A stretch of 64,000 nt of DNA, taken from an uncultured Acidobacteriota bacterium (lineage in GTDB: Bacteria; Acidobacteriota; Polarisedimenticolia; J045). The position numbers and the translations under genes were made by a program. Numbering within the stretch: position 1 is the stretch's first letter; each line of letters begins with the position of its first letter. The stretch is from the NCBI GenBank assembly GCA_964582785.1, contig CAZOTT010000001.1:15007-79006 (forward strand). Reading direction: 5' to 3'. The notes beneath the pieces are model-generated. The model made no database searches. It had not been told where the DNA came from and was given only the letters and a program-made list of their open reading frames with translations. Shown piece by piece: positions 1 to 64,000 of the stretch.

Positions 1-583
1 CCGAGACGATGTCGCCGATCAGCAGGAACTCCTTCACCTTCGTCCAGTAGTAGACCGTCGACTGGCCGATCTCGAACACGGCGATGTAGAGCCCCCCGAG
101 GGTTCCGAGCACGTCCCCGAGAACGGTCAGGACAGGCAGCATCACCAGCAGGGCGACCATCCGGGGCCATACCAGCTTCTTCACCGGGTCCGCGCCCAGG
201 GCCCGCAGCGCGTCCACCTGCTCGGTGACGGCCATCGAGCCCAGTTCCGCCGCGATCCCCGCACCGACCCGGGCTGCGATCATCACGGCGGTCAGGACGG
301 GGCCCAGCTCCTTGACCACCGACACGCCGACGAACGAACCGACGTAGATCCGCGCCCCGTAGGCGGCCAGCGTGTAGGACACCTGCAGGGCCATCACCGC
401 CCCGGTGAAGACCATGGTCAGGGCGACGAGGGGGAGGGAACGCACGCCCAGCCGGTACATCTGCTCCAGGAGGAGCCGGAACTCCACGGGGCGGCGGAAG
501 GTGACCCGCACCGTCTCCCAGGTCAGGAGCACCACCCGTCCGCTGGTTGCGAGGATCCCGGTCAAGCGTCCGCCCCCTTGCAT
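1..583 (-). CDS. mlaE: MlaE/YrbE-family ABC transporter permease (phospholipid transport). C-terminus is truncated by the window edge; the start codon complement is at 581-583.
   Basis: Reverse-strand translation MQGGGRLTGILATSGRVVLLTWETV...LPLVALTMVFTGAVMALQ...AAELGSMAVTEQVDALRALG matches the MlaE permease family. GC3 bias is strong. Confidence 0.8.
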   Translation of the reverse strand, partial: MQGGGRLTGILATSGRVVLLTWETVRVTFRRPVEFRLLLEQMYRLGVRSLPLVALTMVFTGAVMALQVSYTLAAYGARIYVGSFVGVSVVKELGPVLTAVMIAARVGAGIAAELGSMAVTEQVDALRALGADPVKKLVWPRMVALLVMLPVLTVLGDVLGTLGGLYIAVFEIGQSTVYYWTKVKEFLLIGDIVS

Positions 584-603
584 GCCCCCCGCGCGCCGGC
601 GCG

Positions 604-1059
604 CTATTGTACCGGTTCCCGGCGGAAGAGCGCGGGCGCCAGTCCCCCCGCCGCCGCGCGCAGCAGGACGAGGTGCAGGGTCGCCAGCGCCCCGTCGACG
701 AGGGCGATCCCGAGGAAGAAGAGGTCCGCCCGCCGCAGGAGCACGTCGACGGCGAACAGGGCGAGTCCACCGTAGCGCAGCAGGATCGCCACGGCGGCCA
801 CCGGCGCCAGCCGCCGGGGTTCCCGCCAGACCAGCAGGTAGATCCCCCCGAGGGCGACCAGGAACAGGCCGCAGAGGTCGAGGTAGACCCGGGGCTCCGG
901 CAGGGTCACGTGGAGCACGGGGGCCAGCGACTCCTGGGCCAGCAGGATCGCCAGGCCGAACGCCCCGTCCACCAGGGCTCCCAGCAGGAAGGAAAGGCCG
1001 AGGGCCCGGAACGCCCAGGGGGACCCGGCGGCCGGGCCGGCGGTGCCGTCGCCGTCCAT
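604..1059 (-). CDS. Hypothetical small integral membrane protein (about 151 aa, about 4 TM helices).
   Basis: Internal start MDGDGTAGPAAG... lies inside the track ORF 604..1788(-). It is followed by hydrophobic helices (LGLSFLLGALVDGAFGLAILL..., LFLVALGGIYLLVW...). No family recognised. Confidence 0.45.
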   Translation of the reverse strand: MDGDGTAGPAAGSPWAFRALGLSFLLGALVDGAFGLAILLAQESLAPVLHVTLPEPRVYLDLCGLFLVALGGIYLLVWREPRRLAPVAAVAILLRYGGLALFAVDVLLRRADLFFLGIALVDGALATLHLVLLRAAAGGLAPALFRREPVQ

Positions 1060-1116
1060 CGTGCGCCTCCCGCCCCGCCCTTGTCCCGGCGGCGGGGCAT
1101 CTCTATTCTCGCGCCC

Positions 1117-1836
1117 ATGGTACGCGGAATCCTCGTCGCCCTCTTCCACCTCGTGTCGGTCCCCCTCTATTCCCTGGTCGCGATCGCGGGGGACGTCCTG
1201 TTCCCCGGCCGGGAATGGATCCCCCGGGTCGGCGCCGCCTGGTCGCGGCATACCCTGCGCCTCGCCGGCGTGCGCGTGGAGGTCGAGGGGGCCGGGATCC
1301 TCGCGGAGAACCGGCCGGCGGTGCTGGCGGCCAACCACACGTCCGCGATGGACATCTACGCCGTCTGCTCCTCCGTGCCGGTCCCGTACCGGATGGTCGC
1401 CAAGGCGGAGCTGTTCCGGATCCCGCTCTTCGGACGCGCCCTCCTCCGGGCCGGGTTCGTTCCCCTCCAGCGCCGGCCGAGCCGCCGGGACCTCCGGGCG
1501 ATCGAGCGGGTCCGGGCGGACCTCCGCCGGGGAGCGATCGTGTGCTTCTTCCCCGAGGGCACCCGGAGCCCGGACGGCCGCCTGCGCCCGTTCAAGACCG
1601 GGGCGTTCGTCCTGGCGATCCGGGAGCAGATCCCGGTCATCCCGGTGGCGATCGAGGGCGCCTGCCGGGTCCAGCGCCGGGGCAGCCTCCGGATCCGGCC
1701 GGGGACGATCCGCTTCCGGGTCCTGCCCCCGCTGCCCACCGCCGGCCGGGACCTGGACGAGCGGAGGGACCTGGCCCGGGAGTGCCACGACCGGATCGCG
1801 GCGGCCCTCCCGCCGGACCAGCGCCCGGCAGGTTGA
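1117..1836 (+). CDS. plsC: 1-acyl-sn-glycerol-3-phosphate acyltransferase (lysophosphatidic acid acyltransferase).
   Basis: MVRGILVALFHLV...ANHTSAMDIYAV (HX4D acyltransferase motif)...FFPEGTRSPDGRL. An ATG at 1117 lies inside the track ORF 547..1836. Confidence 0.85.
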   Translation: MVRGILVALFHLVSVPLYSLVAIAGDVLFPGREWIPRVGAAWSRHTLRLAGVRVEVEGAGILAENRPAVLAANHTSAMDIYAVCSSVPVPYRMVAKAELFRIPLFGRALLRAGFVPLQRRPSRRDLRAIERVRADLRRGAIVCFFPEGTRSPDGRLRPFKTGAFVLAIREQIPVIPVAIEGACRVQRRGSLRIRPGTIRFRVLPPLPTAGRDLDERRDLARECHDRIAAALPPDQRPAG

Positions 1837-1858
1837 CGCCGCCGGTCCCCCGGATGAA

Positions 1859-1888
1859 GCGGGGCGCCGGCCGCCGCCGGCGCCCCGC
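1859..1888. terminator. GC-rich perfect hairpin (12-bp stem, gcggggcgccgg / ccggcgccccgc) between convergent plsC and the porin gene. Probable bidirectional terminator, with no clear U-tract.
   Basis: Inverted repeat read directly from the sequence. Confidence 0.4.
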
Positions 1889-1909
1889 GTCGTGGGAGCG
1901 GTCTCCTGG

Positions 1910-4084
1910 TCAGAAGCTCCTGCTGACCATCACCGAGAGCACGTTGTACCGGCCCGACTCGTCCTCGAGGATCGGGTCGTTGTCGTGGTAGTCGGTCAGC
2001 GTCCAGCCGAGTTCGAGCCCGTACCCGGACGGCAGCCGCCAGCGGGCCCCGAGGTTGAGGTCCCAGGTGCGGACCGAGACGTCCGACAGCTCGTTGACCA
2101 TCTTCCAGTCCCGCGACAGGAAGGAAGCGCCCACCGGGCTGCCGTACGGGGCGAACATGTCCCAGCGGTCCATGCCGCCGGTCATCCGGTTGTACTCGAT
2201 GCCGCCGAAGAGCTGGCCGTTTTCACCGAAGGGGGTACCGAACTCGGTCCCGAGGAAGGTGCCGTCGATCTGGTAGGCGTCCGAGCTTTCATCCCGCCCA
2301 AACTGGGCGGAGGCGAGGGCGCCCGCTCACCCGTTCATCAGCGGGATACACAGGTGTGTCTCCTGGTCCTCCCGCAGCAGGACCCCCGTCACGGTGGTGT
2401 AGAACCGCTCGTTCGGCGTCCACCAGAGGGACGCGCCGACCTCGGCCACGTCGTGGGTCCAGTCGGACACCCGCGTCTGGTCGTTCTGCTCCGAGAGCCA
2501 CTTCCCGTGGAGCGTCAGGGTCGTCTGCTCGGAGGGCACCAGCGTCAGCCGGGTCCGCAGGGCGATCCGGTCCGTGGGCCGGTTCGACAGGTCGGCGATC
2601 CGCCGGCGGTGCAGCTCGAAGTACTGGAGGGACGACCAGGGGAAGTTGGCCGGGTCCGCCACCAGGGCCGGGTCCTCGCCGACCGCGAGGCAGCCGCCCT
2701 TCAGGTTGCGGAACGGGTCGCTGGCCTGGTACCACTCCGCCTCGACCCGGTAGCGGGCGCCGTTCTCGAACCGGCCGAGGAGCTGGGTCCTCAGGGTGTA
2801 CTCCCGGGTGTTGGTCCCGCCACCGTTGTCCACCCGGAAGTTGTCCCGGTCGATGTCCCGGTAGCGCAGGGAGGTCTTCAGGCGGTGGCGCCGGTGTTCC
2901 CCGAAACGCCACACGTACTCCCCGGCCGCGGAGACGACCGTCCGGTCCGCGGCGGACCGGCGGGTCCAGTCGATCTCCACGTCCCGGTCCGCGTAGACGT
3001 CCCGGTAGTAGAGGCCCGCCTGCGGCCCGGCGGAGCCCGGGTACTCCACCACGTCGACGAAGACGTCGTCCGTGTCGACGTTCTCGAGGCGCCCCCGGAG
3101 CGAGAAGGAGTGGGCCTCATCCAGCACGTGGAGCCAGCGTGCCCGGAACGAGTAGTACTTCGCCCGGAGCCCCGTGTGGTCGCTCTCGGCCTTCTGGTAG
3201 GCGGCGGCGGCGTCGAGATGGTCGTGCTCGCCGGTCCAGAAGAGGTGGAGCACGTGGGCGTCCCGGTCATGGCCGGGAACCAGGCCCACCGGCAGGGTCA
3301 CGGGGCCGCCGATGCCGAAGCTCGCCCGGTTGTCGAACACCGGAACCTTCTTCGTGGGGTGGAGCACCTGCTCGAAGACCCGCCGCACCGGGTCGGCGTC
3401 GGCGTCGAAGTTGCTCGAGGTGTACTCGTAGCGCACCCCCCAGTTCGACTTCAGGTAGGCCACCCGGAGGGTGACGTCGTCCATCGTCTGGTCGACGGAG
3501 GCCGACTGGCCGACGATGTGGCAGGTGCGGCAGTGGCCCGCGGAGAGCTGCTGGTGGCTGCCGGACCGGCGCATGTGGCGCGCCAGCAGGGCGAACTCCC
3601 ACGCCCGGTTGTTCACCGGCCGCCAGGCCAGCCGCGCGTGGTCGTCCTCGAACCGGTAGCGGTACCTCGCCCCGGGGTCCATGTCATCGTGGCGGACGAC
3701 CTTGCCGTGCTCGTCCGTCGCGGCGAGGTTCTCCAGCGGATCGTGGGGCAGGTTGTGGACGAAGCGGTTCATGTCCGCCTCGAAGGTGAAGGCATGGGCG
3801 GCGACCAGCTCCAGGTGGTGCCGCTGGTCGTCCGGGTCGAGCAGCTCCATGTCCAGCGACAGGCTGGTGTCGCCGCCGAACCCGGCGTCGAACCAGGCGG
3901 AAAACGCCGCGCTCGACGAGTCCACCTGGTATTCCGCCGCCTTGTTCCGGCTGTTCCGCGCCCGGACCACGTGGGCCCCCACGGCCACCTCACCCGATCC
4001 CCCGCCGTCGTCGGCCGGCACGGCCGGCACGGCGAGCGCCAGGGCGAGGACCGCGAGGAGAACGATCGGCAGTCTGCGTTTCAT
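1910..4084 (-). CDS. MtrB/PioB-family outer-membrane porin of a porin-cytochrome conduit (about 724 aa). The frame is interrupted by an in-frame TGA at 2327-2329. Upstream segment is 2330..4084, downstream segment is 1910..2326.
   Basis: Signal peptide MKRRLPIVLLAVLALALAVPA. Long beta-barrel-like sequence. Both segments are in the same frame with strong GC3 bias. The C-terminal segment ends ...NVLSVMVSRSF with an aromatic terminal residue typical of OMPs. The stop overlaps the 5' side of the mtrA-like gene. Confidence 0.7.
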
Positions 4085-4097
4085 GGGGTGGTCCTCC

Positions 4098-5060
4098 TCA
4101 ACGGGTGAGCGCCCGCCCCTGGCCCACGGTCGACTGGCTCGGGAGATCCGAACCGTGGACGGAGACGTGGCACTGGGTGCACTTGGTCAGGAAGGCGTGC
4201 TTCATGCCGTTCCTGCCGAACGGATTGTCGAAGGTGTCGCCCCCGTAGACGACCTCGGTCTCCTCCGGGCCCGCGAGCCCCGCGTGGAAATGGGCCTCGT
4301 GGCAGGTCAGGCAGATGTAGGGCTCGGTCTGTGCGAGGAGGCGCGGCGCCACCGACCCGTGGGGCTTGTGGCAGATGGTGCAGTCCTCCTCCACCGGCTC
4401 GTGCTGGAAGACGAACGGGCCCCGGTACTGGGGGTGGCACGAGAGGCAGAGATCGTTCTTCCGGAACTCCGTCTTCAGCAGGCCCGGCGTCGTGCCGTGG
4501 GGATCGTGGCAGGACGCGCAGGTCATCTTCCCCTCGGGGACCGGGTGGTGGGAGGGCATCCTCGTCTCGGCCCGCACCTCCGGGTGACAGGAGAAGCACT
4601 TCTCCTCGGGAACCTCCTTCGCCCGGTGCCCCAGCCGGGCCGCCGCCCCGGCCTTCGCCGGGTCGGGATGGATCTCGTGACAGTCGAGGCAGGAAAGCCC
4701 CGCCCGGGCGTGTTCGCTGGCCGGCCAGGCTCCCATGTGGCTGACCGAGGCATGGCACCCGAGGCAGGTCGCGGAATCCTTCGCCGGGTCATCGCCGGGA
4801 AAGTGCCGGATCAGCGCGGGATCGGCCTCCTCCACGTGTTTTTCCGTCGGTCCGTGGCAGGAAGCGCAGGCCCGGGAGAGCCCGAACCAGTCTCCCTGCA
4901 CCAGCTTCCCGTGGGGGGTGGCCGCGAACGACGCCACGAGGTCCTCGTGGCAGTCGGCGCAGGCCTGGCCCGGTGGGTCCGCCGCCCGGCTGGGCGGCCC
5001 GAGGGCCCACAGCCCGACCAGGGCCAGGGCCCCGGCCAGTCCGATGCTGAGGCGTTTCAT
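4098..5060 (-). CDS. MtrA/PioA/MtoA-family periplasmic decaheme c-type cytochrome (320 aa, 10 CXXCH motifs).
   Basis: Signal peptide MKRLSIGLAGALALVGLWALGPPSRA, then CADCH, CASCH, CLGCH, CLDCH, CFSCH, CASCH, CLSCH, CTICH, CLTCH and CTQCH. Size and heme count match MtrA. Sits immediately upstream of the porin on the same strand. Confidence 0.85.
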   Translation of the reverse strand: MKRLSIGLAGALALVGLWALGPPSRAADPPGQACADCHEDLVASFAATPHGKLVQGDWFGLSRACASCHGPTEKHVEEADPALIRHFPGDDPAKDSATCLGCHASVSHMGAWPASEHARAGLSCLDCHEIHPDPAKAGAAARLGHRAKEVPEEKCFSCHPEVRAETRMPSHHPVPEGKMTCASCHDPHGTTPGLLKTEFRKNDLCLSCHPQYRGPFVFQHEPVEEDCTICHKPHGSVAPRLLAQTEPYICLTCHEAHFHAGLAGPEETEVVYGGDTFDNPFGRNGMKHAFLTKCTQCHVSVHGSDLPSQSTVGQGRALTR

Positions 5061-5299
5061 CCGATCTCCCTCCTTGCGCTCCCCCGGGGGAGCGGCTTGC
5101 CCCGGGTTCATCGATTCCCGGGAAGATGCGAACGGACGCGGCCGCCCGGCCGCGGATTTCCGGAGGACACACCCCCGCCTCCGGCCCTCCCGCGGGCCCG
5201 GGGAAGCGGGGCTTTCGCGGCGGGGCGGGCCGCACCGGCCTGCCCGTTGGCGAACAGTCACGTGCGCCTGGAAACGATCACGGTCACGGCTCCTCCGAC

Positions 5300-5400
5300 C
5301 GGGGGGAAACATACCGAACAGTCAGCCGACGGGTCAAGCGCGCTTACTTACTTGCAAGTGGAGGCCGATTCCGGCTAGCCTTGGCCGATTCCACCCCCCG
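5300..5400. promoter_or_regulatory. Divergent regulatory region between the mtrA-like (-) and cbcL-like (+) genes. Contains perfect palindrome ACTTGCAAGT (5350-5359), direct repeat GGCCGATTCC x2 (5363-5372 and 5383-5392) flanking palindrome GGCTAGCC (5373-5380), and a minus-strand candidate sigma70 promoter (-35 TTGACC about 5332-5337, -10 TATGTT about 5308-5313).
   Basis: Locally lower GC. Repeats and palindromes read directly from the sequence. Confidence 0.4.
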
Positions 5401-5537
5401 GCGGGGATCACCGAGGGAGCCGGTCCCCGCCGCCGGCCGCCGGCGCGGCCGCGCATCATCTCGCCCGGATCGACCGGGGCGGCGCCGATGCCGGGCGCAA
5501 CCCGACACCGGCTCGTCCGGGCCAGGGAGGAGCCACC

Positions 5538-7595
5538 GTGAACCGGAAGATCCGTCCGGGCGGGCGGCAGGGAGTCCTCGCGGGGCTGGCGGCGCTCACG
5601 CTGCTGGCCGCCCTCGCGGGCGTTCCCGCGGTCGCCATCGACGACGACACCTGCCTCGCCTGTCACTCCGACCCCGACGCGCTGTCCGAGGCCGGCGACC
5701 GCGCGAAGGACCTCGTGGTCACCCCCGACTCCCTCGCGGGGTCGGTCCACGAGGGTTTCTCCTGCACGGACTGCCACCAGGACCTGGCTCCCGACGACGC
5801 GGAGATCCCCCACCCGCCGGAACTGCAGCCGGTCGACTGCAGCCAGTGCCACGACGACGTGGCGGAAGGGTTCCACGCCAACTCGGTGCATGCGACCGCC
5901 ATCCGGCCGCGTCCCGGCGCGCGCAGCGCCTGCAGCGCCTGCCACGGGAACCACCACATCCTTGCCGTGGGGGACGCGGAGTCGCCGGTCTCCCGGCAGC
6001 ACGTGGCCGATCTCTGCGCCCGCTGCCACGAACCGGCGGCGGACCACGGCGACCCGGTCAGCCAGTGGAAGGACTCGATCCACGGGCGGGCGGTCCTCCT
6101 CTGGGAGGTCGAGGAGGCCCCGACCTGCGTCGCCTGCCATCCCGCCCACGCAATCCGGCAGCCGGAGGACCCGGCGGCGGCGATCAACCGGCGCCGGGTG
6201 ATGGACACCTGCGGCAACTGCCACCCGAGCGAGCGGAAGGCGGTCCTGCGGGGTGTCCACGGGAAGGCCTGGCAGGAGGGCAACCTGGCGGCGGCCACCT
6301 GCGTCGACTGCCATGGTTCCCACGGCGTCGACCGCCCCGGGGAGCGCGCCTCGACCGTCTACGCCGCCCGGGTCAGCGAGACGTGCGGCAGGTGCCACGA
6401 CGATCCGGACCTCGCCGTGCGGTTCCACCTGCGGCCCGACCGCGTCGCCACCTACCGGCAGTCCTACCACGGCAAGGGAACGGCCTGGGGCTCCCCGGTG
6501 GTCGCGAACTGCTCCTCGTGCCACGGCTACCACGACATCCGCGGCATGAACGACCCGGCCTCGACGATCTACCCGGCCAACCTCAGGGAGACCTGCGGCA
6601 AGGCCGCCTGCCACCCGGGCGCCAGCGAGCAGTTCGTCCGGTTGCCGGTCCACGCCGACCGCTTCTTCATCCCGCCGACGGCGCGCCTCGTCCTCCGCTA
6701 CCTCCGGATGGGCTACATCCTGATCATCTCCCTGACGATCACCTTCATGGTCGTCCACCAGGTCCTGGAAATCCGGGCGATCCTCCGGCTGCGCCGGGAG
6801 ATCCGGGCGGCCGAACGGAGGGGCCACCGCCACCTGGCGACCCTGCCCCCGGTGGAGCGACCGGCGCGGGAACCGCTCTCCCGTTTCGTGACCCGGGACG
6901 GGAAGCACTACGTCATCCGGTGGGACGTCAACCAGGTGGTCCAGCACATCCTCCTCGTGGTCTCCTTCACCACGCTCGTCATCACCGGCTTCCCGCTGGA
7001 GTTCCCCGCCTCCTGGGCGAGCCACCTCGGCAGCCTCGGCCCGGTCCTGTTCGACCTGCGGGGGATCCTGCACCGGGGGGCCGCGATTCTCCTGATCCTC
7101 GTCTCGATCTACCACGTCGGGTGGCTGCTCTTCACGGGCCGCGGCCGGCGGGAACTGTGGGAGCTCGTTCCCCAGCCCCGGCGGTTCCGGCGCAAGCTGG
7201 TGGGCAACCTCCGCTGGTTCCTCGGCCTCGAAAAGGAGCCCCCGCCGGGAGTGCGGTACACCTACCGGGAGAAGCTGGAATACTGGGCCCTGGTCTGGGG
7301 CAACTTCGTCATGATCACGACCGGCATCATCCTCTGGACGGCGCCGCGCTGGCACTACATGGTCGTGGCCGTCGCCCGGCTGGTGCACAGCTACGAGGCG
7401 CTTCTCGCCCTGCTGGCGATCCTCGTCTGGCACATGATCGGCGCCCACCTCAAGCCGGGAATCTTCCCGATGAACCCGACCTGGCTCACCGGCGGTCTCG
7501 ACATCGAGGCGTTCCGCGAGGAGCACGCGGAAGAGTACGCGAAGATGGTGGCCTGGTACGGGTTCGATCCGATGACCGAGGAGGTGGGCCGATGA
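5538..7595 (+). CDS. CbcL-like inner-membrane quinol:cytochrome oxidoreductase. N-terminal periplasmic multiheme cytochrome c (about 10 CXXCH plus one CX4CH) fused to a C-terminal FdnI/HydC-type dihaem cytochrome b membrane domain.
   Basis: GTG start with RBS AGGGAGGAG. Signal peptide. CLACHS, CTDCHQ, CSQCHD, CSACHG, CARCHE, CVACHP, CGNCHP, CVDCHG, CGRCHD, CSSCHG, CGKAACH. The C-terminal domain has TM helices with conserved His (HQVLEI, VVQHILLVV, HRGAAILLILVSIYHVGW, VHSYEALLALLAILVWHMIGAH). Confidence 0.8.
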   Translation: MNRKIRPGGRQGVLAGLAALTLLAALAGVPAVAIDDDTCLACHSDPDALSEAGDRAKDLVVTPDSLAGSVHEGFSCTDCHQDLAPDDAEIPHPPELQPVDCSQCHDDVAEGFHANSVHATAIRPRPGARSACSACHGNHHILAVGDAESPVSRQHVADLCARCHEPAADHGDPVSQWKDSIHGRAVLLWEVEEAPTCVACHPAHAIRQPEDPAAAINRRRVMDTCGNCHPSERKAVLRGVHGKAWQEGNLAAATCVDCHGSHGVDRPGERASTVYAARVSETCGRCHDDPDLAVRFHLRPDRVATYRQSYHGKGTAWGSPVVANCSSCHGYHDIRGMNDPASTIYPANLRETCGKAACHPGASEQFVRLPVHADRFFIPPTARLVLRYLRMGYILIISLTITFMVVHQVLEIRAILRLRREIRAAERRGHRHLATLPPVERPAREPLSRFVTRDGKHYVIRWDVNQVVQHILLVVSFTTLVITGFPLEFPASWASHLGSLGPVLFDLRGILHRGAAILLILVSIYHVGWLLFTGRGRRELWELVPQPRRFRRKLVGNLRWFLGLEKEPPPGVRYTYREKLEYWALVWGNFVMITTGIILWTAPRWHYMVVAVARLVHSYEALLALLAILVWHMIGAHLKPGIFPMNPTWLTGGLDIEAFREEHAEEYAKMVAWYGFDPMTEEVGR

Positions 7596-8431
7596 AGACG
7601 ATCGTCACCGCCATGGCGGTCCTCGCCTTCGCGCTGGCGCCCGGGCAGGCGGCGGGCAGGACGTCCTGCGACTGTCACGACGGGCTGGCCCCCCGGGAGA
7701 AGGCCCCCCGCATCGACCTGCGCGGCTGGCTCACCGACGGGGTCCACCGGAAGCAGGGGTGCCTGGCCTGTCACCCCGGCGCGGACCAGGTTCCCCACCG
7801 GGGGAAGGTCCTCACCGTGTCCTGCGCCTCCTGCCACGAGGCGGAGGCGAAGGACTGGGACCAGACGGTGCACGGCCGGGTGGAAGGGAAGGTTCCCGGC
7901 ATCCGGGGGTGCATGACCTGCCACGTGGAACACGACTGGTTCGCGGCGAACGATCCGCGGTACCGCTATACCAACAGCGGGCTGCTCCGCACCTGCGTTT
8001 CCTGTCACCGGCCGACCCAGGTGGAGTGGAGCTTCTCGATCCCGGTCAAGCCGCCCCCCGGGGGAGGTCACTGGCCCGCCTGCATCCACGGGCACATCGT
8101 GCGGGGCGGCCAGCTCTTCATCGCCGCCTGCGAGTCGTGCCACGGGGCCCACCAGGTGTTCCCCGCGGACGATCCCCGCTCCGCGGTCAACGTGGCGAAC
8201 ATCGAGAAGAACTGCGGCCGGTGCCACGAGGGCCTGGACCCGGAGCGGATCGTGACGTCGCTCTGCGTGCGCCGGGACACGGCCCGCTGGTACGTTTCGA
8301 ACTACTTCGATGTCTGGTATCTTTGGACCGGGGGCATCGCCGCCCTGTCGATCTTCGGCCTCCTGGTCATGGGGATGGTCGGGGCGTCGCTGCGGCGGAA
8401 GAAGAAGGATGGCGCCCCCCCGGTACGCTGA
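7592..8431 (+). CDS. Multiheme c-type cytochrome (about 6 CXXCH plus an unusual CDCH) with a single C-terminal transmembrane anchor.
   Basis: ATGA overlap with the preceding gene. Signal peptide MKTIVTAMAVLAFALAPGQAAG. CLACHP, CASCHE, CMTCHV, CVSCHR, CESCHG, CGRCHE. C-terminal YLWTGGIAALSIFGLLVMGMVGASLRRKKK. Confidence 0.75.
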   Translation: MKTIVTAMAVLAFALAPGQAAGRTSCDCHDGLAPREKAPRIDLRGWLTDGVHRKQGCLACHPGADQVPHRGKVLTVSCASCHEAEAKDWDQTVHGRVEGKVPGIRGCMTCHVEHDWFAANDPRYRYTNSGLLRTCVSCHRPTQVEWSFSIPVKPPPGGGHWPACIHGHIVRGGQLFIAACESCHGAHQVFPADDPRSAVNVANIEKNCGRCHEGLDPERIVTSLCVRRDTARWYVSNYFDVWYLWTGGIAALSIFGLLVMGMVGASLRRKKKDGAPPVR

Positions 8432-8488
8432 ACCGGGAGACGGAGGCCGGGCGCAGGCGCGCCCGCCGGGGAAAAAGGAGGAAACACG

Positions 8489-8863
8489 GTGCGCAAGATC
8501 CTGTTCCTGCTGACCGTGGTGGCCGCGCTCGGGCTCGTCGCCGTTGCCGCCGAGATCCCGAAGGACAAGCAGGTCCTGCACTTCAAGACGATGATGGGCA
8601 CGGTGACGTTCAGCCACCGGGCCCACGTCGACCGGGCGCCGAACGGCTGCGTCGACTGCCACCACAAGACCAAGCCGGGGGAGATGCCCCAGCCCTGTTC
8701 CGCCTGCCACCAGAAGAAGAAGGCCGAGGGGAAGAAGCTCAAGCTCAAGGATGCGGTCCACAAGCGGTGCTGGGGCTGCCACCAGAAGAACCTGGACGCC
8801 GGCAAGAAGGGCGGCCCGGTCAAGAAGGACTGCAAGGTCTGCCACGTGCGCAAGAAGAAGTAA
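8489..8863 (+). CDS. Small periplasmic tetraheme cytochrome c3-family protein (124 aa).
   Basis: GTG start with RBS AAAAAGGAGGAAACA. Signal peptide. CVDCHH, CSACHQ, CWGCHQ, CKVCHV. Lys-rich. Confidence 0.8.
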   Translation: MRKILFLLTVVAALGLVAVAAEIPKDKQVLHFKTMMGTVTFSHRAHVDRAPNGCVDCHHKTKPGEMPQPCSACHQKKKAEGKKLKLKDAVHKRCWGCHQKNLDAGKKGGPVKKDCKVCHVRKKK

Positions 8864-8886
8864 TCCCGGTCACGATGATCGCGTGG

Positions 8887-8920
8887 GCGGGCCGGGGTGG
8901 TTCCCGGCCCGCTTCCTGTT
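8887..8920 (+). terminator. Hairpin (10-bp stem gcgggccggg / cccggcccgc, 6-nt loop) followed by TTCCTGTT. Candidate intrinsic terminator of the cytochrome operon.
   Basis: Inverted repeat 24 nt after the c3 stop codon. Confidence 0.45.
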
Positions 8921-9168
8921 CCGGGGCCTTTCCGCCCGGCGAACCGGGAGCCTTCCGGCAGGGCCGTCCCGGAATTCCCGCTACTCCCGCGGCGCTCTCC
9001 CGGTGCCGGGGCCCGGCGCTCCCACCCCCGGGACTCCCGTCCCCCGCGGGGTGTCGTCCCGGAACCACGGGAAGCCCGGGTCCCGGGGGACGGCGGCGTT
9101 TCACCCCCGTCTCCACCGAATCGCCGGTGGACGGTGCCGGGAACCTCCTCCCCGCACCCCGGGGTCGC

Positions 9169-12100
9169 TCAGAAGAGCTTGAGGACGAGGAACATCGCCT
9201 CCACGTCCCCCTCCACCGGGTCCAGGTCGCTCCGGAGGGCGTACCCGACGTCGAAGCGCAGGATCGTCTCCCACGGGCCGAGGAAGCTGGCCGCGACCCC
9301 GACGCCGGTGTGGTCCGTCATCCCGGGAGCGATCCGGGGATCGTGCACCCGGGCGTGGTCCAGGACCGCGTCGAAGCGCACGACGTCCGAGATGTTGAAC
9401 GAGTACTTCACCTGGGCCAGGAGCCCGTGGTCGTACCGGATGCCCGACCCGCCGAAGCCCCGCAGCCGGTCCCCCGACAGGAACCCGAAGGTGAACGACG
9501 AGAACCGGTCCAGGTCGTCGCCGGCCTGGTACCTGGCGGACACCTCGATCTTCTGGAAGAGGGGCAGGAACCAGCTCTTCTGGACGCCCGCCCACCAGGT
9601 CGTCCAGTCCTTCGTCCGCGCCACCTCCTCCCGGGTGGCCACCGCGCCCTCCGGGCCCCAGGGAAGCCAGTCGGACCGGTCGTGCCACGAGGCCCCGGTC
9701 ATCAGGCTCCATCCCTTCCGGTCGAAGGCCAGTTCCAGTTCCTCGATCCGCTCCCAGTGGTCCGCCGGCACCACGAAGCGCCGCGTGTCCTCGTGCCGCT
9801 GGTAGACCACCCGGTCCATCTCTCCCATTGCCCGCAGCTTGACGAAGCTTCCCAGGGGAACGCCCAGGTTCACCCGCAGGGCCTGGCGCAGGCGCTGCAG
9901 CCGGTGCGACTCGATTTCCTCGCCCCGGACGTAGTCCTTGTCGGTGGAAGGGTAGCCGACGGCGTTCAGCGTCACGCCGAGGTCGAGCCGTCGGCCCAGG
10001 ACACTGGGGTCGGAATAGGTGACGTTGGCGAACGCGCCGGCGAAGAAGACGTTCAGGATCTTCTTCCGGCCGAAGAGATTGATGTTCGTGTAGTTGACGC
10101 CCGCGAGCGGGATCACGCCCTCCGTGCCCTCGTCGTACAGGGCGCCCCCCAGCAGGAACAGCTGGGTCGGGTCACCCTTCTCGTTGACGACCCGGCGCCC
10201 GTCCTTCGTCTTCGAGAGCCACTTGAACCCCTCCGGCGTGTCCCGGAGCATCTGCCGGTCGGAGGCGTACGTGCGCGCCCGCAGGTCGGCGAACCCGGGG
10301 TCGTTGATCTCCGGGGGCCCGAAGGTGATCTGGCGCAGCACGACGAGGTTCGACCCGTTCACGGTGTAGATCTGCTGGCCGGAGAGCTCCTCGAGAAGCC
10401 AGTAGGTGGTCCCGTCCGGTCCCTCCCAGGGACGGAACAGCTGGGTCTGCTCGTCGCTGATCGCCGGCGGGGTCAGCTCGGTCTGGACCGACGACACCTT
10501 GACCAGGGCGCCGGTCGCCTGGTCGATCCACGCGCGCCCCCGGTAGAGGGATGCGCCCGGCGACAGCGGCTGGAAGCGGAGCCGCCAGCAGCGGCGCCCT
10601 TCCACCTCCTCCTCGCCCTCGAGCCGGTACCGGTAGCGCCGGTCCAGGTTCAGGTCGAGGGGCAGCGCGACCACCCGGTCCTTCGTCACCAGCGGGATCT
10701 CCGGGATCTTCTTCCACTTCAGTTTCACGCCGTCGAAGAACGTTTCGCGGATCGCCCACTCCCCGCCGGTTTCCGGGTCCCAGAACCAGTCGGCGTGCAT
10801 CTCGATCTCGAAGGTCCCGGTGACCTGGGCATACCGCACGCGGAACTTGATCCATCCCTCCCGGTGCACGTTCCGCAGGCGATCGTCCTGGAACGAGCGG
10901 AACCGCTGGTGGAAGGCGATGATCTCGTCGGGCGTCACCCGGTGGACGCCCGCGACTTCCTCCCGCTCCTCGGCGAGGTCGATTCCCGGCGAGACCCGGA
11001 GCCGGTTGACGAGCAGCATCCGGGGCCGGCGGGCGAGGGGCGCCTCGACCCGCACGTGGGCATCGTCCAGGGGCACCGCCCGCAGGAAGCGCTCCGTCCC
11101 GGTGAGCGGGTCCACGGCCCGGTAGCCCCGCCGCATCGCCTTCTCGAAGACGAACGCGGCCCGGGCGTCCCCGGGGACCCCGGGACGGCCCGCCCAGTAG
11201 AAGAGGACCTCCCGGAAGCTCCGGTCATCGAAGAAACGGACCCAGCGGACCGGCACCGGGCCCGGCTGGACCTCGATTCCCGCCCCCTTCCGCGGAGAGA
11301 GCCCGAGCCCCGGCCCGAGGACCCGGGCGATCGCCTCGAGGGCCCCCGCGGTGGCGCGGGCCGCCGCCGCGTCCTGTTCCGGCAACCGCAGCAGGGTGGC
11401 GTCCGCGCCCGCGGCCAGCAGGTCGAGGGCCCGGGCCAGGACGTCGTCCGAGGCGGCTTCCCCCCGGGTCTCCGCCCGCGCATCGGCCAGGACCAGCAGG
11501 GCCGCCCCCGGGTCGAGGGTCCGGAGTTCCTCCCGCAGGGCGCTCACGGCCTTCCCCGCGTCCCGGCCCACCGGGAGGACGAGGGTCACCCCGTCCACGT
11601 AGGGGGCCAGGTCCCCCGTGGCCTTCCAGGCGCGGGCCAGCAGGTCCACCTCGGGGCCCTCGTGAACGACCACGTCCACCGCGGCGGCCGGGTCCTCCCC
11701 GTGAATCGTGACCGAGGCGGCCTTGATCTCGTAGGCGGCGAGGCGGGCGTCCCCCGCGGTTCCGGGGGCGGGCAGGAAATCCGCCAGGAGCCACGCGGCC
11801 ACCTCCCCCTTCAGTTCCCGGGCCCCCGCCCGCAGCATCCGCAGCCAGTCCCTCCGCCGGGCCTCGAGGCCGGTGCCCGGAACGGCGGGGGACCCGTGGA
11901 CCAGCACCGCCACCCGCGCCCCCCGGGACCGCTGGGCCCGGACACGCTCGACGAGGGGAGCCGGGTCCGGCGTTCCGCCCCGGGGAAACAGGTCCCGGCA
12001 CCGGGTCTCGACGACCACCCAGGGGACACCGTCTCCCGGGGCGGCCTCCCCGTGGCCGCGGGCCGCCGGCGTGATCCCGCTGCCGGCCTCGACCCAGCCG

Positions 12101-12243
12101 AGGGCGTGGACCGGAACCGCCGGCTGGACCAGGCCGGTGACCGCCGGGCGGGCGGGGCCGGCCGCGTGGACGGCCCCCGGGAGGAGCAGGGCCGGGAAAA
12201 GGATCGGGAGGACGCGGAGCAGCAGCTGGCGGGTCGCCGTCAT
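9169..12243 (-). CDS. Large (1024 aa) secreted outer-membrane protein of unknown function. Signal peptide, Ala-rich N-domain, central LolA-like domain, and C-terminal putative beta-barrel ending in Phe.
   Basis: Start MTATRQLLLRVLPILFPALLLPGAVHAAG with RBS GAGGAGAA. C-terminal ...VEAMFLVLKLF. Central segment WIKFRVRYAQVTGTFEIEMHADWFWDPETGGEW...YRGRAWIDQATGALVKV resembles LolA-like lipoprotein-carrier folds. The rest of the 1520-aa track ORF upstream looks non-coding. Confidence 0.6.
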   Translation of the reverse strand: MTATRQLLLRVLPILFPALLLPGAVHAAGPARPAVTGLVQPAVPVHALGWVEAGSGITPAARGHGEAAPGDGVPWVVVETRCRDLFPRGGTPDPAPLVERVRAQRSRGARVAVLVHGSPAVPGTGLEARRRDWLRMLRAGARELKGEVAAWLLADFLPAPGTAGDARLAAYEIKAASVTIHGEDPAAAVDVVVHEGPEVDLLARAWKATGDLAPYVDGVTLVLPVGRDAGKAVSALREELRTLDPGAALLVLADARAETRGEAASDDVLARALDLLAAGADATLLRLPEQDAAAARATAGALEAIARVLGPGLGLSPRKGAGIEVQPGPVPVRWVRFFDDRSFREVLFYWAGRPGVPGDARAAFVFEKAMRRGYRAVDPLTGTERFLRAVPLDDAHVRVEAPLARRPRMLLVNRLRVSPGIDLAEEREEVAGVHRVTPDEIIAFHQRFRSFQDDRLRNVHREGWIKFRVRYAQVTGTFEIEMHADWFWDPETGGEWAIRETFFDGVKLKWKKIPEIPLVTKDRVVALPLDLNLDRRYRYRLEGEEEVEGRRCWRLRFQPLSPGASLYRGRAWIDQATGALVKVSSVQTELTPPAISDEQTQLFRPWEGPDGTTYWLLEELSGQQIYTVNGSNLVVLRQITFGPPEINDPGFADLRARTYASDRQMLRDTPEGFKWLSKTKDGRRVVNEKGDPTQLFLLGGALYDEGTEGVIPLAGVNYTNINLFGRKKILNVFFAGAFANVTYSDPSVLGRRLDLGVTLNAVGYPSTDKDYVRGEEIESHRLQRLRQALRVNLGVPLGSFVKLRAMGEMDRVVYQRHEDTRRFVVPADHWERIEELELAFDRKGWSLMTGASWHDRSDWLPWGPEGAVATREEVARTKDWTTWWAGVQKSWFLPLFQKIEVSARYQAGDDLDRFSSFTFGFLSGDRLRGFGGSGIRYDHGLLAQVKYSFNISDVVRFDAVLDHARVHDPRIAPGMTDHTGVGVAASFLGPWETILRFDVGYALRSDLDPVEGDVEAMFLVLKLF

Positions 12244-12393
12244 CGGGTTCTCCTCGCGGTACCTTCCGGGCAGCCGTGGACGGCCACGGCAGAGGTGGTA
12301 GCTTACCGCCTCTTGGATGCGCGCCCGTACCCCGGGGATACGTTTCCGCCCGCCGCTGCGGGTACCATCCTTTCCGAGGAGGAGGTGCGCGCC

Positions 12394-13191
12394 ATGCCCG
12401 GTCGCCCGGTCGTCACGTTCCTCACCGACTTCGGTCTCGCCGACGGCTACGTCGGCGCGATGAAGGGGGCCCTCCTGCGGGCCGCGCCGGACGTGCTGCC
12501 GGTGGACCTCACCCACGACGTTCCCCCCCACGACGTCCTGGCCGGGGCGTTCCTGCTCGCCGGCGCGGCGCGGTGGTTCCCGCCGGGAACGGTTCACGTG
12601 GCGGTGGTGGACCCGGGGGTCGGAACCCCCCGCCGGGGCCTCGCCGCCCGGGCGGGGGACTGGTTCTTCGTCGCCCCGGACAACGGGCTGCTGGAGCTCG
12701 TCCTGCGGGAACAGCCCGCGGCCGAGGTCCGCCGGATCGCCAACCCCGACCTGTGCAACCCGGATCCGCACCCGACCTTCCACGGCCGCGACGTGTTCGC
12801 CCCGGTGGCCGGGGCCCTGGCCCGGGGGGTCTCCCTCGCGGAGATCGGGCCCGCGGTGGACGACCCGGTGCGGCTCCCGCTGCCGGAGGTCCGGGCGGAG
12901 GAGCGGGGGCTGGCGGTCCCGGTCCTGCACGTCGACCGGTTCGGGAACGTCGTCCTCGGGGTCCGCGCGGGGGAGCTGCGGGCCCGGCTGGGGGACGGCC
13001 CGTGGCGCATCGTCGAGCCGACCCCGGCGGGGCCGGTCTTCCCCGCCCGCACCTACGGGGAGATCCCCCCCGGTTCCCTCGCGCTCCTCGCCGGGTCGTC
13101 GGGCTGGGCGGAACTCGCCCTCGACCGGGCCCCGGCGGCGGACCGGCTCGGGGTCGCTCCCGGTCACAGGGTCCTGATATCGAGGAGGTGA
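12394..13191 (+). CDS. S-adenosyl-L-methionine hydroxide adenosyltransferase (DUF62, SAM hydrolase/halogenase superfamily).
   Basis: MPGRPVVTFLTDFGLADGYVGAMKGALL...VHVAVVDPGVGT...FFVAPDNGLL. RBS GAGGAGGAGG. This is the only real part of the 1810-aa track ORF 7759..13191. Confidence 0.8.
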   Translation: MPGRPVVTFLTDFGLADGYVGAMKGALLRAAPDVLPVDLTHDVPPHDVLAGAFLLAGAARWFPPGTVHVAVVDPGVGTPRRGLAARAGDWFFVAPDNGLLELVLREQPAAEVRRIANPDLCNPDPHPTFHGRDVFAPVAGALARGVSLAEIGPAVDDPVRLPLPEVRAEERGLAVPVLHVDRFGNVVLGVRAGELRARLGDGPWRIVEPTPAGPVFPARTYGEIPPGSLALLAGSSGWAELALDRAPAADRLGVAPGHRVLISRR

Positions 13192-13673
13192 CGGCAGGAC
13201 AGGAGGTACCAGCCCCCCTGCCGCTCGAGGGGGATGAACTTCCGGTCGTCGTTCAGGAGGTCGAGGAGCCGGCGGCGGCTTTCCGGCATCTCGATCCAGA
13301 CCACGCCGTGCCAGTGCCGCTCGTCCGGGGGCAGGGAGGCCAGGGTGAGGACGGTGTCCTCCCGGGCGAGCCCCTCGTGATCGTCGCTGAGCCCGGTGTC
13401 CACCGGCCCGGGCACGCGGATCGCCACGATCCGGCCCTTGTTCAGGAGGTGCCCTCCCTCCGGGGTGTCCAGCGGGAGGAACGGGTCCGGGGAAGCCAGC
13501 AGGTCCACGACCCGCTCCCGCCCCTCGTGCAACCCGGTCCGGGGCAGCACGTAGAAGTTCCCGGCGAGGTTTCTTCCGCCCTCGAGGAGCACCTCGACGG
13601 GTACCGTCTCCTTCGGAATCCGCCAGATCTCCCGGCCGGCGCCGGGCACGTCCCGCGTCGTTCCCTGGGTCAT
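13164..13673 (-). CDS. Hypothetical protein (169 aa). Convergent with the DUF62 gene and overlaps it by 28 nt.
   Basis: MTQGTTRDVPGAGREIWRIPKETVPVEVLLEGGRNLAGNFYVLPRTG.... GC3 bias. No family recognised. Confidence 0.45.
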   Translation of the reverse strand: MTQGTTRDVPGAGREIWRIPKETVPVEVLLEGGRNLAGNFYVLPRTGLHEGRERVVDLLASPDPFLPLDTPEGGHLLNKGRIVAIRVPGPVDTGLSDDHEGLAREDTVLTLASLPPDERHWHGVVWIEMPESRRRLLDLLNDDRKFIPLERQGGWYLLSCRHLLDIRTL

Positions 13674-13826
13674 GCCGCGCTCCCGGGGCCCCCGGGCCCC
13701 TCCCGGGGGAAGATAGGTTCGCCGGCACCACGCCGCACCCCGTTCGCTTCCCGCCGGTTTGCTCCCCCCAGCACCGGGACCTATCGTCCCCCCGGGAGGA
13801 GCGTGTCCTCCCGGCGGGGACCCAGG

Positions 13827-14963
13827 ATGAGCCTCTCGGGACAGCTCTCCACGATGAACCTGGCCGACCTGCTCCAGTGGGTGGCCGGTTCGGCGAAGAC
13901 CGGGCGCCTCGATTTCCGGCGGGGCCCGGTGGTCAAGGAGGTCTACGTCCAGGAGGGGCTGATCGTCGGGGCGGCCTCGAACCAGCCCACCGAGATGCTC
14001 GGCCACCACCTGGTCGCCCGGGGGAGGCTGACGGAAGAGCAGCTCCGGGCCGCGATCCTGGCCCGGCGGGAGGGGGACGAGTTCCTCGGCCAGGTCCTGG
14101 TCCGCCTCGGGTTCGTCAGCCAGGACGACCTGCTCCGGGCCCTCGCCGAGCGGACCGAGGAGATCATCTACTCCCTCTTCGAGTGGGAGGACGCGGACTT
14201 CCACTTCGAGCCGGGAGCCCGCCCGGGGCCGAAGGTCGTCCTGATCGCCCTCCCCGTGGACCAGGTCCTGCTCCGGGGCGTGCATCGCCACGACGAGATG
14301 GAACGGATCCGCCAGGTCTTCCCCTCCGGGAGGGTCGTGCTGTCCCGCACCGGCGTCCCCGGCCCCCGGGAAATCGTCGAGCACCCCCTCGCCCGGCGGA
14401 TCCTCGAGGCGATCGACGGCCGCCGCACGATCGACGAGCTGGCCTTCCACGTCCACGCCAGCCCCTTTCCCGTGATGAAGTTCCTCTTCGAGGCGCACCG
14501 CCTCGGCCTCGTCGCGATCGAGTCCCTCGAGGGTCCTCCCCTCGCCCTCGTCACCGGCGAGGCGCCCGATGCCGAGCTGGCCGGGCTGACCGGGCCCGCC
14601 CGGCTCGCCGCCGCGCGGGAGCACCTGGAGAAGGGAGACCCGGAAACGACCCTGACCCTCCTCGAGGACGAGGGGGGCGCCGACCCGGAAACCCGGGACC
14701 TCCGCCGCCAGGCGGAGGAGGCGTTCCTGGAGAAGGTCTACGGAGAGGAGTTTCCGCGCGGGGCCGTCCCGCAGCTGGCCCGCCCGCTCCACGAGCTGAC
14801 CGGCGAGGCGCTGCGCCCGGAGGAGTTCTTCCTCCTGTCCCGCATCGACGGAAACGTCAGCCTCGGGGACATCATCGAGATCGCCCCCCTCCAGGAGGTG
14901 GAAACCGTGCGGGCCCTCCGCCGCCTGGTGCGCCGGGGGCTCGTCCGGCTTCCTTCGCCGTGA
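13827..14963 (+). CDS. DUF4388 domain-containing protein (PATAN-like, myxobacterial/delta-proteobacterial type).
   Basis: MSLSGQLSTMNLADLLQWVAGSAKTGRLDF... matches the characteristic DUF4388 N-terminus. 379 aa. Confidence 0.7.
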   Translation: MSLSGQLSTMNLADLLQWVAGSAKTGRLDFRRGPVVKEVYVQEGLIVGAASNQPTEMLGHHLVARGRLTEEQLRAAILARREGDEFLGQVLVRLGFVSQDDLLRALAERTEEIIYSLFEWEDADFHFEPGARPGPKVVLIALPVDQVLLRGVHRHDEMERIRQVFPSGRVVLSRTGVPGPREIVEHPLARRILEAIDGRRTIDELAFHVHASPFPVMKFLFEAHRLGLVAIESLEGPPLALVTGEAPDAELAGLTGPARLAAAREHLEKGDPETTLTLLEDEGGADPETRDLRRQAEEAFLEKVYGEEFPRGAVPQLARPLHELTGEALRPEEFFLLSRIDGNVSLGDIIEIAPLQEVETVRALRRLVRRGLVRLPSP

Positions 14964-15036
14964 TCCATCCGCGCCCGGCAGCGGGCAAGGGGGACTCACC
15001 GGATACAATAAAGCATTTATCTTCACAGGTTATGCG

Positions 15037-15066
15037 TTGACACTCGATCTGACGTCCCCGTAAGAT
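15037..15066 (+). promoter_or_regulatory. Candidate sigma70 promoter inside an AT-rich island. -35 TTGACA, 18-nt spacer, -10 TAAGAT. Sits about 55 nt upstream of the 19-heme cytochrome gene.
   Basis: Sequence ...acaataaagcatttatcttcacaggttatgcgTTGACActcgatctgacgtccccgTAAGATcc. An unusually AT-rich stretch in a 70% GC genome. Confidence 0.5.
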
Positions 15067-15119
15067 CCCGCCACGATGCCGCCCCGGTACGCGGCCGGGG
15101 CTCCGTCGGGAGAACGCCC

Positions 15120-17918
15120 ATGGGAGCGCCACGCACGTCTCGCCTGCCGGCCATCCTCCTCCTCGTTCTCGGTTCCCTGGTGGCCTTTCCACCGGCCGCC
15201 CGGGGCCAGGACGCCGACGAATGCCTTTCCTGCCACGAGGACCCGGACCTGACCGGCGAACGGGACGGGAAGGAGATCCCGGTCCACGTGGACCCGGATG
15301 CCTTCCGGGAGTCCGTCCACGGGGACCTCGCCTGCGTGGCGTGCCACCGGGACCTCGAGGGAACGGACTACCCGCACCGGGAGTCCACCGCTCCCGTCGA
15401 CTGCGGCCCGTGCCACGACGAGCAGGCGGAGGAGTACCGGCAGACGATCCACGGGATCCGGGCGGCGAAGGGAGACCGGCTGGCGCCCACCTGCGCCACC
15501 TGCCACGGCAGGCACGACATCCTTCCCGCGAGCAACCCCCGCTCCCGCACCGCGATCATGAACATCCCCCTCCTGTGCGGGGAGTGTCACCACGAGGGCA
15601 GTCCCGTCTCCCGCACCCACGACATTCCCGAGGAACGGATCCTGGAGAACTACTCCCAGTCGATCCACGGCGAGGGGCTCTTCCGCAAGGGCCTCACGGT
15701 GACGGCGGTCTGCACCTCCTGCCATACCTCCCACCGGATCCTGCCCCACACGGACCCCCGGTCCTCCATCCATCCGCACAACGTGGCGCGGACCTGCACG
15801 AAGTGCCACGCCCGGATCGAGGACGTCCACAAGAAGGTGATCGAGGGGCGGCTGTGGGAAGAGGCCCCGCACAAGATTCCCGCCTGCACGGACTGCCACT
15901 CTCCCCACAGGATCCGCAAGCCGAGTCCCGTCCAGGGCGCCGCCAACCGGGACTGCTTCCGCTGCCACTCGAACCGCGACCTGTACATGGTCCGGAACGG
16001 GGAGCGGATCTCCCTGTACGTGGACGAGGCCGCCTGGAACGCCTCCCGCCACTCGGGGGTGGCCTGCGCCCAGTGCCACACCGAGGTGAACTCGGCGGCG
16101 AAGCGGCCCTGCTCGACGATCCGCTCACCGGTGGACTGCTCGATCTGCCATGCCGAGGTGGTCCGCCAGTACGAGGAAAGCGCCCACGGCCGGCTCGCGG
16201 CGAGCGGCGATCCCGATGCGCCCCGGTGCCTGACCTGCCACGATCCCCACGCGACGGAGGGACAGCACGTCCCCACTTCCAATACCTACCCGCGGAACGT
16301 CCCGGACCTCTGCGGCAGGTGCCACGCCCGGGGCGGGGTCGCCGACCGTCGCCTCCGCACCCCGATCGACATCGTGGCCAGCTACCGGCAGTCGATCCAC
16401 GGCAAGGGCCTGCTGGAAAGCGGCCTCGTCGTCACGGCGACCTGTACCGACTGCCACACGGCGCACCACGTTCTCCCCCCGGACGACCCGGACTCCTCGG
16501 TGAACCCGTCCCTGGTGGCGGACACCTGCGGCAACTGCCACCGGGGGATCGAGGAGGCCTTCCGCCGCTCGGTCCACTGGCCCGGCAACACCCGGACCGA
16601 CCGCCGGCTTCCCACCTGCGAGGACTGCCACACCTCCCACCAGATCGCCCGGACCGACAGGCCCGGTTTCCGCACCTGGATGATGGAGCAGTGCGGCAAC
16701 TGCCACCACGACGAGGCCGACACCTTCTTCGAAACGCCCCACGGCAAGGCGTCCCAGCTCGGCGACGAGCGGGTGGCCAAGTGCTTCGACTGCCACGGCA
16801 CCCACGACATCCTGCCGGTGGACGATCCCCGCTCCACCCTCAGCCCGACCCACGTCGTCCAGACCTGCCGCAAGTGCCACGAGGGAGCCCACCTACGGTT
16901 CGCCGGCTACCTGAGCCACGCCACCCACCACGACCCGAAGAAGTATCCCTGGCTGTTCTGGACCTTCTGGGGCATGACCTCGCTGCTGGTCGGGACCCTG
17001 GTGTTCTTCTCTCTCCACACGGTCCTGTGGCTGTGGCGTCTCTGGCGGACCCGGGAGCAGTGGCGCCCGCTGAAGGCCCGGGCGGCCCGGGCGACGAAGT
17101 TCTACCGCCGGTTCGACGCCCGCCAGCGGGCGATGCACCTGGTGATGATGCTCAGCTTCTTCACCCTGGCCGTCACCGGGATGACGCTGAAGTTCTCCTA
17201 CATGACCTGGGCCCAGGTCCTCTCGCGGCTGCTCGGCGGCTTCGAGGTGACCTCGGTGCTGCACCGGATCGCGGCGGTCGTCCTGATCTCGGACTTCCTC
17301 TACCACCTCCACGACCTGAACCGCCGGCGGCGGGAGGAGGGCAGGAGCTGGCTCCAGCTCGTCTTCGGACCGGGCTCGATGATGTTCACCGTGAAGGATA
17401 TCCGGGACTTCATCGGCACGGTGAAATGGTTCCTGGGAGCGGGCCCGCGACCGCGGTACGGCCGGTTCACCTACTGGGAGAAGTTCGACTACTTCGCCGT
17501 GTTCTGGGGCGTGTTCGTCATCGGCTCCACCGGGCTGATCCTCTGGTTCCCGGAGTTCTTCACCCGCTTCCTGCCCGGGTGGGCGGTGAACGTGGCGACG
17601 ATCATCCACTCCGACGAGGCCCTGCTGGCGGTCGGGTTCATCTTCACCATCCACTTCTTCAACACGCATTTCCGGCCGGACAAGTTCCCGATGGACCCCG
17701 TCATCTTCACCGGGCGCGTCCCCCTCGAGGAGCTGCGGCACGACAAGCCGGAGGAGTACGAGGAGGCGAAGGCCCGCGGCACGCTGGAAGAACGCCTCGT
17801 CGACCCGATCCCGGCGCCGGTGGAGCGGGCGTTCCGCGTCTTCGGCTTCACGATGCTCGGCATCGGCCTCGTCCTGATCGCGTTCATCGTCTACACGATG
17901 CTGTTCGGCTACCGCTGA
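15120..17918 (+). CDS. Giant CbcL-like fusion (932 aa). Periplasmic cytochrome c domain with 19 CXXCH motifs fused to a C-terminal FdnI/HydC-type cytochrome b membrane domain.
   Basis: Signal peptide MGAPRTSRLPAILLLVLGSLVAF. 19 CXXCH motifs counted (CLSCHE ... CRKCHE). The C-terminal TM domain with conserved His (HLVMMLSFFTLAV, HRIAAVVLISDFLYHLH, HSDEALLAVGFIFTIHFF) is homologous to the C-terminus of the 5538..7595 gene. Confidence 0.85.
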   Translation: MGAPRTSRLPAILLLVLGSLVAFPPAARGQDADECLSCHEDPDLTGERDGKEIPVHVDPDAFRESVHGDLACVACHRDLEGTDYPHRESTAPVDCGPCHDEQAEEYRQTIHGIRAAKGDRLAPTCATCHGRHDILPASNPRSRTAIMNIPLLCGECHHEGSPVSRTHDIPEERILENYSQSIHGEGLFRKGLTVTAVCTSCHTSHRILPHTDPRSSIHPHNVARTCTKCHARIEDVHKKVIEGRLWEEAPHKIPACTDCHSPHRIRKPSPVQGAANRDCFRCHSNRDLYMVRNGERISLYVDEAAWNASRHSGVACAQCHTEVNSAAKRPCSTIRSPVDCSICHAEVVRQYEESAHGRLAASGDPDAPRCLTCHDPHATEGQHVPTSNTYPRNVPDLCGRCHARGGVADRRLRTPIDIVASYRQSIHGKGLLESGLVVTATCTDCHTAHHVLPPDDPDSSVNPSLVADTCGNCHRGIEEAFRRSVHWPGNTRTDRRLPTCEDCHTSHQIARTDRPGFRTWMMEQCGNCHHDEADTFFETPHGKASQLGDERVAKCFDCHGTHDILPVDDPRSTLSPTHVVQTCRKCHEGAHLRFAGYLSHATHHDPKKYPWLFWTFWGMTSLLVGTLVFFSLHTVLWLWRLWRTREQWRPLKARAARATKFYRRFDARQRAMHLVMMLSFFTLAVTGMTLKFSYMTWAQVLSRLLGGFEVTSVLHRIAAVVLISDFLYHLHDLNRRRREEGRSWLQLVFGPGSMMFTVKDIRDFIGTVKWFLGAGPRPRYGRFTYWEKFDYFAVFWGVFVIGSTGLILWFPEFFTRFLPGWAVNVATIIHSDEALLAVGFIFTIHFFNTHFRPDKFPMDPVIFTGRVPLEELRHDKPEEYEEAKARGTLEERLVDPIPAPVERAFRVFGFTMLGIGLVLIAFIVYTMLFGYR

Positions 17919-17927
17919 GGCGGCGGG

Positions 17928-18680
17928 TCACCGGCGGCGCCCCCGCGGGGGCGCCGCCTCCCCCGGGGGCAGCGTCCGGACCCGGAGGCGGTGGGTCTCC
18001 CGGGAACCGAGGAGCCGCAACCGCTCCCGCAACAGCCGCCCCGCCTCCCGGGCCGGGGGCAGCGCCTCTCCACCGAGGAGGACGCGGTTCTCCCACAGCT
18101 CGAATTCCACCAGCAGGCGGGCGGGATAGTGGGCGCCGGCCGCGGCGGCGATCTCCCCCCACCCCATCCCCGGCACCGGGAGCAGGTTGACCACGGCGAC
18201 CCCCCCGGGGGCGAGGCGGCGCGGGATCAGTTCCGGGAGCCCGTCCAGGCTGACGGGCGGCTTCGTACCACCCTCGACCCCGGGAACCGACAGGTCCTCC
18301 AGGATCGCGTCGAAGCGGCGGCGGCGGCGGACCAGCCAGTCCAGGGCATCCCCCTGCTCGACCCGAACCCGGCCGGCCCAGGAACCGCACAGCTCCCGGA
18401 AGAGAGCGACCCCGCCGAGATCCAGGTCCACCGCCTCCACCGGGTGGCTCCACCCGAGGCCCCGCAGCGGCGCCAGGACACCCCCGGCCGCGAAGCCGAG
18501 CAGGGCCAGCCGGGGACCCGGCGCCAGGGCCACCACCGCCGCGGCGAGCAGGTCGAACAGGTCGTGGGTCGGCCCGGGGGCGCAACGAACCTCCGAGAGC
18601 ACGACGTCCGCCTGGACGAGGCGGGCTCCCCCGGGAAACCGCTCGACGCGCGGTCGTCCCCCGGGCCCGGGCGCGCCCAC
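17928..18680 (-). CDS. Spermidine-synthase-like class I SAM-dependent methyltransferase.
   Basis: ...ALLGFAAGGVLAPLRGLGW...EAVDLD...RFDAILEDLSVPG. Located downstream of the OPT transporter on the same strand. Confidence 0.55.
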   Translation of the reverse strand: MGAPGPGGRPRVERFPGGARLVQADVVLSEVRCAPGPTHDLFDLLAAAVVALAPGPRLALLGFAAGGVLAPLRGLGWSHPVEAVDLDLGGVALFRELCGSWAGRVRVEQGDALDWLVRRRRRFDAILEDLSVPGVEGGTKPPVSLDGLPELIPRRLAPGGVAVVNLLPVPGMGWGEIAAAAGAHYPARLLVEFELWENRVLLGGEALPPAREAGRLLRERLRLLGSRETHRLRVRTLPPGEAAPPRGRRR

Positions 18681-18687
18681 GCGGGCC

Positions 18688-20799
18688 TCAGTCCCGCCCG
18701 GCCCGGGCTTCCTCCTCCGCCTGGAGGCGCGCCCCGTGGCGGGCGATGGCCCGGCAGAGGAGCCCGAGACCGAGGAACGCGAGGAGGCCGGCGAGCTGCC
18801 CCCCGAACCCCTCGTAGAAGGCCGTCCACCCGCCTCCTTCCCCGGCGCGGTGCACCAGGTCGATCAGCTTCATCGGGGGCTCCGACAGGCCGAGCATCTT
18901 CCACTGGGGCAGGAGGAAGATCGCGCCCACGGTGCCGACGATCGCGGCGCCGGCCATGAGCCCCGACGCGATCAGCGTGCCCTGGTCGCGCAGGCGCTCC
19001 CGCTCCCGCTCGTCCCGGCCGGTCCGCTCGATCCACCAGCCGAAGCCCGCTCCCGCGTAGACCGCCATGTTGATCTCGATCGGCAGGTACATCCCGAGGG
19101 CGAAGGCGAGGGCGGGAACCCGGGCCATCTCCAGCAGGATCGCCACCAGCCCGCCCATCGCGTAGAGGAACAGGGGCTGCTCCTTCCCCCCCATCAGGCC
19201 CCCGACGATCGCCGCCATCAGGTTGCCCTGGGGCGCGGGTACCGGGTGCGGGTGCCCGGGGCCGGCGACGAACCCGTACGAGTTGGCGATCACCCAGATG
19301 ACGATCCCCACGGCGAAGGAGGCGACGACGATCCCGAGAAACTTCCAGCGTTCCTGGGACCGCGGGGTGGAGCCGAACCAGTAGCCGATCTTCAGGTCGG
19401 ACACGAACGCCCCGGACGTCGCGAGGGCGGTGCAGACGGCGCAGCCGATGATCAGGGCGATGGTCTGGCCGAGCCGGCCGCGGGCGAGGCCGCTGCGGAA
19501 CAGGATGACCGAGGCCAGGATCAGGGTGATCAGGGTCATCCCGGACACCGGGTTCGTCCCGACGATCGCGATCGCCCGGGCCGCCACGGGCGTGAAGAGG
19601 AAGGCGAGCAGCCCGGTGATCGCCGCCCCGATCAGCGCGGTGGCCAGGTTCCCCGAGACCCACCAGAACAGGAGGAACATCGCCACGACCGACCCGGCCT
19701 CGATCAGCAGGATGTTCCGGGGGGAGATGTCCAGATCGGTCCGCTCGACGTCTCCCTCGTCGGCCGCGCCGCCGGTGAAACCCCGGAAGGCCAGGGAGAG
19801 GGAGGAGAGGATGATCTTCCCCATCTTCACGATCCCGATCAGCCCGGAAACGGCGATCGCGCCGACGCCGATCGGCCGCACGTACAGCCGGAAGATCTCG
19901 CCGGCCGACATGTCCCGGACCAGGTGCGTGGTCTCCGGGGGAACCAGGGGCACGGGCAGGCCGTGCCCGACCAGGTAGACCAGGGGAATGATGACGAGGA
20001 ACGAGAGAACCGATCCGGCGGCGATCACCCCCGCGTAGCGCGGCCCGATGATGTAACCGAGGCCGAAGTAGACCGCCGTCGCGTTCAGGTTCAGCTCGAT
20101 GCGGCGGTCGGCGAGGAAGCGGCCGAAGCGCCCGAACAGGACCCGGGAACCCAGCTCGCCGTTCCACAGGTGGACGAACTCCGCGACCAGGTCGTAGAGA
20201 AACCCGATGCCGAACGACCAGAGAAGAATCTTCCCGCCGGCCCCCTTCGTCCGTTCCCCCGAGGCGAGCACGTTGGCGATCGCCGTCGCCTCGGGGAAGG
20301 GCAGCTGCCCGTGGAGGTCCCGGACGAAGTAGCGCCGCAGGGGGATCAGCAGGACGACCCCCAGGAAACCGCCCAGCAGGCAGGAGAGGAACACCTGCCA
20401 GAACGACGGGTGCAGGTCGTTGATGTAGAGGGCGGGGATGGTGAAGATCGCCCCGGCGACCACCACCCCGGCCGCCTGACCGATCGACTGGACGATCACG
20501 TTCTCGAGGATCGTGCTGCGCCGGCCCGCCAGCCGGGGCAGGAGGCTGTTGCCGAGGAAGACGGCCAGGATCGAGATCGGGATGGCCGCCTCGATGACGT
20601 TCCCGGTCATCAGCCCGATGTAGGCGGCGGCGAAGGTGAAGACCAGGACCATCACGAGCCCGAGTCCCACCGACCAGGGAGTGACCTCGGGAATCACCTT
20701 CCCCGCGGGAACGACCGGTTCCCAGGTCTCGCCCGGTTTCAGCTCGCGGAAGGCGTTCGAGGGAAGGACCTTGGTCGAGGCGTCGTTGCCGTGCTCCAC
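18688..20799 (-). CDS. OPT-family oligopeptide transporter (703 aa, polytopic membrane protein).
   Basis: Long, uniformly hydrophobic ORF. Characteristic OPT segments (VGLGLVMVLVFTFAAAYIGLMTGNVIEAAIPISILAVF...; NPVSGMTLITLI...). Confidence 0.8.
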   Translation of the reverse strand: MEHGNDASTKVLPSNAFRELKPGETWEPVVPAGKVIPEVTPWSVGLGLVMVLVFTFAAAYIGLMTGNVIEAAIPISILAVFLGNSLLPRLAGRRSTILENVIVQSIGQAAGVVVAGAIFTIPALYINDLHPSFWQVFLSCLLGGFLGVVLLIPLRRYFVRDLHGQLPFPEATAIANVLASGERTKGAGGKILLWSFGIGFLYDLVAEFVHLWNGELGSRVLFGRFGRFLADRRIELNLNATAVYFGLGYIIGPRYAGVIAAGSVLSFLVIIPLVYLVGHGLPVPLVPPETTHLVRDMSAGEIFRLYVRPIGVGAIAVSGLIGIVKMGKIILSSLSLAFRGFTGGAADEGDVERTDLDISPRNILLIEAGSVVAMFLLFWWVSGNLATALIGAAITGLLAFLFTPVAARAIAIVGTNPVSGMTLITLILASVILFRSGLARGRLGQTIALIIGCAVCTALATSGAFVSDLKIGYWFGSTPRSQERWKFLGIVVASFAVGIVIWVIANSYGFVAGPGHPHPVPAPQGNLMAAIVGGLMGGKEQPLFLYAMGGLVAILLEMARVPALAFALGMYLPIEINMAVYAGAGFGWWIERTGRDERERERLRDQGTLIASGLMAGAAIVGTVGAIFLLPQWKMLGLSEPPMKLIDLVHRAGEGGGWTAFYEGFGGQLAGLLAFLGLGLLCRAIARHGARLQAEEEARAGRD

Positions 20800-20918
20800 G
20801 GGATCCGTCCTCCTCGCGCGGAATGCGCGTCGCGGAATCGTCGGGGATCGACCCCCGGCAGGTCAAGGGCCCCGGGGCGGCGCCCCGGGGCCCGCGGCCC
20901 GGTTCGGGCAGGCCTCCG

Positions 20919-22382
20919 TCAGGCCTCGGCCCGCGGCTCCTCCTGCCCGAGGTCGTCCCACCGCCCGGTGCGGAGGTACTCGTCGATCGCCAGGGCCGCC
21001 CGGCGCCCCGCGCCCGCGGCGAGGATCACGGTCGCTCCCCCGGTGACGATGTCGCCCCCGGCGAAGACCCCCTTCATCGTGGTCTTCCCCGTCTTCCGGT
21101 CGGCGACGATGGTTCCCCACTTCGTGTGCTCGATCGCGGGGGACGTCTTGCGGATCATCGGGTTGGCCCCGTTGCCGATCGCGATCACCGCCAGGTCGAG
21201 CTCGAGGACATGCTCCGAGCCCTCGATCGGCACCGGCCGGCGGCGCCCCGAGTCGTCCGGCTCCCCGAGTTCCATCTTCTGCAGCCGCGCCGCCCGGAGC
21301 CACCCGTTCTCGTCCCCGAGGAACTCGACCGGGTTCGTCAGGACGAGGAACTCGACCCCCTCTTCCTTCGCGTGCTTGATCTCCTCGTTCCGCGCCGGCA
21401 TCTCCGCCTCGGACCGGCGGTAGATGATCGCGGCCCGCTTCGCGCCCAGGCGCTTCGCCGTGCGGACCGCGTCCATCGCCGTGTTTCCGCCGCCGAAGAC
21501 CGCGACGTTCTTCCCCGCGATGTCCAGGACCGGGGTCTCGGCGTCCGGGCGGTAGGCCTTCATCAGGTTGACGCGGGTCAGGAACTCGTTCGCCGAGTAG
21601 ACGCCGACCAGGTTCTCGCCCGGGATCCCCATGAAGCGGGGCAGCCCGGCCCCGACGCCGAGGAAGACGGCGTCGAAACCACCGACCGTCAGCAGTTCCT
21701 CGACGGTGTCGGTCATCCCGATCACCGCGTCCGTGACGAACTCGACCCCGAGCTTCTTCAGCTGCTCGATCTCGGCGCGGACGATCTCCTTCGGCAGGCG
21801 GAACTCCGGGATCCCGTAGACCAGCACCCCCCCCAGCTCGTGGAGCGCCTCGAAGACGACCACCTCGTGGCCCATCTTCGCCAGGTCCGTCGCGCAGGAG
21901 AGGCCCGACGGCCCGGACCCGACGACCGCGACCCGCTTGCCGGTCTTCCGGGCGGGCGGCTCGGCCTTCATCAGGCCGTTCCTCCGCTCGTAGTCGGCGA
22001 CGAACCGTTCCAGGTGCCCGATCGCGACGGGGAGCGAGCGCTTGCCGACGATGCACTGGGCCTCGCACTGCTCCTCCTGGGGGCAGACCCGGCCGCAGAT
22101 CGCCGGCAGGGAGTTGTCCTCCTTGATCTTCTTCGCCGCCTCGTCGAAGCGCCGGTCGGCGATCAGCCCGATGAAGTCGCGGATCTTGATGTTGACCGGG
22201 CACCCCTCCTCGCACTTCGGCTTCGGGCACTGGAGGCAGCGGTCCGCCTCGCGGACCGCGAGGTCCTCGTCGAACCCCAGGTTGACCTCCTCGAAGTTGC
22301 AGGCCCGCACCTCGGGCGGCTGCTCCGGCATCTCCTGGCGGGGAATCTGGAACCGCTCCTTCGCCGTCAGCTTCCTCGGCAT
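20919..22382 (-). CDS. nfnB: NADPH-dependent glutamate-synthase-small-subunit-like oxidoreductase (NfnB/SudA/GltD family; 2x[4Fe-4S], FAD, NADPH).
   Basis: MPRKLTAKERFQ...CLQCPKPKCEEGCPVNIKI...ICGRVCPQEEQCEAQC...VAVVGSGPSGLSCA...VAVFGGGNTAMD. Start overlaps the upstream gene's stop. Confidence 0.8.
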   Translation of the reverse strand: MPRKLTAKERFQIPRQEMPEQPPEVRACNFEEVNLGFDEDLAVREADRCLQCPKPKCEEGCPVNIKIRDFIGLIADRRFDEAAKKIKEDNSLPAICGRVCPQEEQCEAQCIVGKRSLPVAIGHLERFVADYERRNGLMKAEPPARKTGKRVAVVGSGPSGLSCATDLAKMGHEVVVFEALHELGGVLVYGIPEFRLPKEIVRAEIEQLKKLGVEFVTDAVIGMTDTVEELLTVGGFDAVFLGVGAGLPRFMGIPGENLVGVYSANEFLTRVNLMKAYRPDAETPVLDIAGKNVAVFGGGNTAMDAVRTAKRLGAKRAAIIYRRSEAEMPARNEEIKHAKEEGVEFLVLTNPVEFLGDENGWLRAARLQKMELGEPDDSGRRRPVPIEGSEHVLELDLAVIAIGNGANPMIRKTSPAIEHTKWGTIVADRKTGKTTMKGVFAGGDIVTGGATVILAAGAGRRAALAIDEYLRTGRWDDLGQEEPRAEA

Positions 22383-23266
22383 CACTCGCCCTCCCTCTCC
22401 AGGTCCCGCAGCCGCAGCTCGAGCCGGCACGGTTCCTCGCCCTGCCCCGCGAGGAACTCCTGCAGCTTCCGCTGCTCCCACTCGCGATAGGTCATGTTGC
22501 GCTTTGCGAGCAGGTCGAAGTCGACCTGGTGGCCGTCGAACTCCGGCCCGTCGACGCAGGCGAACAGGGTCCGGCCCCCGACCGTCACCCGGCACGCGCC
22601 GCACATCCCGGTGCCGTCGAGCATGATCGGGTTGAGGCTGACGACCGTCCTGATCCCGTGGGGGCGCGTGACCTCGGCGACCGCCTTCATCATCGGGATC
22701 GGGCCGATGGCGAGCACGAAGTCGAGCCTGCGTCCCCCGTCGATCAGCTGCTGGAGCTGCTGGGTGACGAAGCCGTGGAAGCCGTAGGAACCGTCGTCGG
22801 TGCAGGGATACACCTCGTCGGCGACGGCCCGCATCTCCTCCTCGAGGATGACGTATTCCCGGGTGCGGCCGCCGATGATGGAGATGACGTGGTTCCCCGC
22901 CCGCTTGAGGGCCACCGCGGTCGGCCAGGCGATCGCGGTTCCCACGCCACCGCCGATCGAGACGGCCGTGCCGAACTTCTCGATGTGCGAGGGAGTCCCC
23001 AGGGGCCCGGCCACGTCGTGGAGCGTGTCCCCCGCCTCCCGGGTGTTCATCAGCTTCGTGGTCTTGCCCACCCCCTGGACGATCAGGGTGATCCACCCCT
23101 CCCCGGCGTCCGAGTCGGCGATCGTCAGGGGGATCCGCTCCCCGTCCTCCGTCACCCGGACGATCACGAACTGGCCCGCCTTCCGCTTCGCCGCGATCTT
23201 GGGCGCCTCGATGCGGAACAGCTTGACGTCCGGCGCGAGGAACCTCGCCTCCAGGATGCGAAACAT
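22382..23266 (-). CDS. nfnA: PyrK-like FAD/[2Fe-2S] ferredoxin-NADP+ reductase subunit (NfnA/SudB).
   Basis: MFRILEARFLAPDVKLFRIEAPKIA...GQFVIVRV...SIGGGVGTAI...CGACRVTVGGRTLFACVDGPEF. Operon partner of the GltD-like gene. Confidence 0.75.
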   Translation of the reverse strand: MFRILEARFLAPDVKLFRIEAPKIAAKRKAGQFVIVRVTEDGERIPLTIADSDAGEGWITLIVQGVGKTTKLMNTREAGDTLHDVAGPLGTPSHIEKFGTAVSIGGGVGTAIAWPTAVALKRAGNHVISIIGGRTREYVILEEEMRAVADEVYPCTDDGSYGFHGFVTQQLQQLIDGGRRLDFVLAIGPIPMMKAVAEVTRPHGIRTVVSLNPIMLDGTGMCGACRVTVGGRTLFACVDGPEFDGHQVDFDLLAKRNMTYREWEQRKLQEFLAGQGEEPCRLELRLRDLEREGE

Positions 23267-23377
23267 CGGTGGCCTCCTTCCGGTCGCGGGCGGCGCGCGC
23301 CGCCCTCCTGGCACCCGGCCCGGGCAGGGCCTGCTCCTCCCGGGCTTCCGGCCCCGGGTGGTCGGTTGACGAGCGGG

Positions 23378-24217
23378 TTAGTTTACCCCGGGAGGGCAGG
23401 GGTCGCCGTAGACGTCGGGCCGCCGCTGGCGGAGCACCGGCAGCGCCCGGCGCACCTCCTCGAGCCGGGCCGGGTCGACCTCCGCGGTCACCGTGGCCTC
23501 CTCCTGCCCCGCGGCCGCCAGGATGGCGCCCCAGGGATCGACGATCATCGAGTGGCCCCAGGCCGGGTACCTTCCGCGGGGATGGGGGGCGGGCGAACAG
23601 GAGGCGACAAAGATGGTGTTCTCGACGGCCCGGGCCCGGTTCAGGATTTCCCAGTGGGCCGGCCCCGTCGTCGTGTTGAACGCCCCGGGGAGCACCACCA
23701 GCTCGGCCCCGGCGAGGGCCATCGCCCGGAAGAGTTCCGGGAACCGGAGGTCGTAGCAGACGGCGAGGCCGATCGTCCCCAGGGCGGTGCGGGCCACCGA
23801 GACCCGGTTCCCCGCCGCCAGGACGGCCGACTCCCGGAACCGGATCCCTCCCGGGATGTCCACGTCGAACAGGTGGATCTTCCGGTGCCGGAGGACCATC
23901 CGGCCCGCCGGGTCCCACAGGGTGGCGGTGTTCCACACCCGGTCCCCCTCCCGCTCGGGGATCGAGCCGCCGACCAGGTGGATCCCCAGTTCCCGCGCCA
24001 GCCGGGAGCACAGCCGGCCCGAGGGCCCGTCCGGAAGGGGTTCCGCCAGCGCGTGGAAGCGGTCCGCCTCGTAGGGGCAGGAGAACATCTCCGGCAGGAC
24101 CACCAGCCGGGCGCCGGCCGCCGCGGCCCGGCGGACCTCTTCCTCGGCCCGGGCGTGGTTGGCGGCCCGGTCCGGGCCGACCGCCATCTGGACCAGCGTC
24201 ACGGCGAATCGTTCCAT
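23378..24217 (-). CDS. Carbon-nitrogen hydrolase family protein (nitrilase/omega-amidase-like).
   Basis: MERFAVTLVQMAVG...VVLPEMF...VGGSIPER...NTATLWDP...RKIHLFD...AVCYDLRFPELF. Confidence 0.75.
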   Translation of the reverse strand: MERFAVTLVQMAVGPDRAANHARAEEEVRRAAAAGARLVVLPEMFSCPYEADRFHALAEPLPDGPSGRLCSRLARELGIHLVGGSIPEREGDRVWNTATLWDPAGRMVLRHRKIHLFDVDIPGGIRFRESAVLAAGNRVSVARTALGTIGLAVCYDLRFPELFRAMALAGAELVVLPGAFNTTTGPAHWEILNRARAVENTIFVASCSPAPHPRGRYPAWGHSMIVDPWGAILAAAGQEEATVTAEVDPARLEEVRRALPVLRQRRPDVYGDPCPPGVN

Positions 24218-24371
24218 CGGCGCTCCTCCGACCGTTTGTCGTCCCGGGCGGACCGGCGGGCCCGGGGGCCCCCCGCCCGCCTTCCGCCCGGGCGGGGGGG
24301 CAGCCCTAGAATGACCGGGACCGGCCGCGCCGTCACCCGGGCGCGGCCCCGCGAGAAGGGAGACCGGCACC

Positions 24372-26105
24372 ATGACCCGAGCCGCCCGGTGGGCCATCGT
24401 CCTCGTCCTGCTGTTCGTCCTCGCCAGTTTCGCCACCCTGGTGGTCGCCGCCTGGACCCTCGGGGGGGGCCTGTCCTTCCACCGCGGGAACGTCCTGGAG
24501 GTCCGGCTCGACCGGCCGGTGGTGGAAACCGCCCCGCGGGACCGGCTGTCCCGCCTGCTGGGACGGGAGCCCCTCGTGCTGCGGGATCTCGTGGCGGCGA
24601 TCGACGCCGCGCGGAAGGACGACCGCATCGAGGGCCTCTACCTGGAGCTGGACGACACCTCCCTCGGGTGGGCCCAGGGCGAGGAACTCCGGGCGGCGAT
24701 CGCCCGCTTCCGCGCCGCCGGCAAGTGGACCGTCGCCTGGACGGCGAGCTTCGGCGAGCTGGGCGGCGGCACCGGCGCCTACTGGCTGGCCAGCGCCTGC
24801 CGGCAGGTCTACCTCGCCCCCCCGGGGGACGTGGGCCTGACCGGGCTCCGGGTGGAGACGCCCTTCATCCGGGGCCTCCTGGACCGGCTCGGGATCGTGC
24901 CCCAGTTCGGCCAGCGGAAGGAGTACAAGAACGCGGTCAACACCTACACCGAGACCGGCTACACGAAGCCGCACCGGGAAGCCCTCGAGGCCCTCCTCGA
25001 CGTGCTGTACGGGGAACTTGTCGACGGGATCGCCACCGGCCGGGAACTGACCCCGGACCGGGTCCGCGAGCTGATCGACGGGGGCCCCTGGACCGGGGAC
25101 GAGGCGAAGGAGAACGGCCTGGTCGACGACCTGCTCTACCGGGACCAGGTGATGGACCTGCTCGAGAAGAAGGCGGGGCGGAAGGACCCCCTGGAACCGG
25201 TCGAGCGGTACCTCGGGCGGCGCCGGCCGTTCGGCTCCGGCGGCACGAAGGTCGCGATCGTCTACGCCGTGGGCGCGATCCGCCGCGGCGAATCGGGCAC
25301 CGATCCGCTCTACGGCCGCTCGATGGGCTCGGACACGATCATCCGGGCCCTGCGCCGGGCCCGGGAGGACGACTCGATCGACGCGGTGGTCCTGCGGGTC
25401 GACTCCCCCGGGGGTTCCTACGTCGCGTCCGACCTGATCCGGCGCGAGGTCGTGCGCACCGCGAAGGAGAAGCCGCTCCTGGTCAGCATGGGGAACTACG
25501 CCGCCTCGGGGGGCTACTTCATCTCGATGCAGGGTCCCTCGATCCTCGCCGACCGGACGACGATCACCGGCTCGATCGGCGTCTTCGGCGGAAAGTTCGT
25601 CACCCGGGACTTCTGGGAGCAGAAGCTCGGCATCCGCTTCCCGGGGATCCAGCGGGGCCGCCACGCGGACCTGATGTCGACGCAGGTGGAGTGGGACGAG
25701 GACGGCTGGGCCCGGATGAACGCCCTCCTCGACCGGATCTATGACGACTTCGTGACGAAGGCGGCGCAGGGACGGGGCATGACCTGGGACGAGCTGGAGC
25801 CGCTCGCCCACGGGCGGGTGTGGGCCGGCAAGGACGCCCGGGAGCGGAAGCTGGTCGACGACATCGGCGGCCTGCGGGAAGCGCTCCGGCAGGCCTGCAG
25901 CAGGGCGGGGGGCGACCCGGACCGGGGCTGCCGGGTCGAGATCCTGCCCCGGCCGAAGAACTTCCTCGAGCGGCTCCTCTCCCGGGACCGGGACGAGGTC
26001 CTGCTCGGCCCGGAGGGGCGCCGGGCCCTGGCCCTCGTGCGCCTGCTGACCAGCCCCGCCCCGGAGGCCCTCCTGCTCGATCCCGACCTGCCGCGCATCC
26101 GCTGA
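24372..26105 (+). CDS. sppA: Signal peptide peptidase SppA (protease IV, 67K type).
   Basis: N-terminal TM helix. Two ClpP/crotonase-like halves (...GLYLELDDTSLGWAQ... and ...VVLRVDSPGGSYVASD...MGNYAASGGYFISM...). Confidence 0.8.
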   Translation: MTRAARWAIVLVLLFVLASFATLVVAAWTLGGGLSFHRGNVLEVRLDRPVVETAPRDRLSRLLGREPLVLRDLVAAIDAARKDDRIEGLYLELDDTSLGWAQGEELRAAIARFRAAGKWTVAWTASFGELGGGTGAYWLASACRQVYLAPPGDVGLTGLRVETPFIRGLLDRLGIVPQFGQRKEYKNAVNTYTETGYTKPHREALEALLDVLYGELVDGIATGRELTPDRVRELIDGGPWTGDEAKENGLVDDLLYRDQVMDLLEKKAGRKDPLEPVERYLGRRRPFGSGGTKVAIVYAVGAIRRGESGTDPLYGRSMGSDTIIRALRRAREDDSIDAVVLRVDSPGGSYVASDLIRREVVRTAKEKPLLVSMGNYAASGGYFISMQGPSILADRTTITGSIGVFGGKFVTRDFWEQKLGIRFPGIQRGRHADLMSTQVEWDEDGWARMNALLDRIYDDFVTKAAQGRGMTWDELEPLAHGRVWAGKDARERKLVDDIGGLREALRQACSRAGGDPDRGCRVEILPRPKNFLERLLSRDRDEVLLGPEGRRALALVRLLTSPAPEALLLDPDLPRIR

Positions 26106-26114
26106 GCGGGAACG

Positions 26115-27152
26115 GTGAAGGGGACGTTCATCGTCGAGTTCCCCAACCCCCCCTGCGGGGACCCGGCGGTGATCGTGCGGCCCCGGCACCGGGGCTGGGC
26201 CATCCTGGCGGAAGCCGGCGAGCTGGGGGCGGTCTCCGCCCGGCGACTGCTCTCGGTGCGGGTCGCGCTGGTCTCCCACTTCCACGTGGACCACGCCTGT
26301 GGGCTCGGGCGGCTCCTGCGGGTCCGCCTCGGGCACCCGGAACGGCCCCTGGTCGTCGTCGGCCCGCCGGGAAGCGCCCGCCGGGTGGCGCACCACCTGG
26401 CGGGATACCTCTGGAACCTGCTCCCCGCCTATCCCCTCGACCTGGCCGTCGTGGAGGCCGGCGAGGACCGGGTCCGGACGTGGCGGTTCCCCCGGGAGGA
26501 GGGCTTCGAACCCTTCTGCACCGGGGAACGCTCCTGGGAGAAGGGGGCCCCGGTGCTCGCGCTCGAGGGGGAGGGCGTGAGCGTCCGGGCGTTTCCCCTG
26601 GACCACGCGGGAACCACCTCCCTCGCCTGGCGGATCGACGAGGACGAGGGCCTGCACGTCGACCCGGAGGCCCTGGCCCGGGCGGGGCTGCCGCCGGGGC
26701 CCTGGCTGGGGGCGCTGAAACGGCTGGTCCGGGAGGAGGCCCCCCCCGGCACCCCGGTCCCGCTCCCCGGCGGGGGCGCGGCTCCCCTCGGCGATCTCCG
26801 GGACCGCTTCCTCTTCCGTGTCCCGGGGGAGTCCGTGGCGGTCGCCTGCGACCTGGGGCCGACGCCCGGGAACCTGGAGGCCCTGGCCCGCTTCGCCGCG
26901 GGCGCCCGGCGCCTCGTCCTGGAGACGAGCTACCGGGAAGCGGACCGGGAGCTGGCCCGGGAACACGGCCACCTCGCCACGTCCGACGCCGGGAGGGTGG
27001 CGCGCGCCGCCCGCCCCGGGCTGCTCGTCCCCTTCCACCTCTCCGCCCGCTACGAGGGAAACGAGGAGGCCGTGATCGACGAGCTGCGGGCGGCGGCGGC
27101 GCCGGTCCAGGTCGCGGCCCCGGCCCCTTTCGAACGGGCTTCAGGACGGTAG
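26115..27152 (+). CDS. MBL-fold metallo-hydrolase (RNase Z-like).
   Basis: GTG start. HFHVDHACG (HxHxDH motif). ...FPLDHAGTTSLAW.... Confidence 0.65.
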   Translation: MKGTFIVEFPNPPCGDPAVIVRPRHRGWAILAEAGELGAVSARRLLSVRVALVSHFHVDHACGLGRLLRVRLGHPERPLVVVGPPGSARRVAHHLAGYLWNLLPAYPLDLAVVEAGEDRVRTWRFPREEGFEPFCTGERSWEKGAPVLALEGEGVSVRAFPLDHAGTTSLAWRIDEDEGLHVDPEALARAGLPPGPWLGALKRLVREEAPPGTPVPLPGGGAAPLGDLRDRFLFRVPGESVAVACDLGPTPGNLEALARFAAGARRLVLETSYREADRELAREHGHLATSDAGRVARAARPGLLVPFHLSARYEGNEEAVIDELRAAAAPVQVAAPAPFERASGR

Positions 27153-27235
27153 CGGACCGGGGTATACTGCGGGCGCGGTACGGGAGCCCGGGCCGGGGGG
27201 TCTCGGGATTCCCGGGGGAAAAGGAAGGGGGAACG

Positions 27236-28195
27236 ATGGGGTCGGGCATCTCGCCGCGGCCGTCCGGGTCGGAGTCGCGCCAGCACGTCGCGCTGTTTCT
27301 CGAGGAGGCCCGCCGCCTCCTGGAGGCCCGGGGGGAAGCAGGCTCTTCCACCCGGCCGGAATCCGGCCGCGATCATCAGGAAGACAAGCAGAAAGACCGG
27401 ACAGATATCGCCCGGAAGCTGATCGAATCGAACATTTTCTACGTCGTTCAGGTGGCCGGCGAGCTCCGTTCGCGCAGGGTCCCCTTCGAGGAGCTGCTCG
27501 CGGAGGGGGTCCTGGGCCTCGTGGAGGCGGCCCGCCGGTTCGACCCGGGCCGGGACGTCAAGTTCCTCTCCTACGCCACCTGGTGGATCCGCAAGCGGAT
27601 GCTGGAATACATCAACCGGGAGTCGAGCGCGGTCCGGCTCACCCGGCACGCCCGGGAGAAGCGGCGGGCCCTCCTCGACCTCGAGGAGTCGCTCCGCCGG
27701 GACCTGGGCCGGGAACCGACCCTCGACGAGGTGGCGCGGGAGGCGGGCCTCGACCCCGAGGTGGTCCGCCGCCGGAAGGAAGCCTCCGCGACGGTCTTCT
27801 CCCTCGACCAGCTGGAGCGTCCCGGGGCCGGAGAAACGTTCCGGCTCGCCGTCGATCCCCGGGAGCACCCGACCCCCGAGCAGATCGTCGCCGAGCGGCT
27901 CGCCTGCCGCCGCCTGCGCCGGGAACTGGCCCGCCTGCCGGAGCGGGAACGCACGATCCTCGAGCACCGCTTCGGGATGAACGGCCGGGAGCCGATGACC
28001 TTCTCTTCCCTCGGCCGCCTGCTCGGCATGAGCCGGGAACGGGTCCGCCAGATCGAGAAGGAAGCCCTGGCCCGGCTGCGGCGGCGGCTGGCGCTCCCGG
28101 AACGCCGCCGGAAGCGCGTGCGGGCGGCCACGACCCTTCCCCCATGCTCCCGTTCCTCTACCAGGAAGCCGTCGGCGGCGCCGTCTTCGCCCTAG
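27236..28195 (+). CDS. Sigma-70-family RNA polymerase sigma factor (group 3-like).
   Basis: RBS AAGGAAGGGGGAA. Region 2 ...VKFLSYATWWIRKRMLEYI.... Region 4 ...SLGRLLGMSRERVRQIEKEALARLRR. Confidence 0.75.
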   Translation: MGSGISPRPSGSESRQHVALFLEEARRLLEARGEAGSSTRPESGRDHQEDKQKDRTDIARKLIESNIFYVVQVAGELRSRRVPFEELLAEGVLGLVEAARRFDPGRDVKFLSYATWWIRKRMLEYINRESSAVRLTRHAREKRRALLDLEESLRRDLGREPTLDEVAREAGLDPEVVRRRKEASATVFSLDQLERPGAGETFRLAVDPREHPTPEQIVAERLACRRLRRELARLPERERTILEHRFGMNGREPMTFSSLGRLLGMSRERVRQIEKEALARLRRRLALPERRRKRVRAATTLPPCSRSSTRKPSAAPSSP

Positions 28196-28310
28196 GTCTC
28201 GCCCTCGCCTGGCGGGCGGGCGAGGTCGGGGTCCGGGGACGGGGAGCGCGGCGGCTCGCGGTCCTTCTCGGCGGTTTCCTTCTCCTCGCCGCCGGGCAGG
28301 GGCTCCTGCA

Positions 28311-30179
28311 GTGGCTGGCCACCCGCTGATCCACGGGACGGACCTCCTGGTCCTCGCCCTCTACTTCGTGGCCGTCCTCGCGGCGGGGGCGTGGGCCGCG
28401 CGGCGCAGCCGGGGGCTTGCCGATTTCCTGCTCGGGGGGCAGCGGTTCTCCTGGTGGCTGGTCGCCTTTTCCTGCGTGGCCACCGTCGTCGGTTCCTACT
28501 CGTTCGTCAAGTACTCCGCGGCGGGTTTCCGCCACGGGCTCTGTTCCAGCCAGACCTACCTGAACGACTGGTTCTGGATGCCCCTCTGGATGCTCGGGTG
28601 GCTGCCGATCGTCTACTGGGGACGGATCACCTCGGTGCCGGAGTACTTCGAGCGCCGGTTCGGCCGCTCCGTCCGCCGGGCGGCGACCTTCCTGCTCCTC
28701 GTCTACCTGCTGGGCTACCTCGGGATCAACTTCCTGACGATGGGCCGGGCCCTCGAGGCCCTCGCCGGCTGGCCCCTCCTCCTCTCCGCCGGGCTGGCGG
28801 CCCTCGTCTGCGGGATCTACGTCAGCCACGGCGGTCAGACCGCCGTGATCTTCACCGACCTCTTCCAGGGAGGGCTGCTCCTCGCGGCCGGGATCGGCCT
28901 GTTCGCCGCCGGGGTGATCGCGGTCGGCGGGCCCGCGGCGTTCTGGGAAGGGCTCGGCCCCGCGGGACGCGCCGCCCTCCCGCCCTTCCGCGAGCCCCCG
29001 GACTTCAACTTCGTCGGGATCTTCTGGCAGGACGCGATGGCCGGAGGGGTGGCGTTCTGGTTCCTGAACCAGGGCATCCTGATGCGCTTCCTCTCCGCCC
29101 GCAGCGTCCGGGACGCCCGGCGGGCCGCGGTCTTCGTGCTGCTCGTCCTGATGCCCCTCGCCGCGGTGGCGGTCTCCGGGGCCGGCTGGGTGGGCCGGGC
29201 GATGGCGGCCCGCGGCCTCCTCGACCCCGCCACCCCGCCCTCCGCCGTGTTCGTCGTCGTCGCGGAACGGGTCCTCCCCGCGGGCCTCTTCGGCCTGGTC
29301 ACCGCCGCCCTGGTCGCGGCCCTGATGTCCACGGCGGATACCCTCGTCAACGCGATCGCCACCATCGTGCTCGTCGACCTGTGGCAACCCTCGCGCTTCT
29401 CCCGGGGCCGGGGGGAAAGAGCCGGGCTGCTGGTCGCCCGGACGGCCTCGGCGGGGGCCACGGCGGCCGGGTTCGCCCTCGTACCCCTGTTCGCCGCCTT
29501 CGGCTCGATCTACCGGGCCCACGGGGCGTTCACCGCCGCGATCACCCCGCCGCTCGCCGTCGCCCTCCTCCTGGGGATCACCTGGCGCCGGTTCGGGCGG
29601 GCGGGGGCCCTGGCCACCCTGGCCGGCGGGACCGCCGCGATCGCCCTTTCGTTCGCCTTTCCGGGCCTCGTCACCCCGTTCGCCCACGGGGTCCGGCTGG
29701 AGGCCGGGGTCCGGGCCTACACCTACGTCCGCGCCCTCTACGGCCTCGTGGTCTCGGCCGCGCTGGGGATCGGGGTGACGCTCCTGCGGCCGGCCCCCGC
29801 GGCCGCCCCCCCGGCCGCCCTCCTCGTCGCGCCGGCGCCGGGCCGGCTCCGGGCGTTCAAGGGAGCCGACCCGCACCCGGGACCGGGCCCCGCCCGCCGG
29901 CTCGCGGTGGTGCCGGCGCCGGACCCGGCCCCGGCCGATCCCTGGACACCGCCGGAGGTCGGCCTCCACCCCGCGGACCTCCGCGCCCTCGAGGCGGAAG
30001 GGGGGGACCTGATTCTCGTCGCCCGGGACCACCCGCTGCTGGGCGGGTGGCAGGGGTTCCGCGGGCGGGCGCGGGTGGACGGGCGCGTCCCCCGCGGTAC
30101 CCTCCGGGCGCCGGAGGGGCTCCTCCGCCGTCTCGGCCTGGACCCGGGGTGCGGGGTCCGGGTGTTCCGGGAGCTGTGA
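28311..30179 (+). CDS. Sodium:solute symporter (SSS) family transporter with a C-terminal cytoplasmic extension of about 120 aa.
   Basis: Multi-TM ORF with SSS-like segments (...RRFGRSVRRAATFLLLVYLLGYLGINFL...IYVSHGGQTAVIFTDLFQGG...). Possible GTG start. Confidence 0.65.
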   Translation: MAGHPLIHGTDLLVLALYFVAVLAAGAWAARRSRGLADFLLGGQRFSWWLVAFSCVATVVGSYSFVKYSAAGFRHGLCSSQTYLNDWFWMPLWMLGWLPIVYWGRITSVPEYFERRFGRSVRRAATFLLLVYLLGYLGINFLTMGRALEALAGWPLLLSAGLAALVCGIYVSHGGQTAVIFTDLFQGGLLLAAGIGLFAAGVIAVGGPAAFWEGLGPAGRAALPPFREPPDFNFVGIFWQDAMAGGVAFWFLNQGILMRFLSARSVRDARRAAVFVLLVLMPLAAVAVSGAGWVGRAMAARGLLDPATPPSAVFVVVAERVLPAGLFGLVTAALVAALMSTADTLVNAIATIVLVDLWQPSRFSRGRGERAGLLVARTASAGATAAGFALVPLFAAFGSIYRAHGAFTAAITPPLAVALLLGITWRRFGRAGALATLAGGTAAIALSFAFPGLVTPFAHGVRLEAGVRAYTYVRALYGLVVSAALGIGVTLLRPAPAAAPPAALLVAPAPGRLRAFKGADPHPGPGPARRLAVVPAPDPAPADPWTPPEVGLHPADLRALEAEGGDLILVARDHPLLGGWQGFRGRARVDGRVPRGTLRAPEGLLRRLGLDPGCGVRVFREL

Positions 30180-30204
30180 CCCCCGCCCGGCAGGAGGAAC
30201 CCCC

Positions 30205-31623
30205 GTGGCCGGCGACCCCCTCGCTCCCCTCCGTCCCTGGCTCGGCCGCTCGATCGACGACTGCCCCTGCGGGCGGCGCCACCGGGTGCCGCTCCGGCGC
30301 GTGGTCGCCGGCGGCGGCGCCCTCGAGGCGCTGCCGGACCTGGTCCGGGAGATCGTTCCCGCCGGCGCCCCGGTCCTCCTCCTGGCGGACCCGGACACCC
30401 GGGAGGCGGCCGGCGCCCGGGCCGGGGCCCTGCTGGCCGGGGCCGGCCACCGGGTGGAGGAACGGCTGACCGGGCGGGAACCCCGCTGCGATGCGGCCAC
30501 CCTCGCGGCCCTGGCCGGGGGGGTCCGGTCCTCCCCCCGCCTCCTGGTCGCCGCGGGCAGCGGGACGATCAACGACCTCGGCAAGCTCCTCGCCGATCGG
30601 CTCGGCATCCCCCAGGTCACGGTCGCCACCGCGGCCTCGATGAACGGGTACGCCTCGGCGATCGCCGCCTTCACGGAGGGGGGCCTGAAGCGGACCGTCC
30701 CCGCTTCCCCGCCGGTGGCCCTGGTCCTGGACGCGCAGGTCCTGGCCGGGGCGCCCCCGCGCCTGCGGGCCGCCGGCTTCGGCGACCTGCTGGGCAAGCC
30801 GGTCTCTTCCGCCGACTGGCTCCTCTCCCGGGCCCTCGTCGACGAGCCGGTCTGCCCGACCGCCCTCCGCCTCGCCGACGCGGCCGCGGCGGGGATCCGG
30901 GACCGGGCCGCGGCGATCGGCGACGGCGACCCGGGGGCGATCCTGGCCCTCGCCGTGGCCCTCGTGCTCTCCGGCATCTCGATGGCGGTTGCGGGGGCCT
31001 CCTCGCCGGCGTCGGGGGGGGAACACCTGGTCTCCCACTACCTGGACATCTCCTCCCCCGCGTGGGGACGCCGCCCCCGGCTCCACGGGGAGCAGGTGGC
31101 GGTCGGCACCCGGGTCTCCCTGGCCCTCTACCGGGTGCTCCGGGAGGCCGGTCCCCCCGACCCCGGGGCCTCCCCGCCGCCCGAGGAGGACGACCCGGCC
31201 CTCCGCCGCCTCCACGGCCACCTGCCGCCCCCGGCGCTCGCGTCCCTCCTCGCCGAGGCCCGGGCGAAGCGCGAACGCCGGCCGGGCCGGCGGGAGCGCC
31301 GGGTCCGCCTCGCCGCGGGCTGGGACGGGCTGTGGCAGGACCTGGACCGCCGCCTCGCGGGGGGCGAGGGGCTCGCCGCGGACCTCCGGCGGGCCGGGGC
31401 CCCCACCGGCTTCCGGGAGATCGGGGTCGATCCGGACCGGGCCGAACTCGCGGTCCGGGCGGCCCGGCACATGCGCAACCGGTACACCGTGCTCGACCTC
31501 GCGGCGGACCTGGGCGTTCTCGACGGGTTCGCGGCCCACCTCCCCCGGGACCTGCTGGAGGGGGGCGGCGCCGGCGTTCCCGGGGAACCTTCCCCGGGGC
31601 CGGGCCCGGCCCGGCGGGACTAG
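30205..31623 (+). CDS. sn-glycerol-1-phosphate dehydrogenase-like protein (Fe-ADH/3-dehydroquinate-synthase superfamily, EgsA/AraM-like).
   Basis: ...LLVAAGSGTINDLGKLLA...SMNGYASAIAAF...GEHLVSHYLD.... GTG start. Confidence 0.55.
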   Translation: MAGDPLAPLRPWLGRSIDDCPCGRRHRVPLRRVVAGGGALEALPDLVREIVPAGAPVLLLADPDTREAAGARAGALLAGAGHRVEERLTGREPRCDAATLAALAGGVRSSPRLLVAAGSGTINDLGKLLADRLGIPQVTVATAASMNGYASAIAAFTEGGLKRTVPASPPVALVLDAQVLAGAPPRLRAAGFGDLLGKPVSSADWLLSRALVDEPVCPTALRLADAAAAGIRDRAAAIGDGDPGAILALAVALVLSGISMAVAGASSPASGGEHLVSHYLDISSPAWGRRPRLHGEQVAVGTRVSLALYRVLREAGPPDPGASPPPEEDDPALRRLHGHLPPPALASLLAEARAKRERRPGRRERRVRLAAGWDGLWQDLDRRLAGGEGLAADLRRAGAPTGFREIGVDPDRAELAVRAARHMRNRYTVLDLAADLGVLDGFAAHLPRDLLEGGGAGVPGEPSPGPGPARRD

Positions 31624-33902
31624 AGCCGCCAGGCGTAGCCCAGCTTGAGGAAGTAGGTCCGCGCCGCGTCCAGCAGGTCCACCCGGTCGTCCCCGAGCCG
31701 CGTGTCGGTCGTCCCGGCGTAGAGGACGGTCCGGGGGTTGACCTTGTACGAGAAGAGGACCTGGGTGAACAGGCGCCGGGACCGGGCATCCACCGGGAAG
31801 GGGTAGAGAGCGGGGTTCCGCCGGACCTCGGTCCACTGGACGATCGCCCGGACGAAGGTCCGCACGTCGAAGAACCAGACGAGGCGTCCCTGGTGCACGT
31901 CCGCCCGGTAGAGGGTGCCGCCCGGAACCCGGAGCGCCTCCCGGGCCAGGTCGAGCTGCAGGTAGAAGTGCCGTCCCGCGTTCCAGGTGAGCCCCGGGGC
32001 AACCTTCCAGCGATCGCCCGTCCGGTTCCCCGCGTAGTCGATCGCCTCCCCCGCCACGAAGCCGACGGAACAGGTGAAGTCCCCGGTGGGCCGCACGTTG
32101 AACCATCCGCGCCAGCCGGCAAGGTCGTGGACCTTCCCCTGCCACGTCTCCCGGGACCGGGACCGGGAGAGGACCAGGGTGGACTGCCGGGGCCCGGCGA
32201 GCCGCACCTCCAGGCTGCCCCCCTCCCCGAGCAGGTTCCGGGCGCCGTCCAGGGTCCGGTGAAGGTTCACCTGGAAGCGGGCGCTGGTCAGCCGTTCTCC
32301 CGGCTTTCCCCAGCGGGTCCAGGCCGCGTGCCCGCCGAGTTCCCGGGTGTCCACCCGGGGAATGAACCCGGCATCGGCCCGGAACCCCCGGGTGCGGCGT
32401 CCCCAGCCCGCCCAGAGGTCCCACGCCCGGTCCCGGTGGTTGACGTTGACCGACAGGGCCTTCCCGTGGAAGAGCCCGCCCGGCTGGTCGAAGGCGTTCG
32501 CCACGTCGGCCGGGTAGCGGGTGTCCGAGCGGAGGAACTGGAAGATGAGCGCGTTCGTCGCGTCGAGGCGGAGGGTTCCGTCCACCCCGTAGACCCGGTT
32601 CAGGTAGCCCGCCTCCCCTTCCCGGTCGGTGAGGAGCATCCCCAGGGTGGAGGTCGCTCCCACGTCCCGCCGCCACCGCAGCACCGCCGCCGTGTTCCCC
32701 CGGTCGAGGGTCGTGCTCGCCGAGGACCGGCTCGCGGGGAACACCAGGTGGGTCACCCGGTCCCGGGCGACGTACGCCCCGCCCGCGTTCCGTCCCTCCT
32801 TGCCCGTCAGCTTGATCCCGGCGGAGGGGTCCACCACCTGCCGGGTGTGGACCGCCGGGTAGGGAGTCCGGAAGAAGTCCGCCCCCTCGAGGAAGAAGGG
32901 ACGCTTTTCCGGGTAGAAGATCGTGAACGTGCGGTTCACGTCGAGGACGACCGCGTCCGCCTCGACCTGGGAAAAGTCCGGGTTCAGGGCCAGGTCCAGG
33001 CTGGCATTCGGCGTCACCCCCCACCGGGCCGAGAGGCCGAGGTCCGTCTCCTCCGCCCTCGTGGCGAAGCCGCCCTCCGGGAACGGCTCCCGGGCCCGGG
33101 TCCGGCCCCAGGTCAGGGTCGGGTCGAGTTCCACGTCGCGGCCGGGCCGCAGGTCCCGCATCCCGGTGATGCGCGGCACCTGGCAGAGCCAGCAGGAACG
33201 GTTCCGGTCGATCCGGACCGGGTAGTAGGTCTTCCGCACCGACCGGGGCCGGGAGCGGAAGCAGGTGAACCCCCAGGTCTGCGCCCCGGCCTCCCGGGGG
33301 AAACGGAGCGCGTCCAGGGGCACGGCGATCTCGGCGGTCCAGCCGCGGGGGCCGACCCGGGCGGCGGCGCTCCAGATGGCGTCCCAGGACCAGTCCTCGG
33401 CGGGGGCCCCGGTCAGGTTGCCCCGGAACCCGCCGGCCCCGGTGTCGGTGACGACGGCGTCCGACTGGACGCCGAGGGGATTGACCAGGAAGGCGAACCC
33501 CCGCCGGGCGTCGTCGAACGGGTCGACGGCGAACCCCACCTGGTCGTCCCGGAACGCCCGGTCCCGGTCGGCGAGGTGGGCCCGGATCTCCCCGGGATCG
33601 TCCCGGACCCGGAAGGCGACGTACAGGTGGTGCTCGTCCCAGGTGACGAGGCAGGTCGTCTCCACGTCGGCCGGCCGGTTCTCCCCCGGCCAGACCTCCC
33701 ACGGGAGCGGGATCTCGAGGGCCCGGCGCCAGGCCTCCTCGTCGAGCCGCCCGTCGACGCGGATCGGGCCGGCGGCCCGGGGAGCGGCGAGGACCGGGCG
33801 GGGGGTCTCCGCCGCGGCCACGGGAGGGCGGCACAGGGCCCACACGAGCCCCGCCGCCAGCATCCACCGAAACGTCCCGGCCGCGCGCATGGCGCCCAGC
33901 AT
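31620..33902 (-). CDS. Secreted DUF5916 protein with an N-terminal CBM9/DOMON-like domain (760 aa).
   Basis: Signal peptide MLGAMRAAGTFRWMLAAGLVWALCRPPVAAAE. ...PIRVDGRLDEEAWRRALEIPLPWEVWPGENRP...HHLYVAFRVRDD.... C-terminal ...YFLKLGYAWRL. Confidence 0.6.
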   Translation of the reverse strand: MLGAMRAAGTFRWMLAAGLVWALCRPPVAAAETPRPVLAAPRAAGPIRVDGRLDEEAWRRALEIPLPWEVWPGENRPADVETTCLVTWDEHHLYVAFRVRDDPGEIRAHLADRDRAFRDDQVGFAVDPFDDARRGFAFLVNPLGVQSDAVVTDTGAGGFRGNLTGAPAEDWSWDAIWSAAARVGPRGWTAEIAVPLDALRFPREAGAQTWGFTCFRSRPRSVRKTYYPVRIDRNRSCWLCQVPRITGMRDLRPGRDVELDPTLTWGRTRAREPFPEGGFATRAEETDLGLSARWGVTPNASLDLALNPDFSQVEADAVVLDVNRTFTIFYPEKRPFFLEGADFFRTPYPAVHTRQVVDPSAGIKLTGKEGRNAGGAYVARDRVTHLVFPASRSSASTTLDRGNTAAVLRWRRDVGATSTLGMLLTDREGEAGYLNRVYGVDGTLRLDATNALIFQFLRSDTRYPADVANAFDQPGGLFHGKALSVNVNHRDRAWDLWAGWGRRTRGFRADAGFIPRVDTRELGGHAAWTRWGKPGERLTSARFQVNLHRTLDGARNLLGEGGSLEVRLAGPRQSTLVLSRSRSRETWQGKVHDLAGWRGWFNVRPTGDFTCSVGFVAGEAIDYAGNRTGDRWKVAPGLTWNAGRHFYLQLDLAREALRVPGGTLYRADVHQGRLVWFFDVRTFVRAIVQWTEVRRNPALYPFPVDARSRRLFTQVLFSYKVNPRTVLYAGTTDTRLGDDRVDLLDAARTYFLKLGYAWRL

Positions 33903-34023
33903 GCCATGGAATCCCGCCCCGGTCGGCGGTTTCCGGGGGAAGGGGGACGACGGCGAGGGGGGACGGGTGCTAGCATGGCGGGCAGCCGGACCGAGACCAT
34001 CCCCCCACCGGAGGGTGCGCCCG

Positions 34024-36519
34024 ATGTCGACCGAACCGACCGTCCGCCCGGCGGCCGTCCCGCCGGAGATCCCCGTCGAGCCGGTCCTCCACGCCCCGCG
34101 GGAAATCGTCGAGCTGCGCCGGGGGAACACCCGGGTGCTCCTCGACCCGGAGACCCCCCACTGGGTCGCGACCGACCCCCGGGGCGCCTCGATCCTCCTC
34201 GCCTTCCGGGACGGCGCCCGGCCCGACGACGTGGCCCGCCGCCTGGCGGAACGGGAAGGACTCCCCCTGGTCACCGCCCGGCTGCGGGTCGACGCGGTGG
34301 CCCGGGAGGCGCTCCGGTGCGGCTTCCTGGCGGAGGCCCCGCCGGTTCCCCTGCCCCACCTCGGGCGGGAGACCCTGCTGCCGGAGGGGCGGCTGGAAGA
34401 GTTCTGGGTCCACCTGAACGACGCCTGCAACCTGGCGTGCCGCCACTGCCTCGTCTCCTCCGGTCCCGGCGGGGACCCGGGGCTCCCCGGCGAGACGATC
34501 GCCGCCGCTCTCCGGGAGGCCCGGGAGCTGGGGGCCCGGACGTTCTGCTTCACCGGTGGAGAACCGCTCCTGCGGCCCGACTTCGCGGAGCTGGCCGCCG
34601 CCGCCCTCGAGGACCCGCGGGCCGAGCTGGCCGTCCTGACCAACGGCCTCCTGCTCCGGGAGGAGACGATCGCGTCCTGGCGGGGCCACCTCGACCTCGA
34701 GCGGATCCGCTTCCAGGTCAGCCTCGACGGGTCCTCCCCGGAGGTGAACGACCCGGTCCGCGGGCGCGGAAGCTTCGAGCGGATCGTGGCCGGGATCCGG
34801 GACGCCCTCGCGGCGGGGCTGGACGTGACGGTGACCACCACCGTCACCGGCCGCAACCTCCCGGACGTGCCCCGGGTGACCCGGCTCGTCGGGGAGCTGG
34901 GGGGGCGGACGCACCACCTGCTCTGGCTCCACCGCCGGGGCCGCGCCGCGGAGGCGGACGGCGCGCCGTCCCCGGCCGAGGTCCTGGGGGCCGTCCGGGC
35001 GGCGGCGGAGGCCGGCCGGGAGGCGGGGGTCACCGTGGACAACGTGGCGGCGGTCCGGGCCCGGGTGAACCACGAACCCGGCACCCGGAGGGACCTCTCG
35101 AGCGCCGCCGTGACGAACCTCTGCCTCCACCGGGACGGGGCGGTCTATCCCTCCGCGTCCCTCGTCGGGATCGAGGAGCTGCGGCTCGGCACGTTCGGGA
35201 AGCGTCCCCTCGGGGACCTGCTCCGGGCGAGCGAGGTCGCGCGCCGGTTCCGCCGGGCCTCCCTCGTCCGCAAGGAGGCCTGTCCCTCCTGCCCCGTGCG
35301 CTTCCTCTGCGGCGGGGGCGACGTGGAGCACGCCTGGCTCTGGGGCGGCAGTCTCGACGCGATGGACCCCTGGTGCGAGCTCCACCGGGGAATGACCGAG
35401 GACGCCCTGCTCGACCGGGCGGAGGAACGGGGCCGGGTCGGGGCCGGGCCGGAATCCGGGTGGACGGACCCCCGGCTCCTGACGTTCATGGGGGAAGGGT
35501 CCCACGCCTGCGGCAGCGGGGACGGGGACGAAGCGGGTCGCCTCGTCGTCTCGAGCTCGGAGTGCGTGCTCTCCTTCGAGCTGGACGCCACCCGGCGGAT
35601 CGTCCGGGAGTTCTACGGGAACGCCGCGGACCACCCGGAGGAGGACCTCTGCTGCCCCGTGCGGCCCCGCCCGACGGACATCGAGCACATCCCGCCGGGG
35701 GTGGTCGAGCGGTTCTACGGGTGCGGCTCCCCGGTAATCCAGGCCGACCCCCGGCCGGGGGAGACGACCCTCGACCTCGGTTCCGGGGCGGGCATCGACG
35801 TCTTCATCTGCGCCCGGCGCGTCGGCCCCGGGGGGCGGGCGCTCGGCGTCGACATGACCGACCGGATGCTGGCGGTCGCCGGGGAAGCCCGGAAGAAGGT
35901 CGCCGCGAACCTCGGTTACGACAACGTCGAGTTCCGGAAGGGGTTCCTCGAGGACCTGCCGGTGGAGGATGCGAGCGTCGACCTCGTCACCTCGAACTGC
36001 GTGATCAACCTGTCGCCGGACAAGCGCCGGGTGTTCCGGGAGATCTGGCGCGTGCTGCGCAACGGGGGGCGGTTCGTGGTCTCGGACATCGTCGCCGAGC
36101 GGGAGGTCCCCGCCGCGAAGCGGCAGGACCCCCGCCTGTGGGGCCAGTGCATCTCCGGCGCCCTGACCGAGGAGGAGTTCCTCGCCGCCCTGGAGCGGGC
36201 CGGGTTCCACGGGATCGAGGTCCTCGAGAAGTTCTTCTGGCGGGAGGTGGACGGGTACCGCTTCTTCTCCGTGACGGTGCGGGGCTGGCGCCACGACCGG
36301 GGGGAGGTGTCGGAGGGCGGGAAGGAAACCGCCGTCTACCTCGGGCCGCACCGGGCGGTGGTGGACGACCAGGGGATCTTCTTCCCGCGGGGCGTTCCCG
36401 TCCCGGTGGACGCGGCGACGGCCGACCGCCTGCGCCGGCCGCCCTACGCCGGCCGTTTCCAGGTGGGCGAGGTGGCGCCGAAACCGGGGCGGGGGGACTG
36501 CGGCTGCCGGAACTGCTGA
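34024..36519 (+). CDS. Tripartite fusion protein (831 aa): N-terminal PqqD-like (RRE-like) segment, radical-SAM core with SPASM-type auxiliary Cys cluster, and a C-terminal ArsM/AS3MT-family As(III) SAM-methyltransferase domain.
   Basis: RBS GGAGGG. rSAM signature CNLACRHC plus FTGGEPLL. SPASM-like CPSCPVRFLCGGGD...WCELH. ArsM hallmarks LCCPVRP...RFYGCG, LDLGSGAGID, SNCVINLSPDK, LWGQCISGAL and a C-terminal GDCGCRNC. Followed by a strong terminator. Confidence 0.75.
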   Translation: MSTEPTVRPAAVPPEIPVEPVLHAPREIVELRRGNTRVLLDPETPHWVATDPRGASILLAFRDGARPDDVARRLAEREGLPLVTARLRVDAVAREALRCGFLAEAPPVPLPHLGRETLLPEGRLEEFWVHLNDACNLACRHCLVSSGPGGDPGLPGETIAAALREARELGARTFCFTGGEPLLRPDFAELAAAALEDPRAELAVLTNGLLLREETIASWRGHLDLERIRFQVSLDGSSPEVNDPVRGRGSFERIVAGIRDALAAGLDVTVTTTVTGRNLPDVPRVTRLVGELGGRTHHLLWLHRRGRAAEADGAPSPAEVLGAVRAAAEAGREAGVTVDNVAAVRARVNHEPGTRRDLSSAAVTNLCLHRDGAVYPSASLVGIEELRLGTFGKRPLGDLLRASEVARRFRRASLVRKEACPSCPVRFLCGGGDVEHAWLWGGSLDAMDPWCELHRGMTEDALLDRAEERGRVGAGPESGWTDPRLLTFMGEGSHACGSGDGDEAGRLVVSSSECVLSFELDATRRIVREFYGNAADHPEEDLCCPVRPRPTDIEHIPPGVVERFYGCGSPVIQADPRPGETTLDLGSGAGIDVFICARRVGPGGRALGVDMTDRMLAVAGEARKKVAANLGYDNVEFRKGFLEDLPVEDASVDLVTSNCVINLSPDKRRVFREIWRVLRNGGRFVVSDIVAEREVPAAKRQDPRLWGQCISGALTEEEFLAALERAGFHGIEVLEKFFWREVDGYRFFSVTVRGWRHDRGEVSEGGKETAVYLGPHRAVVDDQGIFFPRGVPVPVDAATADRLRRPPYAGRFQVGEVAPKPGRGDCGCRNC

Positions 36520-36553
36520 CCGGCCAGCCCCGTTCGTCGGCGTTCGACGGTTC

Positions 36554-36605
36554 CCGGCCCGGCCGCCGGAAGTTGTCCGGCCGGGCCGGTGCGGTTACTT
36601 TTCTG
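36554..36605 (+). terminator. Intrinsic terminator: stem of at least 12 bp (ccggcccggccg / cggccgggccgg) followed by TTACTTTTCT.
   Basis: Inverted repeat plus T-tract immediately after the rSAM-ArsM stop. Confidence 0.55.
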
Positions 36606-36610
36606 GTGCC

Positions 36611-37486
36611 ATGTTCCCCTCCCCGCGCTCCCCGCGGGGACCGGCCCTCGTGGTCCTGGTCCTCGCCGGTCTCGCCTCGACGTTCGCCGCGGGCGCGGGG
36701 ATCCCCGCCGCTCACCCGCGGGTGGAAATCCGGACCAGCGCCGGGTCCTTCGTCGCCGAGCTGTTCCCCGAGTACGCCCCGCGGAACGTGGAGCTCTTCC
36801 TCGAGCGGGCGGGCCTGCGCCCGGCCCGCGAGGGTGTCGGGCGCCTCGCCGGCAGCACGGTCTGCGCCAGCTGGCCCCACGGCTACCTGGTCTTCGGCTG
36901 CCTGCCCCCCGTCCCGGGCCGCCCGTCCCGGCCGGTCCCGGAGCGGGTGGGGGTCCCGGACGAGATCGACGGGGTCGCGATGGGCCTCGGAAACGAGACC
37001 CTGAACGACCCGGCCCGGGTCGACCTCCTCTGGCAGCTCGAACTGTGGCCCCGGCTCCTGGCCCTCGAGCAGTCCGGGCGGCCGGTCCCGGCGGGGCTGG
37101 CCCGGCTCGCCGCCCGGATCCGCCGGGAGGGCCCCGGCGCGTCCCGGGCCATCCTCGGGTGGAGCCGGCTGAAACTGCTGGAGGCCGCGGGGTGGCACTG
37201 GACCCCGGGAGGTTCCCCCCTCCGGGTCCGGCGGGGAATCCTGGCGACCGCGGCCCGCTGGCCCGGGGAGGCGGACGCCCGCTTTCTCGTGGCGCTCGCC
37301 GACCTCCCGGAGCGGGACGGGCGCGCGACCGCCTGGGGACGGGTCGTCTCCGGCTGGGACACCCTGGAGGCGATCGCCCGCCTGCCCCTCGACGGCGAGC
37401 ACCGGCCCCGGCAACAGGTCACCATCCTCGGCTTCCGGGAGCTTTCCGCTCCCGTGGGCCCCACCACGGAGACGATCCCGCGATGA
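36611..37486 (+). CDS. Cyclophilin-type peptidyl-prolyl cis-trans isomerase, secreted. The start codon is uncertain.
   Basis: Signal peptide ...GPALVVLVLAGLASTFAAGA. ...EIRTSAGSFVAELFPEYAPRNVELFLERAG...GYLVFG... is cyclophilin-like. There is no good RBS at the track start. Confidence 0.55.
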   Translation: MFPSPRSPRGPALVVLVLAGLASTFAAGAGIPAAHPRVEIRTSAGSFVAELFPEYAPRNVELFLERAGLRPAREGVGRLAGSTVCASWPHGYLVFGCLPPVPGRPSRPVPERVGVPDEIDGVAMGLGNETLNDPARVDLLWQLELWPRLLALEQSGRPVPAGLARLAARIRREGPGASRAILGWSRLKLLEAAGWHWTPGGSPLRVRRGILATAARWPGEADARFLVALADLPERDGRATAWGRVVSGWDTLEAIARLPLDGEHRPRQQVTILGFRELSAPVGPTTETIPR

Positions 37487-39474
37487 CCGCTCGCTCCCTC
37501 CCGGTCCCCCTCCTTCTGCTCCCGGCCCTCCTCCTGCCCGCCGGGGCCCGGCCTCCCCACCCCGACTCCGGGACCGCCCGGGCAGGCTGGGCCCCGGTGG
37601 CCGCCCGGGTGGGGCGGCCTTCGGTCCACGACCTCGGGCCGGTCCGGTTGCGCGATCTCCCGCCGCACGTGCCGCAACCGGGCCGCGCCCCCGTGCTGGT
37701 TCCCAACGTGTTCCCGGAGCCGGCCGAGATCCCGGGGGATCGCCCCGGCCGGCGGGAACCGGCGGCCGGCGGGGGGAACGGGGACGAACGCCTGGTCCTC
37801 GTCGAAGCCCCCGGCCCGGCCCCGTCTCCCGCGGCCACCGGCGCGTCCTTCCCCGCGATCGACGTCCGCTTCGACGGTCCCTACGACGGCGGCGTCGCCC
37901 CCCCGGACCCGGTGATGGCCCCGGGCAGCCGGCACGTGGTCGTCCTGGTCAACCTGGTGATGGCCGTGTACGACAGGCAGGGAACCCGGCTGTCGGGACC
38001 GACCTCCCTCCGGTCCTTCTTCGGCATCCCCGCCGGCTTCAACGTGTTCGACCCGGTGGCGGTTCCCGACCCGTTCCGCGACCGGTTCGTGGTCGGCGTG
38101 GCGGCCCGGAAGGCGGCGGACCAGGACTCGCGGATCTACCTCGCCTTTTCCGACGGGAACGACGCCACCGGCACCTGGCACCGCTTCTGGATCGACGCCG
38201 ACGCCGGCCAGGACGGGAACTGGGCCGACTACCCGGCGATCGGCCTCGACCGGCTCGCCGTCTACGTGACGGCGAACATGTTCAGCGCCTCGGACGCCTA
38301 CCGGAACGCCACCCTGTTCATCGTCGACAAGGACGCGGCCTACGCCGGCCAGGACCCCGCCGTGACGACCCTGATCGATGTCCGCACTTCGGGGGGCGGC
38401 TCCCCCTACCGGCTGCGTCCCGCCTACGTCCCGGCCGCGACCCCGGGCGACGCCTACTTCCTCGTCTACGGGAACAACGCCTTCGCCAGCAGCTTCGAGA
38501 TCTTCCGCCTGACGGGGGACCGGTTCGCGAACCCGTCCCTTTCCGCCAGCCCGGTCGGGTTGCCCGGCTCGTACTTCGCCCCCGGGGACGCGAACCAGCC
38601 GGGGGAGACCGGGGTCCCGACCCTCGGGGCGAACCCGTGGAACGTCTTCTGGCGCAGTGACGGGACGCTGTGGACCGCCCAGGCGATCAGCGGCAGCGGC
38701 CAGATCGCGGTCTGGGTGCACGAGTTCGACGTCTCGGGGACGACGCCGACGCGGGTGCGGACCTGGGAACTGTCGGTCCCGGGGGAGGACTCCTACTTTC
38801 CCCACGTCGTCCCGGATACCGAGGACGACGACTTCGCGCTGCTGACCGCCTTCTCCGGGGACGACACCTACGTCACGGGGCGGTACTGGAACGTCGGGGC
38901 GGACGGTTCCGTGCGGGCGGCGGAGCTGCTCGTCGAGGGAACCCGGGTGAACGGCTCCGGCCGGCACGGCGACTACTTCGCGATGTACCCGGACCCGTCG
39001 GACCGCAACCGGGTCTGGATGATCGCCCAGTACATGAAGAACAGCTCCTTCTCGGGCAACTCGATCGTCGCCTCGGTTCCCTTCGAGGAGGCCGCTCCAC
39101 CGCCCTCCCCGCCCCCCGTTCCCGACGGAAAGGACGTGGCGGGCGAGGAGGTACACGTCCGCCGGAACGGCGACGGCACCCTGACGGTCACCTGGGACGC
39201 CTCCACCTGCCCCGCGCCCGGCAATCACCTGGTCTGGTACGACCTCGGGGCGATCGCTTCCTACCAGGTCACCGCCGAGACGTGCGCCGTCGGGACCAGC
39301 GGCTCGTGGACCGGGAACGCCCCCGCCGGCAACGTGGCCGTGATCGTCGTCTCGGACGACGACGCCACGGTCGAGGGGTCCCACGGTGTCGACTCCGCCG
39401 GGAACGAGCGCCCGTCGGTGTCCTCGTCCTGCGGCTTCACCTCGAAGGACACCTCCGGCACCTGCACCCCCTAG
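37483..39474 (+). CDS. Secreted hypothetical protein (663 aa) with a Cys-containing C-terminal tail. ATGA overlap with the cyclophilin gene.
   Basis: Signal peptide MTARSLPVPLLLLPALLLPAGA. GC3 bias throughout. No heme or other recognisable motifs. Confidence 0.55.
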   Translation: MTARSLPVPLLLLPALLLPAGARPPHPDSGTARAGWAPVAARVGRPSVHDLGPVRLRDLPPHVPQPGRAPVLVPNVFPEPAEIPGDRPGRREPAAGGGNGDERLVLVEAPGPAPSPAATGASFPAIDVRFDGPYDGGVAPPDPVMAPGSRHVVVLVNLVMAVYDRQGTRLSGPTSLRSFFGIPAGFNVFDPVAVPDPFRDRFVVGVAARKAADQDSRIYLAFSDGNDATGTWHRFWIDADAGQDGNWADYPAIGLDRLAVYVTANMFSASDAYRNATLFIVDKDAAYAGQDPAVTTLIDVRTSGGGSPYRLRPAYVPAATPGDAYFLVYGNNAFASSFEIFRLTGDRFANPSLSASPVGLPGSYFAPGDANQPGETGVPTLGANPWNVFWRSDGTLWTAQAISGSGQIAVWVHEFDVSGTTPTRVRTWELSVPGEDSYFPHVVPDTEDDDFALLTAFSGDDTYVTGRYWNVGADGSVRAAELLVEGTRVNGSGRHGDYFAMYPDPSDRNRVWMIAQYMKNSSFSGNSIVASVPFEEAAPPPSPPPVPDGKDVAGEEVHVRRNGDGTLTVTWDASTCPAPGNHLVWYDLGAIASYQVTAETCAVGTSGSWTGNAPAGNVAVIVVSDDDATVEGSHGVDSAGNERPSVSSSCGFTSKDTSGTCTP

Positions 39475-39514
39475 GGGCGGTATCCTTGGCGCCTTCCGGG
39501 ACGGGAGGACGCGG

Positions 39515-40183
39515 GTGGATGCGTGGTTCCGGTGCGGGCCGCTGACGGCCCGCCGCGGGGATGGCCGACCCCTGTTCGCGGGCGTGACGGTGCGCCTCGC
39601 GGAGGGAACGTTCGCGCTCCTGGCGGGGCCCTCGGGCGCGGGGAAGACGACCCTGCTGCGGGCCATCGCGGGCCTGGACCCGGCGGAGGGGGCCGGGCGG
39701 TTTCTCGCGGGCCACGCCTACCCGGACCACGACCTGCCCGCCTGGCGGGCCCGGGTCACCTGGATCGCCCAGGACGCCCCGATGCTCCCCGGGACGGTGC
39801 GGGACAACCTCGCCTTTCCCTTCTCTCTGCGGGCGGGCCGGGGCCGGCGCCTCGACGAGGAGCACGCGCGCGGGCTGCTCGCCGAGGTCGGTCTCGCGGA
39901 CCTGCCCTGGGAGCGGGACGCCCGGGAGATCTCCGGCGGGGAACGCCACCGGCTGGCCCTCGTCCGGGCCATGCTCTGGGACCCCCCGGTGCTCCTCGCC
40001 GACGAGCCCCTCACGGGCCTCGATCCGCCCCGGGCCCGGACGTGCCGGGACCTGCTCCTTTCCTGGGCCCGCCGGCCGGGCCACGCGGCCCTGGTCGTGC
40101 TCCACGACCCGGAGCTCGGGCGGGACGCGGACCGCCGCCTGGTGCTCGCCGGGGGACGGCTCCGGGAGGAGGCCCCCCGGTGA
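39515..40183 (+). CDS. ABC transporter ATP-binding protein (FetA/YbbL-like).
   Basis: GTG start with RBS GGGAGGA. Walker A GPSGAGKTT. ABC signature ISGGERHRLAL. Walker B LLADEP. Confidence 0.75.
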   Translation: MDAWFRCGPLTARRGDGRPLFAGVTVRLAEGTFALLAGPSGAGKTTLLRAIAGLDPAEGAGRFLAGHAYPDHDLPAWRARVTWIAQDAPMLPGTVRDNLAFPFSLRAGRGRRLDEEHARGLLAEVGLADLPWERDAREISGGERHRLALVRAMLWDPPVLLADEPLTGLDPPRARTCRDLLLSWARRPGHAALVVLHDPELGRDADRRLVLAGGRLREEAPR

Positions 40184-40980
40184 TCCGGCTCGGGTTCCCG
40201 GACCTGCTCCTCGCCACCGGGCTGGTCGTGCTCGCCGGCGGGATCTCCCTCACCCTCCGCCTCGGGATCGGGCGCCGCCTCGCCTGGGTCTCCCTGCGGA
40301 CGGCCGTCCAGCTCGGCCTCCTGGGGCTGGTCCTCGAGCGGATCTTCGCCCTGCGCCACCCCCTGCCGGTGCTGGGGCTGCTCCTCCTGATGACCGCCTT
40401 TGCCGCCCGGGAGGCGGTGGCCCGCTCCTCCCGCCGGTACCCCGGGATCCACCTCGACGCCTGGCTGGCCATCGCGGTCGCGGCCTCCGTCGTCGGCGGG
40501 ATCGTCACCCAGGTCGTCGTCGGCGCCCGCCCGTGGTATGCCCCCCGCTACGTCATCCCCCTCGTCGGCATGATCCTCGGCAACTCCCTCACCGGGATCT
40601 CCCTCTGCCTCGACCGCTTCCTCGAGCACCTGGACGCCCGGCGCGGCGAGATCGAGCTGCGGCTCGCGTTCGGGGCGACCCGCCGGGAGGCGCTGGCCGA
40701 CCCCCTCCGGGCCGCCGTCCGGACCGGGCTGGTCCCGATCATGAACGCGATGGCGGCGGCGGGGATCGTGTCCCTGCCCGGGATGATGACCGGCCAGATC
40801 GTCGCGGGCGCCCCGCCCCTCCAGGCCGTGGCGTACCAGCTCGTCGTCATGTTCATGCTGGCCGCGGCGGCGGCCCTCGGCGCCATGATCGTCGCGGTGC
40901 TCGCCGCCCTGCGCCGGACCCGGCCGGACGGGTCCCTCCGGCGGGATCCGCGGGGAAAGAAACCCCGATCCCGGGCGTAG
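40180..40980 (+). CDS. ABC transporter permease (FetB/YbbM, UPF0014 family).
   Basis: GTGA overlap with the ATPase gene. Multi-TM (VIRLGFPDLLLATGLVVLAGGISL...). Confidence 0.7.
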   Translation: MIRLGFPDLLLATGLVVLAGGISLTLRLGIGRRLAWVSLRTAVQLGLLGLVLERIFALRHPLPVLGLLLLMTAFAAREAVARSSRRYPGIHLDAWLAIAVAASVVGGIVTQVVVGARPWYAPRYVIPLVGMILGNSLTGISLCLDRFLEHLDARRGEIELRLAFGATRREALADPLRAAVRTGLVPIMNAMAAAGIVSLPGMMTGQIVAGAPPLQAVAYQLVVMFMLAAAAALGAMIVAVLAALRRTRPDGSLRRDPRGKKPRSRA

Positions 40981-41030
40981 ACTCCGGGGGAAGGGAACCG
41001 GCGGGGAGGACACCCCCCGGAGGAGGCACG

Positions 41031-41324
41031 ATGGCGGCGGGAACGGCGGGAACGGGCGGCGGTGCGACGGCCGCCGCGGCGGCGGTCATCCGGGCGATCC
41101 GCGCGGCGGGGGTGATCGTCCGGGTCGAGGAACGGGAGTTCCGCGCGATCCTCGAGCGCCAGGAGGCCCCCCTCGTGGTGACCGCCCCGGCGGGCTTCCT
41201 CGGCCGGAAGCGGGCCTGGCTGACCACCTGGCGGGGCCTCGCCTTCCACTGCGTGACGGGAGAGGAGATCCCCCTTCCCGGGACGGCCGTCGTGGTGGCC
41301 GCGCGCCGGCTCTGGGTACCCTGA
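41031..41324 (+). CDS. Hypothetical small protein (97 aa).
   Basis: RBS GGAGGAGG. MAAGTAGTGGGATAAAAAVIRAIRAAGVIVRVEEREF.... Confidence 0.4.
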   Translation: MAAGTAGTGGGATAAAAAVIRAIRAAGVIVRVEEREFRAILERQEAPLVVTAPAGFLGRKRAWLTTWRGLAFHCVTGEEIPLPGTAVVVAARRLWVP

Positions 41325-41403
41325 GCCGCCCCCCTTCCCCGGCGGGGACGAAACACCCGGCCGGGCCCGTGCCGGGCGGGCACGGGTGTCCGTCCCCCGG
41401 TCC

Positions 41404-41889
41404 CTATGCCTCCGCCTGCAGCTCGTCCAGCTTCGCCAGCACCTTCCCCGCGTGGCCGGCCGCCCGGACGTTCTTCCAGTGCCAGGCCACCTTGCCGGAC
41501 GGGTCGATGAGGACCGTCGAGCGGATCGTCCCCTCGACCTCCTTCCCGTAGCGCTTCCTGGGTCCCCAGGCGCCGTACTTCTCCATCACCCGGTGGGCCG
41601 GGTCCGAGAGGAGCGGGATCCCGAGCCCGTGCTTCTCGGCGAACCGGCAGTGACTGTCCAGGGAGTCGGTGCTGCACCCGAGGACGACGGCGTTCCGCCG
41701 CGAGAATTCCGGCAGCAGCCGGGTGAACTCGATCGCCTCGGTGGTGCAGCCCGAGGTGTTGTCCCGGGGGTAGAAGTAGAGGACGACCCACTTCCCGGCC
41801 AGGTCGCGGAGCGCGACCTTCGACCCGTCGTGGGCCGGCAGGGTGAACCGGGGGGCCTTCTTCCCGACCTCGATCTTCGCCTCGGCCAT
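41404..41889 (-). CDS. bcp: Peroxiredoxin Bcp (thiol peroxidase).
   Basis: MAEAKIEVGKKAPRFTLPAHDGSKVALRDLAGKWVVLYFYPRDNTSGCTTEA.... Confidence 0.85.
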   Translation of the reverse strand: MAEAKIEVGKKAPRFTLPAHDGSKVALRDLAGKWVVLYFYPRDNTSGCTTEAIEFTRLLPEFSRRNAVVLGCSTDSLDSHCRFAEKHGLGIPLLSDPAHRVMEKYGAWGPRKRYGKEVEGTIRSTVLIDPSGKVAWHWKNVRAAGHAGKVLAKLDELQAEA

Positions 41890-41947
41890 GGCAACCTCCT
41901 TCCCGCCGTGGGGCGGAACAGGAGGATAAACCGGGCGGTACAACCTG

Positions 41948-42952
41948 TCAGCCGACCAGGAGGTCCCCGGCGACGACCACGACGGCGGCGCCGTCGAACC
42001 GTCCCGCCCGCAGGTCGTCGAGGGCCTGCCCCGCCCGTTCCAGGGGATACGGCACCGGGCGCGTCCGGACCGGAACCCGGGGGGCCAGGGCGAGGAACTC
42101 GATCCCGTCCCGCCGGGTCAGGTTGGCCACCGAGACCACCTCGCGCTCTTCCCACAGGATCTCGTAGGGGAAGGCCGGGATCTCCGACATGTAGATGCCG
42201 CCGCAGACGACGCGCCCCCCCTTTCGCACGTCGCGCAGGGCCTTCGGCAGCAGGGAACCGACCGGGGCGAAGAGGATCGCCGCGTCCAGGGGCTCCGGGG
42301 GGTCCTGGTCCGACCCGCCCGCCCACTCGGCGCCCATTTCCCGGGCGAAGGCGGCACCCCGCTCGTCCCCGGGCCGGACGAAAGCGAAGACCCGCCTGTC
42401 CTCGTACCGGGCCACCTGGCAGATCACGTGGGCCGCCGCGCCGAACCCGTAGAAGCCGATCGTCTCGGCATCCCCGGTGAAGCGGTAGGAGCGGTAGCCG
42501 ATCAGGCCCGCGCAGAGCAGGGGGGCCGCCTGGAGGTCCGGGTACTCCCCGGGGATCGGGAAGGCGTACCGGTGATCGGCGACGGTGTACTCGGCGAACC
42601 CCCCGTCCAGGTGGTAGCCGGTGAACCGCGCCCGGTCGCAGAGGTTCTCCCGGCCGGAGCGGCAGTAGCGGCATTCCCCGCAGGTCCAGCCGAGCCAGGG
42701 AATCCCGACCCGGTCCCCGACGGCGAACCCCTCGACCCCCTCCCCGAGCGCCGTGACGTGGCCCACCACCTGGTGCCCGAGGACCAGCGGCAGCTTCGGG
42801 TCGGGCAGTTCCCCGTCCACGACGTGAAGATCCGTCCGGCAGACACCGCAGGCGTGGACCCGGACCTGGACCTGGCCGGGCCCCGGCTCCGGCACCGGGA
42901 TCCCGGCCATTCGCAGGGGCCTCCCCGGCCCCTCGAAGAGCATCGCGCGCAT
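41948..42952 (-). CDS. Zinc-dependent alcohol dehydrogenase family oxidoreductase.
   Basis: MRAMLFEGPGRPLRMAGIPVPEPGPGQVQVRVHACGVCRTDLHVVDGE...GHQVVGHV...CGECRYCRSGRENLC. Confidence 0.85.
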   Translation of the reverse strand: MRAMLFEGPGRPLRMAGIPVPEPGPGQVQVRVHACGVCRTDLHVVDGELPDPKLPLVLGHQVVGHVTALGEGVEGFAVGDRVGIPWLGWTCGECRYCRSGRENLCDRARFTGYHLDGGFAEYTVADHRYAFPIPGEYPDLQAAPLLCAGLIGYRSYRFTGDAETIGFYGFGAAAHVICQVARYEDRRVFAFVRPGDERGAAFAREMGAEWAGGSDQDPPEPLDAAILFAPVGSLLPKALRDVRKGGRVVCGGIYMSEIPAFPYEILWEEREVVSVANLTRRDGIEFLALAPRVPVRTRPVPYPLERAGQALDDLRAGRFDGAAVVVVAGDLLVG

Positions 42953-43212
42953 CCCGTCACCTCCCCCGGTCCGCACCGGGGACCGGGTTCCAGTGTGCGC
43001 CCCGACCCGGGACGATACAACCGGCCGGGATCCCCGGGGAACGGGGGCCGCCCCCGCGTCGCGGGCCGGCGGGAGGCGAACCGGCCCGGCACACCGCCGG
43101 GAGCGCCTCTGCCCGGATCGTACCCGGGCCGGTCTTGACTCCTCCGGCCCCGTCACCCAGATATGACCCCGGGACGGACGCCGGCCGTCCGCACCCGCGA
43201 AGGAGGAAAACG

Positions 43213-52783: not shown

Positions 52784-53905
52784 TCAACGCGCCTCCTCTC
52801 CGGGGCCGCGGCCGGTGAACCGGAGGATCACGTCCGGGTCGAGCCGGTCCCGCAGGAACGCGGCGAGCCGCCGTTTCAGCTTGGCTTCCGCCTGGCGCAT
52901 CGCCTCCCGGGTCACCCCGAAGCGGTTCCCCAGCGCCTGGAGCGTGGCCGGGTCCTCCGCCAGCAGGCGCTGGTCGAGGATCGCCCGGTCCCGCTCCCCG
53001 AGGGACTCGCGGAACTCGTCCAGGACCCGCCGGACCCGTTCCTTGATCTCCCGCTCGGCGACCTCGTCCTCGACGGAGGGGCTGTCGGCCGGGAGCACGT
53101 CGGCGATCGTCGACCGGCTGTCGTCGGCGAGGGGCTGGTCCACCGAGACGTCCCGGGCCGACAGCGCCTTGTCCACCTCGACCACGTCCTCCTCGGACAC
53201 GCCGAACCGCTCGGCGAGCAGCTTCGGGGTCGGCCGGATGCCCTGGGCTTCCAGCCGGCGCTGTTCCCGGCGCAGGTTGTAGAGGAGCTTCCGGCGGGCG
53301 TTGGTGGTCCCGACCCGGACGAGGCGCGCGTTGTCGAGGAGGTACTTCAGCATGTAGGCCTTGATCCACCACGCCGCGTAGGTGGAAAAGCGCACCCCCT
53401 GGGCCGGGTCGTACCGCTTGAGCGCCTCCATCAGGCCGATGTTCCCCTCCTGGACCAGGTCCATCACGTTCCGGATCGCCCGCCGGTACATCAGGGCCAG
53501 CTTGACGACGAGCAGCAGGTTCGCCGTGATCAGCCGCGCGGCCGCCTCCCGGTCCCCGCTCTCCCGGAACCGCCGGGCGAGTTCCCGTTCCTCGTCCCGG
53601 TCCAGTTCGGCGAAGCGGCGGACCTCCTGGATGTACCGGGTCAGCGGGTCGACCGGGACCGGGTGCCGTTCCCCGACCGGCGCGAGGGCGAGGCCCGGTT
53701 CCTCCGCCGCCGCCGGGCCGGCGACGGCTTCCCCGGGGACCGGCTCCGCCTCGACGACCGGGAGGTCCTCGTCCGGGACGACGGGGGCCTCGTCGCCGGG
53801 TCCGCCGTCCCCGACGGGACCCGGCCCGTCCGGGAGAACCGGGCCGGCGGGAACTTCGCCGTCCGCTCCCCGGCGGCGTCCCTTCCGCCCGCCGGCGTTG
53901 CTCAC
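52784..53905 (-). CDS. rpoH: RNA polymerase sigma-32 (RpoH-like). A Pro/Gly/Asp/Glu-rich N-terminal extension of about 75 aa appears if the GTG at 53905 is the real start.
   Basis: LALAPVG...[23 protein letters not shown]...[16 protein letters not shown]...[17 protein letters not shown]... and an RpoH-box-like [13 protein letters not shown] start overlaps the upstream TGA (GTGA). Confidence 0.75.
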
Positions 53906-54846
53906 CCGGCGTACTCCGTCCCCGCCGGGCAGAGGGCCCGGAAGGGGCAGTACCGGCAGCGGTAGCCGCCGGGACGCGGCTCGCAGAGGTCCTCCGCGGC
54001 GATGTCCCGGGAGGTGTCCGGGAGAACGGCGAGCATCCCGCGGACCGAATCCCGGATCGCCTGCCGCCCGGTCTCCACCGTCTCCTCGTCGACCCGGCAG
54101 GCCTTCTCCGGCGCGGGCCGCCGGAGGTAGACCTCCCGGACGTCGAGCCGCTCGAGGCCCACGTCCCACCGGTCCCGGGCGTAGGCGGCGTACCCCAGGA
54201 GCTGCAGCGGGTTGTCCTCCCGCTCCCGCTTCCCGGTCTTCCAGTCGAGGATCGTCACCGTCCCGTCGGGGTTGCGCCAGGCGACGTCGATCCGGACCCA
54301 CACCGGGACCCCCTCGAAGTCCCAGCGATCCAGGTCCTCGAGGGCGAGGATCTCCTCCGCCGCCCGGGCGCGGAACCGGTCCAGGTACCCGTGGTCGGCG
54401 AACGCCCGGACCATCTCCCGGGCGGCGTCCACCTGGGCCCGCCACTCCCCGTCCGCCACCGGGATCCCGTACTCGTGCTCGACGAAGCGGACGTGGTTTC
54501 GCGGGTCGCCGGCGAGGCGGGCCCGGTCCTCCCGGCTGGCCCGGTAGTCGCGGCGCATCCCGGCGACCATCCGCTCGATCGCGTCCTCGATGTCCACCCC
54601 GTCGCCGCGGCGGGCCGCCCGCAGCACCTGCTCGATCGTGTCGTGGACCCGGGAGCCGATCCACATCGGGAGGCTGGTCAGGTGGCGGAGCCGGTACGCT
54701 TCCCGCCGGCGCCGCGGGTCCAGGGGAGGATCGGCCTTCCCGAGGGAACCATAGTAGCGGAAGAAGTACGCCCGCGGACACTCGGAGAACGTCCCGTGGC
54801 GGGACGCGGACCAGGAAAAACCCTCCGGGACCCGGATGCCGGTCAT
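53902..54846 (-). CDS. PD-(D/E)XK nuclease superfamily protein (Cas4/RecB-like) with a C-terminal 4-Cys cluster.
   Basis: MTGIRVPEGFSWSASRHGTFSECPRAYFFRYY.... C-terminus CEPRPGGYRCRYCPFRALC. ATGA overlap with mutT. Confidence 0.65.
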   Translation of the reverse strand: MTGIRVPEGFSWSASRHGTFSECPRAYFFRYYGSLGKADPPLDPRRRREAYRLRHLTSLPMWIGSRVHDTIEQVLRAARRGDGVDIEDAIERMVAGMRRDYRASREDRARLAGDPRNHVRFVEHEYGIPVADGEWRAQVDAAREMVRAFADHGYLDRFRARAAEEILALEDLDRWDFEGVPVWVRIDVAWRNPDGTVTILDWKTGKREREDNPLQLLGYAAYARDRWDVGLERLDVREVYLRRPAPEKACRVDEETVETGRQAIRDSVRGMLAVLPDTSRDIAAEDLCEPRPGGYRCRYCPFRALCPAGTEYAG

Positions 54847-55262
54847 CGCGCCTCCCCTTCCGGCGCCGCGAGTCCCCGGAGCCGGGCGACGATCGGCCGG
54901 TCCGCGGGGGGCAGGGCCAGCCGCTCGATCTCGTCCGTGGTGTACCACCCGATCCCGTCGACCAGGAGGGGACGGGGCTCCCCCGCCAGGATCCGGGCCC
55001 GGAGGAAGTGAAGTTCCACCTCCCGGTCCGGGTAGCGGTGACGCAGCACGAACGCCTCGCCGGCCGGTCGCACCTCGACGCCGAGTTCCTCCCGCAGCTC
55101 CCGCACCAGGGCCTCCGCGGGCCCCTCTCCCGGCTCGAGCTTGCCCCCGGGAAACTCCCAGCAGCCCGCGAGATGGGTGCCCGGCGGGCGCCGGGTGAGC
55201 AGCCACCGGCCGTCCCGGGAGATCAGCCCGGCCGCGACGCGCAGGAACGGGACCTCGGTCAA
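54843..55262 (-). CDS. mutT: NUDIX hydrolase (MutT-like 8-oxo-dGTP diphosphatase).
   Basis: ...GCWEFPGGKLEPGEGPAEALVRELREELGVEV... (Nudix box). Confidence 0.8.
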   Translation of the reverse strand: MTEVPFLRVAAGLISRDGRWLLTRRPPGTHLAGCWEFPGGKLEPGEGPAEALVRELREELGVEVRPAGEAFVLRHRYPDREVELHFLRARILAGEPRPLLVDGIGWYTTDEIERLALPPADRPIVARLRGLAAPEGEAR

Positions 55263-55532
55263 GGGAACCTCCCCGGTGACCGGATGGTAGCCGCCGCCCC
55301 CCGCCGCGGCAACAGGATCCTCCCGGGCGCGGCGGTACCGCGAACCCCCCGGATCCGGGGAAATCAGCCGGAGGGCGGGCCGCTTCCGGGGTCCCCGCCA
55401 CGGGCAGCCGGCGCCCGCTCCGCCCCCGGCCGTCCCCCGGGCCGAAAACGGGGATGGCCCCGTCCCCCTGCCCCCCGTACGTTACTCCCCGGGAGGAGGT
55501 CGCGACGGGGCGCCCGCCCCGCGGAGGCCGCG

Positions 55533-56060
55533 ATGCTCGCCCAGGCCCCCCCGACGATCCACGTCCCCTTCGGCTCGGACCCCTGGTTGACCCCGGCCAT
55601 CCTGCTCCTGTGCGGTCTCGTCGCCAGCCTGGTCCTGGCCCGGGAGCACCGGAGGAACCGAGGCTGGAAGCGGGCGGTCCTGGTGGCCGCCTACGGGCTC
55701 GTGGTCTCCTTCGCCTTCGCCGCCGCCGGCACGATGGCCGTCCACCGGGTCAACCTGTTCTGGGGCGCCCACTACGAGGACGGCGGCCGGGTCCTCGTCC
55801 TCGAGCGGCTCGCTCCCCTGCCGGACGTCCGGCTCCCCGTCGCCGAGGTGGAGGCGATCACCGAGTTTGCCGTGCCGGAGGTCAGTCTCCGGGGCCCGCG
55901 CCGCAGCGTCCGGTTCCGGGTCCTGGCCCGGGACGGCCGGGCCTGGTGGAGCGCCCCGATCTACCTGCGCAGCCGGGCGGACCGGGCCCGGCTCCTGCTG
56001 ATCGCCGCCACCCACAACCGGCTCGAACGGTTCCTCATGGGGACCGCGGAGCTCCCCTGA
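55533..56060 (+). CDS. Hypothetical membrane protein (175 aa, about 2 TM).
   Basis: MLAQAPPTIHVPFGSDPWLTPAILLLCGLVASLVLA...VLVAAYGLVVSFAFAAAGTMAV. Confidence 0.45.
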   Translation: MLAQAPPTIHVPFGSDPWLTPAILLLCGLVASLVLAREHRRNRGWKRAVLVAAYGLVVSFAFAAAGTMAVHRVNLFWGAHYEDGGRVLVLERLAPLPDVRLPVAEVEAITEFAVPEVSLRGPRRSVRFRVLARDGRAWWSAPIYLRSRADRARLLLIAATHNRLERFLMGTAELP

Positions 56061-57924
56061 CCGGGCGCCGCGCGAGCCGCTGGAGCAGGGCCCGCGCCTC
56101 CCGTCCCGCCCGGGAGGCGGGCGCCAGCCGGGCGGCCTCCCGCAGGTGCCGGACCCCTTCCTCGTGCCGCCCGAGCCGGAGGAGCATCTTGCCCAGCTGG
56201 AGGTGCGCCTTGACGTAGCGGGGATTCAGCCGCAGCGCCTCTCCCAGGTACCGCAGGGAGCGCCGGAGGTGTTCCGCCCGTTCCCGCCGGTCCCCGGCTG
56301 CCCGGGCCAGGTTGATCTCGCACAGGCCCAGGTTGTAGTACGCCGTCGGGTACCGGGGAACCTCCCGCAGGGCCCGCTCGAGCGACTGCCGCGCCCGGTC
56401 GAACTCCCGCCGGTCCATGAAGACCGTGGCCATGTTGTTCAGCGCCTTGGACCGTCCCTCGGCGTCGTCGTACCGGGCGAGCGCCTTCTCGTACTCCTCG
56501 AGGGCCCGCTCGTCGTACCCCATCTTCGCGTACGTCAGTCCGAGGTGCAGGTGGGGGAGCCCTTCCTCCGGGGCCTTCGCCACGGTGTCGGTCCAGAAGG
56601 CCAGGTCGTCGTGCCAGACCCGTTCCCGGGCCAGGGTGGCCCGGGCCAGCGGAACGGCCAGCACCGCCGCGAGAACCACCGGCGCCACCCGCGCGGCGAC
56701 CGCCGGGACCCGGAGGGCGGCGGCCCCCCGGGCGAGCAGGAGTCCGGCCAGGAGGCAGCCACCCGCGCTCGGGATGTACAGGTACCGCTCCGCCAGGGGG
56801 GTCTCCGAGATCCGCAGCACCGCGATCGCCAGGGACGGGGCGAGGGAGGCGAAGAACAGCAGCCCGGCGAGGGTCTCCCCGGGGAAGGAACGCTTCCGCC
56901 AGGCGAACCAGGCCAGGCCCGCCGCCGCGGCGAGGGCCAGGAACCCGACCCCCAACGCCGCGCCGCCGGGGACGGTCGCCACGAAGGCGGACTGGGGGGG
57001 CGGCCAGAAAAACTTGATCACGTACCAGCCGACCGCCCCGAGGAACCGGCCGGGCAGGCCGCCGGGAGAGACCGGGGGCCGCCCCCCGCCCATCCCGGAC
57101 AGGGCGGCCCGCCGCAGGAGCAGGTAGGCGACGAGGACGACCGCGAACGCCCCCCACCGCACCCGGGCGGAAACCCGTCCCCCGGCGACGGGCCCGCGCC
57201 CCTCCCGGGCGCGCCGGCGGCGCTCCGCCCGGGAGAGGGTCTCCCCGCCGCCGGCCGGGTGCTCCGCCGGCCGGACCAGCAGGTCGACGAACGGCACGAG
57301 CAGGACGAGTCCCGTCCCGGTCTCCTTCGCCAGCATCGCCGCCAGGGCCGCGGCGAGGGATCCCCCGAGCAGCAGGGCCTTCCCCGTCCGGCGGTGCCCC
57401 ACGTAGAGGGCCAGTCCCCCGAGGAGGAAGACCCCGGCGATCACGTCGGAACGCCCCGCCATCCAGGAGACCGATTCCACGTGGATCGGGTGCACGGCGA
57501 ACAGGAGGGCGCCGGCGGCGGCTCCCGAGGCCCGCACCCGGAGGGGCAGGCCGGAGGCCTCCCCCAGGACGAGCCCGAGGAGGAAGACGACGACGGTGGC
57601 AACCCCGTGCCAGGCGACGCAGGAAGAGTGGTAGACGAGGCGCCGGGCCTCCTCCCGCTTCTCCGGCGGCCAGAAGGTGCGGGAGATCCACTCGTCGACC
57701 TGGTACGACACGACGACCAGCGGCCGGTAGTAGTGGGTTCCGAACTGGGGAATGCTCCGCGGCGGGAAGAAGACGTTGTGGAAGGAGTCGAAGTAGGGAA
57801 GCTGCCGCTTGAAGACGATCGGGTCGTCCCACACGAAGTCGTTCGAGGTGGAAGGCAGGTAGGTCCCGATGGCCGCCGCCAGCACCAGGAGGGCCAGGGC
57901 GATCGTCCAGGCTCGTTCCGTCAC
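56035..57924 (-). CDS. Polytopic membrane glycosyltransferase-like protein (PMT/GT39-like, DUF2723-type) with C-terminal TPR repeats.
   Basis: GTG start with RBS GGAGGGAG. About 11 TM helices. C-terminal TPR-like ...HLHLGLTYAKMGYDERALEEYEKALA...YYNLGLCE...AHLQLGKMLLRLGRHEEG. Confidence 0.6.
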   Translation of the reverse strand: MTERAWTIALALLVLAAAIGTYLPSTSNDFVWDDPIVFKRQLPYFDSFHNVFFPPRSIPQFGTHYYRPLVVVSYQVDEWISRTFWPPEKREEARRLVYHSSCVAWHGVATVVVFLLGLVLGEASGLPLRVRASGAAAGALLFAVHPIHVESVSWMAGRSDVIAGVFLLGGLALYVGHRRTGKALLLGGSLAAALAAMLAKETGTGLVLLVPFVDLLVRPAEHPAGGGETLSRAERRRRAREGRGPVAGGRVSARVRWGAFAVVLVAYLLLRRAALSGMGGGRPPVSPGGLPGRFLGAVGWYVIKFFWPPPQSAFVATVPGGAALGVGFLALAAAAGLAWFAWRKRSFPGETLAGLLFFASLAPSLAIAVLRISETPLAERYLYIPSAGGCLLAGLLLARGAAALRVPAVAARVAPVVLAAVLAVPLARATLARERVWHDDLAFWTDTVAKAPEEGLPHLHLGLTYAKMGYDERALEEYEKALARYDDAEGRSKALNNMATVFMDRREFDRARQSLERALREVPRYPTAYYNLGLCEINLARAAGDRRERAEHLRRSLRYLGEALRLNPRYVKAHLQLGKMLLRLGRHEEGVRHLREAARLAPASRAGREARALLQRLARRPVRGAPRSP

Positions 57925-58688
57925 GTTCGTCTCCCTCCGGCCCCGGCCGCGCCGGGTTTCCGGGCCACGACGACCAGGTTCTCTCCCCAGCCGGCGGGGA
58001 GAATCGGCCAGACCAGCCCCACCGATACGGCGGTCGGCAGGCTGAAGATCCCATACTGCACGAACCGCGGCAGGAAACGCACGTAGGGGACGTCCCACAG
58101 GCCGTCGGAGAACGTCCGCTCGACCGCCAGCCCCGCCTCCCGGGTCAGCGCCAGCCAGCGCCCCGGTGCGAGCAGCGAGACGTGGGTCTCGTCGAGCAGG
58201 GCGTACCAGCGGTCCCCCTTCAGGCGGCGGCCCGGCGAGGTCGTGTCGGGGACCGCGTAGAGGAGCGCCCCCCCGGGCGCGAGCAGGTCCGCGATCCGGC
58301 GGAGCGCCCGCCCGGGTTCCGGCAGGTGCTCCAGCACGTACTTGGCGAGGACGAGGTCGAATCCCCCGGCGGCCACGGCCGGCGGCAGCTCCCCGAGCAG
58401 GTCGGCGACGAAGACGCGGGACCGGGGCGCCTCCCGGCGTGCCCGGCCGATCGCGTAGTCCGAGACATCGATCCCCCAGGTCTCGAACTCCGTCTCGAGC
58501 CGGGCGAGGGTGTACCCGTGGGCGCACCCGACCTCGAGCAGGCGGCGCCCCCCCGCCCGGCGCAGCAGGCGGCGGGCGAGGCCCGCGTAGAAACGGACCG
58601 ACCACCAGTGGATCCCGAGCGGACGGAGGTCGTCCAGGCCGAAGGCCCGGCGGTAGTACTCCCGGCCGAACCGCCCGTCCCCGGTCAC
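57921..58688 (-). CDS. Class I SAM-dependent methyltransferase.
   Basis: ...LLEVGCAHGYTLARL...FDLVLAKYVLEHL.... GTGA overlaps at both ends. Confidence 0.65.
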   Translation of the reverse strand: MTGDGRFGREYYRRAFGLDDLRPLGIHWWSVRFYAGLARRLLRRAGGRRLLEVGCAHGYTLARLETEFETWGIDVSDYAIGRARREAPRSRVFVADLLGELPPAVAAGGFDLVLAKYVLEHLPEPGRALRRIADLLAPGGALLYAVPDTTSPGRRLKGDRWYALLDETHVSLLAPGRWLALTREAGLAVERTFSDGLWDVPYVRFLPRFVQYGIFSLPTAVSVGLVWPILPAGWGENLVVVARKPGAAGAGGRRT

Positions 58689-59821
58689 CCCCCCTCCTCC
58701 CGGGCCGCCGCCAGCTGTTCCCGCACGGCCCCGAGCACCATCCCCGGGGTGATCCGGTCCATGCAGGCGAGGCCCTGGGCACACGGAGGGGTGTACCCGT
58801 ACCGGGTGCAGGGCGAGCAGGGCACGCCGTCCGCCCGCACCACGCGGAACCGCCGACCGGGCGGCCCCCACTTCGAGAGCACGCCGGGGCCGAACAGGTG
58901 CACCGTCCGGGTGCCGACGCCGTAGGCCAGGTGGAGGACGCCCGTGTCGGCGGAGACGTAGACGTCCACCTCGGCGACCACCGCCGCCGCCTCTCCCAGG
59001 GTGCAGCGCCCCGCCAGGTTCACGTGGGGAAGTCCCCCGAGTTCCCGGGCGATCCGGCGGGCCGCCCGACCGTCGGCGGGACCGCCCAGCACGACGATCG
59101 CCACCCCTTCCCCGGCGAGCCGCCGGGCCACCTCCGCGTACCGGGAAGGGGGCCAGCGGCGCTGGGGAATCGAGGCTCCCGGGTGCACGGCGACCCGCGG
59201 GCGCGGCAGCCCCGCGAGCCACTCCCGCGCCCGGGCCACCGCGGCGGGGGCCACGGGATAGAAGGGAGCGTCGGGATCCCAGGAGGGGGTCCGGCCGGTG
59301 GCCGCCCGGGCGAGTTCCAGGAACGACCGCACCTCGTAGAGGTCGAGGTCGTAGGGCACCGTGTCGGTCAGCATCCGGCGCCGGGAGTTGGTCGCGAACC
59401 CCACCCGGCGGGGCGCCCCGGTCGCCCGGGCGACCAGGGCCGACAGCGCGTGCATCTGCTCCGTGTCGATCACCAGGTCGTACCCGCCGCGCAGGACGGC
59501 GAGAAGCTCCCGCGGCCGGTCGTAGCAGTAGAGGCGATCGACCAGCCCCGTCCCGGCGACGACCCCCCGGTTCCGGCGCTCGCACAGCAGGTCGATGCGG
59601 GCGGCGGGCCAGCTCTCCCGCAGGTGGCGGAGCATCGGCACGAAGAGCACCGCGTCCCCGATCCCGCCGGGCCGGATCACGAGGACCCGCCGGGGCGGGG
59701 CGGCGGATCCTCCCGCCTCCCGCGAGGGGGGCAGCAGCCGGCAGAGCGGCCGCCCGAGGACGGCATCCAGCATCCTGGTCGCGTCGGCCCGGAGTCCCAT
59801 CGGCGGGAGTGTACCGCGCAT
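58685..59821 (-). CDS. Glycosyltransferase family 9 (LPS heptosyltransferase-like). The start codon is uncertain (M1 at 59821 or M17 at about 59772).
   Basis: ...RVLVIRPGGIGDAVLFVPMLRHLRE...VHPGAS...RWPPSRYAEVARRL...VVLGGPAD.... Confidence 0.65.
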   Translation of the reverse strand: MRGTLPPMGLRADATRMLDAVLGRPLCRLLPPSREAGGSAAPPRRVLVIRPGGIGDAVLFVPMLRHLRESWPAARIDLLCERRNRGVVAGTGLVDRLYCYDRPRELLAVLRGGYDLVIDTEQMHALSALVARATGAPRRVGFATNSRRRMLTDTVPYDLDLYEVRSFLELARAATGRTPSWDPDAPFYPVAPAAVARAREWLAGLPRPRVAVHPGASIPQRRWPPSRYAEVARRLAGEGVAIVVLGGPADGRAARRIARELGGLPHVNLAGRCTLGEAAAVVAEVDVYVSADTGVLHLAYGVGTRTVHLFGPGVLSKWGPPGRRFRVVRADGVPCSPCTRYGYTPPCAQGLACMDRITPGMVLGAVREQLAAAREEGG

Positions 59822-59878
59822 CCCGCGCTATACTCCGCCCGATCCGCCGGCCCCGCGGGCCGGCCCCGGAGGAAGCCG

Positions 59879-60691
59879 ATGCCAGCGATCCGCTCCCCGT
59901 TCCCCGTCCTGGTCCTGTCCCTGGCCCTCGCGGCCGCCGGGGCCCTCCTTCCCGCCGCCGCGGGAGACGAGGGCGCCTTCCGGATGCCCGGGGGGTACGC
60001 GTGGGACGCGGGCCGGGTCGACACGATGTGGCTCGAGGTGCTCCTCGAGTACCGGGACCTCGGAAGCGCGCCGTTTCAGCCGGCGGCCGACGACCTGGTG
60101 ACGACGTTCACCGGAGCCTTCCTGCCCCTCCCGAACCTGGAGGTCGGCTTCGCCGCGCCCTACGTCTCCCGGGACTTCGACGACGGTCGTCTCGGCAGCC
60201 CTTCCGGCCTCGGCGACGTGGCCGCCTGGGCGAAGCTGCGGTTGGGGAACACGGGCAACGCCGCGTGGTCCCTCGGCGCCGGCCTTTCCCTGCCCACCGG
60301 CGACGAGGACGACTTCCTCGGCACCGGGAACCTGGACCCCGCACTGTGGATCGCGGCGGGGGTCCCGACGCGGGGGGACGCCTTCGTCCAGGCCCACGTC
60401 GGCCTGCGCGCCAACGGGGACTTCGACGGGGCCGGGCTCCGGGCCGACGGGAAGACTTCCGTCATCATCGGCTTCGGGGGCTTCCTCCCCACCGCCAGCG
60501 GCATGACGGTCTTCGCCTCGTTCGACCTCGAGACCGAGCGGTGGGACGGGGGAGACTCGGCGGCTTCCCTGCTCGGCGGAGCGCGCTGGCCGATCTCGGA
60601 AAGCTGGCAGGTCGAGGCGAAGGCGTCGGTGGGCCTGGCCGACGCCGCCCCCGACCTGACCCTGGGCCTGGGCCTGGTCTTCCATCCCTGA
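59879..60691 (+). CDS. Secreted hypothetical protein (271 aa), possibly an outer-membrane beta-barrel.
   Basis: RBS GGAGGA. Signal peptide MPAIRSPFPVLVLSLALAAAGALLPAAAG. Gly/Asp-rich, with an alternating pattern. Confidence 0.5.
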   Translation: MPAIRSPFPVLVLSLALAAAGALLPAAAGDEGAFRMPGGYAWDAGRVDTMWLEVLLEYRDLGSAPFQPAADDLVTTFTGAFLPLPNLEVGFAAPYVSRDFDDGRLGSPSGLGDVAAWAKLRLGNTGNAAWSLGAGLSLPTGDEDDFLGTGNLDPALWIAAGVPTRGDAFVQAHVGLRANGDFDGAGLRADGKTSVIIGFGGFLPTASGMTVFASFDLETERWDGGDSAASLLGGARWPISESWQVEAKASVGLADAAPDLTLGLGLVFHP

Positions 60692-60745
60692 TCCGCGGCC
60701 GGCGGGCCGGGAAAGCCGACCCGAAAGTTTCGCGCCACCACGGGG

Positions 60746-61447
60746 TCAGGGGCCGACCAGGGCGGGCAGCTCGGTGATCTCCCGGATGCGGGGGCAGTCC
60801 GCTCCCGGCCAGGCTTCCCACCGGTCGACGAGGACCGGCGTGATCCCGGCCGCCCGGGCTCCCTCCACGTCGTAGGCCGGCACGTCCCCCACGTGAACGG
60901 CGGCGGCGGGAGGCACCCCCAGGCGGTCCAGGGCCACGCGGAAGATCGCCGGGTCGGGCTTCGCCACCCCGACCCGGTGGGAATCCACCACCAGGTCGAG
61001 CAGGTCGGCGAGGCCCGCGTCCCGCAGGTCCGCCTCCACCTGGCCCTCCGCGTTGCTGACGACGGCGAGGGAGAAGCCGGCGGCCCGCAGGCGGGCCAGG
61101 GTCTCCCGGGCGCCGGGAACCGGCCGGCGCCAGAGTCCCACCCTGCGGTTCGCCTCCCACAGCAGCCCCAGCGCCGCCGGGATCCGTTCCCGGGGAACCC
61201 CGGCCCCCGCGAGCACCCGGCCGAAGTAGCCGTCCCACAGCTCCCGGGGCGCGACGCCGCGCCGGACGGCACCGTCCGCCCAGCGGCGGGCGGGGCCCTC
61301 GGCACGGCGCCGCCCTTCCCCGTCCGGGACGATTCCCAGGGGTTCGAGGGCCGCCGCCAGGCGCCGGTCGTCCAGGTCGATCAGGGTGCCGCCCGCGTCC
61401 AGCAGCACCGCCCGCACTCCCTCGATCTTCCCGCTGCTCGTCGCCAC
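60746..61447 (-). CDS. HAD-family hydrolase.
   Basis: ...VRAVLLDAGGTLIDLDD...LAVVSNAEGQ...VHVGDVPAYDVEGARAAG.... GTG start with RBS GAGGAA. Confidence 0.65.
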   Translation of the reverse strand: MATSSGKIEGVRAVLLDAGGTLIDLDDRRLAAALEPLGIVPDGEGRRRAEGPARRWADGAVRRGVAPRELWDGYFGRVLAGAGVPRERIPAALGLLWEANRRVGLWRRPVPGARETLARLRAAGFSLAVVSNAEGQVEADLRDAGLADLLDLVVDSHRVGVAKPDPAIFRVALDRLGVPPAAAVHVGDVPAYDVEGARAAGITPVLVDRWEAWPGADCPRIREITELPALVGP

Positions 61448-61538
61448 GCCCGTTCCTCGCCGCGTGTGTCCCCCTCCTGCCGGCGGTAGATTCTCCCATG
61501 ACCCCCGGGTTCCTCCGGGGGGAAACAGGGAGCCGTCC

Positions 61539-63017
61539 ATGCGCCAGTCCCCCTCCTGCCGAGCCCTGGCCCTCCTCGTGGCGTTCTTCCCGGGGATCGT
61601 CCCCGCCTTCTCCGAGCCGGTGGAACTCCCGGTCGAGGCGCCCCTCGGGGCGGGAAGGGTCGTCGTCGAACTCGACGACTCCCGGGTCCACGTCCTCGTG
61701 GACCCGGACGCGGAACCCTCGGTGAAGATCGTCGACCTGGAGAACGGCGAGGACGGCCACGGGTACGCCCTCGTCGAGGAGGCGAAGGGCACCCTGCGCC
61801 TCGGCCGGCCCCACGGGGACGAGGAGACCGCCCCGCGCCTCGCGATCGACCTGGTCGTCACCCCCTCCCACGTCCTCGAGGTCTCCGGGCGCAACCTGGA
61901 CGTGGAGGTGGAAACCACCGACACGGGCGACGAGCCGGGCGCACCGGACGCGGAGGGGGACGGGAGCGGGCGGCCGCCGGCCCGGCGCGCCCTCCGGGGG
62001 GCCCGCCTCGCGATCGACGTGGGGGACTCCTCCGTGACGGTCACCGGCGGGCAGGCGATCGCGGTCTCCGCCACCGGTTCCCGGATCGAGCTGGAGGGGA
62101 CCGGGGGACCCCTGTCCCTCGACCTGGACGGCGGATCCGTGGAGGTCCGCCACCACGTGGGACCCGTCCGGGTTCGGGGAGCCTCCGCCGAGTTCGTGCT
62201 CGAGGATCTGGGCGGGGCCCTGCGGTACGACCTGGACGGCGGATCGCTGACCCTCCGCGGCGGGAACGGGACCGCGGACGGGTCGGCGGACGGGGCCACC
62301 CTGGCGGTGGAACGCTGGGGGGGCTCGTTCCTCGTCCGGGGGGACGAGGACCACGTGGAGGCCCGGGACCTGCCGGAGCCGGACGCCAAGCTGCAGGTCT
62401 CGGGCGCGCGCCACGAGGTGGTCGCCGAGAACCTGGCCGGCGCGCTCTTCGTCGACCTCGCGGACGGAACGGTCTCCGCCCGGAACGTGGGCGCCCGCCT
62501 CAGCCTCCGGCTGCGGGAGGGCGCCGAGGCGGAGGTGCGGGCGGTGGGGGACGGGGCGGACATCCGGCTCGAGGAGGACGCCCGGGCGAAGGTCGAACGG
62601 GTCGCCCGCCGGACCTCGGCCCGGGTCGACGGGGCCACCCTCGTCCTCGACGGGTGCCGGGAACTCCTGGGAAAGGTGCAGGACGGTTCCCTCGAGGCCA
62701 CCCTGCTTGCCGGGCGGGCCCGGGTCACCGCCACCGACGCGGAGGTGAGCCTCGACCTGTCCCGCTCGAACCAGGATCACCAGCTCACCCTGGCCGGTTC
62801 CTCCCGGGCCCGGGTGACGCTGCGCGACCCGTGCCGGGTGCGGGTCCCCGGGGGGGCGGAGGACGACAGCGTGCTGGTCTCGGGGTGCGAGGTGATCGGC
62901 CCGGACGCCCGCCGGCCGCCTCCCGTGACCCGGGGCCGCCTCCGCCGGCGGCGGGTCGTGACCCTGAACGCGGAGGTCGGGGAGGACGCGGCCCTCGAGG
63001 TGAACGCGGCCCCCTGA
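61539..63017 (+). CDS. Secreted repetitive beta-structure protein (DUF4097-like putative adhesin repeats).
   Basis: Signal peptide MRQSPSCRALALLVAFFPGIVPAFS. Repeated ...V.V.G...L.L..G.G.V.. segments. Confidence 0.5.
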   Translation: MRQSPSCRALALLVAFFPGIVPAFSEPVELPVEAPLGAGRVVVELDDSRVHVLVDPDAEPSVKIVDLENGEDGHGYALVEEAKGTLRLGRPHGDEETAPRLAIDLVVTPSHVLEVSGRNLDVEVETTDTGDEPGAPDAEGDGSGRPPARRALRGARLAIDVGDSSVTVTGGQAIAVSATGSRIELEGTGGPLSLDLDGGSVEVRHHVGPVRVRGASAEFVLEDLGGALRYDLDGGSLTLRGGNGTADGSADGATLAVERWGGSFLVRGDEDHVEARDLPEPDAKLQVSGARHEVVAENLAGALFVDLADGTVSARNVGARLSLRLREGAEAEVRAVGDGADIRLEEDARAKVERVARRTSARVDGATLVLDGCRELLGKVQDGSLEATLLAGRARVTATDAEVSLDLSRSNQDHQLTLAGSSRARVTLRDPCRVRVPGGAEDDSVLVSGCEVIGPDARRPPPVTRGRLRRRRVVTLNAEVGEDAALEVNAAP

Positions 63018-63025
63018 GCGGGGCC

Positions 63026-63658
63026 TCAGGTCTCCGGGGGCAGGTCGGAGGCGATCCGGGTGGCCCGGCGGTGGAAGGCGGCGACGGCGCGGACCGTCAG
63101 CCACAGCCCGGTCCCGATCACGAGGGCCGCCAGCACGGCGGCGAGGACGGCGAGGACGGAGCCCGCGAGCGACAGCAGGTCCTCGATCCCGGAGAGAACG
63201 GGGCTCGCGGCCCCCCCGGTCCCCAGGGTGGACAGGAGCCGGATCTTCGCCTTCACGAGGTGGACACCCCCGGCGATCGAGCCCCCGAGCACCAGCCCGA
63301 TGACCGCGGCGGGAAGGGGCGGGAGATCCCGGAGGCTGGCCGCCACGACGAGCATCCCGGCCAGGGGCCGGACGACGGTCTGGACCACGTCGAGGGCGTG
63401 GTCCACCACCGGCACCTTGTCCGCGACGATCTCGACGACGACGGCGACCCCGAAGACGACGAGGGCGGGGGTGGAAGCGATCCAGGCGAAGGCGGGATTC
63501 AGCTCGAGGGGACGGCCGAGAACCACCTCCGCGGCCCCGAGCCGCACCGCGAGGCCGACGACGAAGGGGGGAAGGAAGGCGCGGAGCCCGCAGCTGGCGG
63601 CGAGGGAGATCCCCGCCAGCACCTGGATGGCCAGCCCGAGGAGAGAGGTGTCCGTCAC
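63026..63658 (-). CDS. DUF4126-family membrane protein.
   Basis: MTDTSLLGLAIQVLAGISLAASCGLRAFLPPFVVGLAVRLG.... Multi-TM. Confidence 0.55.
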   Translation of the reverse strand: MTDTSLLGLAIQVLAGISLAASCGLRAFLPPFVVGLAVRLGAAEVVLGRPLELNPAFAWIASTPALVVFGVAVVVEIVADKVPVVDHALDVVQTVVRPLAGMLVVAASLRDLPPLPAAVIGLVLGGSIAGGVHLVKAKIRLLSTLGTGGAASPVLSGIEDLLSLAGSVLAVLAAVLAALVIGTGLWLTVRAVAAFHRRATRIASDLPPET

Positions 63659-63784
63659 GCCGCGCCCTCCGCGGGCCGTTCACCGGGCGGGCCCCGCCGC
63701 TGGCGGCTCCGCCCGGGAGGCGGCCCCGCCCCATGCTATCGTCCCCCTCCTCGGCGGGGAACCCCGCCCCCGCCCGGAAGGTCG

Positions 63785-64000
63785 ATGCGCGCACCCCTCC
63801 CGGTCCTCCTCGCGACCCTGGCCGTGGTTCCCCCGGGGGGAACCGCCCGCGCCGGGGAACCCGGCAGCGGGGGCCCGGTCCCCGCCGGCCTCACCGTGGA
63901 ACAGGCGGTGGAACTCGCCCTGGCGCGGCACCCGGGCGTGCGCGCGGCCCGCGAGCGGCTCCGGGAGCTGGACGCGAAGGTCCGGGAAGCGCGGGCGGCG
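63785..64000 (+). CDS. N-terminus of a TolC-family outer-membrane efflux protein (partial, runs off the window).
   Basis: Signal peptide MRAPLPVLLATLAVVPPGGTARA, then ...LTVEQAVELALARHPGVRAARERLREL (typical TolC/OprM N-terminus). Confidence 0.55.
   Translation, partial: MRAPLPVLLATLAVVPPGGTARAGEPGSGGPVPAGLTVEQAVELALARHPGVRAARERLRELDAKVREARAA

Follow-up and report, generated by a model that had tools for sequence, protein, structure and literature searches.

The 64-kb stretch of an uncultured Acidobacteriota genome analysed here (hereafter the window) contains a compact module of five genes at positions 1910-8863, organized as two divergent units and bordered on either side by convergent genes. 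The first-pass annotation had described five genes here, and both their coordinates and their heme counts proved correct. Each of the five encoded proteins has an N-terminal signal peptide, and a lipobox is absent from all five. The units are separated by a 477-bp divergent intergenic region (5061..5537), in which a sigma-70-like site on the minus strand (5337-5308), recognized solely by its match to the consensus, represents a putative promoter. The only multiheme open reading frame elsewhere in the window encodes a second cytochrome c/b fusion, CbcL2 (15120..17918, plus strand; 932 aa, 19 CXXCH), located outside the coordinates covered previously. As the first-pass annotation had suggested for the immediate vicinity, no MtrC/OmcA-type surface cytochrome is encoded in the 64-kb window, and neither Sec machinery nor tRNA-Sec was found in it.

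The first gene of the minus-strand unit (5060..4098) encodes a decaheme cytochrome c of 320 aa with 10 CXXCH motifs and ends 13 nt ahead of the start of the barrel gene. Family assignments were based on curated NCBIfam cut-offs, which both proteins of this unit exceed. The decaheme scores 344.1 against NF041028 (cut-off 325), placing it with OmcK in the GSU2203 family, as well as 226.4 against TIGR03508 (cut-off 192.2), and it matches chain A (MtrA) of 6R2Q over aa 32-309 (E = 8.2e-36). This homology identifies it as an MtrA homolog, in agreement with its original description as MtrA-like.

The second gene (4084..1910, minus strand; 724 codons including one Sec codon) encodes an OmcL-like outer-membrane beta-barrel with a signal peptide, a single CXXCH and a C-terminal ...VSRSF. 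Its score of 409.9 bits against NF041027 (cut-off 350, over aa 12-585) assigns it to the CXXCH-containing selenoprotein family GSU2204. The match to PF11854 (MtrB_PioB) reaches 29.2 bits and is confined to the N-terminal third. Identity with the MtrB/PioB equivalog TIGR03509 was rejected (17 versus a cut-off of 240). Membrane topology was read from the AlphaFold model of a Cys-form homolog (P0139), which is 24% identical to the window barrel. This model comprises 26 strands (pLDDT 83), and its best PDB match is MtrB (6R2Q_B; E = 1.7e-23, TM 0.66/0.73), the next matches having TM values of approximately 0.35; it thereby supports an MtrB fold for the barrel family. The earlier designation as an MtrB/PioB-like porin consequently holds for the fold but not for the sequence family, and neither the heme motif nor the Sec codon of the barrel had been noticed in it.

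The barrel reading frame runs on beyond its sole in-frame TGA (2327..2329, minus strand), which corresponds to residue 586 in the context ...CIPLMNG-U-AGALAS.... Gene callers break the gene at this codon into a 585-aa and a 91-aa product, as would be expected if it were a pseudogene or the TGA a sequencing error, with the 91-aa ORF (1910..2185) being either spurious or separately expressed. Several observations render such an explanation extremely improbable. The TGA occupies the identical position in all eight loci with usable DNA, which come from independent assemblies and extend down to approximately 30% identity. GC3 is 0.87-0.94 3' of the TGA compared with 0.96 5' of it, and the residues encoded from the TGA to the next ATG are conserved, with coding-like GC3. 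According to the P0139 model, the final four strands belong to the C-terminal part, which also provides the Phe signature at the C-terminus. Furthermore, a candidate bacterial SECIS hairpin (2293..2311, minus strand) with an 8-bp stem and a GUU loop begins 15 nt past the UGA; across the eight loci, 93.8% of cells are paired, both sides have changed in four of the eight pairs, and the covariation score of 0.455 (shuffled mean 0.131) was reached by none of 500 shuffles. The hairpin is missing from the Cys-form gene of locus L012, where pairing is possible at only 4 of the 8 positions. NCBIfam also curates the family as a selenoprotein. From the conservation of the TGA in 8/8 loci and the compensatory changes in the hairpin it follows, at the level of sequence, that the TGA encodes selenocysteine and is recoded via the SECIS hairpin. 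Among 87 representatives of the barrel family that extend to the Sec site, 73 stop exactly there, whereas two carry Cys and two Gly.

The CXXCH of the barrel (CRTCH, aa 185-189; 3518..3532, minus strand) is a putative site of covalent heme c attachment. C185, C188 and H189 are invariant in alignments of 30 and 37 family sequences down to approximately 20% identity, and a near-invariant HxxxHDPL motif is located on a neighbouring loop. In the P0139 model, all short turns (2-5 residues) lie on one side and all long loops on the other; the CXXCH is at the tip that joins strands 7 and 8, and strands 21 and 22 flank the Sec position. Strand parity and the long-loop side assign both to the extracellular side, suggesting that the heme and Sec may be surface-exposed on long extracellular hairpins. 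Their presence in the barrel may explain the absence of a separate surface cytochrome gene, and the idea that the barrel itself may constitute the outer redox site deserves to be followed up.

The same features could also denote a surface-located catalytic site, as opposed to a plain relay, acting on polysulfide/S0, selenite/tellurite or another small or insoluble substrate with electrons supplied by the decaheme. The strong preference for Sec over Cys is typical of catalytic Sec, a Cys at position -7 relative to Sec in 44 of the 73 members would permit a selenenylsulfide, and in L012 the pair is immediately preceded by an ArsR-type regulator gene. In addition, MccSep (ExtKL), a proven polysulfide reductase combining Sec with heme c, has a similar Sec context (...SIPDG-U; PMC13510729), although this likeness is short and may be due to chance. 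However, the neighbouring genes in the window point to no substrate, some full-length relatives have neither Sec nor Cys yet retain the CXXCH, and the hairpins bearing heme and Sec, being 14 strands away from each other in a barrel of 26, lie at roughly opposite sides of its rim. A catalytic role is considered unlikely, although not negligible.

The plus-strand unit begins with a c/b fusion of the CbcL/MtoC/MtrH type, CbcL1 (5538..7595; 685 aa), with 10 CXXCH and one conserved CX4CH, which accounts for the approximately 11 hemes attributed to it previously. A periplasmic multiheme domain is followed by one linker transmembrane helix and a four-helix FdnI/HydC-type dihaem b domain. NCBIfam models as well as Pfam match the fusion, and the C-terminal domain scores 41.6 bits against PF01292 (cut-off 30.1); the AlphaFold model (pLDDT 87) has FdnI (1KQF_C, TM 0.76) as its best PDB match; and H470, H512, H617, H632 and C353-X4-C358-H359 are invariant across 42 homologs. 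The cytochrome b domain is thus of the type originally proposed, and homology searches placed neither this domain outside FdnI/HydC nor the porin outside MtrB/PioB, the two homology outcomes that the first-pass annotation had named as speaking against its proposal. The ATG of the next gene (7592..8431, plus strand) overlaps the CbcL1 stop codon (ATGA), indicating translational coupling. It encodes a hexaheme cytochrome c of 279 aa with 6 CXXCH, a signal peptide and a C-terminal transmembrane helix (249-267), consistent with the 6-7 heme motifs and C-terminal anchor noted before. No curated family model was passed by this protein, whose gene is retained directly 3' of CbcL1 in six related loci (L005, L006, L008, L013, L015 and L017). 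The third gene (8489..8863, plus strand) encodes a tetraheme cytochrome c3 (124 aa, 4 CXXCH; 54.8 bits against PF02085), a candidate periplasmic shuttle. CbcL2 is 32% identical to CbcL1 (E = 2e-84) and represents a possible alternative inner-membrane partner.

The association of the two units varies among relatives. The decaheme/barrel pair lies divergently beside CbcL1 in the window's own lineage (L004, L008 and L013) and also in L006, where the barrel and CbcL1 are approximately 43% and 53% identical, respectively. In L003 the barrel gene is immediately followed by a CbcL2 ortholog, and c3 orthologs are either divergent beside the pair (L001, L003 and L009) or 3' of the CbcL1 operon (L005, L014 and L017). 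On the other hand, the pair is missing from the close relatives L005 and L007, in which the CbcL1 operon occupies the corresponding syntenic position; the pair is likewise absent upstream of CbcL1 in L016 and L024. In L010, L011, L012 and the P0140 contig, the pair is present but no further cytochrome gene lies within 7-10 kb, and in distant relatives the pair is alone or accompanied by c3 only. Across 80 wider CbcL-like loci, an MtrA-like gene with a barrel nearby occurs in only one or two, many of the contigs being short. These neighbourhoods indicate that the two divergent units are separable and that their linkage is recurrent but facultative; because they occur apart in relatives, the earlier description of the module as self-contained is too strong.

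Such a distribution could mean that the units are merely neighbours, with CbcL1, the hexaheme and c3 serving general periplasmic electron input or output and OmcKL being a mobile two-gene cassette that landed beside them. The empty syntenic sites, the solitary pairs and the rarity of adjacency across the wider CbcL family all fit this possibility, as does the inter-clade transfer of OmcKL noted in PMC10553843. Nevertheless, at least three arrangements of the association are found among divergent Acidobacteriota (with CbcL1 divergent, CbcL2 downstream or c3 divergent), and a conduit has to draw on some periplasmic donor and some quinol-linked enzyme, so that mere coincidence of the two units appears rather improbable.

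The locus probably encodes a working electron-transfer pathway, and the explanation that we favour, with somewhat better than even confidence, is that an OmcKL-type conduit and a CbcL/MtoC-type quinol oxidoreductase operon form one pathway. The minus-strand module would be an MtrAB-like trans-outer-membrane conduit of the OmcKL type, with the OmcK-family decaheme presumably inserted within the 26-strand MtrB-like OmcL barrel, the latter being more than a passive sheath owing to its invariant CXXCH and selenocysteine. The plus-strand module would be an inner-membrane quinol:cytochrome oxidoreductase, combining an 11-heme c domain with an FdnI-type dihaem b domain, and would continue with the coupled membrane-anchored hexaheme and then the soluble c3. 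From this gene set we infer an electron flow between the modules, including its direction and substrate: electrons would pass from menaquinol via the b hemes and the CbcL c hemes, possibly through the hexaheme, to c3, and onward via the OmcK decaheme and the OmcL heme/Sec site to an extracellular acceptor.

Reverse running of the same path is also conceivable, whereby electrons from Fe(II), reduced humics or a syntrophic partner would reach the quinone pool as in Mto/Pio systems. A surface cytochrome is likewise missing in MtoAB and PioAB, CbcL/MtoC homologs occur in Fe(II) oxidisers and Fe(III) reducers alike (PMC6295460), and OmcKL is highly expressed in HotSeep-1, an electron-accepting ANME partner (PMC10553843). 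In contrast, hematite induces GSU2203/2204 2.4-2.7-fold in an Fe(III) reducer (PMC4070692), and the window contains no sign of autotrophy or a downstream oxidase. An inward pathway is accordingly a real but doubtful alternative to the outward one. The direction of electron flow is not readable from sequence.

Comparison with characterized systems places the individual components in a broader context. MccSep of G. sulfurreducens, a pentaheme selenoprotein, resembles the barrel in combining c-type heme with a Sec encoded by UGA and a SECIS-like hairpin 3' of that codon, and the local Sec motifs are alike (...IPDG-U in MccSep, ...IPLM[DN]G-U in the barrel family); however, MccSep forms a soluble tetramer in the periplasm and has no detected homology to the barrel, which is an outer-membrane protein with a single heme motif. 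Geobacter CbcL (GSU0274) shares with CbcL1 the N-terminal multiheme c domain, the HydC/FdnI-type dihaem b domain and the conserved His ligands. CbcL1 differs, by description, in having 10+1 heme motifs instead of 9, five transmembrane helices past the signal peptide compared with the reported six, and a coupled anchored hexaheme. Shewanella MtrCAB (6R2Q) has the same 26-strand MtrB-like fold and an MtrA to which the window decaheme is homologous over its full length, whereas the window barrel fails TIGR03509, carries CXXCH and Sec, and has no MtrC/OmcA surface decaheme encoded alongside it within the 64 kb.

The MtoAB-MtoC-MtoD, MtrAB-MtrH and PioAB systems of Fe(II) oxidisers and Rhodoferax are also two-component conduits devoid of a surface cytochrome, and mto/mtr clusters include a CbcL-homologous inner-membrane c/b fusion (MtoC/MtrH), as in the window (PMC6295460). 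The window's periplasmic carriers are instead the tetraheme c3 and the anchored hexaheme, in place of the MtoD encoded in mto clusters (PMC6295460), and its barrel is a heme/Sec protein of another sequence family than Mto/Mtr/Pio, MtoA, MtoB and MtoC having been compared by description. The closest counterpart of the conduit is OmcK/OmcL of G. sulfurreducens (GSU2203/GSU2204), which is also found in HotSeep-1 and Seep-SRB2 and has already been named as a proposed two-component conduit lacking a third cytochrome (PMC10553843). Both NF041028 and NF041027, the gene order (decaheme, then barrel), the barrel CXXCH, the Sec position and the lack of a third cytochrome in the operon are shared, although the known examples belong to another phylum. 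OmcK is labelled extracellular in PMC10553843, whereas the full-length homology of the window decaheme to MtrA argues that the OmcK-type protein is a barrel-inserted component. Clustering of inner- and outer-membrane genes is already known from mtoAB/mtrAB, and the distinct conduit architecture suggested by the first-pass annotation is not new. While OmcKL is described as having no adjacent periplasmic cytochrome (PMC10553843), the pair in the window adjoins a divergent CbcL-type operon with hexaheme and c3 genes; the locus of this uncultured Acidobacteriota bacterium combines two types of module that were each already known.

The region 1910-8863 of the window (G+C ~72%) comprises two divergent transcription units with convergent genes on either flank, and its gene positions, strands and heme-motif counts bear out the five genes listed in the first-pass annotation. 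On the minus strand, a 320-aa decaheme protein with 10 CXXCH motifs (5060-4098) is followed by a barrel protein gene (4084-1910; C-terminal ...VSRSF), which begins 13 nt past the decaheme end. The plus strand carries a c/b fusion, CbcL1 (5538-7595; 685 aa, 10 CXXCH plus CGKAACH), a 279-aa hexaheme protein (7592-8431) whose ATG overlaps the upstream stop and whose product ends in a C-terminal transmembrane helix, and a 124-aa tetraheme c3 protein with four CXXCH motifs (8489-8863). Signal peptides are present in all five proteins and a lipobox in none. A promoter and terminator scan returned one sigma-70-like site, with terminators not exceeding the number expected by chance. Next to the plus-strand operon, positions 9172-12243 (minus strand) encode a 1024-aa protein with a signal peptide and the C-terminus ...LKLF, which also adjoins the CbcL1 operon in loci L004, L005 and L006, with or without the decaheme-barrel pair there. 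This protein passes no family cut-off, giving only a weak LolA_like match, and may be an outer-membrane protein.

By sequence, the minus-strand pair is assigned to the OmcK/OmcL family. The barrel protein matches NF041027 ("GSU2204 family CXXCH-containing (seleno)protein"; OmcL) with 409.9 bits against a cut-off of 350, over residues 12-585 and profile positions 2-580 of 580, and the decaheme protein matches NF041028 ("GSU2203 family") with 344.1 bits against a cut-off of 325. A GSU2203-type decaheme gene lies directly upstream of the barrel gene, across the 13-nt gap here and in the same order in 10 of 10 relatives' loci. The MtrA-like character originally proposed for the decaheme protein is confirmed by TIGR03508 (DmsE/MtrA family; 226.4 bits, cut-off 192.2) and by full-length alignment to chain A of the Mtr complex 6R2Q (E = 8e-36), which was taken as MtrA from the PDB entry and the chain length (333 aa); the label "Cystathionine beta-synthase" attached to 6r2q_A in the PDB sequence file looks like a labelling oddity of that copy. 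The companion proposal of an MtrB/PioB-like porin stands for the fold and not for the family. With TIGR03509, the MtrB/PioB equivalog model, the barrel protein stays below the cut-off (17.1 bits against 240), and PF11854 (MtrB_PioB) is passed with 29.2 bits (gathering 23) on the N-terminal third only (residues 46-231, profile positions 6-200 of 635). The fold was read from P0139, a full-length Cys-containing homolog 24% identical to the window protein, whose AlphaFold model is a 26-strand barrel (pLDDT 83, pTM 0.78) with MtrB (6R2Q_B) as by far its best PDB match (E = 1.7e-23, TM 0.66/0.73; next TM ~0.35). Taken together, the MtrA homology of the decaheme protein and the MtrB-like barrel model suggest that the pair would work like MtrAB. 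The barrel family is small, with 224 representatives among 1.84 billion proteins in an exhaustive search, and a scan of a genome collection with a tight barrel alignment gave only two loci.

Two features of the barrel gene had been overlooked in the initial description, namely an in-frame TGA at 2327-2329 and a CXXCH motif at residues 185-189. The TGA is the only one in the frame, which runs 138 codons further to its C-terminus, and the NF041027 match ends exactly at this codon. Such an interruption could be taken for a pseudogene or a sequencing error; both are ruled out by the conservation of the TGA, by hairpin covariation and by a frame that is still coding. Of 87 representatives that extend this far, 73 terminate precisely with the conserved Gly that precedes the TGA, two carry Cys at the site and two carry Gly, and the codon is TGA in all eight loci with DNA, down to ~30% identity. 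Third-position G+C is 0.87-0.94 downstream of the TGA versus 0.96 upstream. Bacterial SECIS elements are hairpins located at a short fixed distance past the UGA, with G/U in the apical loop. In the same eight loci, an 8-bp hairpin with a GUU loop spans +19 to +37 after the TGA; in the in-register alignment, 93.8% of cells are paired and four of the eight pairs change on both sides, giving a covariation of 0.455 against a shuffled mean of 0.131, a value reached by 0 of 500 shuffles, and the signal collapses when the register is slid. The Cys-form gene of L012 (TGT), used as a control, lacks the hairpin (4 of 8 positions pairable) as well as the "QFG" peptide that the hairpin encodes. Judged from these nucleotide-level patterns, the barrel is a standard Sec/Cys family with a predicted bacterial SECIS element. 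Gene callers truncate OmcL barrels at the UGA in 73 of 87 informative representatives, so that these proteins are easily missed or taken for pseudogenes.

The Rfam scan of the window gave zero hits, hence no curated SECIS or riboswitch model is applicable, and neither a tRNA-Sec (ARAGORN, Rfam) nor selA, selB, selC or selD was found within the 64 kb. ARAGORN did report a tRNA-Gln(CTG) at 2384-2457 (minus strand), inside the barrel coding sequence 55 nt upstream of the Sec codon; it has no Rfam tRNA match and is probably spurious, arising from GC-rich coding sequence. The peptide around Sec, ...C-I-P-L-M-[DN]-G-U (2330-2350, minus strand), resembles the Sec peptide ...S-I-P-D-G-U of the polysulfide reductase MccSep. 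Cys occupies position -7 from Sec in 44 of 73 Sec-type family members, which makes a selenenylsulfide possible.

The second overlooked feature, CRTCH, has its C185, C188 and H189 invariant in both barrel-family alignments, A1 (30 sequences) and A3 (37 sequences). The barrel also contains an HxxxHDPL motif in which H110 and D115 are nearly invariant and H114 slightly less so. In outer-membrane proteins, the termini and short turns usually share one side and the long loops lie on the other. The P0139 model shows this arrangement, with all turns of 2-5 residues on one side together with both termini and all long loops opposite. It places the CXXCH at the tip of the loop joining strands 7 and 8, HxxxHDPL on the neighbouring loop after strand 5, and the Sec position between strands 21 and 22; strands 7, 8, 21 and 22 are unusually long (21-24 residues), and the CXXCH and Sec hairpins stand on approximately opposite sides of the barrel rim. 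By strand parity in the model, all three elements would be extracellular. If this placement is true, the outer face would gain an eleventh heme together with a selenol from the barrel, and the missing MtrC-type protein would be accounted for.

On the plus strand, CbcL1 has the architecture that Zhong and Shi described for CbcL/MtoC/MtrH, in which the N-terminal c domain contains 3-23 CXXCH motifs (PMC6295460). The earlier suggestion of an FdnI/HydC-type cytochrome b domain is upheld by a PF01292 match of 41.6 bits (cut-off 30.1), by H470, H512, H617 and H632, which are invariant in 42 homologs, and by an AlphaFold model (pLDDT 87) whose best match is FdnI (1KQF_C, TM 0.76), followed by HyaC, the hydrogenase-1 cytochrome b. 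The estimate of about 11 hemes likewise agrees with 10 CXXCH motifs plus one CX4CH (CGKAACH; 6594-6614, plus strand; residues 353-359), which lies just before the membrane domain and is invariant in the 42 homologs, suggesting that an eleventh c-heme is conserved and attached with atypical spacing. CbcL-type proteins form a very large family, for which over 3000 hits were returned in many phyla. The hexaheme protein sits after CbcL1 in most close relatives and passes no curated family model; directly past its signal peptide, residues 26-29 (7667-7678, plus strand) form a CXCH (C-D-C-H) that is probably the seventh motif previously counted. PDB sequence searches with CbcL1 and the hexaheme protein gave only weak generic multiheme matches. 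The c3 protein, with its four motifs, passes PF02085 (54.8 bits, gathering 22.9) as anticipated. The reported lack of a surface cytochrome holds within the window: no ORF for an MtrC/OmcA-type surface decaheme lipoprotein occurs in the 64 kb, and the only multiheme ORF besides the module is a second inner-membrane c/b fusion, CbcL2 (15120-17918, plus strand; 932 aa, 19 CXXCH, FdnI-like b domain), 32% identical to CbcL1. An ortholog of CbcL2 lies directly downstream of an OmcKL-type pair in L003 and is present also in L005.

The two units had been taken to form one self-contained module, a view that the relatives' loci do not sustain. Where the neighbourhood is syntenic with that of the window (Mla genes, acyltransferase, ~1000-aa protein and SAM_HAT), the pair in L006 stands divergent to CbcL1, as here, and L005 and L007 carry CbcL1 at that site with the pair absent; no pair lies upstream of CbcL1 in L016 and L024, which are short or non-syntenic contigs. 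Pairs from more distant relatives are accompanied by just a divergent c3 (L001 and L009) or by no further cytochrome gene over 7-10 kb (L010, L011, L012 and the P0140 contig), and in L003 the pair occurs with a divergent c3 and then directly the CbcL2 ortholog. Public gene calls at L003 2252-7425 are fragmented by frameshifts in the barrel and downstream CbcL2-like genes of this MAG contig. Across 80 wider CbcL-like metagenomic loci, a decaheme and barrel were found nearby only in L013, of the same lineage as the window, and in L049, whose pair is classical MtrAB-like. This mixture of presence and absence suggests that linkage of the two units is recurrent but facultative, which fits cooperating modules and not an obligate self-contained unit. 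Directly upstream of stand-alone pairs, L012 encodes an ArsR/SmtB-type HTH_5 protein (6731-7039; Cys-form pair) and L011 a sigma-54 activator with PAS domains (7033-8721), which hints that, outside the window's lineage, the conduit may be controlled by metal(loid)s or redox state.

How electrons exit the barrel without a surface cytochrome is a standing question for Mto, Pio and OmcKL, and the OmcL family suggests a testable answer in its invariant heme motif and, in most members, Sec, both predicted to face outward. Tentatively, and with our expectation leaning somewhat against it, the last redox component may be the OmcL-type barrel, at once outer-membrane beta-barrel, c-type cytochrome and selenoprotein, whose heme and Sec would occupy long extracellular hairpins where the decaheme wire ends; it would replace MtrC-type surface cytochromes, possibly catalyse chemistry on an extracellular substrate, and be wired directly to CbcL-type quinol dehydrogenases in Acidobacteriota. 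A catalytic role would be possible by analogy with MccSep/ExtKL, where a Sec adjacent to a c-heme can be a catalytic residue.

Parts of this picture are already known. GSU2203 is OmcK, and hematite induces GSU2203/2204 2.4-2.7-fold (PMC4070692); for ANME-partner bacteria, "OmcKL" has been put forward as a porin:cytochrome conduit of two components (PMC10553843), and a 2026 review includes the GSU2204 family in its list of prokaryotic selenoproteins (PMC13188914). The conduit has a name, and curation already covers its Sec and CXXCH features. In Mto and Mtr clusters, a CbcL homolog is known to be encoded alongside a two-component outer-membrane conduit (PMC6295460), and the distinct conduit architecture initially suggested for the window is therefore not retained. 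In the literature searched, neither OmcKL wired to CbcL-type genes nor the predicted outward-facing position of the barrel heme motif and Sec was found. The extracellular electron-transfer machinery of Acidobacteriota is only now being catalogued (preprint 10.64898/2026.05.27.727921), and reports of Mtr-like conduits in this phylum are emerging. The acidobacterial loci contribute a plausible wiring scheme that covers the whole route between quinol and the cell surface in a phylum dominating soils and peat. In contrast to MtrCAB, the window is without an MtrC/OmcA-type surface decaheme across its 64 kb; with OmcKL, the window pair shares the family, the decaheme-to-barrel gene order, the CXXCH motif and Sec.

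Follow-up and report, generated by a model that had tools for sequence, protein, structure and literature searches.

The gene for an MtrB-like outer-membrane porin in the stretch of DNA analyzed here (64,000 nucleotides, referred to as the window) contains an in-frame TGA that, judged by comparison with its homologues, is almost certainly a conserved selenocysteine (Sec) codon with an RNA hairpin signal. Read through this codon, the gene encodes, according to its translation and the structure model of a relative, a 724-residue, 26-strand MtrB-like barrel of the GSU2204 (OmcL) family, and it is co-transcribed with an OmcK-family decahaem cytochrome gene. We regard the explanation as a whole, namely that the UGA is decoded as Sec via the hairpin and that the product is an OmcL-type conduit barrel, as very probable. 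The window copy comes from a genome of roughly 70% GC; among its named relatives the nearest are MAGs of uncultured Acidobacteriota and not Geobacter. The features of the locus are listed in Table 1.

Table 1. Features of the porin locus, with positions in the window
Feature	Position	Strand	Basis
OmcL/GSU2204-type outer-membrane barrel, complete gene, 724 residues	1910..4084	-	ATG 4084 to TGA 1912..1910, UGA codon 586 read through; translation
Porin N-terminal 585 codons, annotated in databases as the whole protein	2330..4084	-	P0001 and its cluster members, all 585 aa
In-frame UGA, predicted to be read as selenocysteine, residue 586	2327..2329	-	TGA in 15/15 loci, Cys in P0018 and P0047, NF041027 profile end
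Porin C-terminal 138 codons, predicted strands 22-26, ...MVSRSF beta-signal	1913..2326	-	GC3, dN/dS, strand mapping from P0018 model
SECIS-like hairpin, 8-pair stem (core CCGCCC/GGGCGG), apical AGUUU, loop 22 nt after UGA	2293..2311	-	Fold, covariation, bSECIS fit
CXXCH motif C185-R-T-C188-H189, putative covalent haem c site	3518..3532	-	Invariant C, C, H in A2
HNLPHDPL motif, aa 110-117, loop after strand 5	3734..3757	-	Conservation in A2
Predicted signal peptide, aa 1-24, MKRRLPIVLLAVLALALAVPAVPA	4013..4084	-	Sequence reading; putative cleavage site
Ribosome-binding site GGAGGA, 7 nt upstream of porin ATG, directly after cytochrome stop 4100..4098	4092..4097	-	Sequence reading
GSU2203/OmcK-family decahaem c-type cytochrome gene, upstream partner	4098..5312	-	NF041028, TIGR03508, 10 CXXCH
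13-pair GC hairpin just past the true porin stop, between convergent genes	1859..1888	-	Fold 1830-1912(-): -50.1 kcal/mol, z = -2.46

The reading frame continues past the in-frame TGA

The porin open reading frame on the minus strand begins with an ATG at 4084 and runs to 2330, where it is stopped by the TGA at 2329..2327. As the preliminary description of this DNA had it, the same frame stays open to 1910: 138 sense codons without a stop (2326..1913) end in ...MVSRSF and are closed by a second TGA (1912..1910). The GC content of third positions (GC3) in this continuation is 0.94 in the porin frame, whereas the two alternative frames reach 0.60 and 0.47, in agreement with the bias reported earlier. 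The dN/dS ratios after the TGA are 0.26 (against locus L011) and 0.43 (against L001), and those of the 100 codons before it are 0.15 and 0.31, respectively. By these codon comparisons the part after the TGA is under purifying selection similar to that on the upstream part, and the earlier view that it is coding and belongs to the porin holds. The Pfam model OMP_b-brl matches the post-TGA segment with E = 1.6e-5 and 25.6 bits, under the gathering score of 28.7, and alignments with full-length homologues span the entire porin length.

In the databases the product of the window copy is unnamed and cut to 585 aa. The corresponding entry, P0001 (585 aa), shows 100% identity to the porin over the aligned part, with one substitution at aa 474. 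The GC hairpin just past the true stop may mark the end of the transcript; it has no T-run and was not called in the terminator scan. A tRNA-Gln reported by ARAGORN within the porin ORF at 2384..2457(-) is a false positive, as Rfam gave no tRNA match there and the fold z was +0.71.

The TGA is conserved across the family

When orthologous porins were compared at this site, as had been proposed, a TGA (never TAA or TAG) was found in the same alignment column in each of the 15 distinct homologous loci read as DNA, which cover about 20-90% protein identity. The frame after the TGA is open and conserved in every one of them and, where the contig allows, ends in an aromatic beta-signal. In the protein library, which gave 374 family matches at E < 1e-3, 122 of the 153 representatives (50%-identity clusters) stop exactly at the TGA site, ending in ...[FMYW]xG (x mostly D, H or N). 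Two full-length relatives carry Cys in the UGA column, P0018 (...IPVLEG-C-GGGI) and P0047 (...IPVIEG-C-GAGI), the latter named 'GSU2204 family CXXCH-containing (seleno)protein' at NCBI. Of the 153 listed representatives, 122 are Sec forms and 2 are Cys forms. The reading of the TGA as a recoding site, which was among those offered in the preliminary description, was right. A scan of metagenomes added one further locus only, L011, the broad alignment A3 being too divergent to serve as a scan seed. Family members occur widely in uncultured Acidobacteriota and in Desulfuromonadota-type bacteria.

The porin was then compared, with Cys written in place of Sec, to the NCBIfam model NF041027 ('GSU2204 family CXXCH-containing (seleno)protein'), which it matches with 409.9 bits (cutoff 350, E = 2e-122). 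The match covers aa 12-585 on profile positions 2-580 of 580, so that the profile ends exactly at the Sec. All the family characters that can be read from a sequence were found, namely the score, the single CXXCH, the UGA with its continuation and the adjacent decahaem gene, and no defining feature of the GSU2204/OmcL family was found missing from the window copy. The gene almost certainly belongs to a family that has been catalogued among the selenoproteins before, and it is mis-annotated.

Two reviews include the family among the selenoproteins, without giving it a function (PMC9312934; PMC13188914). Separately, OmcKL has been described as a porin:cytochrome conduit in which OmcL is a plain porin, selenocysteine not being mentioned (PMC10553843), and GSU2203/2204 were induced on haematite and magnetite (PMC4070692). 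The searchable papers contain no demonstration of selenium incorporation or haem attachment for any family member. The main text of Zhang and Gladyshev (2008), which reviews cite for the GSU2204 family, presents no porin or outer-membrane family; the preprint of one Haft paper does not cover the GSU2204 family, and Peng et al. (2016) contains nothing on Acidobacteria.

A SECIS-like hairpin follows the TGA

The small hairpin pointed out earlier downstream of the UGA is present as described, as is the ...MVSRSF C-terminus. It consists of CCGCCC (2310..2305), AGTTT (2304..2300) and GGGCGG (2299..2294), its stem extends to 8 pairs, and it folds with -13.9 kcal/mol in the window and with -8.3 to -15.0 kcal/mol across 14 loci. 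In the window sequence alone, folding of the 60 nt that follow the UGA is no more stable than that of shuffled sequences (z = -0.62); since the single-sequence fold is at chance level, the significance of the hairpin comes from the comparative evidence. The apical loop begins 22 nt after the UGA in 13 of the 14 loci (19 nt in L009), and it follows the pattern AG[U/G]NN, with the variants AGUUU, AGUCU, AGUUC, AGGUU or AGUAU. Across these loci 91.8% of the stem cells are paired compared with 69.0 +/- 3.2 in shuffles (reached in 0/500), while slid controls gave 29-61%; changes on both sides occurred in 20 cells compared with 6.0 in shuffles (again 0/500). Four of the seven stem pairs show such compensatory substitutions. 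The distant locus L010 has a different, weaker hairpin of -6.4 kcal/mol. Rfam yielded no relevant match, neither at gathering thresholds over the whole window nor at E <= 10 within 2150-2500.

A published bSECIS model requires 3-9 nt for the apical loop and 4-16 pairs for the upper stem that carries it, a G within the first two nucleotides of the loop with G or U next to it, a distance of 16-37 nt from the UGA to the apical loop, and a minimum free energy of -7.5 kcal/mol or lower (PMC13188914). The window hairpin lies within all four constraints, with a loop of AGUUU (or GUU if the A-U pair closes) and a stem of 6-8 pairs. The hairpin therefore sits at a SECIS position, as had been suspected, and its covarying stem and its dimensions fit a predicted SECIS-like element.

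CXXCH motif and modeled barrel topology

The C, C and H columns of the CXXCH motif do not vary in alignment A2 and hardly vary in A3, and exactly one CXXCH is present in 104 of the 105 near-full-length representatives that end at the TGA. In the HNLPHDPL motif, H110, L112 and D115 are invariant in A2 and H114 nearly so; from this conservation, His110 would be a candidate distal haem ligand. A further Cys of the window porin (Cys579) lies 7 residues ahead of the Sec, and 55 of the 122 representatives ending at the TGA have one there as well. The objection that a selenocysteine would be odd in a porin with 'no redox partner residue' does not stand in the face of this Cys and the invariant CXXCH (aa 185-189).

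The topology was mapped through alignment A2 from an AF2 model of the Cys-form relative P0018, which is only 23% identical to the window protein. The model (pLDDT 90.2) is an MtrB-like barrel of 26 strands, and its best match in the PDB is MtrB (6R2Q_B, E = 3.9e-23, TM 0.68/0.75). In this model the CXXCH is located at the tip of the strand 7-8 hairpin on the long-loop side, and Sec586 in a flexible loop between strands 21 and 22, the two strand pairs being placed roughly opposite each other around the barrel. Strand counting would put both the CXXCH and Sec586 on the extracellular side.

Upstream cytochrome and selenocysteine machinery in the window

The cytochrome encoded upstream scores 343 bits with NF041028 (cutoff 325) and 225.3 with TIGR03508, the DmsE family (cutoff 192.2); its true start is probably internal to the ORF 4098..5312(-). 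The same cytochrome-porin order was found in L001, L003-L005, L009, L010 and L013-L016. In the window the two genes form a unit, with a convergent acyltransferase gene on one side and a divergent multihaem/cytochrome-b gene on the other, and two-gene units also occur in L009, L010 and L013-L016. No gene for a surface decahaem cytochrome of the MtrC/OmcA type is present in the porin operon.

ARAGORN did not report a tRNA-Sec anywhere in the 64 kb, and the large ORFs scanned in the window showed no domain of selA, selB or selD, which says little since the window is only part of the genome. A scan for TGA codons flanked by high-GC3 frames gave only shadow frames and thus no other selenoprotein candidate in the window. 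Two same-frame stop junctions with coding sequence on both sides, at 26103 and 50883, are ordinary adjacent genes with their own starts and ribosome-binding sites.

Alternative readings of the in-frame TGA

Two of the readings first offered for the TGA were a recent nonsense mutation, which would make the porin a pseudogene, and a sequencing or assembly error at 2327-2329. Beyond the bare stop codon inside a coding signal nothing speaks for either, and both are excluded because the TGA is present in 15/15 loci and 122/153 representatives end there; the same codon recurs in independent assemblies and samples at about 20-90% identity, and the sequence downstream of it is under purifying selection. 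This leaves mutation or error with practically no probability. Organism-wide reassignment of TGA to a standard amino acid has hardly any either: no support for such an alternative genetic code was found, and TGA is not reassigned genome-wide because it terminates both the porin gene (1912..1910) and the upstream cytochrome gene (4100..4098), as it does further genes of the window, for example the one ending at 26103-26105. Translation could also end at the UGA, in which case the last five strands would come from a small protein of their own and the barrel would be completed in trans. Gene callers do annotate a separate downstream ORF of 87-142 aa in many loci, and orthologues that end at the TGA and are followed by a gene of their own had been named as evidence against a single porin. 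This arrangement exists in appearance only: the callers split the genes, but the conserved peptide (A-[AG]-G-L...) starts immediately behind the TGA, where there is neither a start codon nor any conserved start codon or ribosome-binding site, and the starts chosen by the callers are found 12-150 nt beyond this point and vary from locus to locus. Furthermore, the stop is always TGA, the fragment would be without a signal peptide, and the Cys-form and other full-length relatives are single chains. A barrel split in this way is very improbable.

In programmed readthrough without selenium, the hairpin would delay termination, a near-cognate tRNA (Trp, Cys or Arg) would decode the UGA and the full-length barrel would result. 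This would account equally well for the conservation of the TGA and the hairpin and for the open frame, and neither a tRNA-Sec in the 64-kb window nor Sel domains in its scanned ORFs were found. We nevertheless consider it unlikely, since the hairpin matches the specific bSECIS geometry and the G-[U/G] loop rule, the TGA-less relatives nearest to the Sec forms have Cys, and the family model of the NCBI curators is that of a selenoprotein. We also know of no established bacterial mechanism for dedicated hairpin-driven UGA readthrough of this kind. The preliminary ranking of readthrough or error above selenocysteine was therefore wrong.

Proposed mechanism and comparison with known systems

For decoding as selenocysteine, we infer from bacterial Sec insertion that the G-U-containing apical loop, 22 nt after the UGA at 2329..2327, would recruit SelB-GTP-Sec-tRNA(Sec) while the UGA is held in the ribosomal A site. 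The porin would then be exported via its predicted signal peptide, gain one haem c on C185-x-x-C188-H189 and be inserted in the outer membrane by its C-terminal ...SRSF signal, around the decahaem cytochrome, which it would presumably sheathe. Our best guess, offered as a hypothesis, is that the selenol serves as a redox-active residue, or as one close to the haem, where electrons leave the conduit, and that it may form a pair with Cys579.

MtrB of the Shewanella MtrCAB complex (6R2Q chain B; PF11854, TIGR03509) resembles the window porin in its 26-strand barrel, as modeled for P0018, in its length of about 700 aa and in its pairing with an MtrA/DmsE-type decahaem cytochrome (TIGR03508, 225 bits). 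It differs in that sequence identity is only about 12% and no MtrC-like surface cytochrome gene lies in the window operon. The Pfam model MtrB_PioB (PF11854) matches the window porin weakly, with 25.4 bits (gathering 23) over aa 46-231 only, and TIGR03509 (cutoff 240) does not match it at all, reaching 23.4 bits for P0018. To our knowledge, MtrB has neither a CXXCH nor a Sec.

In Cyc2, the fused cytochrome-porin of iron oxidizers, the haem domain is N-terminal on a smaller barrel, and we know of no decahaem partner or Sec in this protein. Like the window porin, Cyc2 is an outer-membrane barrel with its own single CXXCH haem site (PMC8406198). ExtKL/MccSep of Geobacter sulfurreducens is a pentahaem cytochrome c selenoprotein with polysulfide reductase activity (PMC13510729). 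It likewise belongs to a cluster of genes for haem-based respiration in which a porin is encoded as well, its UGA was likewise annotated as a split into two genes, and in both proteins the Sec follows Gly, the residues around it being similar (...SIPDG-U in MccSep, ...IPLMNG-U in the window porin). However, MccSep is a periplasmic multihaem cytochrome according to its authors, not a beta-barrel, and the catalytic role of its Sec next to a Cys-ligated haem has been shown experimentally (PMC13510729), whereas any such role in OmcL would be hypothetical. No sequence relationship between MccSep and the window porin was found.

By analogy with the Cys-haem/Sec site of MccSep, the covalently bound haem of OmcL itself and the selenol in the adjacent extracellular loop might together make up a site for catalysis or gating where the conduit opens to the outside, so that OmcL would be not a passive sheath but a surface haem-selenium reductase standing in for the missing MtrC-type cytochrome. 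We put this idea forward tentatively and consider it rather doubtful. If true, acceptors of OmcL could be sulfur or polysulfide, selenite or mineral-bound, the protein would be an experimentally uncharacterized kind of outer-membrane beta-barrel selenoenzyme, and the excess of Sec over Cys forms among the representatives would be explained.

Implications

On the reading of the UGA as selenocysteine, the gene is a real, full-length conduit component and not a pseudogene. Public protein sets cut the porin at the Sec in nearly every lineage (122/153 representatives) and leave its C-terminal strands as orphan ORFs of 87-142 aa. Surveys of extracellular electron transfer based on such gene calls see a barrel without its last five strands and its beta-signal. 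Linking the OmcKL conduit with the selenoprotein lists suggests, in a form that can be tested, a conduit whose assembly would depend on the supply of selenium and which would have a haem site of its own and a selenol on its outer face. Given how widely the family occurs in uncultured Acidobacteriota and Desulfuromonadota-type bacteria, the supply of selenium could set a limit to electron transfer with minerals or between species in these organisms.

Results

The porin gene is interrupted by a TGA, beyond which the preliminary description had noticed an open frame. This is borne out by 138 further sense codons with a GC3 of 0.94 in the porin frame vs. 0.60 and 0.47 in the other two frames. A reassigned genetic code is excluded because TGA normally terminates elsewhere in the window and also ends the porin gene itself.

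Features of the porin operon and of other genes in the window
Feature	Position	Strand	Remarks
Upstream decahaem cytochrome gene	5312..4098	-	ten CXXCH; ORF of 404 codons
Ribosome-binding site GGAGGA	4097..4092	-	immediately follows the upstream gene's stop
Porin ORF start ATG	4084	-	585 codons up to the TGA
In-frame TGA (predicted Sec codon, residue 586)	2329..2327	-
Hairpin, 5' arm CCGCCC	2310..2305	-
Hairpin, loop AGTTT	2304..2300	-
Hairpin, 3' arm GGGCGG	2299..2294	-
Continuation, 138 sense codons	2326..1913	-	same frame; C-terminal end ...YNVLSVMVSRSF
True stop TGA of the porin gene	1912..1910	-
Multi-CXXCH fusion proteins and tetrahaem cytochrome	5538..7595, 8489..8863, 15012..17918	+	island around the porin operon
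Predicted protease, 1621 aa	43695..48560	-	peptidase C25 (gingipain-like) and propeptide, proprotein-convertase P-domain, MAM-like domain
1096-aa ORF	33229..36516	+	radical SAM domain and class I methyltransferase domain

Immediately 3' of the true stop, a perfect 13-pair GC hairpin (1859..1888, minus strand) lies between convergent genes, the plus-strand acyltransferase gene ending at 1836. The 83-nt segment that holds it (1830-1912) folds with z = -2.46, and the terminator scan made no call because the hairpin has no T-run. A tRNA-Gln (anticodon CTG) called by ARAGORN within the porin CDS just upstream of the UGA (2384..2457, minus strand) is almost certainly a false positive; it scores below the threshold of the Rfam tRNA model and folds no better than shuffles (z = +0.71).

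When the read-through protein served as query in a word-indexed search, only four clusters were returned; they are annotated as 565-589 aa, and none extends beyond the first ~80% of the query. The contig DNA was read for these clusters and for three contigs of Acidobacteria MAGs from a genome scan; every one has a TGA in the matching alignment column, with ...IP[LV][MF]xG before it and A[AG]GL... after it, and an open frame that ends in ...S[KR][SR]F. An N-terminal alignment, searched exhaustively as an HMM against 1.84 billion representatives, gave 374 matches at E < 1e-3; 150 among the matches listed and three sequences from the word-indexed search make up the 153 counted here. The last profile position is the end of 122 of them (...[FMYW]xG, where x is usually D, H or N); the remainder are mostly contig-end fragments, and nine are full length. 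DNA was also read for seven further representatives, all very divergent, and for a metagenome copy with 90% identity. All 15 distinct loci carry TGA at the site, never TAA or TAG, and wherever the contig is long enough the frame stays open up to an aromatic C-terminal residue. For the 138 codons after the TGA, dN/dS is 0.26 and 0.43 (against the homologous loci L011 and L001, respectively), compared with 0.15 and 0.31 for the 100 codons before it. The conserved TGA and the dN/dS values of 0.26-0.43 therefore exclude a recent nonsense mutation or sequencing error at 2329..2327.

Within the family loci, the C-terminal strands are called as separate hypothetical ORFs of 87-142 aa. The Acidobacteria MAG locus L005 (JAAUSW010000019.1) has a frameshift about 20 codons before the predicted Sec codon, just upstream of the TGA (about 60 nt upstream of locus position 4027), which is probably an assembly error and because of which the annotated protein (P0004) ends differently. 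The C-terminal extension of another locus, L013, contains a masked N run.

The hairpin described earlier 3' of the UGA (CCGCCC/AGTTT/GGGCGG) is present and lengthens to eight pairs (2311..2293; -13.9 kcal/mol). Taken from the window sequence alone, the 60 nt after the UGA fold no better than shuffles (z = -0.62), and a single hairpin proves nothing in DNA of roughly 70% GC. Across 14 loci, the loop starts 22 nt after the UGA in all except L009 (13/14), where the distance is 19 nt; its sequence is AGUUU, AGUCU, AGUUC, AGGUU or AGUAU, and the two closing C-G pairs are invariant while other stem positions vary. In the 14-sequence alignment, 91.8% of cells are paired vs. 69.0 ± 3.2 in shuffles (0 of 500 as high), and control alignments with the 3' partner slid by 1-3 columns gave 29-61% pairing. 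Both sides have changed in four of seven stem pairs, with 20 doubly changed cells vs. 6.0 ± 1.9 in shuffles (0/500). In several cases of compensation, a synonymous change on one side (CGG to AGG, Arg; GGG to GGT, Gly) answers a non-synonymous one on the other, the pattern expected where coding sequence is also constrained as RNA. PMC13188914 quotes a bacterial SECIS model with four constraints: 3-9 loop nucleotides above a stem of 4-16 pairs, a G among the first two loop nucleotides that is followed by G or U, a UGA spacing of 16-37 nt and a minimum free energy of -7.5 kcal/mol or lower; the window hairpin agrees with all of them. The distant locus L010 has a different, weaker hairpin, and no model in Rfam matches the hairpin.

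Submitted as 724 aa with Sec written as Cys, the window protein matched NCBIfam NF041027 ('GSU2204 family CXXCH-containing (seleno)protein'; 409.9 bits, cutoff 350), with aa 12-585 on profile positions 2-580 of 580. As position 580 is reached at aa 585, the predicted Sec marks the exact end of the curated 'part 1' model. Two full-length homologues, P0018 (725 aa; ...IPVLEG-C-GGGI) and P0047 (723 aa; ...IPVIEG-C-GAGI), carry Cys exactly at the UGA column, the latter being named 'GSU2204 family CXXCH-containing (seleno)protein [Acidobacteriota bacterium]' at NCBI; other residues occupy this column in seven full-length members that are more distantly related. The ratio of Sec to Cys forms among the 153 sequences, 122 to 2, is biased because the query profile came from Sec forms. 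Another Cys precedes the Sec by seven residues (Cys579 in the window protein) and is also found in 55 of the 122 truncated representatives.

The upstream cytochrome matched NF041028 (GSU2203 decahaem family; 343 bits, cutoff 325) and the DmsE/MtrA decahaem family (225 bits). The alignment with the family model begins only at residue 116 of its ORF, and most homologues have 313-336 aa; translation probably starts at an internal position of the ORF. A sigma-70-like match (5337..5308) overlaps the nominal start. The order of cytochrome, barrel and orphan C-terminal ORF is repeated in other loci.

The structure of the Cys form P0018 was modelled as a proxy for the window protein from a 105-sequence alignment (mean pLDDT 90.2, pTM 0.86, 26 long strands). 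Its best PDB match is MtrB of the Mtr complex (6R2Q_B, E = 3.9e-23, TM 0.68/0.75), which the window barrel also resembles in having a decahaem partner gene beside it. Turns after even-numbered strands are all 2-5 residues and long loops all follow odd-numbered strands, the usual pattern of periplasmic turns and extracellular loops, so that sides were assigned by strand count. Strands 7 and 8 form an unusually long hairpin tipped by the invariant CXXCH (window aa 185-189), and the long loop preceding it holds the motif HNLPHDPL with its invariant His110. The Sec (window 586; Cys583 in P0018) falls within a loop of 11 residues, modelled at low confidence, that joins long strands 21 and 22. All three are predicted by strand count to be extracellular, with strands 7-8 and 21-22 on roughly opposite sides of the barrel.

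The porin operon is located in an electron-transfer island. In two large island proteins, 10-11 and 19 CXXCH are fused to a C-terminal domain similar to the b-type cytochrome subunit of formate dehydrogenase or NiFe hydrogenase; these proteins may be quinol-linked cytochromes of the inner membrane. The island also encodes a small tetrahaem cytochrome of c3/c7 type. The ORF 9169..13932 (minus strand, 1587 codons) has a strong coding signal (GC3 0.86) and no Pfam match at E <= 1e-5. Two further TGAs between same-frame coding stretches were rejected as boundaries of ordinary adjacent genes whose downstream members have their own starts: at 26103..26105 the downstream member has a metallo-beta-lactamase-fold domain, and at 50883..50885 a methyltransferase gene is followed by an apparent acyl-CoA dehydrogenase gene.

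Discussion

The comparison shows that the UGA is conserved, that a SECIS-type hairpin with a covarying stem follows it at constant spacing and that Cys-form homologues exist, together with curated selenoprotein family membership, an MtrB-like fold and a decahaem partner. Judged from these sequences, the TGA is almost certainly a selenocysteine codon, with the hairpin as its SECIS element, and the gene is an Acidobacteriota-type member of the GSU2204/OmcL family. The preliminary description was right to assign the downstream segment to the porin by recoding, given the TGA and open frame in 15/15 loci; its preference for an error or plain readthrough finds no support. Readthrough of the UGA assisted by the hairpin and involving no selenium appears very improbable. 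The 64-kb window contains no tRNA-Sec, no Sel-protein domains among the ORFs scanned and no second selenoprotein candidate.

For the selenocysteine reading, established bacterial Sec decoding suggests that SelB with Sec-tRNA(Sec) would bind the hairpin and decode the UGA as Sec. The barrel protein would then undergo Sec-dependent export, haem would be joined to the CXXCH in a Ccm-dependent manner, and BAM would put the barrel in the membrane via the C-terminal Phe signal. Haem and selenol may have their site of action at the outer end of the conduit, a place for which no MtrC-type partner is encoded. The nearest precedent for a haem/selenol site is the Geobacter selenocytochrome MccSep, in which a Cys-haem/Sec catalytic site was demonstrated (PMC13510729); homology with the OmcL barrel is not claimed.

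The electron-transfer literature (PMC10553843, PMC4070692) treats GSU2203/GSU2204, under the names OmcK/OmcL, as a porin:cytochrome conduit, with expression in ANME-partner bacteria and induction in Geobacter on haematite and magnetite (PMC4070692), and makes no mention of selenocysteine. The GSU2204/OmcL family is already catalogued, and the window gene is an additional member. The main importance of the finding lies in the mis-annotation of the family nearly everywhere and in the candidate roles of selenium and haem in OmcL.

Follow-up and report, generated by a model that had tools for sequence, protein, structure and literature searches.

The window analysed here, a 64-kb stretch of DNA from an uncultured Acidobacteriota bacterium, carries two divergent groups of cytochrome genes: leftward, an mtrA-like gene and a gene for an MtrB/PioB porin; and rightward, a cbcL-like gene and genes for a 6-haem cytochrome and a cytochrome c3 (Table 1). 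The mtrA-like start (minus strand) and the cbcL-like start (plus strand) are separated by a divergent spacer of 477 bp (5061-5537), the core of which is AT-richer (57-62% GC) than the window as a whole (73%). The Pfam assignments of the flanking genes, the length of the spacer and its AT-richer core all agree with an earlier sequence-only reading of this DNA, and every element listed in that reading was found in its place when the sequence was read directly. An N-terminally extended MtrA starting at the ATG at 5312 (ORF 4098-5312) was rejected because the indels within 5061-5312 in relatives are not multiples of three and because the gene calls made elsewhere are 320-321 aa long.

Table 1. Positions of genes, predicted control elements and related sites in the window
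Feature	Position	Strand	Basis or remark
mtrB/pioB-like gene (MtrB/PioB porin)	2327-4084	-	Pfam
mtrA-like gene, deca-haem	4098-5060	-	Pfam
mtrA-like + mtrB/pioB-like operon	2327-5060	-	Pfam; synteny in relatives
cbcL-like gene (multihaem cytochrome c + cytochrome b561 fusion)	5538-7595	+	Pfam
6-haem cytochrome gene	7593-8431	+	sequence, CxxCH counts
cytochrome c3 gene	8489-8863	+	Pfam, sequence, CxxCH counts
cbcL-like operon (cbcL-like gene + 6-haem cytochrome + cytochrome c3)	5538-8863	+	
Predicted P(mtrA)	5308-5337	-	-35 TTGACC 5337-5332, 18-nt spacer, -10 TATGTT 5313-5308
Predicted P(cbcL)	5352-5381	+	-35 TTGCAA 5352-5357, 18-nt spacer, -10 TAGCCT 5376-5381
Invariant run AAACATACCGA	5307-5317		plus-strand writing; holds minus-strand -10 TATGTT
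Invariant run AGTCAGCCG	5320-5328		plus-strand writing
Invariant CGGCTGACT	5320-5328	-	within spacer of predicted P(mtrA)
Invariant run GTCAAG	5333-5338		plus-strand writing; holds minus-strand -35
10-bp palindrome and invariant run ACTTGCAAGT	5350-5359	.	holds -35 of predicted P(cbcL); kept in L001, L002, L067, L066/L055
GGCCGATTCC, proximal copy	5363-5372	+	in variable spacer of predicted P(cbcL); not conserved
Invariant 16-bp run CGGCTAGCCTTGGCCG	5372-5387		longest in core; GGCTAGCC, TAGCCT and GC-rich stretch to predicted start site
8-bp palindrome GGCTAGCC	5373-5380		holds TAGCCT
GGCCGATTCC, distal copy	5383-5392	+	only GGCCG(A/G)T kept, as end of 16-bp block
mtrA-like 5' leader, predicted	5061-5300	-	
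GGAGGAGCC, then 9-codon upstream ORF	5258-5297	-	GTG 5287 to TGA 5258, MTVIVSRRT-stop; 5' end of mtrA leader
Hairpin GCGCTCCCCCGGGGGAGCGG	5076-5095	-	conserved; abuts ribosome-binding site GGAGGGAGA (5073-5065)
cbcL-like 5' leader, predicted	5388-5537	+	
cbcL leader hairpins	5400-5431, 5433-5453	+	one compensatory change each
Eight relaxed-pattern promoter-like sites	1081, 5337, 5352, 13759, 15037, 36573, 52787, 55312		
TTGACA-18-TAAGAT	15037-15066	+	just upstream of second cbcL-like gene

A scan of a genome collection with the MtrA-like protein found the same divergent arrangement in two close Acidobacteriota relatives (L001 and L002); the arrangement is absent from many distant MtrA homologues in the same scan. 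Further relatives were added by protein search, cluster listing and contig look-ups: L067, which groups with L001 and L002; L066, L055 and L068, which form a second clade; and L069 and L070, which represent the window's own strain and show 1 difference in 2,963 nt, at window position 5341 (their position 720). This difference (C to T, plus strand) falls in a non-conserved palindrome, AAGCGCGCTT, between the two -35 boxes of Table 1. At its very end (positions 1-20), the short contig of L055 reads GAGGGAGCC, and all other lineages have the reverse complement GGCTCCCTC, including L066, which encodes an MtrA-like protein virtually identical to that of L055; the likeliest cause of the L055 reading is misassembly at the end of that contig. 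The conservation comparison rests on three deep lineages, namely the window strain, the L001/L002/L067 clade and the L066/L055/L068 clade. Four-fold degenerate sites of the mtrA-like gene, used as a neutral yardstick, are 63-68% identical in pairwise comparison and 44-49% invariant across the three lineages; since fewer than half of these sites have stayed unchanged, long invariant runs in the spacer are evidence of selection.

The databases searched contain no orthologous spacer at 70-85% protein identity. Homologues at 57-61% MtrA identity (L056, L058, L063) have spacers that cannot be aligned with that of the window. In L056/L057 and L058-L062, at the same level of identity, the gene divergent from mtrAB encodes a small cytochrome c3 and not a CbcL, and tgt and queA lie beyond it; the presence of a cytochrome c3 gene opposite mtrAB in these loci implies an evolutionary exchange of the gene that partners mtrAB at the divergent promoter pair.

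The leftward unit is preceded on the minus strand by the element TTGACC-18-TATGTT, 248 nt upstream of the mtrA-like start (5060). It matches the sigma-70 consensus at 9 of 12 positions and is the sole strict match in 4900-5700, where shuffled sequences yield 0.0; to read this match, and those of the relaxed scan below, as promoters is to assume that promoter rules for Acidobacteriota resemble those of E. coli. In all lineages CTTGAC and TCGGTATGTTT are invariant, and a relative at 57% identity has TTGACT-18-GATAAT upstream of its mtrA. The predicted start site at ~5300 gives an mtrA leader of ~240 nt. This promoter-like element and its long leader had already been proposed from the sequence alone, and the proposal is borne out by the strict match, by its invariance in relatives and by the position of the mtrA-like start. 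Only two strict matches occur in 1-20000, and the second, also with an 18-nt spacer, adjoins the upstream side of a second cbcL-like gene (15120-17918, 19 CxxCH motifs), which thus has a strong promoter-like site of its own, TTGACA-18-TAAGAT. A strikingly AT-rich tract, GATACAATAAAGCATTTATC, precedes that site (tract and site together within 15002-15066, plus strand); the Fur-like look of 15002-15021 was discarded, as its score of 10/19 is at chance level (P = 0.5).

For the rightward unit, the earlier reading had overlooked a second promoter-like pair of hexamers on the plus strand: TTGCAA, inside ACTTGCAAGT, and TAGCCT, inside GGCTAGCC, with 18 nt between them. The two palindromes thus lie over the -35 and -10 elements of a predicted promoter on the cbcL side. 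The predicted start site of this promoter, at ~5388, is a purine (A/G) in all lineages and gives a cbcL leader of ~150 nt. With agreement at 7 of the 12 consensus positions, TTGCAA-18-TAGCCT falls short of the 9 that the strict scan requires, a point against it. Its hexamers are invariant, and across the three lineages the central spacer differs in sequence, never in length; a spacer of constant length and variable centre between invariant hexamers fits the pattern expected of a promoter. As direct reading of 5260-5537 shows no other plus-strand TAnnnT, P(cbcL) is the sole sigma-70-like candidate for the cbcL-like gene.

The specificity of such elements in this DNA was evaluated with a relaxed pattern, TTGnnn-N16-19-TAnnnT, which has 8 matches in the 64 kb (128 kb of strand) vs 2.67 expected (P = 0.01). 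At least six of the eight directly precede a gene start of matching orientation: the two in the 5061-5537 spacer and those before genes starting near 15120, 36611, 52713 and 55262. Another, at 1081-1109, falls within the ORF called for an acyltransferase, ahead of the Pfam domain, and may precede the true start of that gene if the ORF call is over-long; the eighth, at 13759-13787, is assigned to no gene. Spacer length is 18 nt in four of the eight sites and 17 nt in the other four. The textbook optimum for a sigma-70 spacer is 17 nt, and the 18 nt of both promoters in the divergent pair count against the promoter reading. When the 477-bp spacer is shuffled, the relaxed pattern appears on the plus strand in 1.4% of cases (P = 0.014), on the minus strand in 1.6%, and on both strands in none of 3000. 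In this genome of 73% GC, the pattern marks gene starts with high specificity and could serve as a simple promoter finder.

Alignment of the three lineages shows that the 81-bp segment 5307-5387, which contains both predicted promoters, has no indels in any lineage; its flanks have several. The four hexamers are invariant in all lineages, with the exception of the sixth base of the minus-strand -35, which is C or T. Conservation extends beyond the hexamers, to the AC and GT that flank TTGCAA, to the CGGC and TGGCCG that flank TAGCCT, and to CGGCTGACT in the leftward spacer, which together with CTTGAC forms a TTGAC/CTGAC direct repeat, 11 bp apart. From the neutral rate, the invariance of the four bases flanking TTGCAA has a probability of roughly P = 0.05. 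This additional conservation is not obviously explained by polymerase contacts alone, and a bound regulator could account for it.

The palindromes and the direct repeat for which the region was first singled out carry less weight. Chance levels were taken from dinucleotide shuffles of the 477-bp spacer, which contains 5 perfect 10-bp palindromes vs 1.47 expected; an AT-rich one such as ACTTGCAAGT has P ~0.03, and for a direct repeat of 10 bp falling inside 40 bp P is ~0.10, short of significance. In the 64 kb, GGCTAGCC occurs once vs 0.67 expected and ACTTGCAAGT once vs 0.18 expected. Palindromy alone is weak evidence in 73% GC DNA, and since palindromes come cheaply in such DNA and the repeat does not exceed chance, neither carries much as sole evidence. 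The two copies of GGCCGATTCC, whose starts are 20 bp apart, had been read as paired sites two helical turns apart. That pairing does not survive comparison with relatives: the proximal copy falls where the P(cbcL) spacer varies, and every relative has something unrelated there (GGCCCCTTTCC, GGTATCTTTCC or GGTCCGATGCG). Of the distal copy only GGCCG(A/G)T is kept. The pair is therefore confined to the lineage of this strain, and chance variation in that spacer is its simplest explanation. The region stands out from chance by its conservation together with its promoter geometry, not by its palindromes or its repeat.

These results make it reasonably probable that 5307-5387 is the shared core of two back-to-back sigma-70-type promoters, as predicted from their -35 and -10 elements. 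The -35 boxes are 14 bp apart and the predicted start sites ~88 bp apart. Polymerase bound at TTGACC-18-TATGTT would transcribe leftward through a ~240-nt leader into the mtrA/mtrB-like operon, and polymerase bound at TTGCAA-18-TAGCCT would transcribe rightward through a ~150-nt leader into the cbcL-like cytochrome operon. ACTTGCAAGT would then be mainly the rightward -35 box, placed in an AT-rich tract at the UP-element position for the leftward promoter, and GGCTAGCC would be mainly the rightward -10 box. The observations behind this model are the matches to promoter sequence, how rare these are, where they stand with respect to the genes and how they are conserved at fixed spacing; polymerase would start at ~5300 and ~5388 and need no further factor. 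The sequence-only reading had taken the region for an arrangement of transcription-factor sites co-regulating both units. Of that proposal, a functional and selectively conserved control region common to the two units stands, and a dedicated operator is not needed to account for the features.

An operator could nonetheless coexist with the two promoters, as an addition and not a replacement. According to this proposal ACTTGCAAGT, possibly with the CGGCTAGCCTTGGCCG block, would be the site of a dimeric transcription factor encoded elsewhere, and it has an appreciable chance of being correct, though one short of even. The centre of ACTTGCAAGT lies at about -33.5 from the predicted plus start site and about -54.5 from the predicted minus start site, so a factor bound there would sit over the cbcL-side -35 and at about -54 from the mtrA-side start, where it would act as a repressor of one arm and could serve as an activator of the other, thereby coordinating the two. 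The perfect dyad symmetry of ACTTGCAAGT and the invariance of all 10 of its bases, including the four outside the hexamer (roughly P = 0.05), are consistent with such a site, as are the fixed spacing among all conserved blocks and the fact that an AT-rich 10-bp palindrome is uncommon in the spacer (P ~0.03). Precedents exist in the homologous pioABC promoter of Rhodopseudomonas palustris, which uses palindromic AT-rich factor sites (PMC13345007), and in the mtr promoters of Shewanella, which require CRP (PMC4417206). Weighing against an operator, the promoter hexamers already cover most of the conserved bases, and palindromes are over-abundant throughout the GC-rich spacer.

The search for recurrence also argues against it. 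At up to 2 mismatches ACTTGCAAGT has no second copy anywhere in the 64 kb, the upstream region of the second cbcL-like gene included. It is also missing upstream of the more distant mtrA homologues; more generally, the palindromes recur neither in the 64 kb (at up to 2 mismatches) nor in 65 fetched loci other than orthologues. A lack of recurrence of the motifs elsewhere in the genome had been named in the sequence-only reading as grounds for refuting it, and within the 64 kb and the more distant mtrA loci the outcome goes against that reading. Its statement that no regulator gene lies adjacent is correct and extends to all ORFs scanned across the window, none of which has a DNA-binding domain. 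Comparison with FNR/CRP, CRP, sigma-54, Fur, IdeR/DtxR and Rex consensus sequences gave, for the best matches, P values of 0.19-0.99 against dinucleotide shuffles, so that no resemblance to any of these exceeds chance.

A metagenome scan for GGCTAGCC-N13-ACTTGCAAGT returned one orthologue (L064) and one unrelated site (L065). In the latter (894-960 of Ga0075420_100000040), ACTTGCAAGT and GGCTAGCC lie between a gene for an HxlR-family regulator and a transporter gene, and an inverted repeat, TACTTGCA-ttc-TGCAAGTA, adjoins them; the L065 site is probably the operator of its HxlR-family regulator. No HxlR homologue was found in the window, and the lead was dropped for that reason. A further candidate, GCTTGCAA, found ~295 nt upstream of mtrA in L011, L008 and L009, is a -35-like sequence in AT-rich DNA and was treated as uninformative.

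A broader proposal, which we offer tentatively and consider rather doubtful as a whole, joins an operator to control in the leaders: ACTTGCAAGT, perhaps with the 16-bp block and the TTGAC/CTGAC repeat, would be an operator through which a regulator encoded elsewhere toggles or balances the cbcL-like and mtrAB-like arms, with a further layer made up of a leader peptide and the masking of ribosome-binding sites. If true, it would mean that the inner-membrane (cbcL-like) and outer-membrane (mtrAB-like) arms of extracellular electron transfer are balanced against each other in uncultured Acidobacteriota, and that a conserved 9-codon leader peptide and leaders masking their ribosome-binding sites form a second layer of control.

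That the leaders themselves carry the switch, with the DNA core providing constitutive promoters only, is an unlikely account of the regulation. In this account control would be mostly post-transcriptional and would reside in the 9-codon upstream ORF, the hairpin at the mtrA ribosome-binding site and a stretch of ~55 nt that pairs at the cbcL start. The upstream ORF (5287-5258) keeps its ribosome-binding site GGAGGAGCC, its length, its start (ATG or GTG) and its TGA stop in all three lineages, its peptides in relatives reading MTVLIHRRT, MTVLIHGRT and MTALVHGRT. This constancy favours a leader peptide; the substitutions counted in the alignment, 5/2/5 at codon positions 1/2/3, are not clearly concentrated at the third. 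The distance from GGAGG to the start, 4 nt vs 7-8 nt for the two real genes, speaks against it, and open frames arise easily in 73% GC DNA. The compensatory change in each of the two cbcL leader hairpins and the conservation of the hairpin next to the mtrA ribosome-binding site likewise favour structured leaders. Against this, 46 of 500 column shuffles reach the covariation observed for the two compensatory pairs, and neither leader folds more stably than its shuffles (z = -0.63 for cbcL, z = +0.46 for mtrA). Rfam, including GEMM, gave 0 matches at the gathering threshold over the whole window, and at E-values up to 10 only two nonsense matches in 5000-5600, with E above 5.

At the cbcL end of the spacer, hardly any position of 5481-5534 (54-55 nt, plus strand) differs between lineages. 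The stretch is better conserved than coding sequence and much better than four-fold degenerate sites, which speaks for a role of this part of the leader; its segment 5506-5518 is predicted to base-pair with 5526-5540, where the ribosome-binding site and the start codon lie. The same stretch overlaps a 17-codon ORF (5488-5541, plus strand) that runs from ATG 5488, reads MPGATRHRLVRAREEPP to its stop and ends in a TGA overlapping the cbcL-like GTG start (GTGA). Four of its six inter-lineage substitutions are at third positions, three of them synonymous; the L066 lineage lacks its stop codon, and there is no good ribosome-binding site ahead of the ORF. At the other end, a perfect 16-bp palindrome, GCTCCCCCGGGGGAGC (5078-5093), lies immediately upstream of the mtrA-like ribosome-binding site and is conserved as a hairpin in relatives; an alternative partner for its CUCCCC arm could be the GGGAGG of the ribosome-binding site. 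The evidence for these leader structures is weak, and they are presented as leads and not as findings.

Finally, that all of these features are chance patterns without function in an AT-richer spacer is very improbable. Palindromes are indeed frequent here and the direct repeat falls short of significance, but stretches of 10-16 bases have stayed unchanged against a neutral background of just 44-49% invariant sites, indels are missing from the 81-bp core, and the two-strand promoter geometry is found in 0 of 3000 shuffles.

The region is thus a real, conserved and ordinary divergent control region that reveals no new mechanism. Clusters of porin-cytochrome and CbcL-type genes are reported to be widespread in Acidobacteriota and transcribed in anoxic soils and peat (bioRxiv 10.64898/2026.05.27.727921), and the promoters and regulation of these clusters are not treated in that survey. 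For one such cluster the present analysis offers a map of two predicted starts, four hexamers, one invariant palindrome and two conserved leaders.

Comparison with known systems places the back-to-back promoter pair as follows. In Geobacter, GEMM-I riboswitches, which respond to a cyclic dinucleotide, precede cytochrome genes; the long 5' leaders before genes for extracellular electron transfer cytochromes are alike in the two cases, and the present leaders differ in having no GEMM or other Rfam match. The pio promoter of Rhodopseudomonas palustris TIE-1 carries CRP/FNR-type boxes at -44.5, where FixK binds, and at -137.5 (PMC13345007). It resembles the present locus in serving an MtrAB-type porin-cytochrome operon (PioA and PioB are homologues of MtrA and MtrB) and in having palindromic AT-rich upstream elements; however, the half-sites of ACTTGCAAGT have no spacer between them, and its match to TTGAT-N4-ATCAA is 6/10, no better than shuffles. 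In Shewanella oneidensis MR-1, the mtrC and omcA promoters (PmtrC and PomcA) are activated by cAMP-CRP (PMC4417206), and there too Mtr-type genes for extracellular electron transfer have dedicated promoters with upstream regulatory sites, whereas the present locus has no CRP-like box, a different gene order and a divergent cbcL partner, which the Shewanella promoters lack.

In symmetric bidirectional promoters, which arise from the symmetry of the -10 element, the two directions draw on common, overlapping core elements (Warman et al., bioRxiv 10.1101/2020.01.31.928960; PMC12825309). The present region is similar in that it is divergently transcribed and contains element sequences that are symmetric (TTGCAA within ACTTGCAAGT and TAGCCT within GGCTAGCC). 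It differs in that over 60 bp separate its -10 boxes (5308-5313 and 5376-5381) and the two promoters have no element in common; with -35 boxes 14 bp apart and no overlapping core elements, assignment to the symmetric class is ruled out. Classical back-to-back sigma-70 pairs differ from the present one in that here both spacers are 18 nt long, the setting is a 73% GC Acidobacteriota genome and the starts are predicted from sequence; the likeness lies in two separate -35/-10 promoters on opposite strands of an AT-richer spacer between divergent operons, in a geometry that is fixed and that makes joint control possible.

Follow-up and report, generated by a model that had tools for sequence, protein, structure and literature searches.

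A radical-SAM enzyme fused to an ArsM-type methyltransferase in uncultured bacteria: a candidate family of organoarsenical synthases

Every arsenic-carbon bond known from bacteria is the work of a SAM enzyme, and two pairs of a radical-SAM enzyme and an ArsM methyltransferase are among these; the two known radical-SAM routes, ArsS and ArsL, both work with ArsM (bioRxiv 10.1101/2024.02.01.577332; PMC12159101). ArsS has been reported to adenosylate arsenic (PMC12159101; bioRxiv 10.1101/2024.02.01.577332). In the biosynthesis of arsinothricin in Burkholderia gladioli, ArsL makes the As-C bond and ArsM methylates, and the C-terminal Cys tail of ArsL, RCCLKC, binds arsenite (bioRxiv 10.1101/2024.02.01.577332). 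Here we describe a gene within a window of 64,000 nucleotides (the whole stretch of DNA that was analysed) from an uncultured Acidobacteriota bacterium, which likewise brings together a radical-SAM enzyme and an ArsM methyltransferase. In contrast to the ArsS and ArsM pair, the two activities are covalently fused, and the radical-SAM part is homologous to ArsS only in the superfamily core, with a SPASM-type extension where ArsS has its C-terminal domain, and with an RRE head. The Cys tails of the fusion family are comparable to that of ArsL; however, ArsL is a separate, non-canonical protein that employs a 3-amino-3-carboxypropyl radical and has neither RRE nor SPASM.

The gene spans positions 34024 to 36519 of the forward strand, on which all features given below also lie, as a complete ORF of 831 codons with an ATG at 34024 and a stop codon at 36517-36519. 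As in the preliminary description, the ORF has no internal stop and a uniform codon bias, with a GC3 of 0.92-1.00 per 150-nt block, which fits the coding pattern of the host (genome of ~73% GC). The stop-to-stop extension upstream of the ATG (33265-34023) carries the signature of a divergent minus-strand gene and not that of the fusion gene. A separate contig in an ENA metagenome encodes an identical protein, close homologs share 99%, 88% and 85% identity, and at 48-60% identity the full-length homologs number more than 120. Comparison with a relative, L001, gave a dN/dS of 0.11, with purifying selection acting on all domains. The ORF is therefore one real, intact and selectively constrained gene; an assembly or frameshift artefact joining two genes, a concern raised earlier, is ruled out by the uniform coding statistics, the identical protein elsewhere and hundreds of colinear homologs. 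Over-long match spans at three loci (L039, L068 and L074) were rechecked, and each holds one intact gene. AlphaFold modeled the protein as a single chain with a pLDDT of 88.6 and a pTM of 0.89. Profiles, model and alignments bear out the three-part anatomy initially proposed, an RRE-like head, a SPASM-type radical-SAM enzyme and a complete ArsM in one polypeptide, and every sequence motif quoted for the three parts is present in the protein.

The RRE/PqqD-like winged-helix head (34099..34338, residues ~26-105) was recognized from Pfam, the model, a fold match and conservation. In the model, strands at residues 29-33, 36-41 and 46-50 are followed by helices at 52-59, 67-78 and 82-98, all with pLDDT >90, and this model and Foldseek show the three-strand plus three-helix winged helix that forms the N terminus of RRE-bearing maturases. 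The Pfam PqqD match covers residues 38-102 with an E value of 9.5e-4; its 19.9 bits do not reach the gathering score of 23.4. Thus, the early assignment of a PqqD-like head stands by fold and alignment, although the window protein itself falls short of the Pfam cut-off. Many homologs do reach the gathering score of PF05402, and many carry precomputed PqqD and SPASM matches. Within the DPxxPxW motif of the head, P45 and W47 are invariant in 117 sequences, and the dN/dS of the head is 0.12.

The radical-SAM core follows at 34399..35058 (residues ~126-345), as defined by PF04055 and invariant motifs. The Pfam Radical_SAM match covers residues 133-280 (E 1.3e-26, 94.2 bits versus a cut-off of 29.5). 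The CX3CX2C motif is formed by C135, C139 and C142 in CNLACRHC (nt 34426-34449), and FTGGEP occupies residues 176-181, with the GGEP motif at 178-181. The motif residues, including the three cysteines and G178-G179-E180, are invariant in the alignments of homologs. Pfam, alignment and fold matches agree on a radical-SAM superfamily member with CX3CX2C, GGE and a partial TIM barrel, and sequence matches in the PDB were to BlsE, SkfB, MoaA and PqqE.

The core continues into a SPASM-type C-terminal extension (35059..35463, residues ~346-480), delimited by conservation and fold match. The canonical SPASM motif, CX9-15GX4C...CX2CX5CX3C...C, has seven cysteines that bind two auxiliary clusters. The window protein does not have all seven. 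Five are kept (C367, C420, C423, C429 and C451), with the Cys-rich segment CPSCPVRFLCGGGD at residues 420-433. From motif spacing, the remaining two positions, the cysteines of GX4C and CX3C, are occupied by S377 and D433, both invariant. By analogy with the ligands in anSME and PqqE structures, one auxiliary cluster site is likely intact and the second degenerate. A Pfam SPASM (PF13186) search of the window protein gave no match, although its homologs do have one. The Cys cluster called SPASM-like in the preliminary description is indeed present, and the region is, in the predicted model, SPASM-like in fold despite the missing cysteines, its residues 366-468 matching the SPASM region of CteB; the full set of cysteines and a Pfam match are what it lacks.

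Taken over their whole length, residues ~1-480 align in Foldseek with the RRE+rSAM+SPASM maturases CteB and TigE (TM 0.72 on target), and SuiB is also matched. The N-terminal half is shown to belong, like RiPP maturases, to the RRE+SPASM class of radical-SAM enzymes and to be unrelated to ArsS. ArsS was not among the best 25 of the 100 NCBIfam models matched by the protein, nor was there homology to TIGR04167 (ArsS) with its C-terminal Cys-rich domain, and a tblastn search with Burkholderia thailandensis ArsS found no match in the window or in 89 loci of fusion and stand-alone relatives. An ArsS identity for this half was therefore rejected, and with it the idea of a fusion of the known ArsS/ArsM pair; the pairing is analogous to ArsS plus ArsM.

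The resemblance to RiPP maturases (CteB, TigE, SuiB, AlbA/StsB, MftB-MftC and PqqD-PqqE) extends to domain order and fold over ~480 residues, the CX3CX2C and CX2CX5C motifs and the PqqD-like head. Hence, the protein might be a RiPP or protein maturase, in which the RRE binds a leader or protein tail, the rSAM/SPASM part cross-links or otherwise modifies it, and the ArsM-like domain methylates a residue (e.g., a thiol) or works on a metalloid bound to a peptide. In its favor, the best matches of the first 480 residues are the RRE-bearing CteB, TigE, SuiB and SkfB, the radical-SAM half matches the StsB, MftC, WgkB and AlbA models, DPxxPxW in the RRE is invariant and under purifying selection, and some members go under the name "PqqD family peptide modification chaperone" at NCBI. 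Nevertheless, identity to these maturases is only 13-20%, and unlike them the fusion protein has an invariant Ser and Asp at two of the seven SPASM Cys positions, is fused to ArsM and has glycosyl, lipid and redox partners.

A maturase would also be expected to have a cognate precursor peptide nearby, and none was found. When ORFs of 18-90 residues within 1.5 kb at 81 loci were clustered by blastp-short, a search of limited sensitivity for very short or distant precursors, no conserved small ORF emerged; the small ORFs that do recur are shadows of real neighbor genes. Many of the operons are packed with 4-nt overlaps, leaving no room for a precursor gene, and the neighborhood is made up of genes for glycosyl, lipid and redox functions and for phosphate transport rather than for proteases or exporters. 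The peptide substrate that had been entertained as an alternative is accordingly disfavored, and, since all four As-binding ArsM cysteines are also invariant, we consider a maturase quite unlikely.

Those cysteines lie in the ArsM/AS3MT-type methyltransferase (35584..36468, residues ~521-815), which was delimited with NF008823, the structures 4FR0 and 5EVJ and Foldseek. Pfam Methyltransf_31 matches residues 578-727 (E 8e-32). The motifs are LCCP (C543/C544), FYGCG (C567), the SAM-binding LDLGSGAGID, SNCVINLS (C659) and LWGQC (C709). In the alignment to CmArsM (4FR0; E 1e-43, chain residues 60-332), C567, C659 and C709 pair with Cys72, Cys174 and Cys224, and the alignment to CrArsM (5EVJ) takes in the first As-binding Cys, C543/C544 matching the position of C44 in CmArsM. 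All four As-binding positions (CmArsM C44, C72, C174 and C224) are invariant in 117 family members. The ArsM hallmarks named earlier are retained, and a check for lost arsenic-binding cysteines found none missing. The last ~300 residues share with CmArsM, CrArsM and human AS3MT 35% identity, a three-domain fold and the four cysteines; Foldseek aligned the domain with all three (E ~4e-22, TM 0.61-0.66 on target), and the class I SAM-binding fold is accompanied by the ArsM-specific C-terminal domain. Alignments and model together show a complete ArsM-type domain with the four As-binding cysteines, a predicted As(III) SAM methyltransferase. It differs from those enzymes in being the C-terminal module of an 831-residue protein and in scoring slightly under the NCBIfam subfamily cut-off, with 234 bits versus 263 for NF008823. 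The second-best NCBIfam match is the arsinothricin-ArsM model, at 192 bits far under its cut-off of 500, and the arsenosugar-ArsM model gave 136 bits versus 400. The dN/dS of this half is 0.03.

Two flexible segments carry further cysteines. A linker (35464..35583; pLDDT <50 at residues 499-504) holds an invariant C514 in "SECVLS," which is what is left of the Cys tail with which stand-alone and reversed-order homologs terminate ("FHC[SA]CVLT," "RFxC[TA]"). The protein ends in a disordered Cys-rich tail (36469..36516; pLDDT <50 at residues 822-831) with C826, C828 and C831, the C-terminal Cys cluster noted before. Most relatives end in CC; the window clade lacks this terminal CC as well as the otherwise conserved C763 and C796.

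The architecture is not a rare one: the databases hold hundreds of members under generic names such as "methyltransferase domain-containing protein" and "radical SAM protein with SPASM domain." Conservation of the fusion extends over at least 8 phylum-level lineages and more than 80 species-representative genomes, with more than 80 full-length homologs in MAGs of Acidobacteriota (including Vicinamibacterales), Nitrospirota, anammox Planctomycetota (Scalindua), Gemmatimonadota and others. One radical-SAM clade combines with ArsM in three architectures, namely, RRE-rSAM-SPASM-ArsM, a reversed ArsM-rSAM-SPASM, and rSAM-SPASM-ArsM followed by an MbdU-like metal-binding domain. Stand-alone relatives of the radical-SAM half, with no ArsM within 7 kb, also exist; in a plasmid collection, no homolog of this half was found. 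The family is large and unstudied and belongs to uncultured soil, sediment and ocean bacteria, and neither the full-text literature nor curated models yielded a description of it.

At 34 of 40 well-flanked fusion loci, we found at least one partner gene, counted as a gene of the ArsS (arsenosugar) cassette or a recurrent envelope or transport partner. TIGR04282 or TIGR04283, the "arsenosugar biosynthesis glycosyltransferases," occurred at 21 of the 40; these names rest on co-occurrence with ArsS and not on assays, and TIGR04282 is typed "hypoth_equivalog." In relatives, TIGR04282 follows immediately downstream in the same orientation (211.6 and 209.8 bits versus a cut-off of 134), and nearby TIGR04283 proteins scored 226-259 bits versus 182. 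Further neighbors are TVP38-FAD oxidoreductases and thiol-redox proteins. As annotated by PGAP, the B. thailandensis cassette comprises arsS, thioredoxin, CcdA, an ECF sigma factor, TIGR04283, TIGR04282, an FAD oxidoreductase and a TVP38-FAD oxidoreductase, and its partners are largely those of the fusion family, where CcdA/DsbD-like proteins, ECF sigma factors and FAD oxidoreductases also occur. The phosphate transporters PHO4/PitA and PstSC with PhoU are frequent immediate neighbors in relatives; these carry phosphate and therefore arsenate as well. Lipid genes (CDP-alcohol phosphatidyltransferase, LPG_synthase_TM, GDPD, GT87-like and VTT) also recur, and the partners include rhodanese, DUF169, DsbD/ResA-like proteins and the MbdU-like "metal-binding double selenoprotein" domain.

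These neighborhoods could also be read as a cassette that is not about arsenic, acting on another soft metalloid or chalcogen (Se, Sb or Te), or on a head group linked to sulfur or lipid, to give a glycosylated molecule of membrane or cofactor type, in formal analogy to MftC/MftF/MftM in the synthesis of mycofactocin. TIGR04283 is the "MftF-like" transferase, and MftC ranks with the best matches that the radical-SAM half has over its full length; the rhodanese, DUF169, DsbD/ResA-like and MbdU-like partners and the recurrent lipid genes would suit such a role. Moreover, stand-alone forms without a nearby ArsM retain TIGR04282/TIGR04283, suggesting that the cassette may sometimes do without methylation or may have nothing to do with arsenic. 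However, the methyltransferase is nearest in sequence and fold to proven As(III) methylators and keeps their exact four-Cys site, ArsS, whose slot the enzyme appears to occupy, is reported to adenosylate arsenic, and transporters of phosphate or arsenate adjoin the relatives' genes. We regard a non-arsenic cassette as unlikely.

In the window itself, the cassette is absent. Apart from a generic peroxiredoxin, no arsenosugar-cassette partner was found across the 64 kb, neither TIGR04282, TIGR04283 nor TVP38-FAD oxidoreductase being adjacent, and the closest relative, L001, equally has no partner gene. In this genome, the fusion gene is a stand-alone transcription unit without partner genes. Its neighbors (CBM9/DUF5916, cyclophilin, a 658-residue unknown, ABC/UPF0014, a sigma factor, SSF and Fe-ADH) are conserved only in the near-identical L001 and L002 and are thus uninformative on function. 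The argument from context is therefore borrowed from relatives of 43-60% identity. Resistance genes often stand by themselves with a terminator of their own, and the fusion gene, found in this state in the window, might instead serve arsenic detoxification or volatilization, in which ArsM does the chemistry and the Fe-S/rSAM half only supports it under anoxia, for instance by re-reducing ArsM Cys pairs or by redox sensing; the hosts belong largely to anaerobic or microoxic lineages, and thiol-redox genes are frequent beside relatives. Yet the full rSAM apparatus (CX3CX2C, GGE and many invariant polar barrel residues) is kept across phyla, more than a mere electron relay would require, and stand-alone rSAM relatives without ArsM keep glycosyltransferases. 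In agreement with the earlier observation on arsR, arsB and arsC, no ars gene was seen among the 25 neighboring genes scanned in the window, and neither arsR, arsB, acr3 nor arsC adjoined the gene in the window or in the immediate-neighbor census. A purely detoxifying role seems to us rather unlikely.

The reading we favor, to which we give about an even chance, is that the fusion is a bifunctional organoarsenical synthase in which a SPASM-type enzyme takes the place that ArsS has in the known arsenosugar cassette. The domain anatomy, the conservation of catalytic residues, a confident single-chain model, purifying selection, wide conservation, the three rSAM/ArsM architectures, partner genes and arsenate-capable transporters point to this function, which we infer from sequence, model and analogy. 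Against it stand the partnerless window and L001, the stand-alone forms without ArsM, ArsM scores below cut-offs, TIGR names without an assay basis, the losses of C763, C796 and the terminal CC, and the RRE head, whose conservation has no obvious role in small-molecule chemistry. Coupled C-As chemistry, as first suggested, gains from the ArsS-cassette partners of relatives that have no ArsS and from rSAM/ArsM fusions in other orders, but not from the window, which offers no such context.

As an organoarsenical synthase, the protein would bind As(III) at the ArsM cysteines, and SAM methylation would give a methylated As(III) species. The arsenical would be handed over, probably as a thiolate on a flexible Cys segment, either the linker C514 or the C-terminal tail. 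A second SAM would be cleaved at the C135/C139/C142 cluster, and a radical, either 5'-deoxyadenosyl, as for ArsS, or one that this generates on a substrate, would form a further As-C bond, with the extra electron taken up by the remaining SPASM auxiliary cluster. Fusion to ArsM would channel a toxic, oxygen-sensitive intermediate. In most relatives, TIGR04282/TIGR04283 transferases, together with glycosyl and lipid enzymes of the membrane, would then yield arsenosugar-like or arsenolipid-like compounds. We also considered that the RRE head is functional and holds a peptide, protein tail or carrier while the rSAM part joins carbon to ArsM-methylated arsenic, giving a peptide-, protein- or lipid-carrier-linked organoarsenical. 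This variant is very unlikely in our view; if true, the product ("arseno-RiPP" or arsenolipid precursor) would be a natural-product class never described, and the route a third, mechanistically distinct radical-SAM route to the As-C bond.

Returning to the organoarsenical synthase, the family probably makes carbon-arsenic compounds in a way that has yet to be described and, if so, would represent a third radical-SAM As-C route, on a different scaffold and covalently coupled to ArsM. Small-molecule metalloid chemistry appears to have taken over an RRE-bearing scaffold of the RiPP type. The family is widespread in uncultured lineages, the dominant ones of soils, aquifers, sediments and oxygen-minimum zones. 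To our knowledge, which organisms beyond cyanobacteria and algae make arsenosugars and arsenolipids, and by what route, is an open question in arsenic biogeochemistry, and part of it becomes directly testable with one gene amenable to expression and assay. The family may also serve as a metagenomic marker for organoarsenical synthesis, missed by current annotation with its generic database names.

Finally, the flanks of the gene were inspected. An Rfam scan of the window detected no riboswitch or other RNA family. The string TGcTAGCAT, previously taken for an extended -10-like element, is present at 33968-33976, but the promoter scan found no sigma-70-type site and does not support it. Downstream, the terminator scan located a GC-rich hairpin with a U-rich tract (36546..36605), a plausible intrinsic terminator; hairpin and U-tract are real, although with a fold of -34 kcal/mol the hairpin is only moderately better than shuffles (z -1.7). 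As read from the sequence, a Shine-Dalgarno-like GGAGGG (34010..34015) lies 8 nt before the ATG.

Because the GC content of the window is approximately 73%, its raw ORF lists consist mostly of shadow frames. A frame-specific composition check gave a typical coding pattern throughout 34024-36519 (+), with GC3 values of 0.92 to 1.00 and zero internal stops, which upholds the single uninterrupted 831-residue ORF of the preliminary description; 5' of 34024, the composition of the same open frame is instead that of a minus-strand gene. A GGAGGG motif precedes the ATG at 34024, separated from it by an 8-nt spacer. The first 25 codons (34024-34098) encode an N-terminal extension missing in most relatives, and comparison of these codons with locus L001, the closest among the matches listed (an uncultured Acidobacteriota genome with synteny to the window over 22 kb), gave a dN/dS of approximately 1 with an unusually low dS. 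Despite the good Shine-Dalgarno sequence, it is uncertain whether this ATG is the true start site or whether an overlapping regulatory constraint acts here. The extended -10-like promoter element proposed upstream was not borne out by a promoter scan, which detected no sigma-70-type promoter for the fusion. As for the proposed strong terminator, the stop codon is followed by a GC-rich hairpin and then a U-rich tail, with a folding energy of -34 kcal/mol and a z of -1.7. No Rfam families were found in the window.

An identical fusion protein is encoded by a second ENA metagenome contig, and homologs with 99%, 88%, and 85% identity are accompanied by more than 120 full-length ones (815 to 860 residues) at 48 to 60% identity, all bearing generic database names. 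An assembly artefact joining two genes, against which a check had been advised, is ruled out by the identical protein and the full-length homologs, and the fusion is genuine. Nor is it unique: when each GTDB species was searched through a single genome, at least 80 loci gave full-length matches, all in MAGs and distributed over several phyla. Among the matches listed, hosts include Vicinamibacterales, Thermoanaerobaculia, and Terriglobia within Acidobacteriota, as well as Nitrospirota, Planctomycetota (including the anammox Scalindua and Brocadiales), Gemmatimonadota, Dadabacteria, Eisenbacteria, Hydrogenedentota, and others. Relative to L001, dN/dS was 0.12 for the head, 0.13 for the radical-SAM core, 0.12 for the SPASM region, 0.20 for the linker, 0.03 for the ArsM catalytic part, and 0.08 for the ArsM C-terminal domain; with values of 0.03 to 0.20 in all six segments, selection maintains every part of the protein.

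Pfam placed Radical_SAM at residues 133 to 280 (E = 1.3e-26) and Methyltransf_31 at residues 578 to 727 (E = 8e-32), in line with the proposed domains, whereas the PqqD match of the head (residues 38 to 102) stayed below the gathering score (19.9 versus 23.4 bits). The best NCBIfam model was NF008823, "arsenite methyltransferase" (234 bits versus a cutoff of 263), and the radical-SAM half matched only generic SPASM-class models (Rv1681 family, MftC, NirJ2, AhbD, and StsB). None of the best 25 NCBIfam models reaches its own cutoff, the ArsS model is absent from these 25, and no curated NCBIfam model claims the protein. All motifs quoted in the preliminary description were found in the sequence. 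The C-terminal 339 residues align with CmArsM (4FR0, chain residues 60 to 332; E = 1e-43), placing C567, C659, and C709 on Cys72, Cys174, and Cys224, and the alignment with CrArsM also includes the first ArsM cysteine, in the LCCP motif, so that the expected ArsM cysteines were recovered.

Residue conservation was taken from a 117-sequence alignment. C135/C139/C142, the GGEP motif, the polar barrel residues H298, W301, H303, R307, D339, N340, R347, and D357, the GGGD-x-x-H motif (residues 430 to 436), linker C514, and all four ArsM cysteines are invariant, and C367, C420, C423, C429, and C451 are conserved in at least 90%. The other two canonical SPASM cysteine positions are the invariant S377 and D433; therefore, judging from the anSME and PqqE structures, one auxiliary-cluster site looks intact and the other degenerate. 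The window clade, which includes protein P0002, lacks C763 ("AGCVY") and C796 ("CTDT"), each at least 90% conserved elsewhere, and has CGCRNC at its C terminus, where relatives usually finish with CC (residues 763, 796, and 830 to 831, at about 36310-36516).

An AlphaFold model built on the same alignment was confident (pLDDT, 88.6; pTM, 0.89), with a head of three strands and three helices (residues 29 to 98) and with disorder at residues 1 to 9, in the linker (499 to 504), and in the Cys-rich tail (822 to 831). Foldseek searches against the PDB retrieved CmArsM, CrArsM, and human AS3MT for the C-terminal domain (E of approximately 4e-22; 30 to 36% identity). The first ~480 residues, including the head, retrieved the RiPP maturases CteB and TigE (TM of 0.72 on the target), followed by SuiB, SkfB, anSME, PqqE, and ChlB; a PDB sequence search was consistent with the Foldseek matches. 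This fold of the N-terminal half, together with the conserved head, might point to a RiPP or protein maturase. However, no precursor was found within 1.5 kb of the fusion in 81 loci and the neighboring genes fit such a role poorly, which makes it very unlikely in our judgment. The protein belongs to the radical-SAM superfamily and, by its residues and fold, to the ArsM family, and it fits the SPASM and RRE groups only as an atypical member.

Residues 1 to 505 served as the query in an exhaustive profile-free search, which gave 155 representative clusters at E < 1e-30; their architectures were sorted by Pfam, NCBIfam, and motif inspection. Besides the fusion's own architecture, the clade includes a second large Nitrospirota clade of ~804 residues; rSAM-SPASM-ArsM-DUF5714 proteins of ~1,000 to 1,080 residues (among them P0138, P0148, and P0163, of about 1,020 to 1,080 residues), whose DUF5714 part matches the "metal-binding double selenoprotein MbdU" model; rSAM-SPASM proteins joined to a different class I methyltransferase (~715 to 756 residues); reversed ArsM-rSAM-SPASM proteins of 681 to 711 residues (P0153, P0162, and P0168), with NF008823 matching the N-terminal half at 234 bits; and stand-alone radical-SAM forms of 440 to 520 residues. 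At the C terminus of both the stand-alone and the reversed forms is a conserved Cys tail, "FHC[SA]CVLT" or "RFxC[TA]", the counterpart of the invariant "SECVLS" (C514) of the fusion linker. Directly 3' of the ~804-residue Nitrospirota fusions lies a B12-binding radical-SAM gene (L087:9445-10929 and L088:9445-10923), and in one case, L087, PhoU (PhoU_div) and PHO4 follow too. Operons of the stand-alone forms contain TIGR04282 (189 bits), TIGR04283 (254 bits), VTT, LPG_synthase_TM, CDP-alcohol phosphatidyltransferase, GDPD, GT87/MptA_B, rhodanese, and DUF169, with no ArsM within 7 kb. An ArsM that serves detoxification, with the Fe-S domain as an accessory, would agree with the isolated gene in the window, but it would leave unexplained both the fully conserved radical-SAM machinery and these ArsM-less relatives, and we consider it quite unlikely. 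Small uncharacterised proteins encoded directly 5' of stand-alone homologs (L084:6646-7023, L089:6166-6654, and L085:6418-6999), either of 125 and 162 residues without a family match or with DUF169, are possible carrier or partner proteins.

All bacterial As-C bonds known so far are made by SAM enzymes, and two radical-SAM plus ArsM pairs are established, with ArsS adding a 5'-deoxyadenosyl group in arsenosugar synthesis and ArsL a 3-amino-3-carboxypropyl group in arsinothricin synthesis (bioRxiv 10.1101/2024.02.01.577332; PMC12159101). ArsL binds arsenite via a C-terminal RCCLKC tail (bioRxiv 10.1101/2024.02.01.577332). On a Burkholderia thailandensis plasmid (PGAP annotation), arsS is found with genes for thioredoxin, a CcdA-family protein, an ECF sigma factor plus zf-HC2, an MFS transporter, MTA phosphorylase, TIGR04283, TIGR04282, an FAD oxidoreductase, and a bifunctional TVP38-FAD oxidoreductase. 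When the cassette proteins were searched for in the loci of the fusion and of the stand-alone forms, matches were obtained in 26 (TIGR04283), 22 (TIGR04282), and 14 (TVP38-FAD) loci, and ArsS matched none of the 89 loci, nor the window. Thus, ArsS cassettes have a partner set in common with the fusion loci, whereas ArsS itself is missing from the latter and the SPASM-type enzyme occupies its place. The RRE-like head, the radical-SAM domain, and the complete ArsM of the preliminary description stand, but the radical-SAM half is not ArsS, and the fusion falls outside the ArsS family. It would be a variation on radical-SAM plus ArsM organoarsenical synthesis; no description of it was found in the full-text literature, in a search whose coverage excludes most subscription journals.

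For a partner census, all ORFs of 81 neighborhoods were clustered de novo and then compared with Pfam and NCBIfam. TIGR04282 (DUF2064) and TIGR04283 (GT2), for which NCBI uses the name "arsenosugar biosynthesis glycosyltransferase" in both cases, recur above their curated cutoffs, and TIGR04282 often starts a few bases past the fusion stop codon. Other recurrent partners are DUF547, a GT87-like GT-C membrane transferase, a membrane GT2, DUF3179, PHO4/PitA-type or PstSC phosphate transporters, ResA/TlpA-like redoxins with DsbD-like proteins, VTT/TVP38 with MerA/GR-like flavoproteins, ECF sigma factors, and sarcosine-oxidase-like flavoproteins. The Scalindua genes (e.g., L020) run GT2, DUF3179, GT87-like, and fusion, overlapping or almost so, and those of L027 run fusion, TIGR04282, ResA, and DsbD. 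At least one partner occurs in 34 of the 40 loci flanked by 5 kb or more on each side, and TIGR04282 or TIGR04283 in 21; the six partnerless loci include the window and L001. A ~717-residue radical-SAM protein like the tetraether lipid synthase Tes and TrsS (NF045702, 311 bits versus a 450-bit cutoff) lies 1 to 5 kb 3' of the fusion in Vicinamibacterales (e.g., L032:13651-15801; loci L030-L033, L047, L048, L053, L060, L065, and L066) and was found in 12/40 of these well-flanked loci.

The best-supported reading, to which we give roughly an even chance, is that the fusion couples methylation to radical As-C bond formation, because a SPASM-type clade is fused to ArsM repeatedly and in either order, the partner set is shared with ArsS cassettes, ArsS is missing from the fusion loci, phosphate/arsenate transporters adjoin, and flexible segments bear cysteines. 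Arsenic would be the substrate, and the arsenical might be handed over via the Cys tails, with a possible role for the remaining auxiliary cluster; the order of the steps and the identity of the radical partner are both putative. To judge from the lipid and glycosyl partners, the end products in many relatives may be head groups of an arsenosugar-like or arsenolipid-like kind. A non-arsenic pathway (Se, Sb, Te, S, or lipid) would accommodate the operons without ArsM and the rhodanese, DsbD, and MbdU-like partners, and the TIGR04282/TIGR04283 names are purely associative; we consider this alternative unlikely.

In the window organism, the fusion gene is alone locally, with none of the family partner genes (TIGR04282, TIGR04283, etc.) across the whole 64-kb window. 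A CBM9/DUF5916 protein is encoded divergently upstream, and a sigma-70 factor, an SSF symporter, and an Fe-ADH-like protein lie further upstream. Downstream are a secreted cyclophilin, an ABC ATPase with a UPF0014 permease, and, 3' of the cyclophilin gene, a 658-residue ORF (37498-39474, +), which shows a strong coding signature, lacks Pfam matches, is 85% identical in L001, and was not found in the other loci. Conservation of the window neighbors beside the fusion was seen only in L001 and locus L002. Elsewhere in the window, a 1,465-residue ORF at 43722-48116 (-) combines a gingipain-like Peptidase_C25 and the corresponding propeptide with a proprotein-convertase P domain, CARDB/DUF11, and an InhA-like MAM domain; its product is a large, secreted protease of many domains. 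A gene pair at 20922-23260 (-) resembles NADPH-dependent Fe-S flavoprotein subunits, a Fer4_20 plus Pyr_redox_2 gene adjoining a DHODB-type Fe-S/FAD-binding subunit, with a nitrilase-family CN_hydrolase beside it. The sole tRNA of the window, tRNA-Gln (CTG) at 2384-2457 (-), lies at the 3' edge of a region that a crude coding scan gave to a minus-strand ORF.
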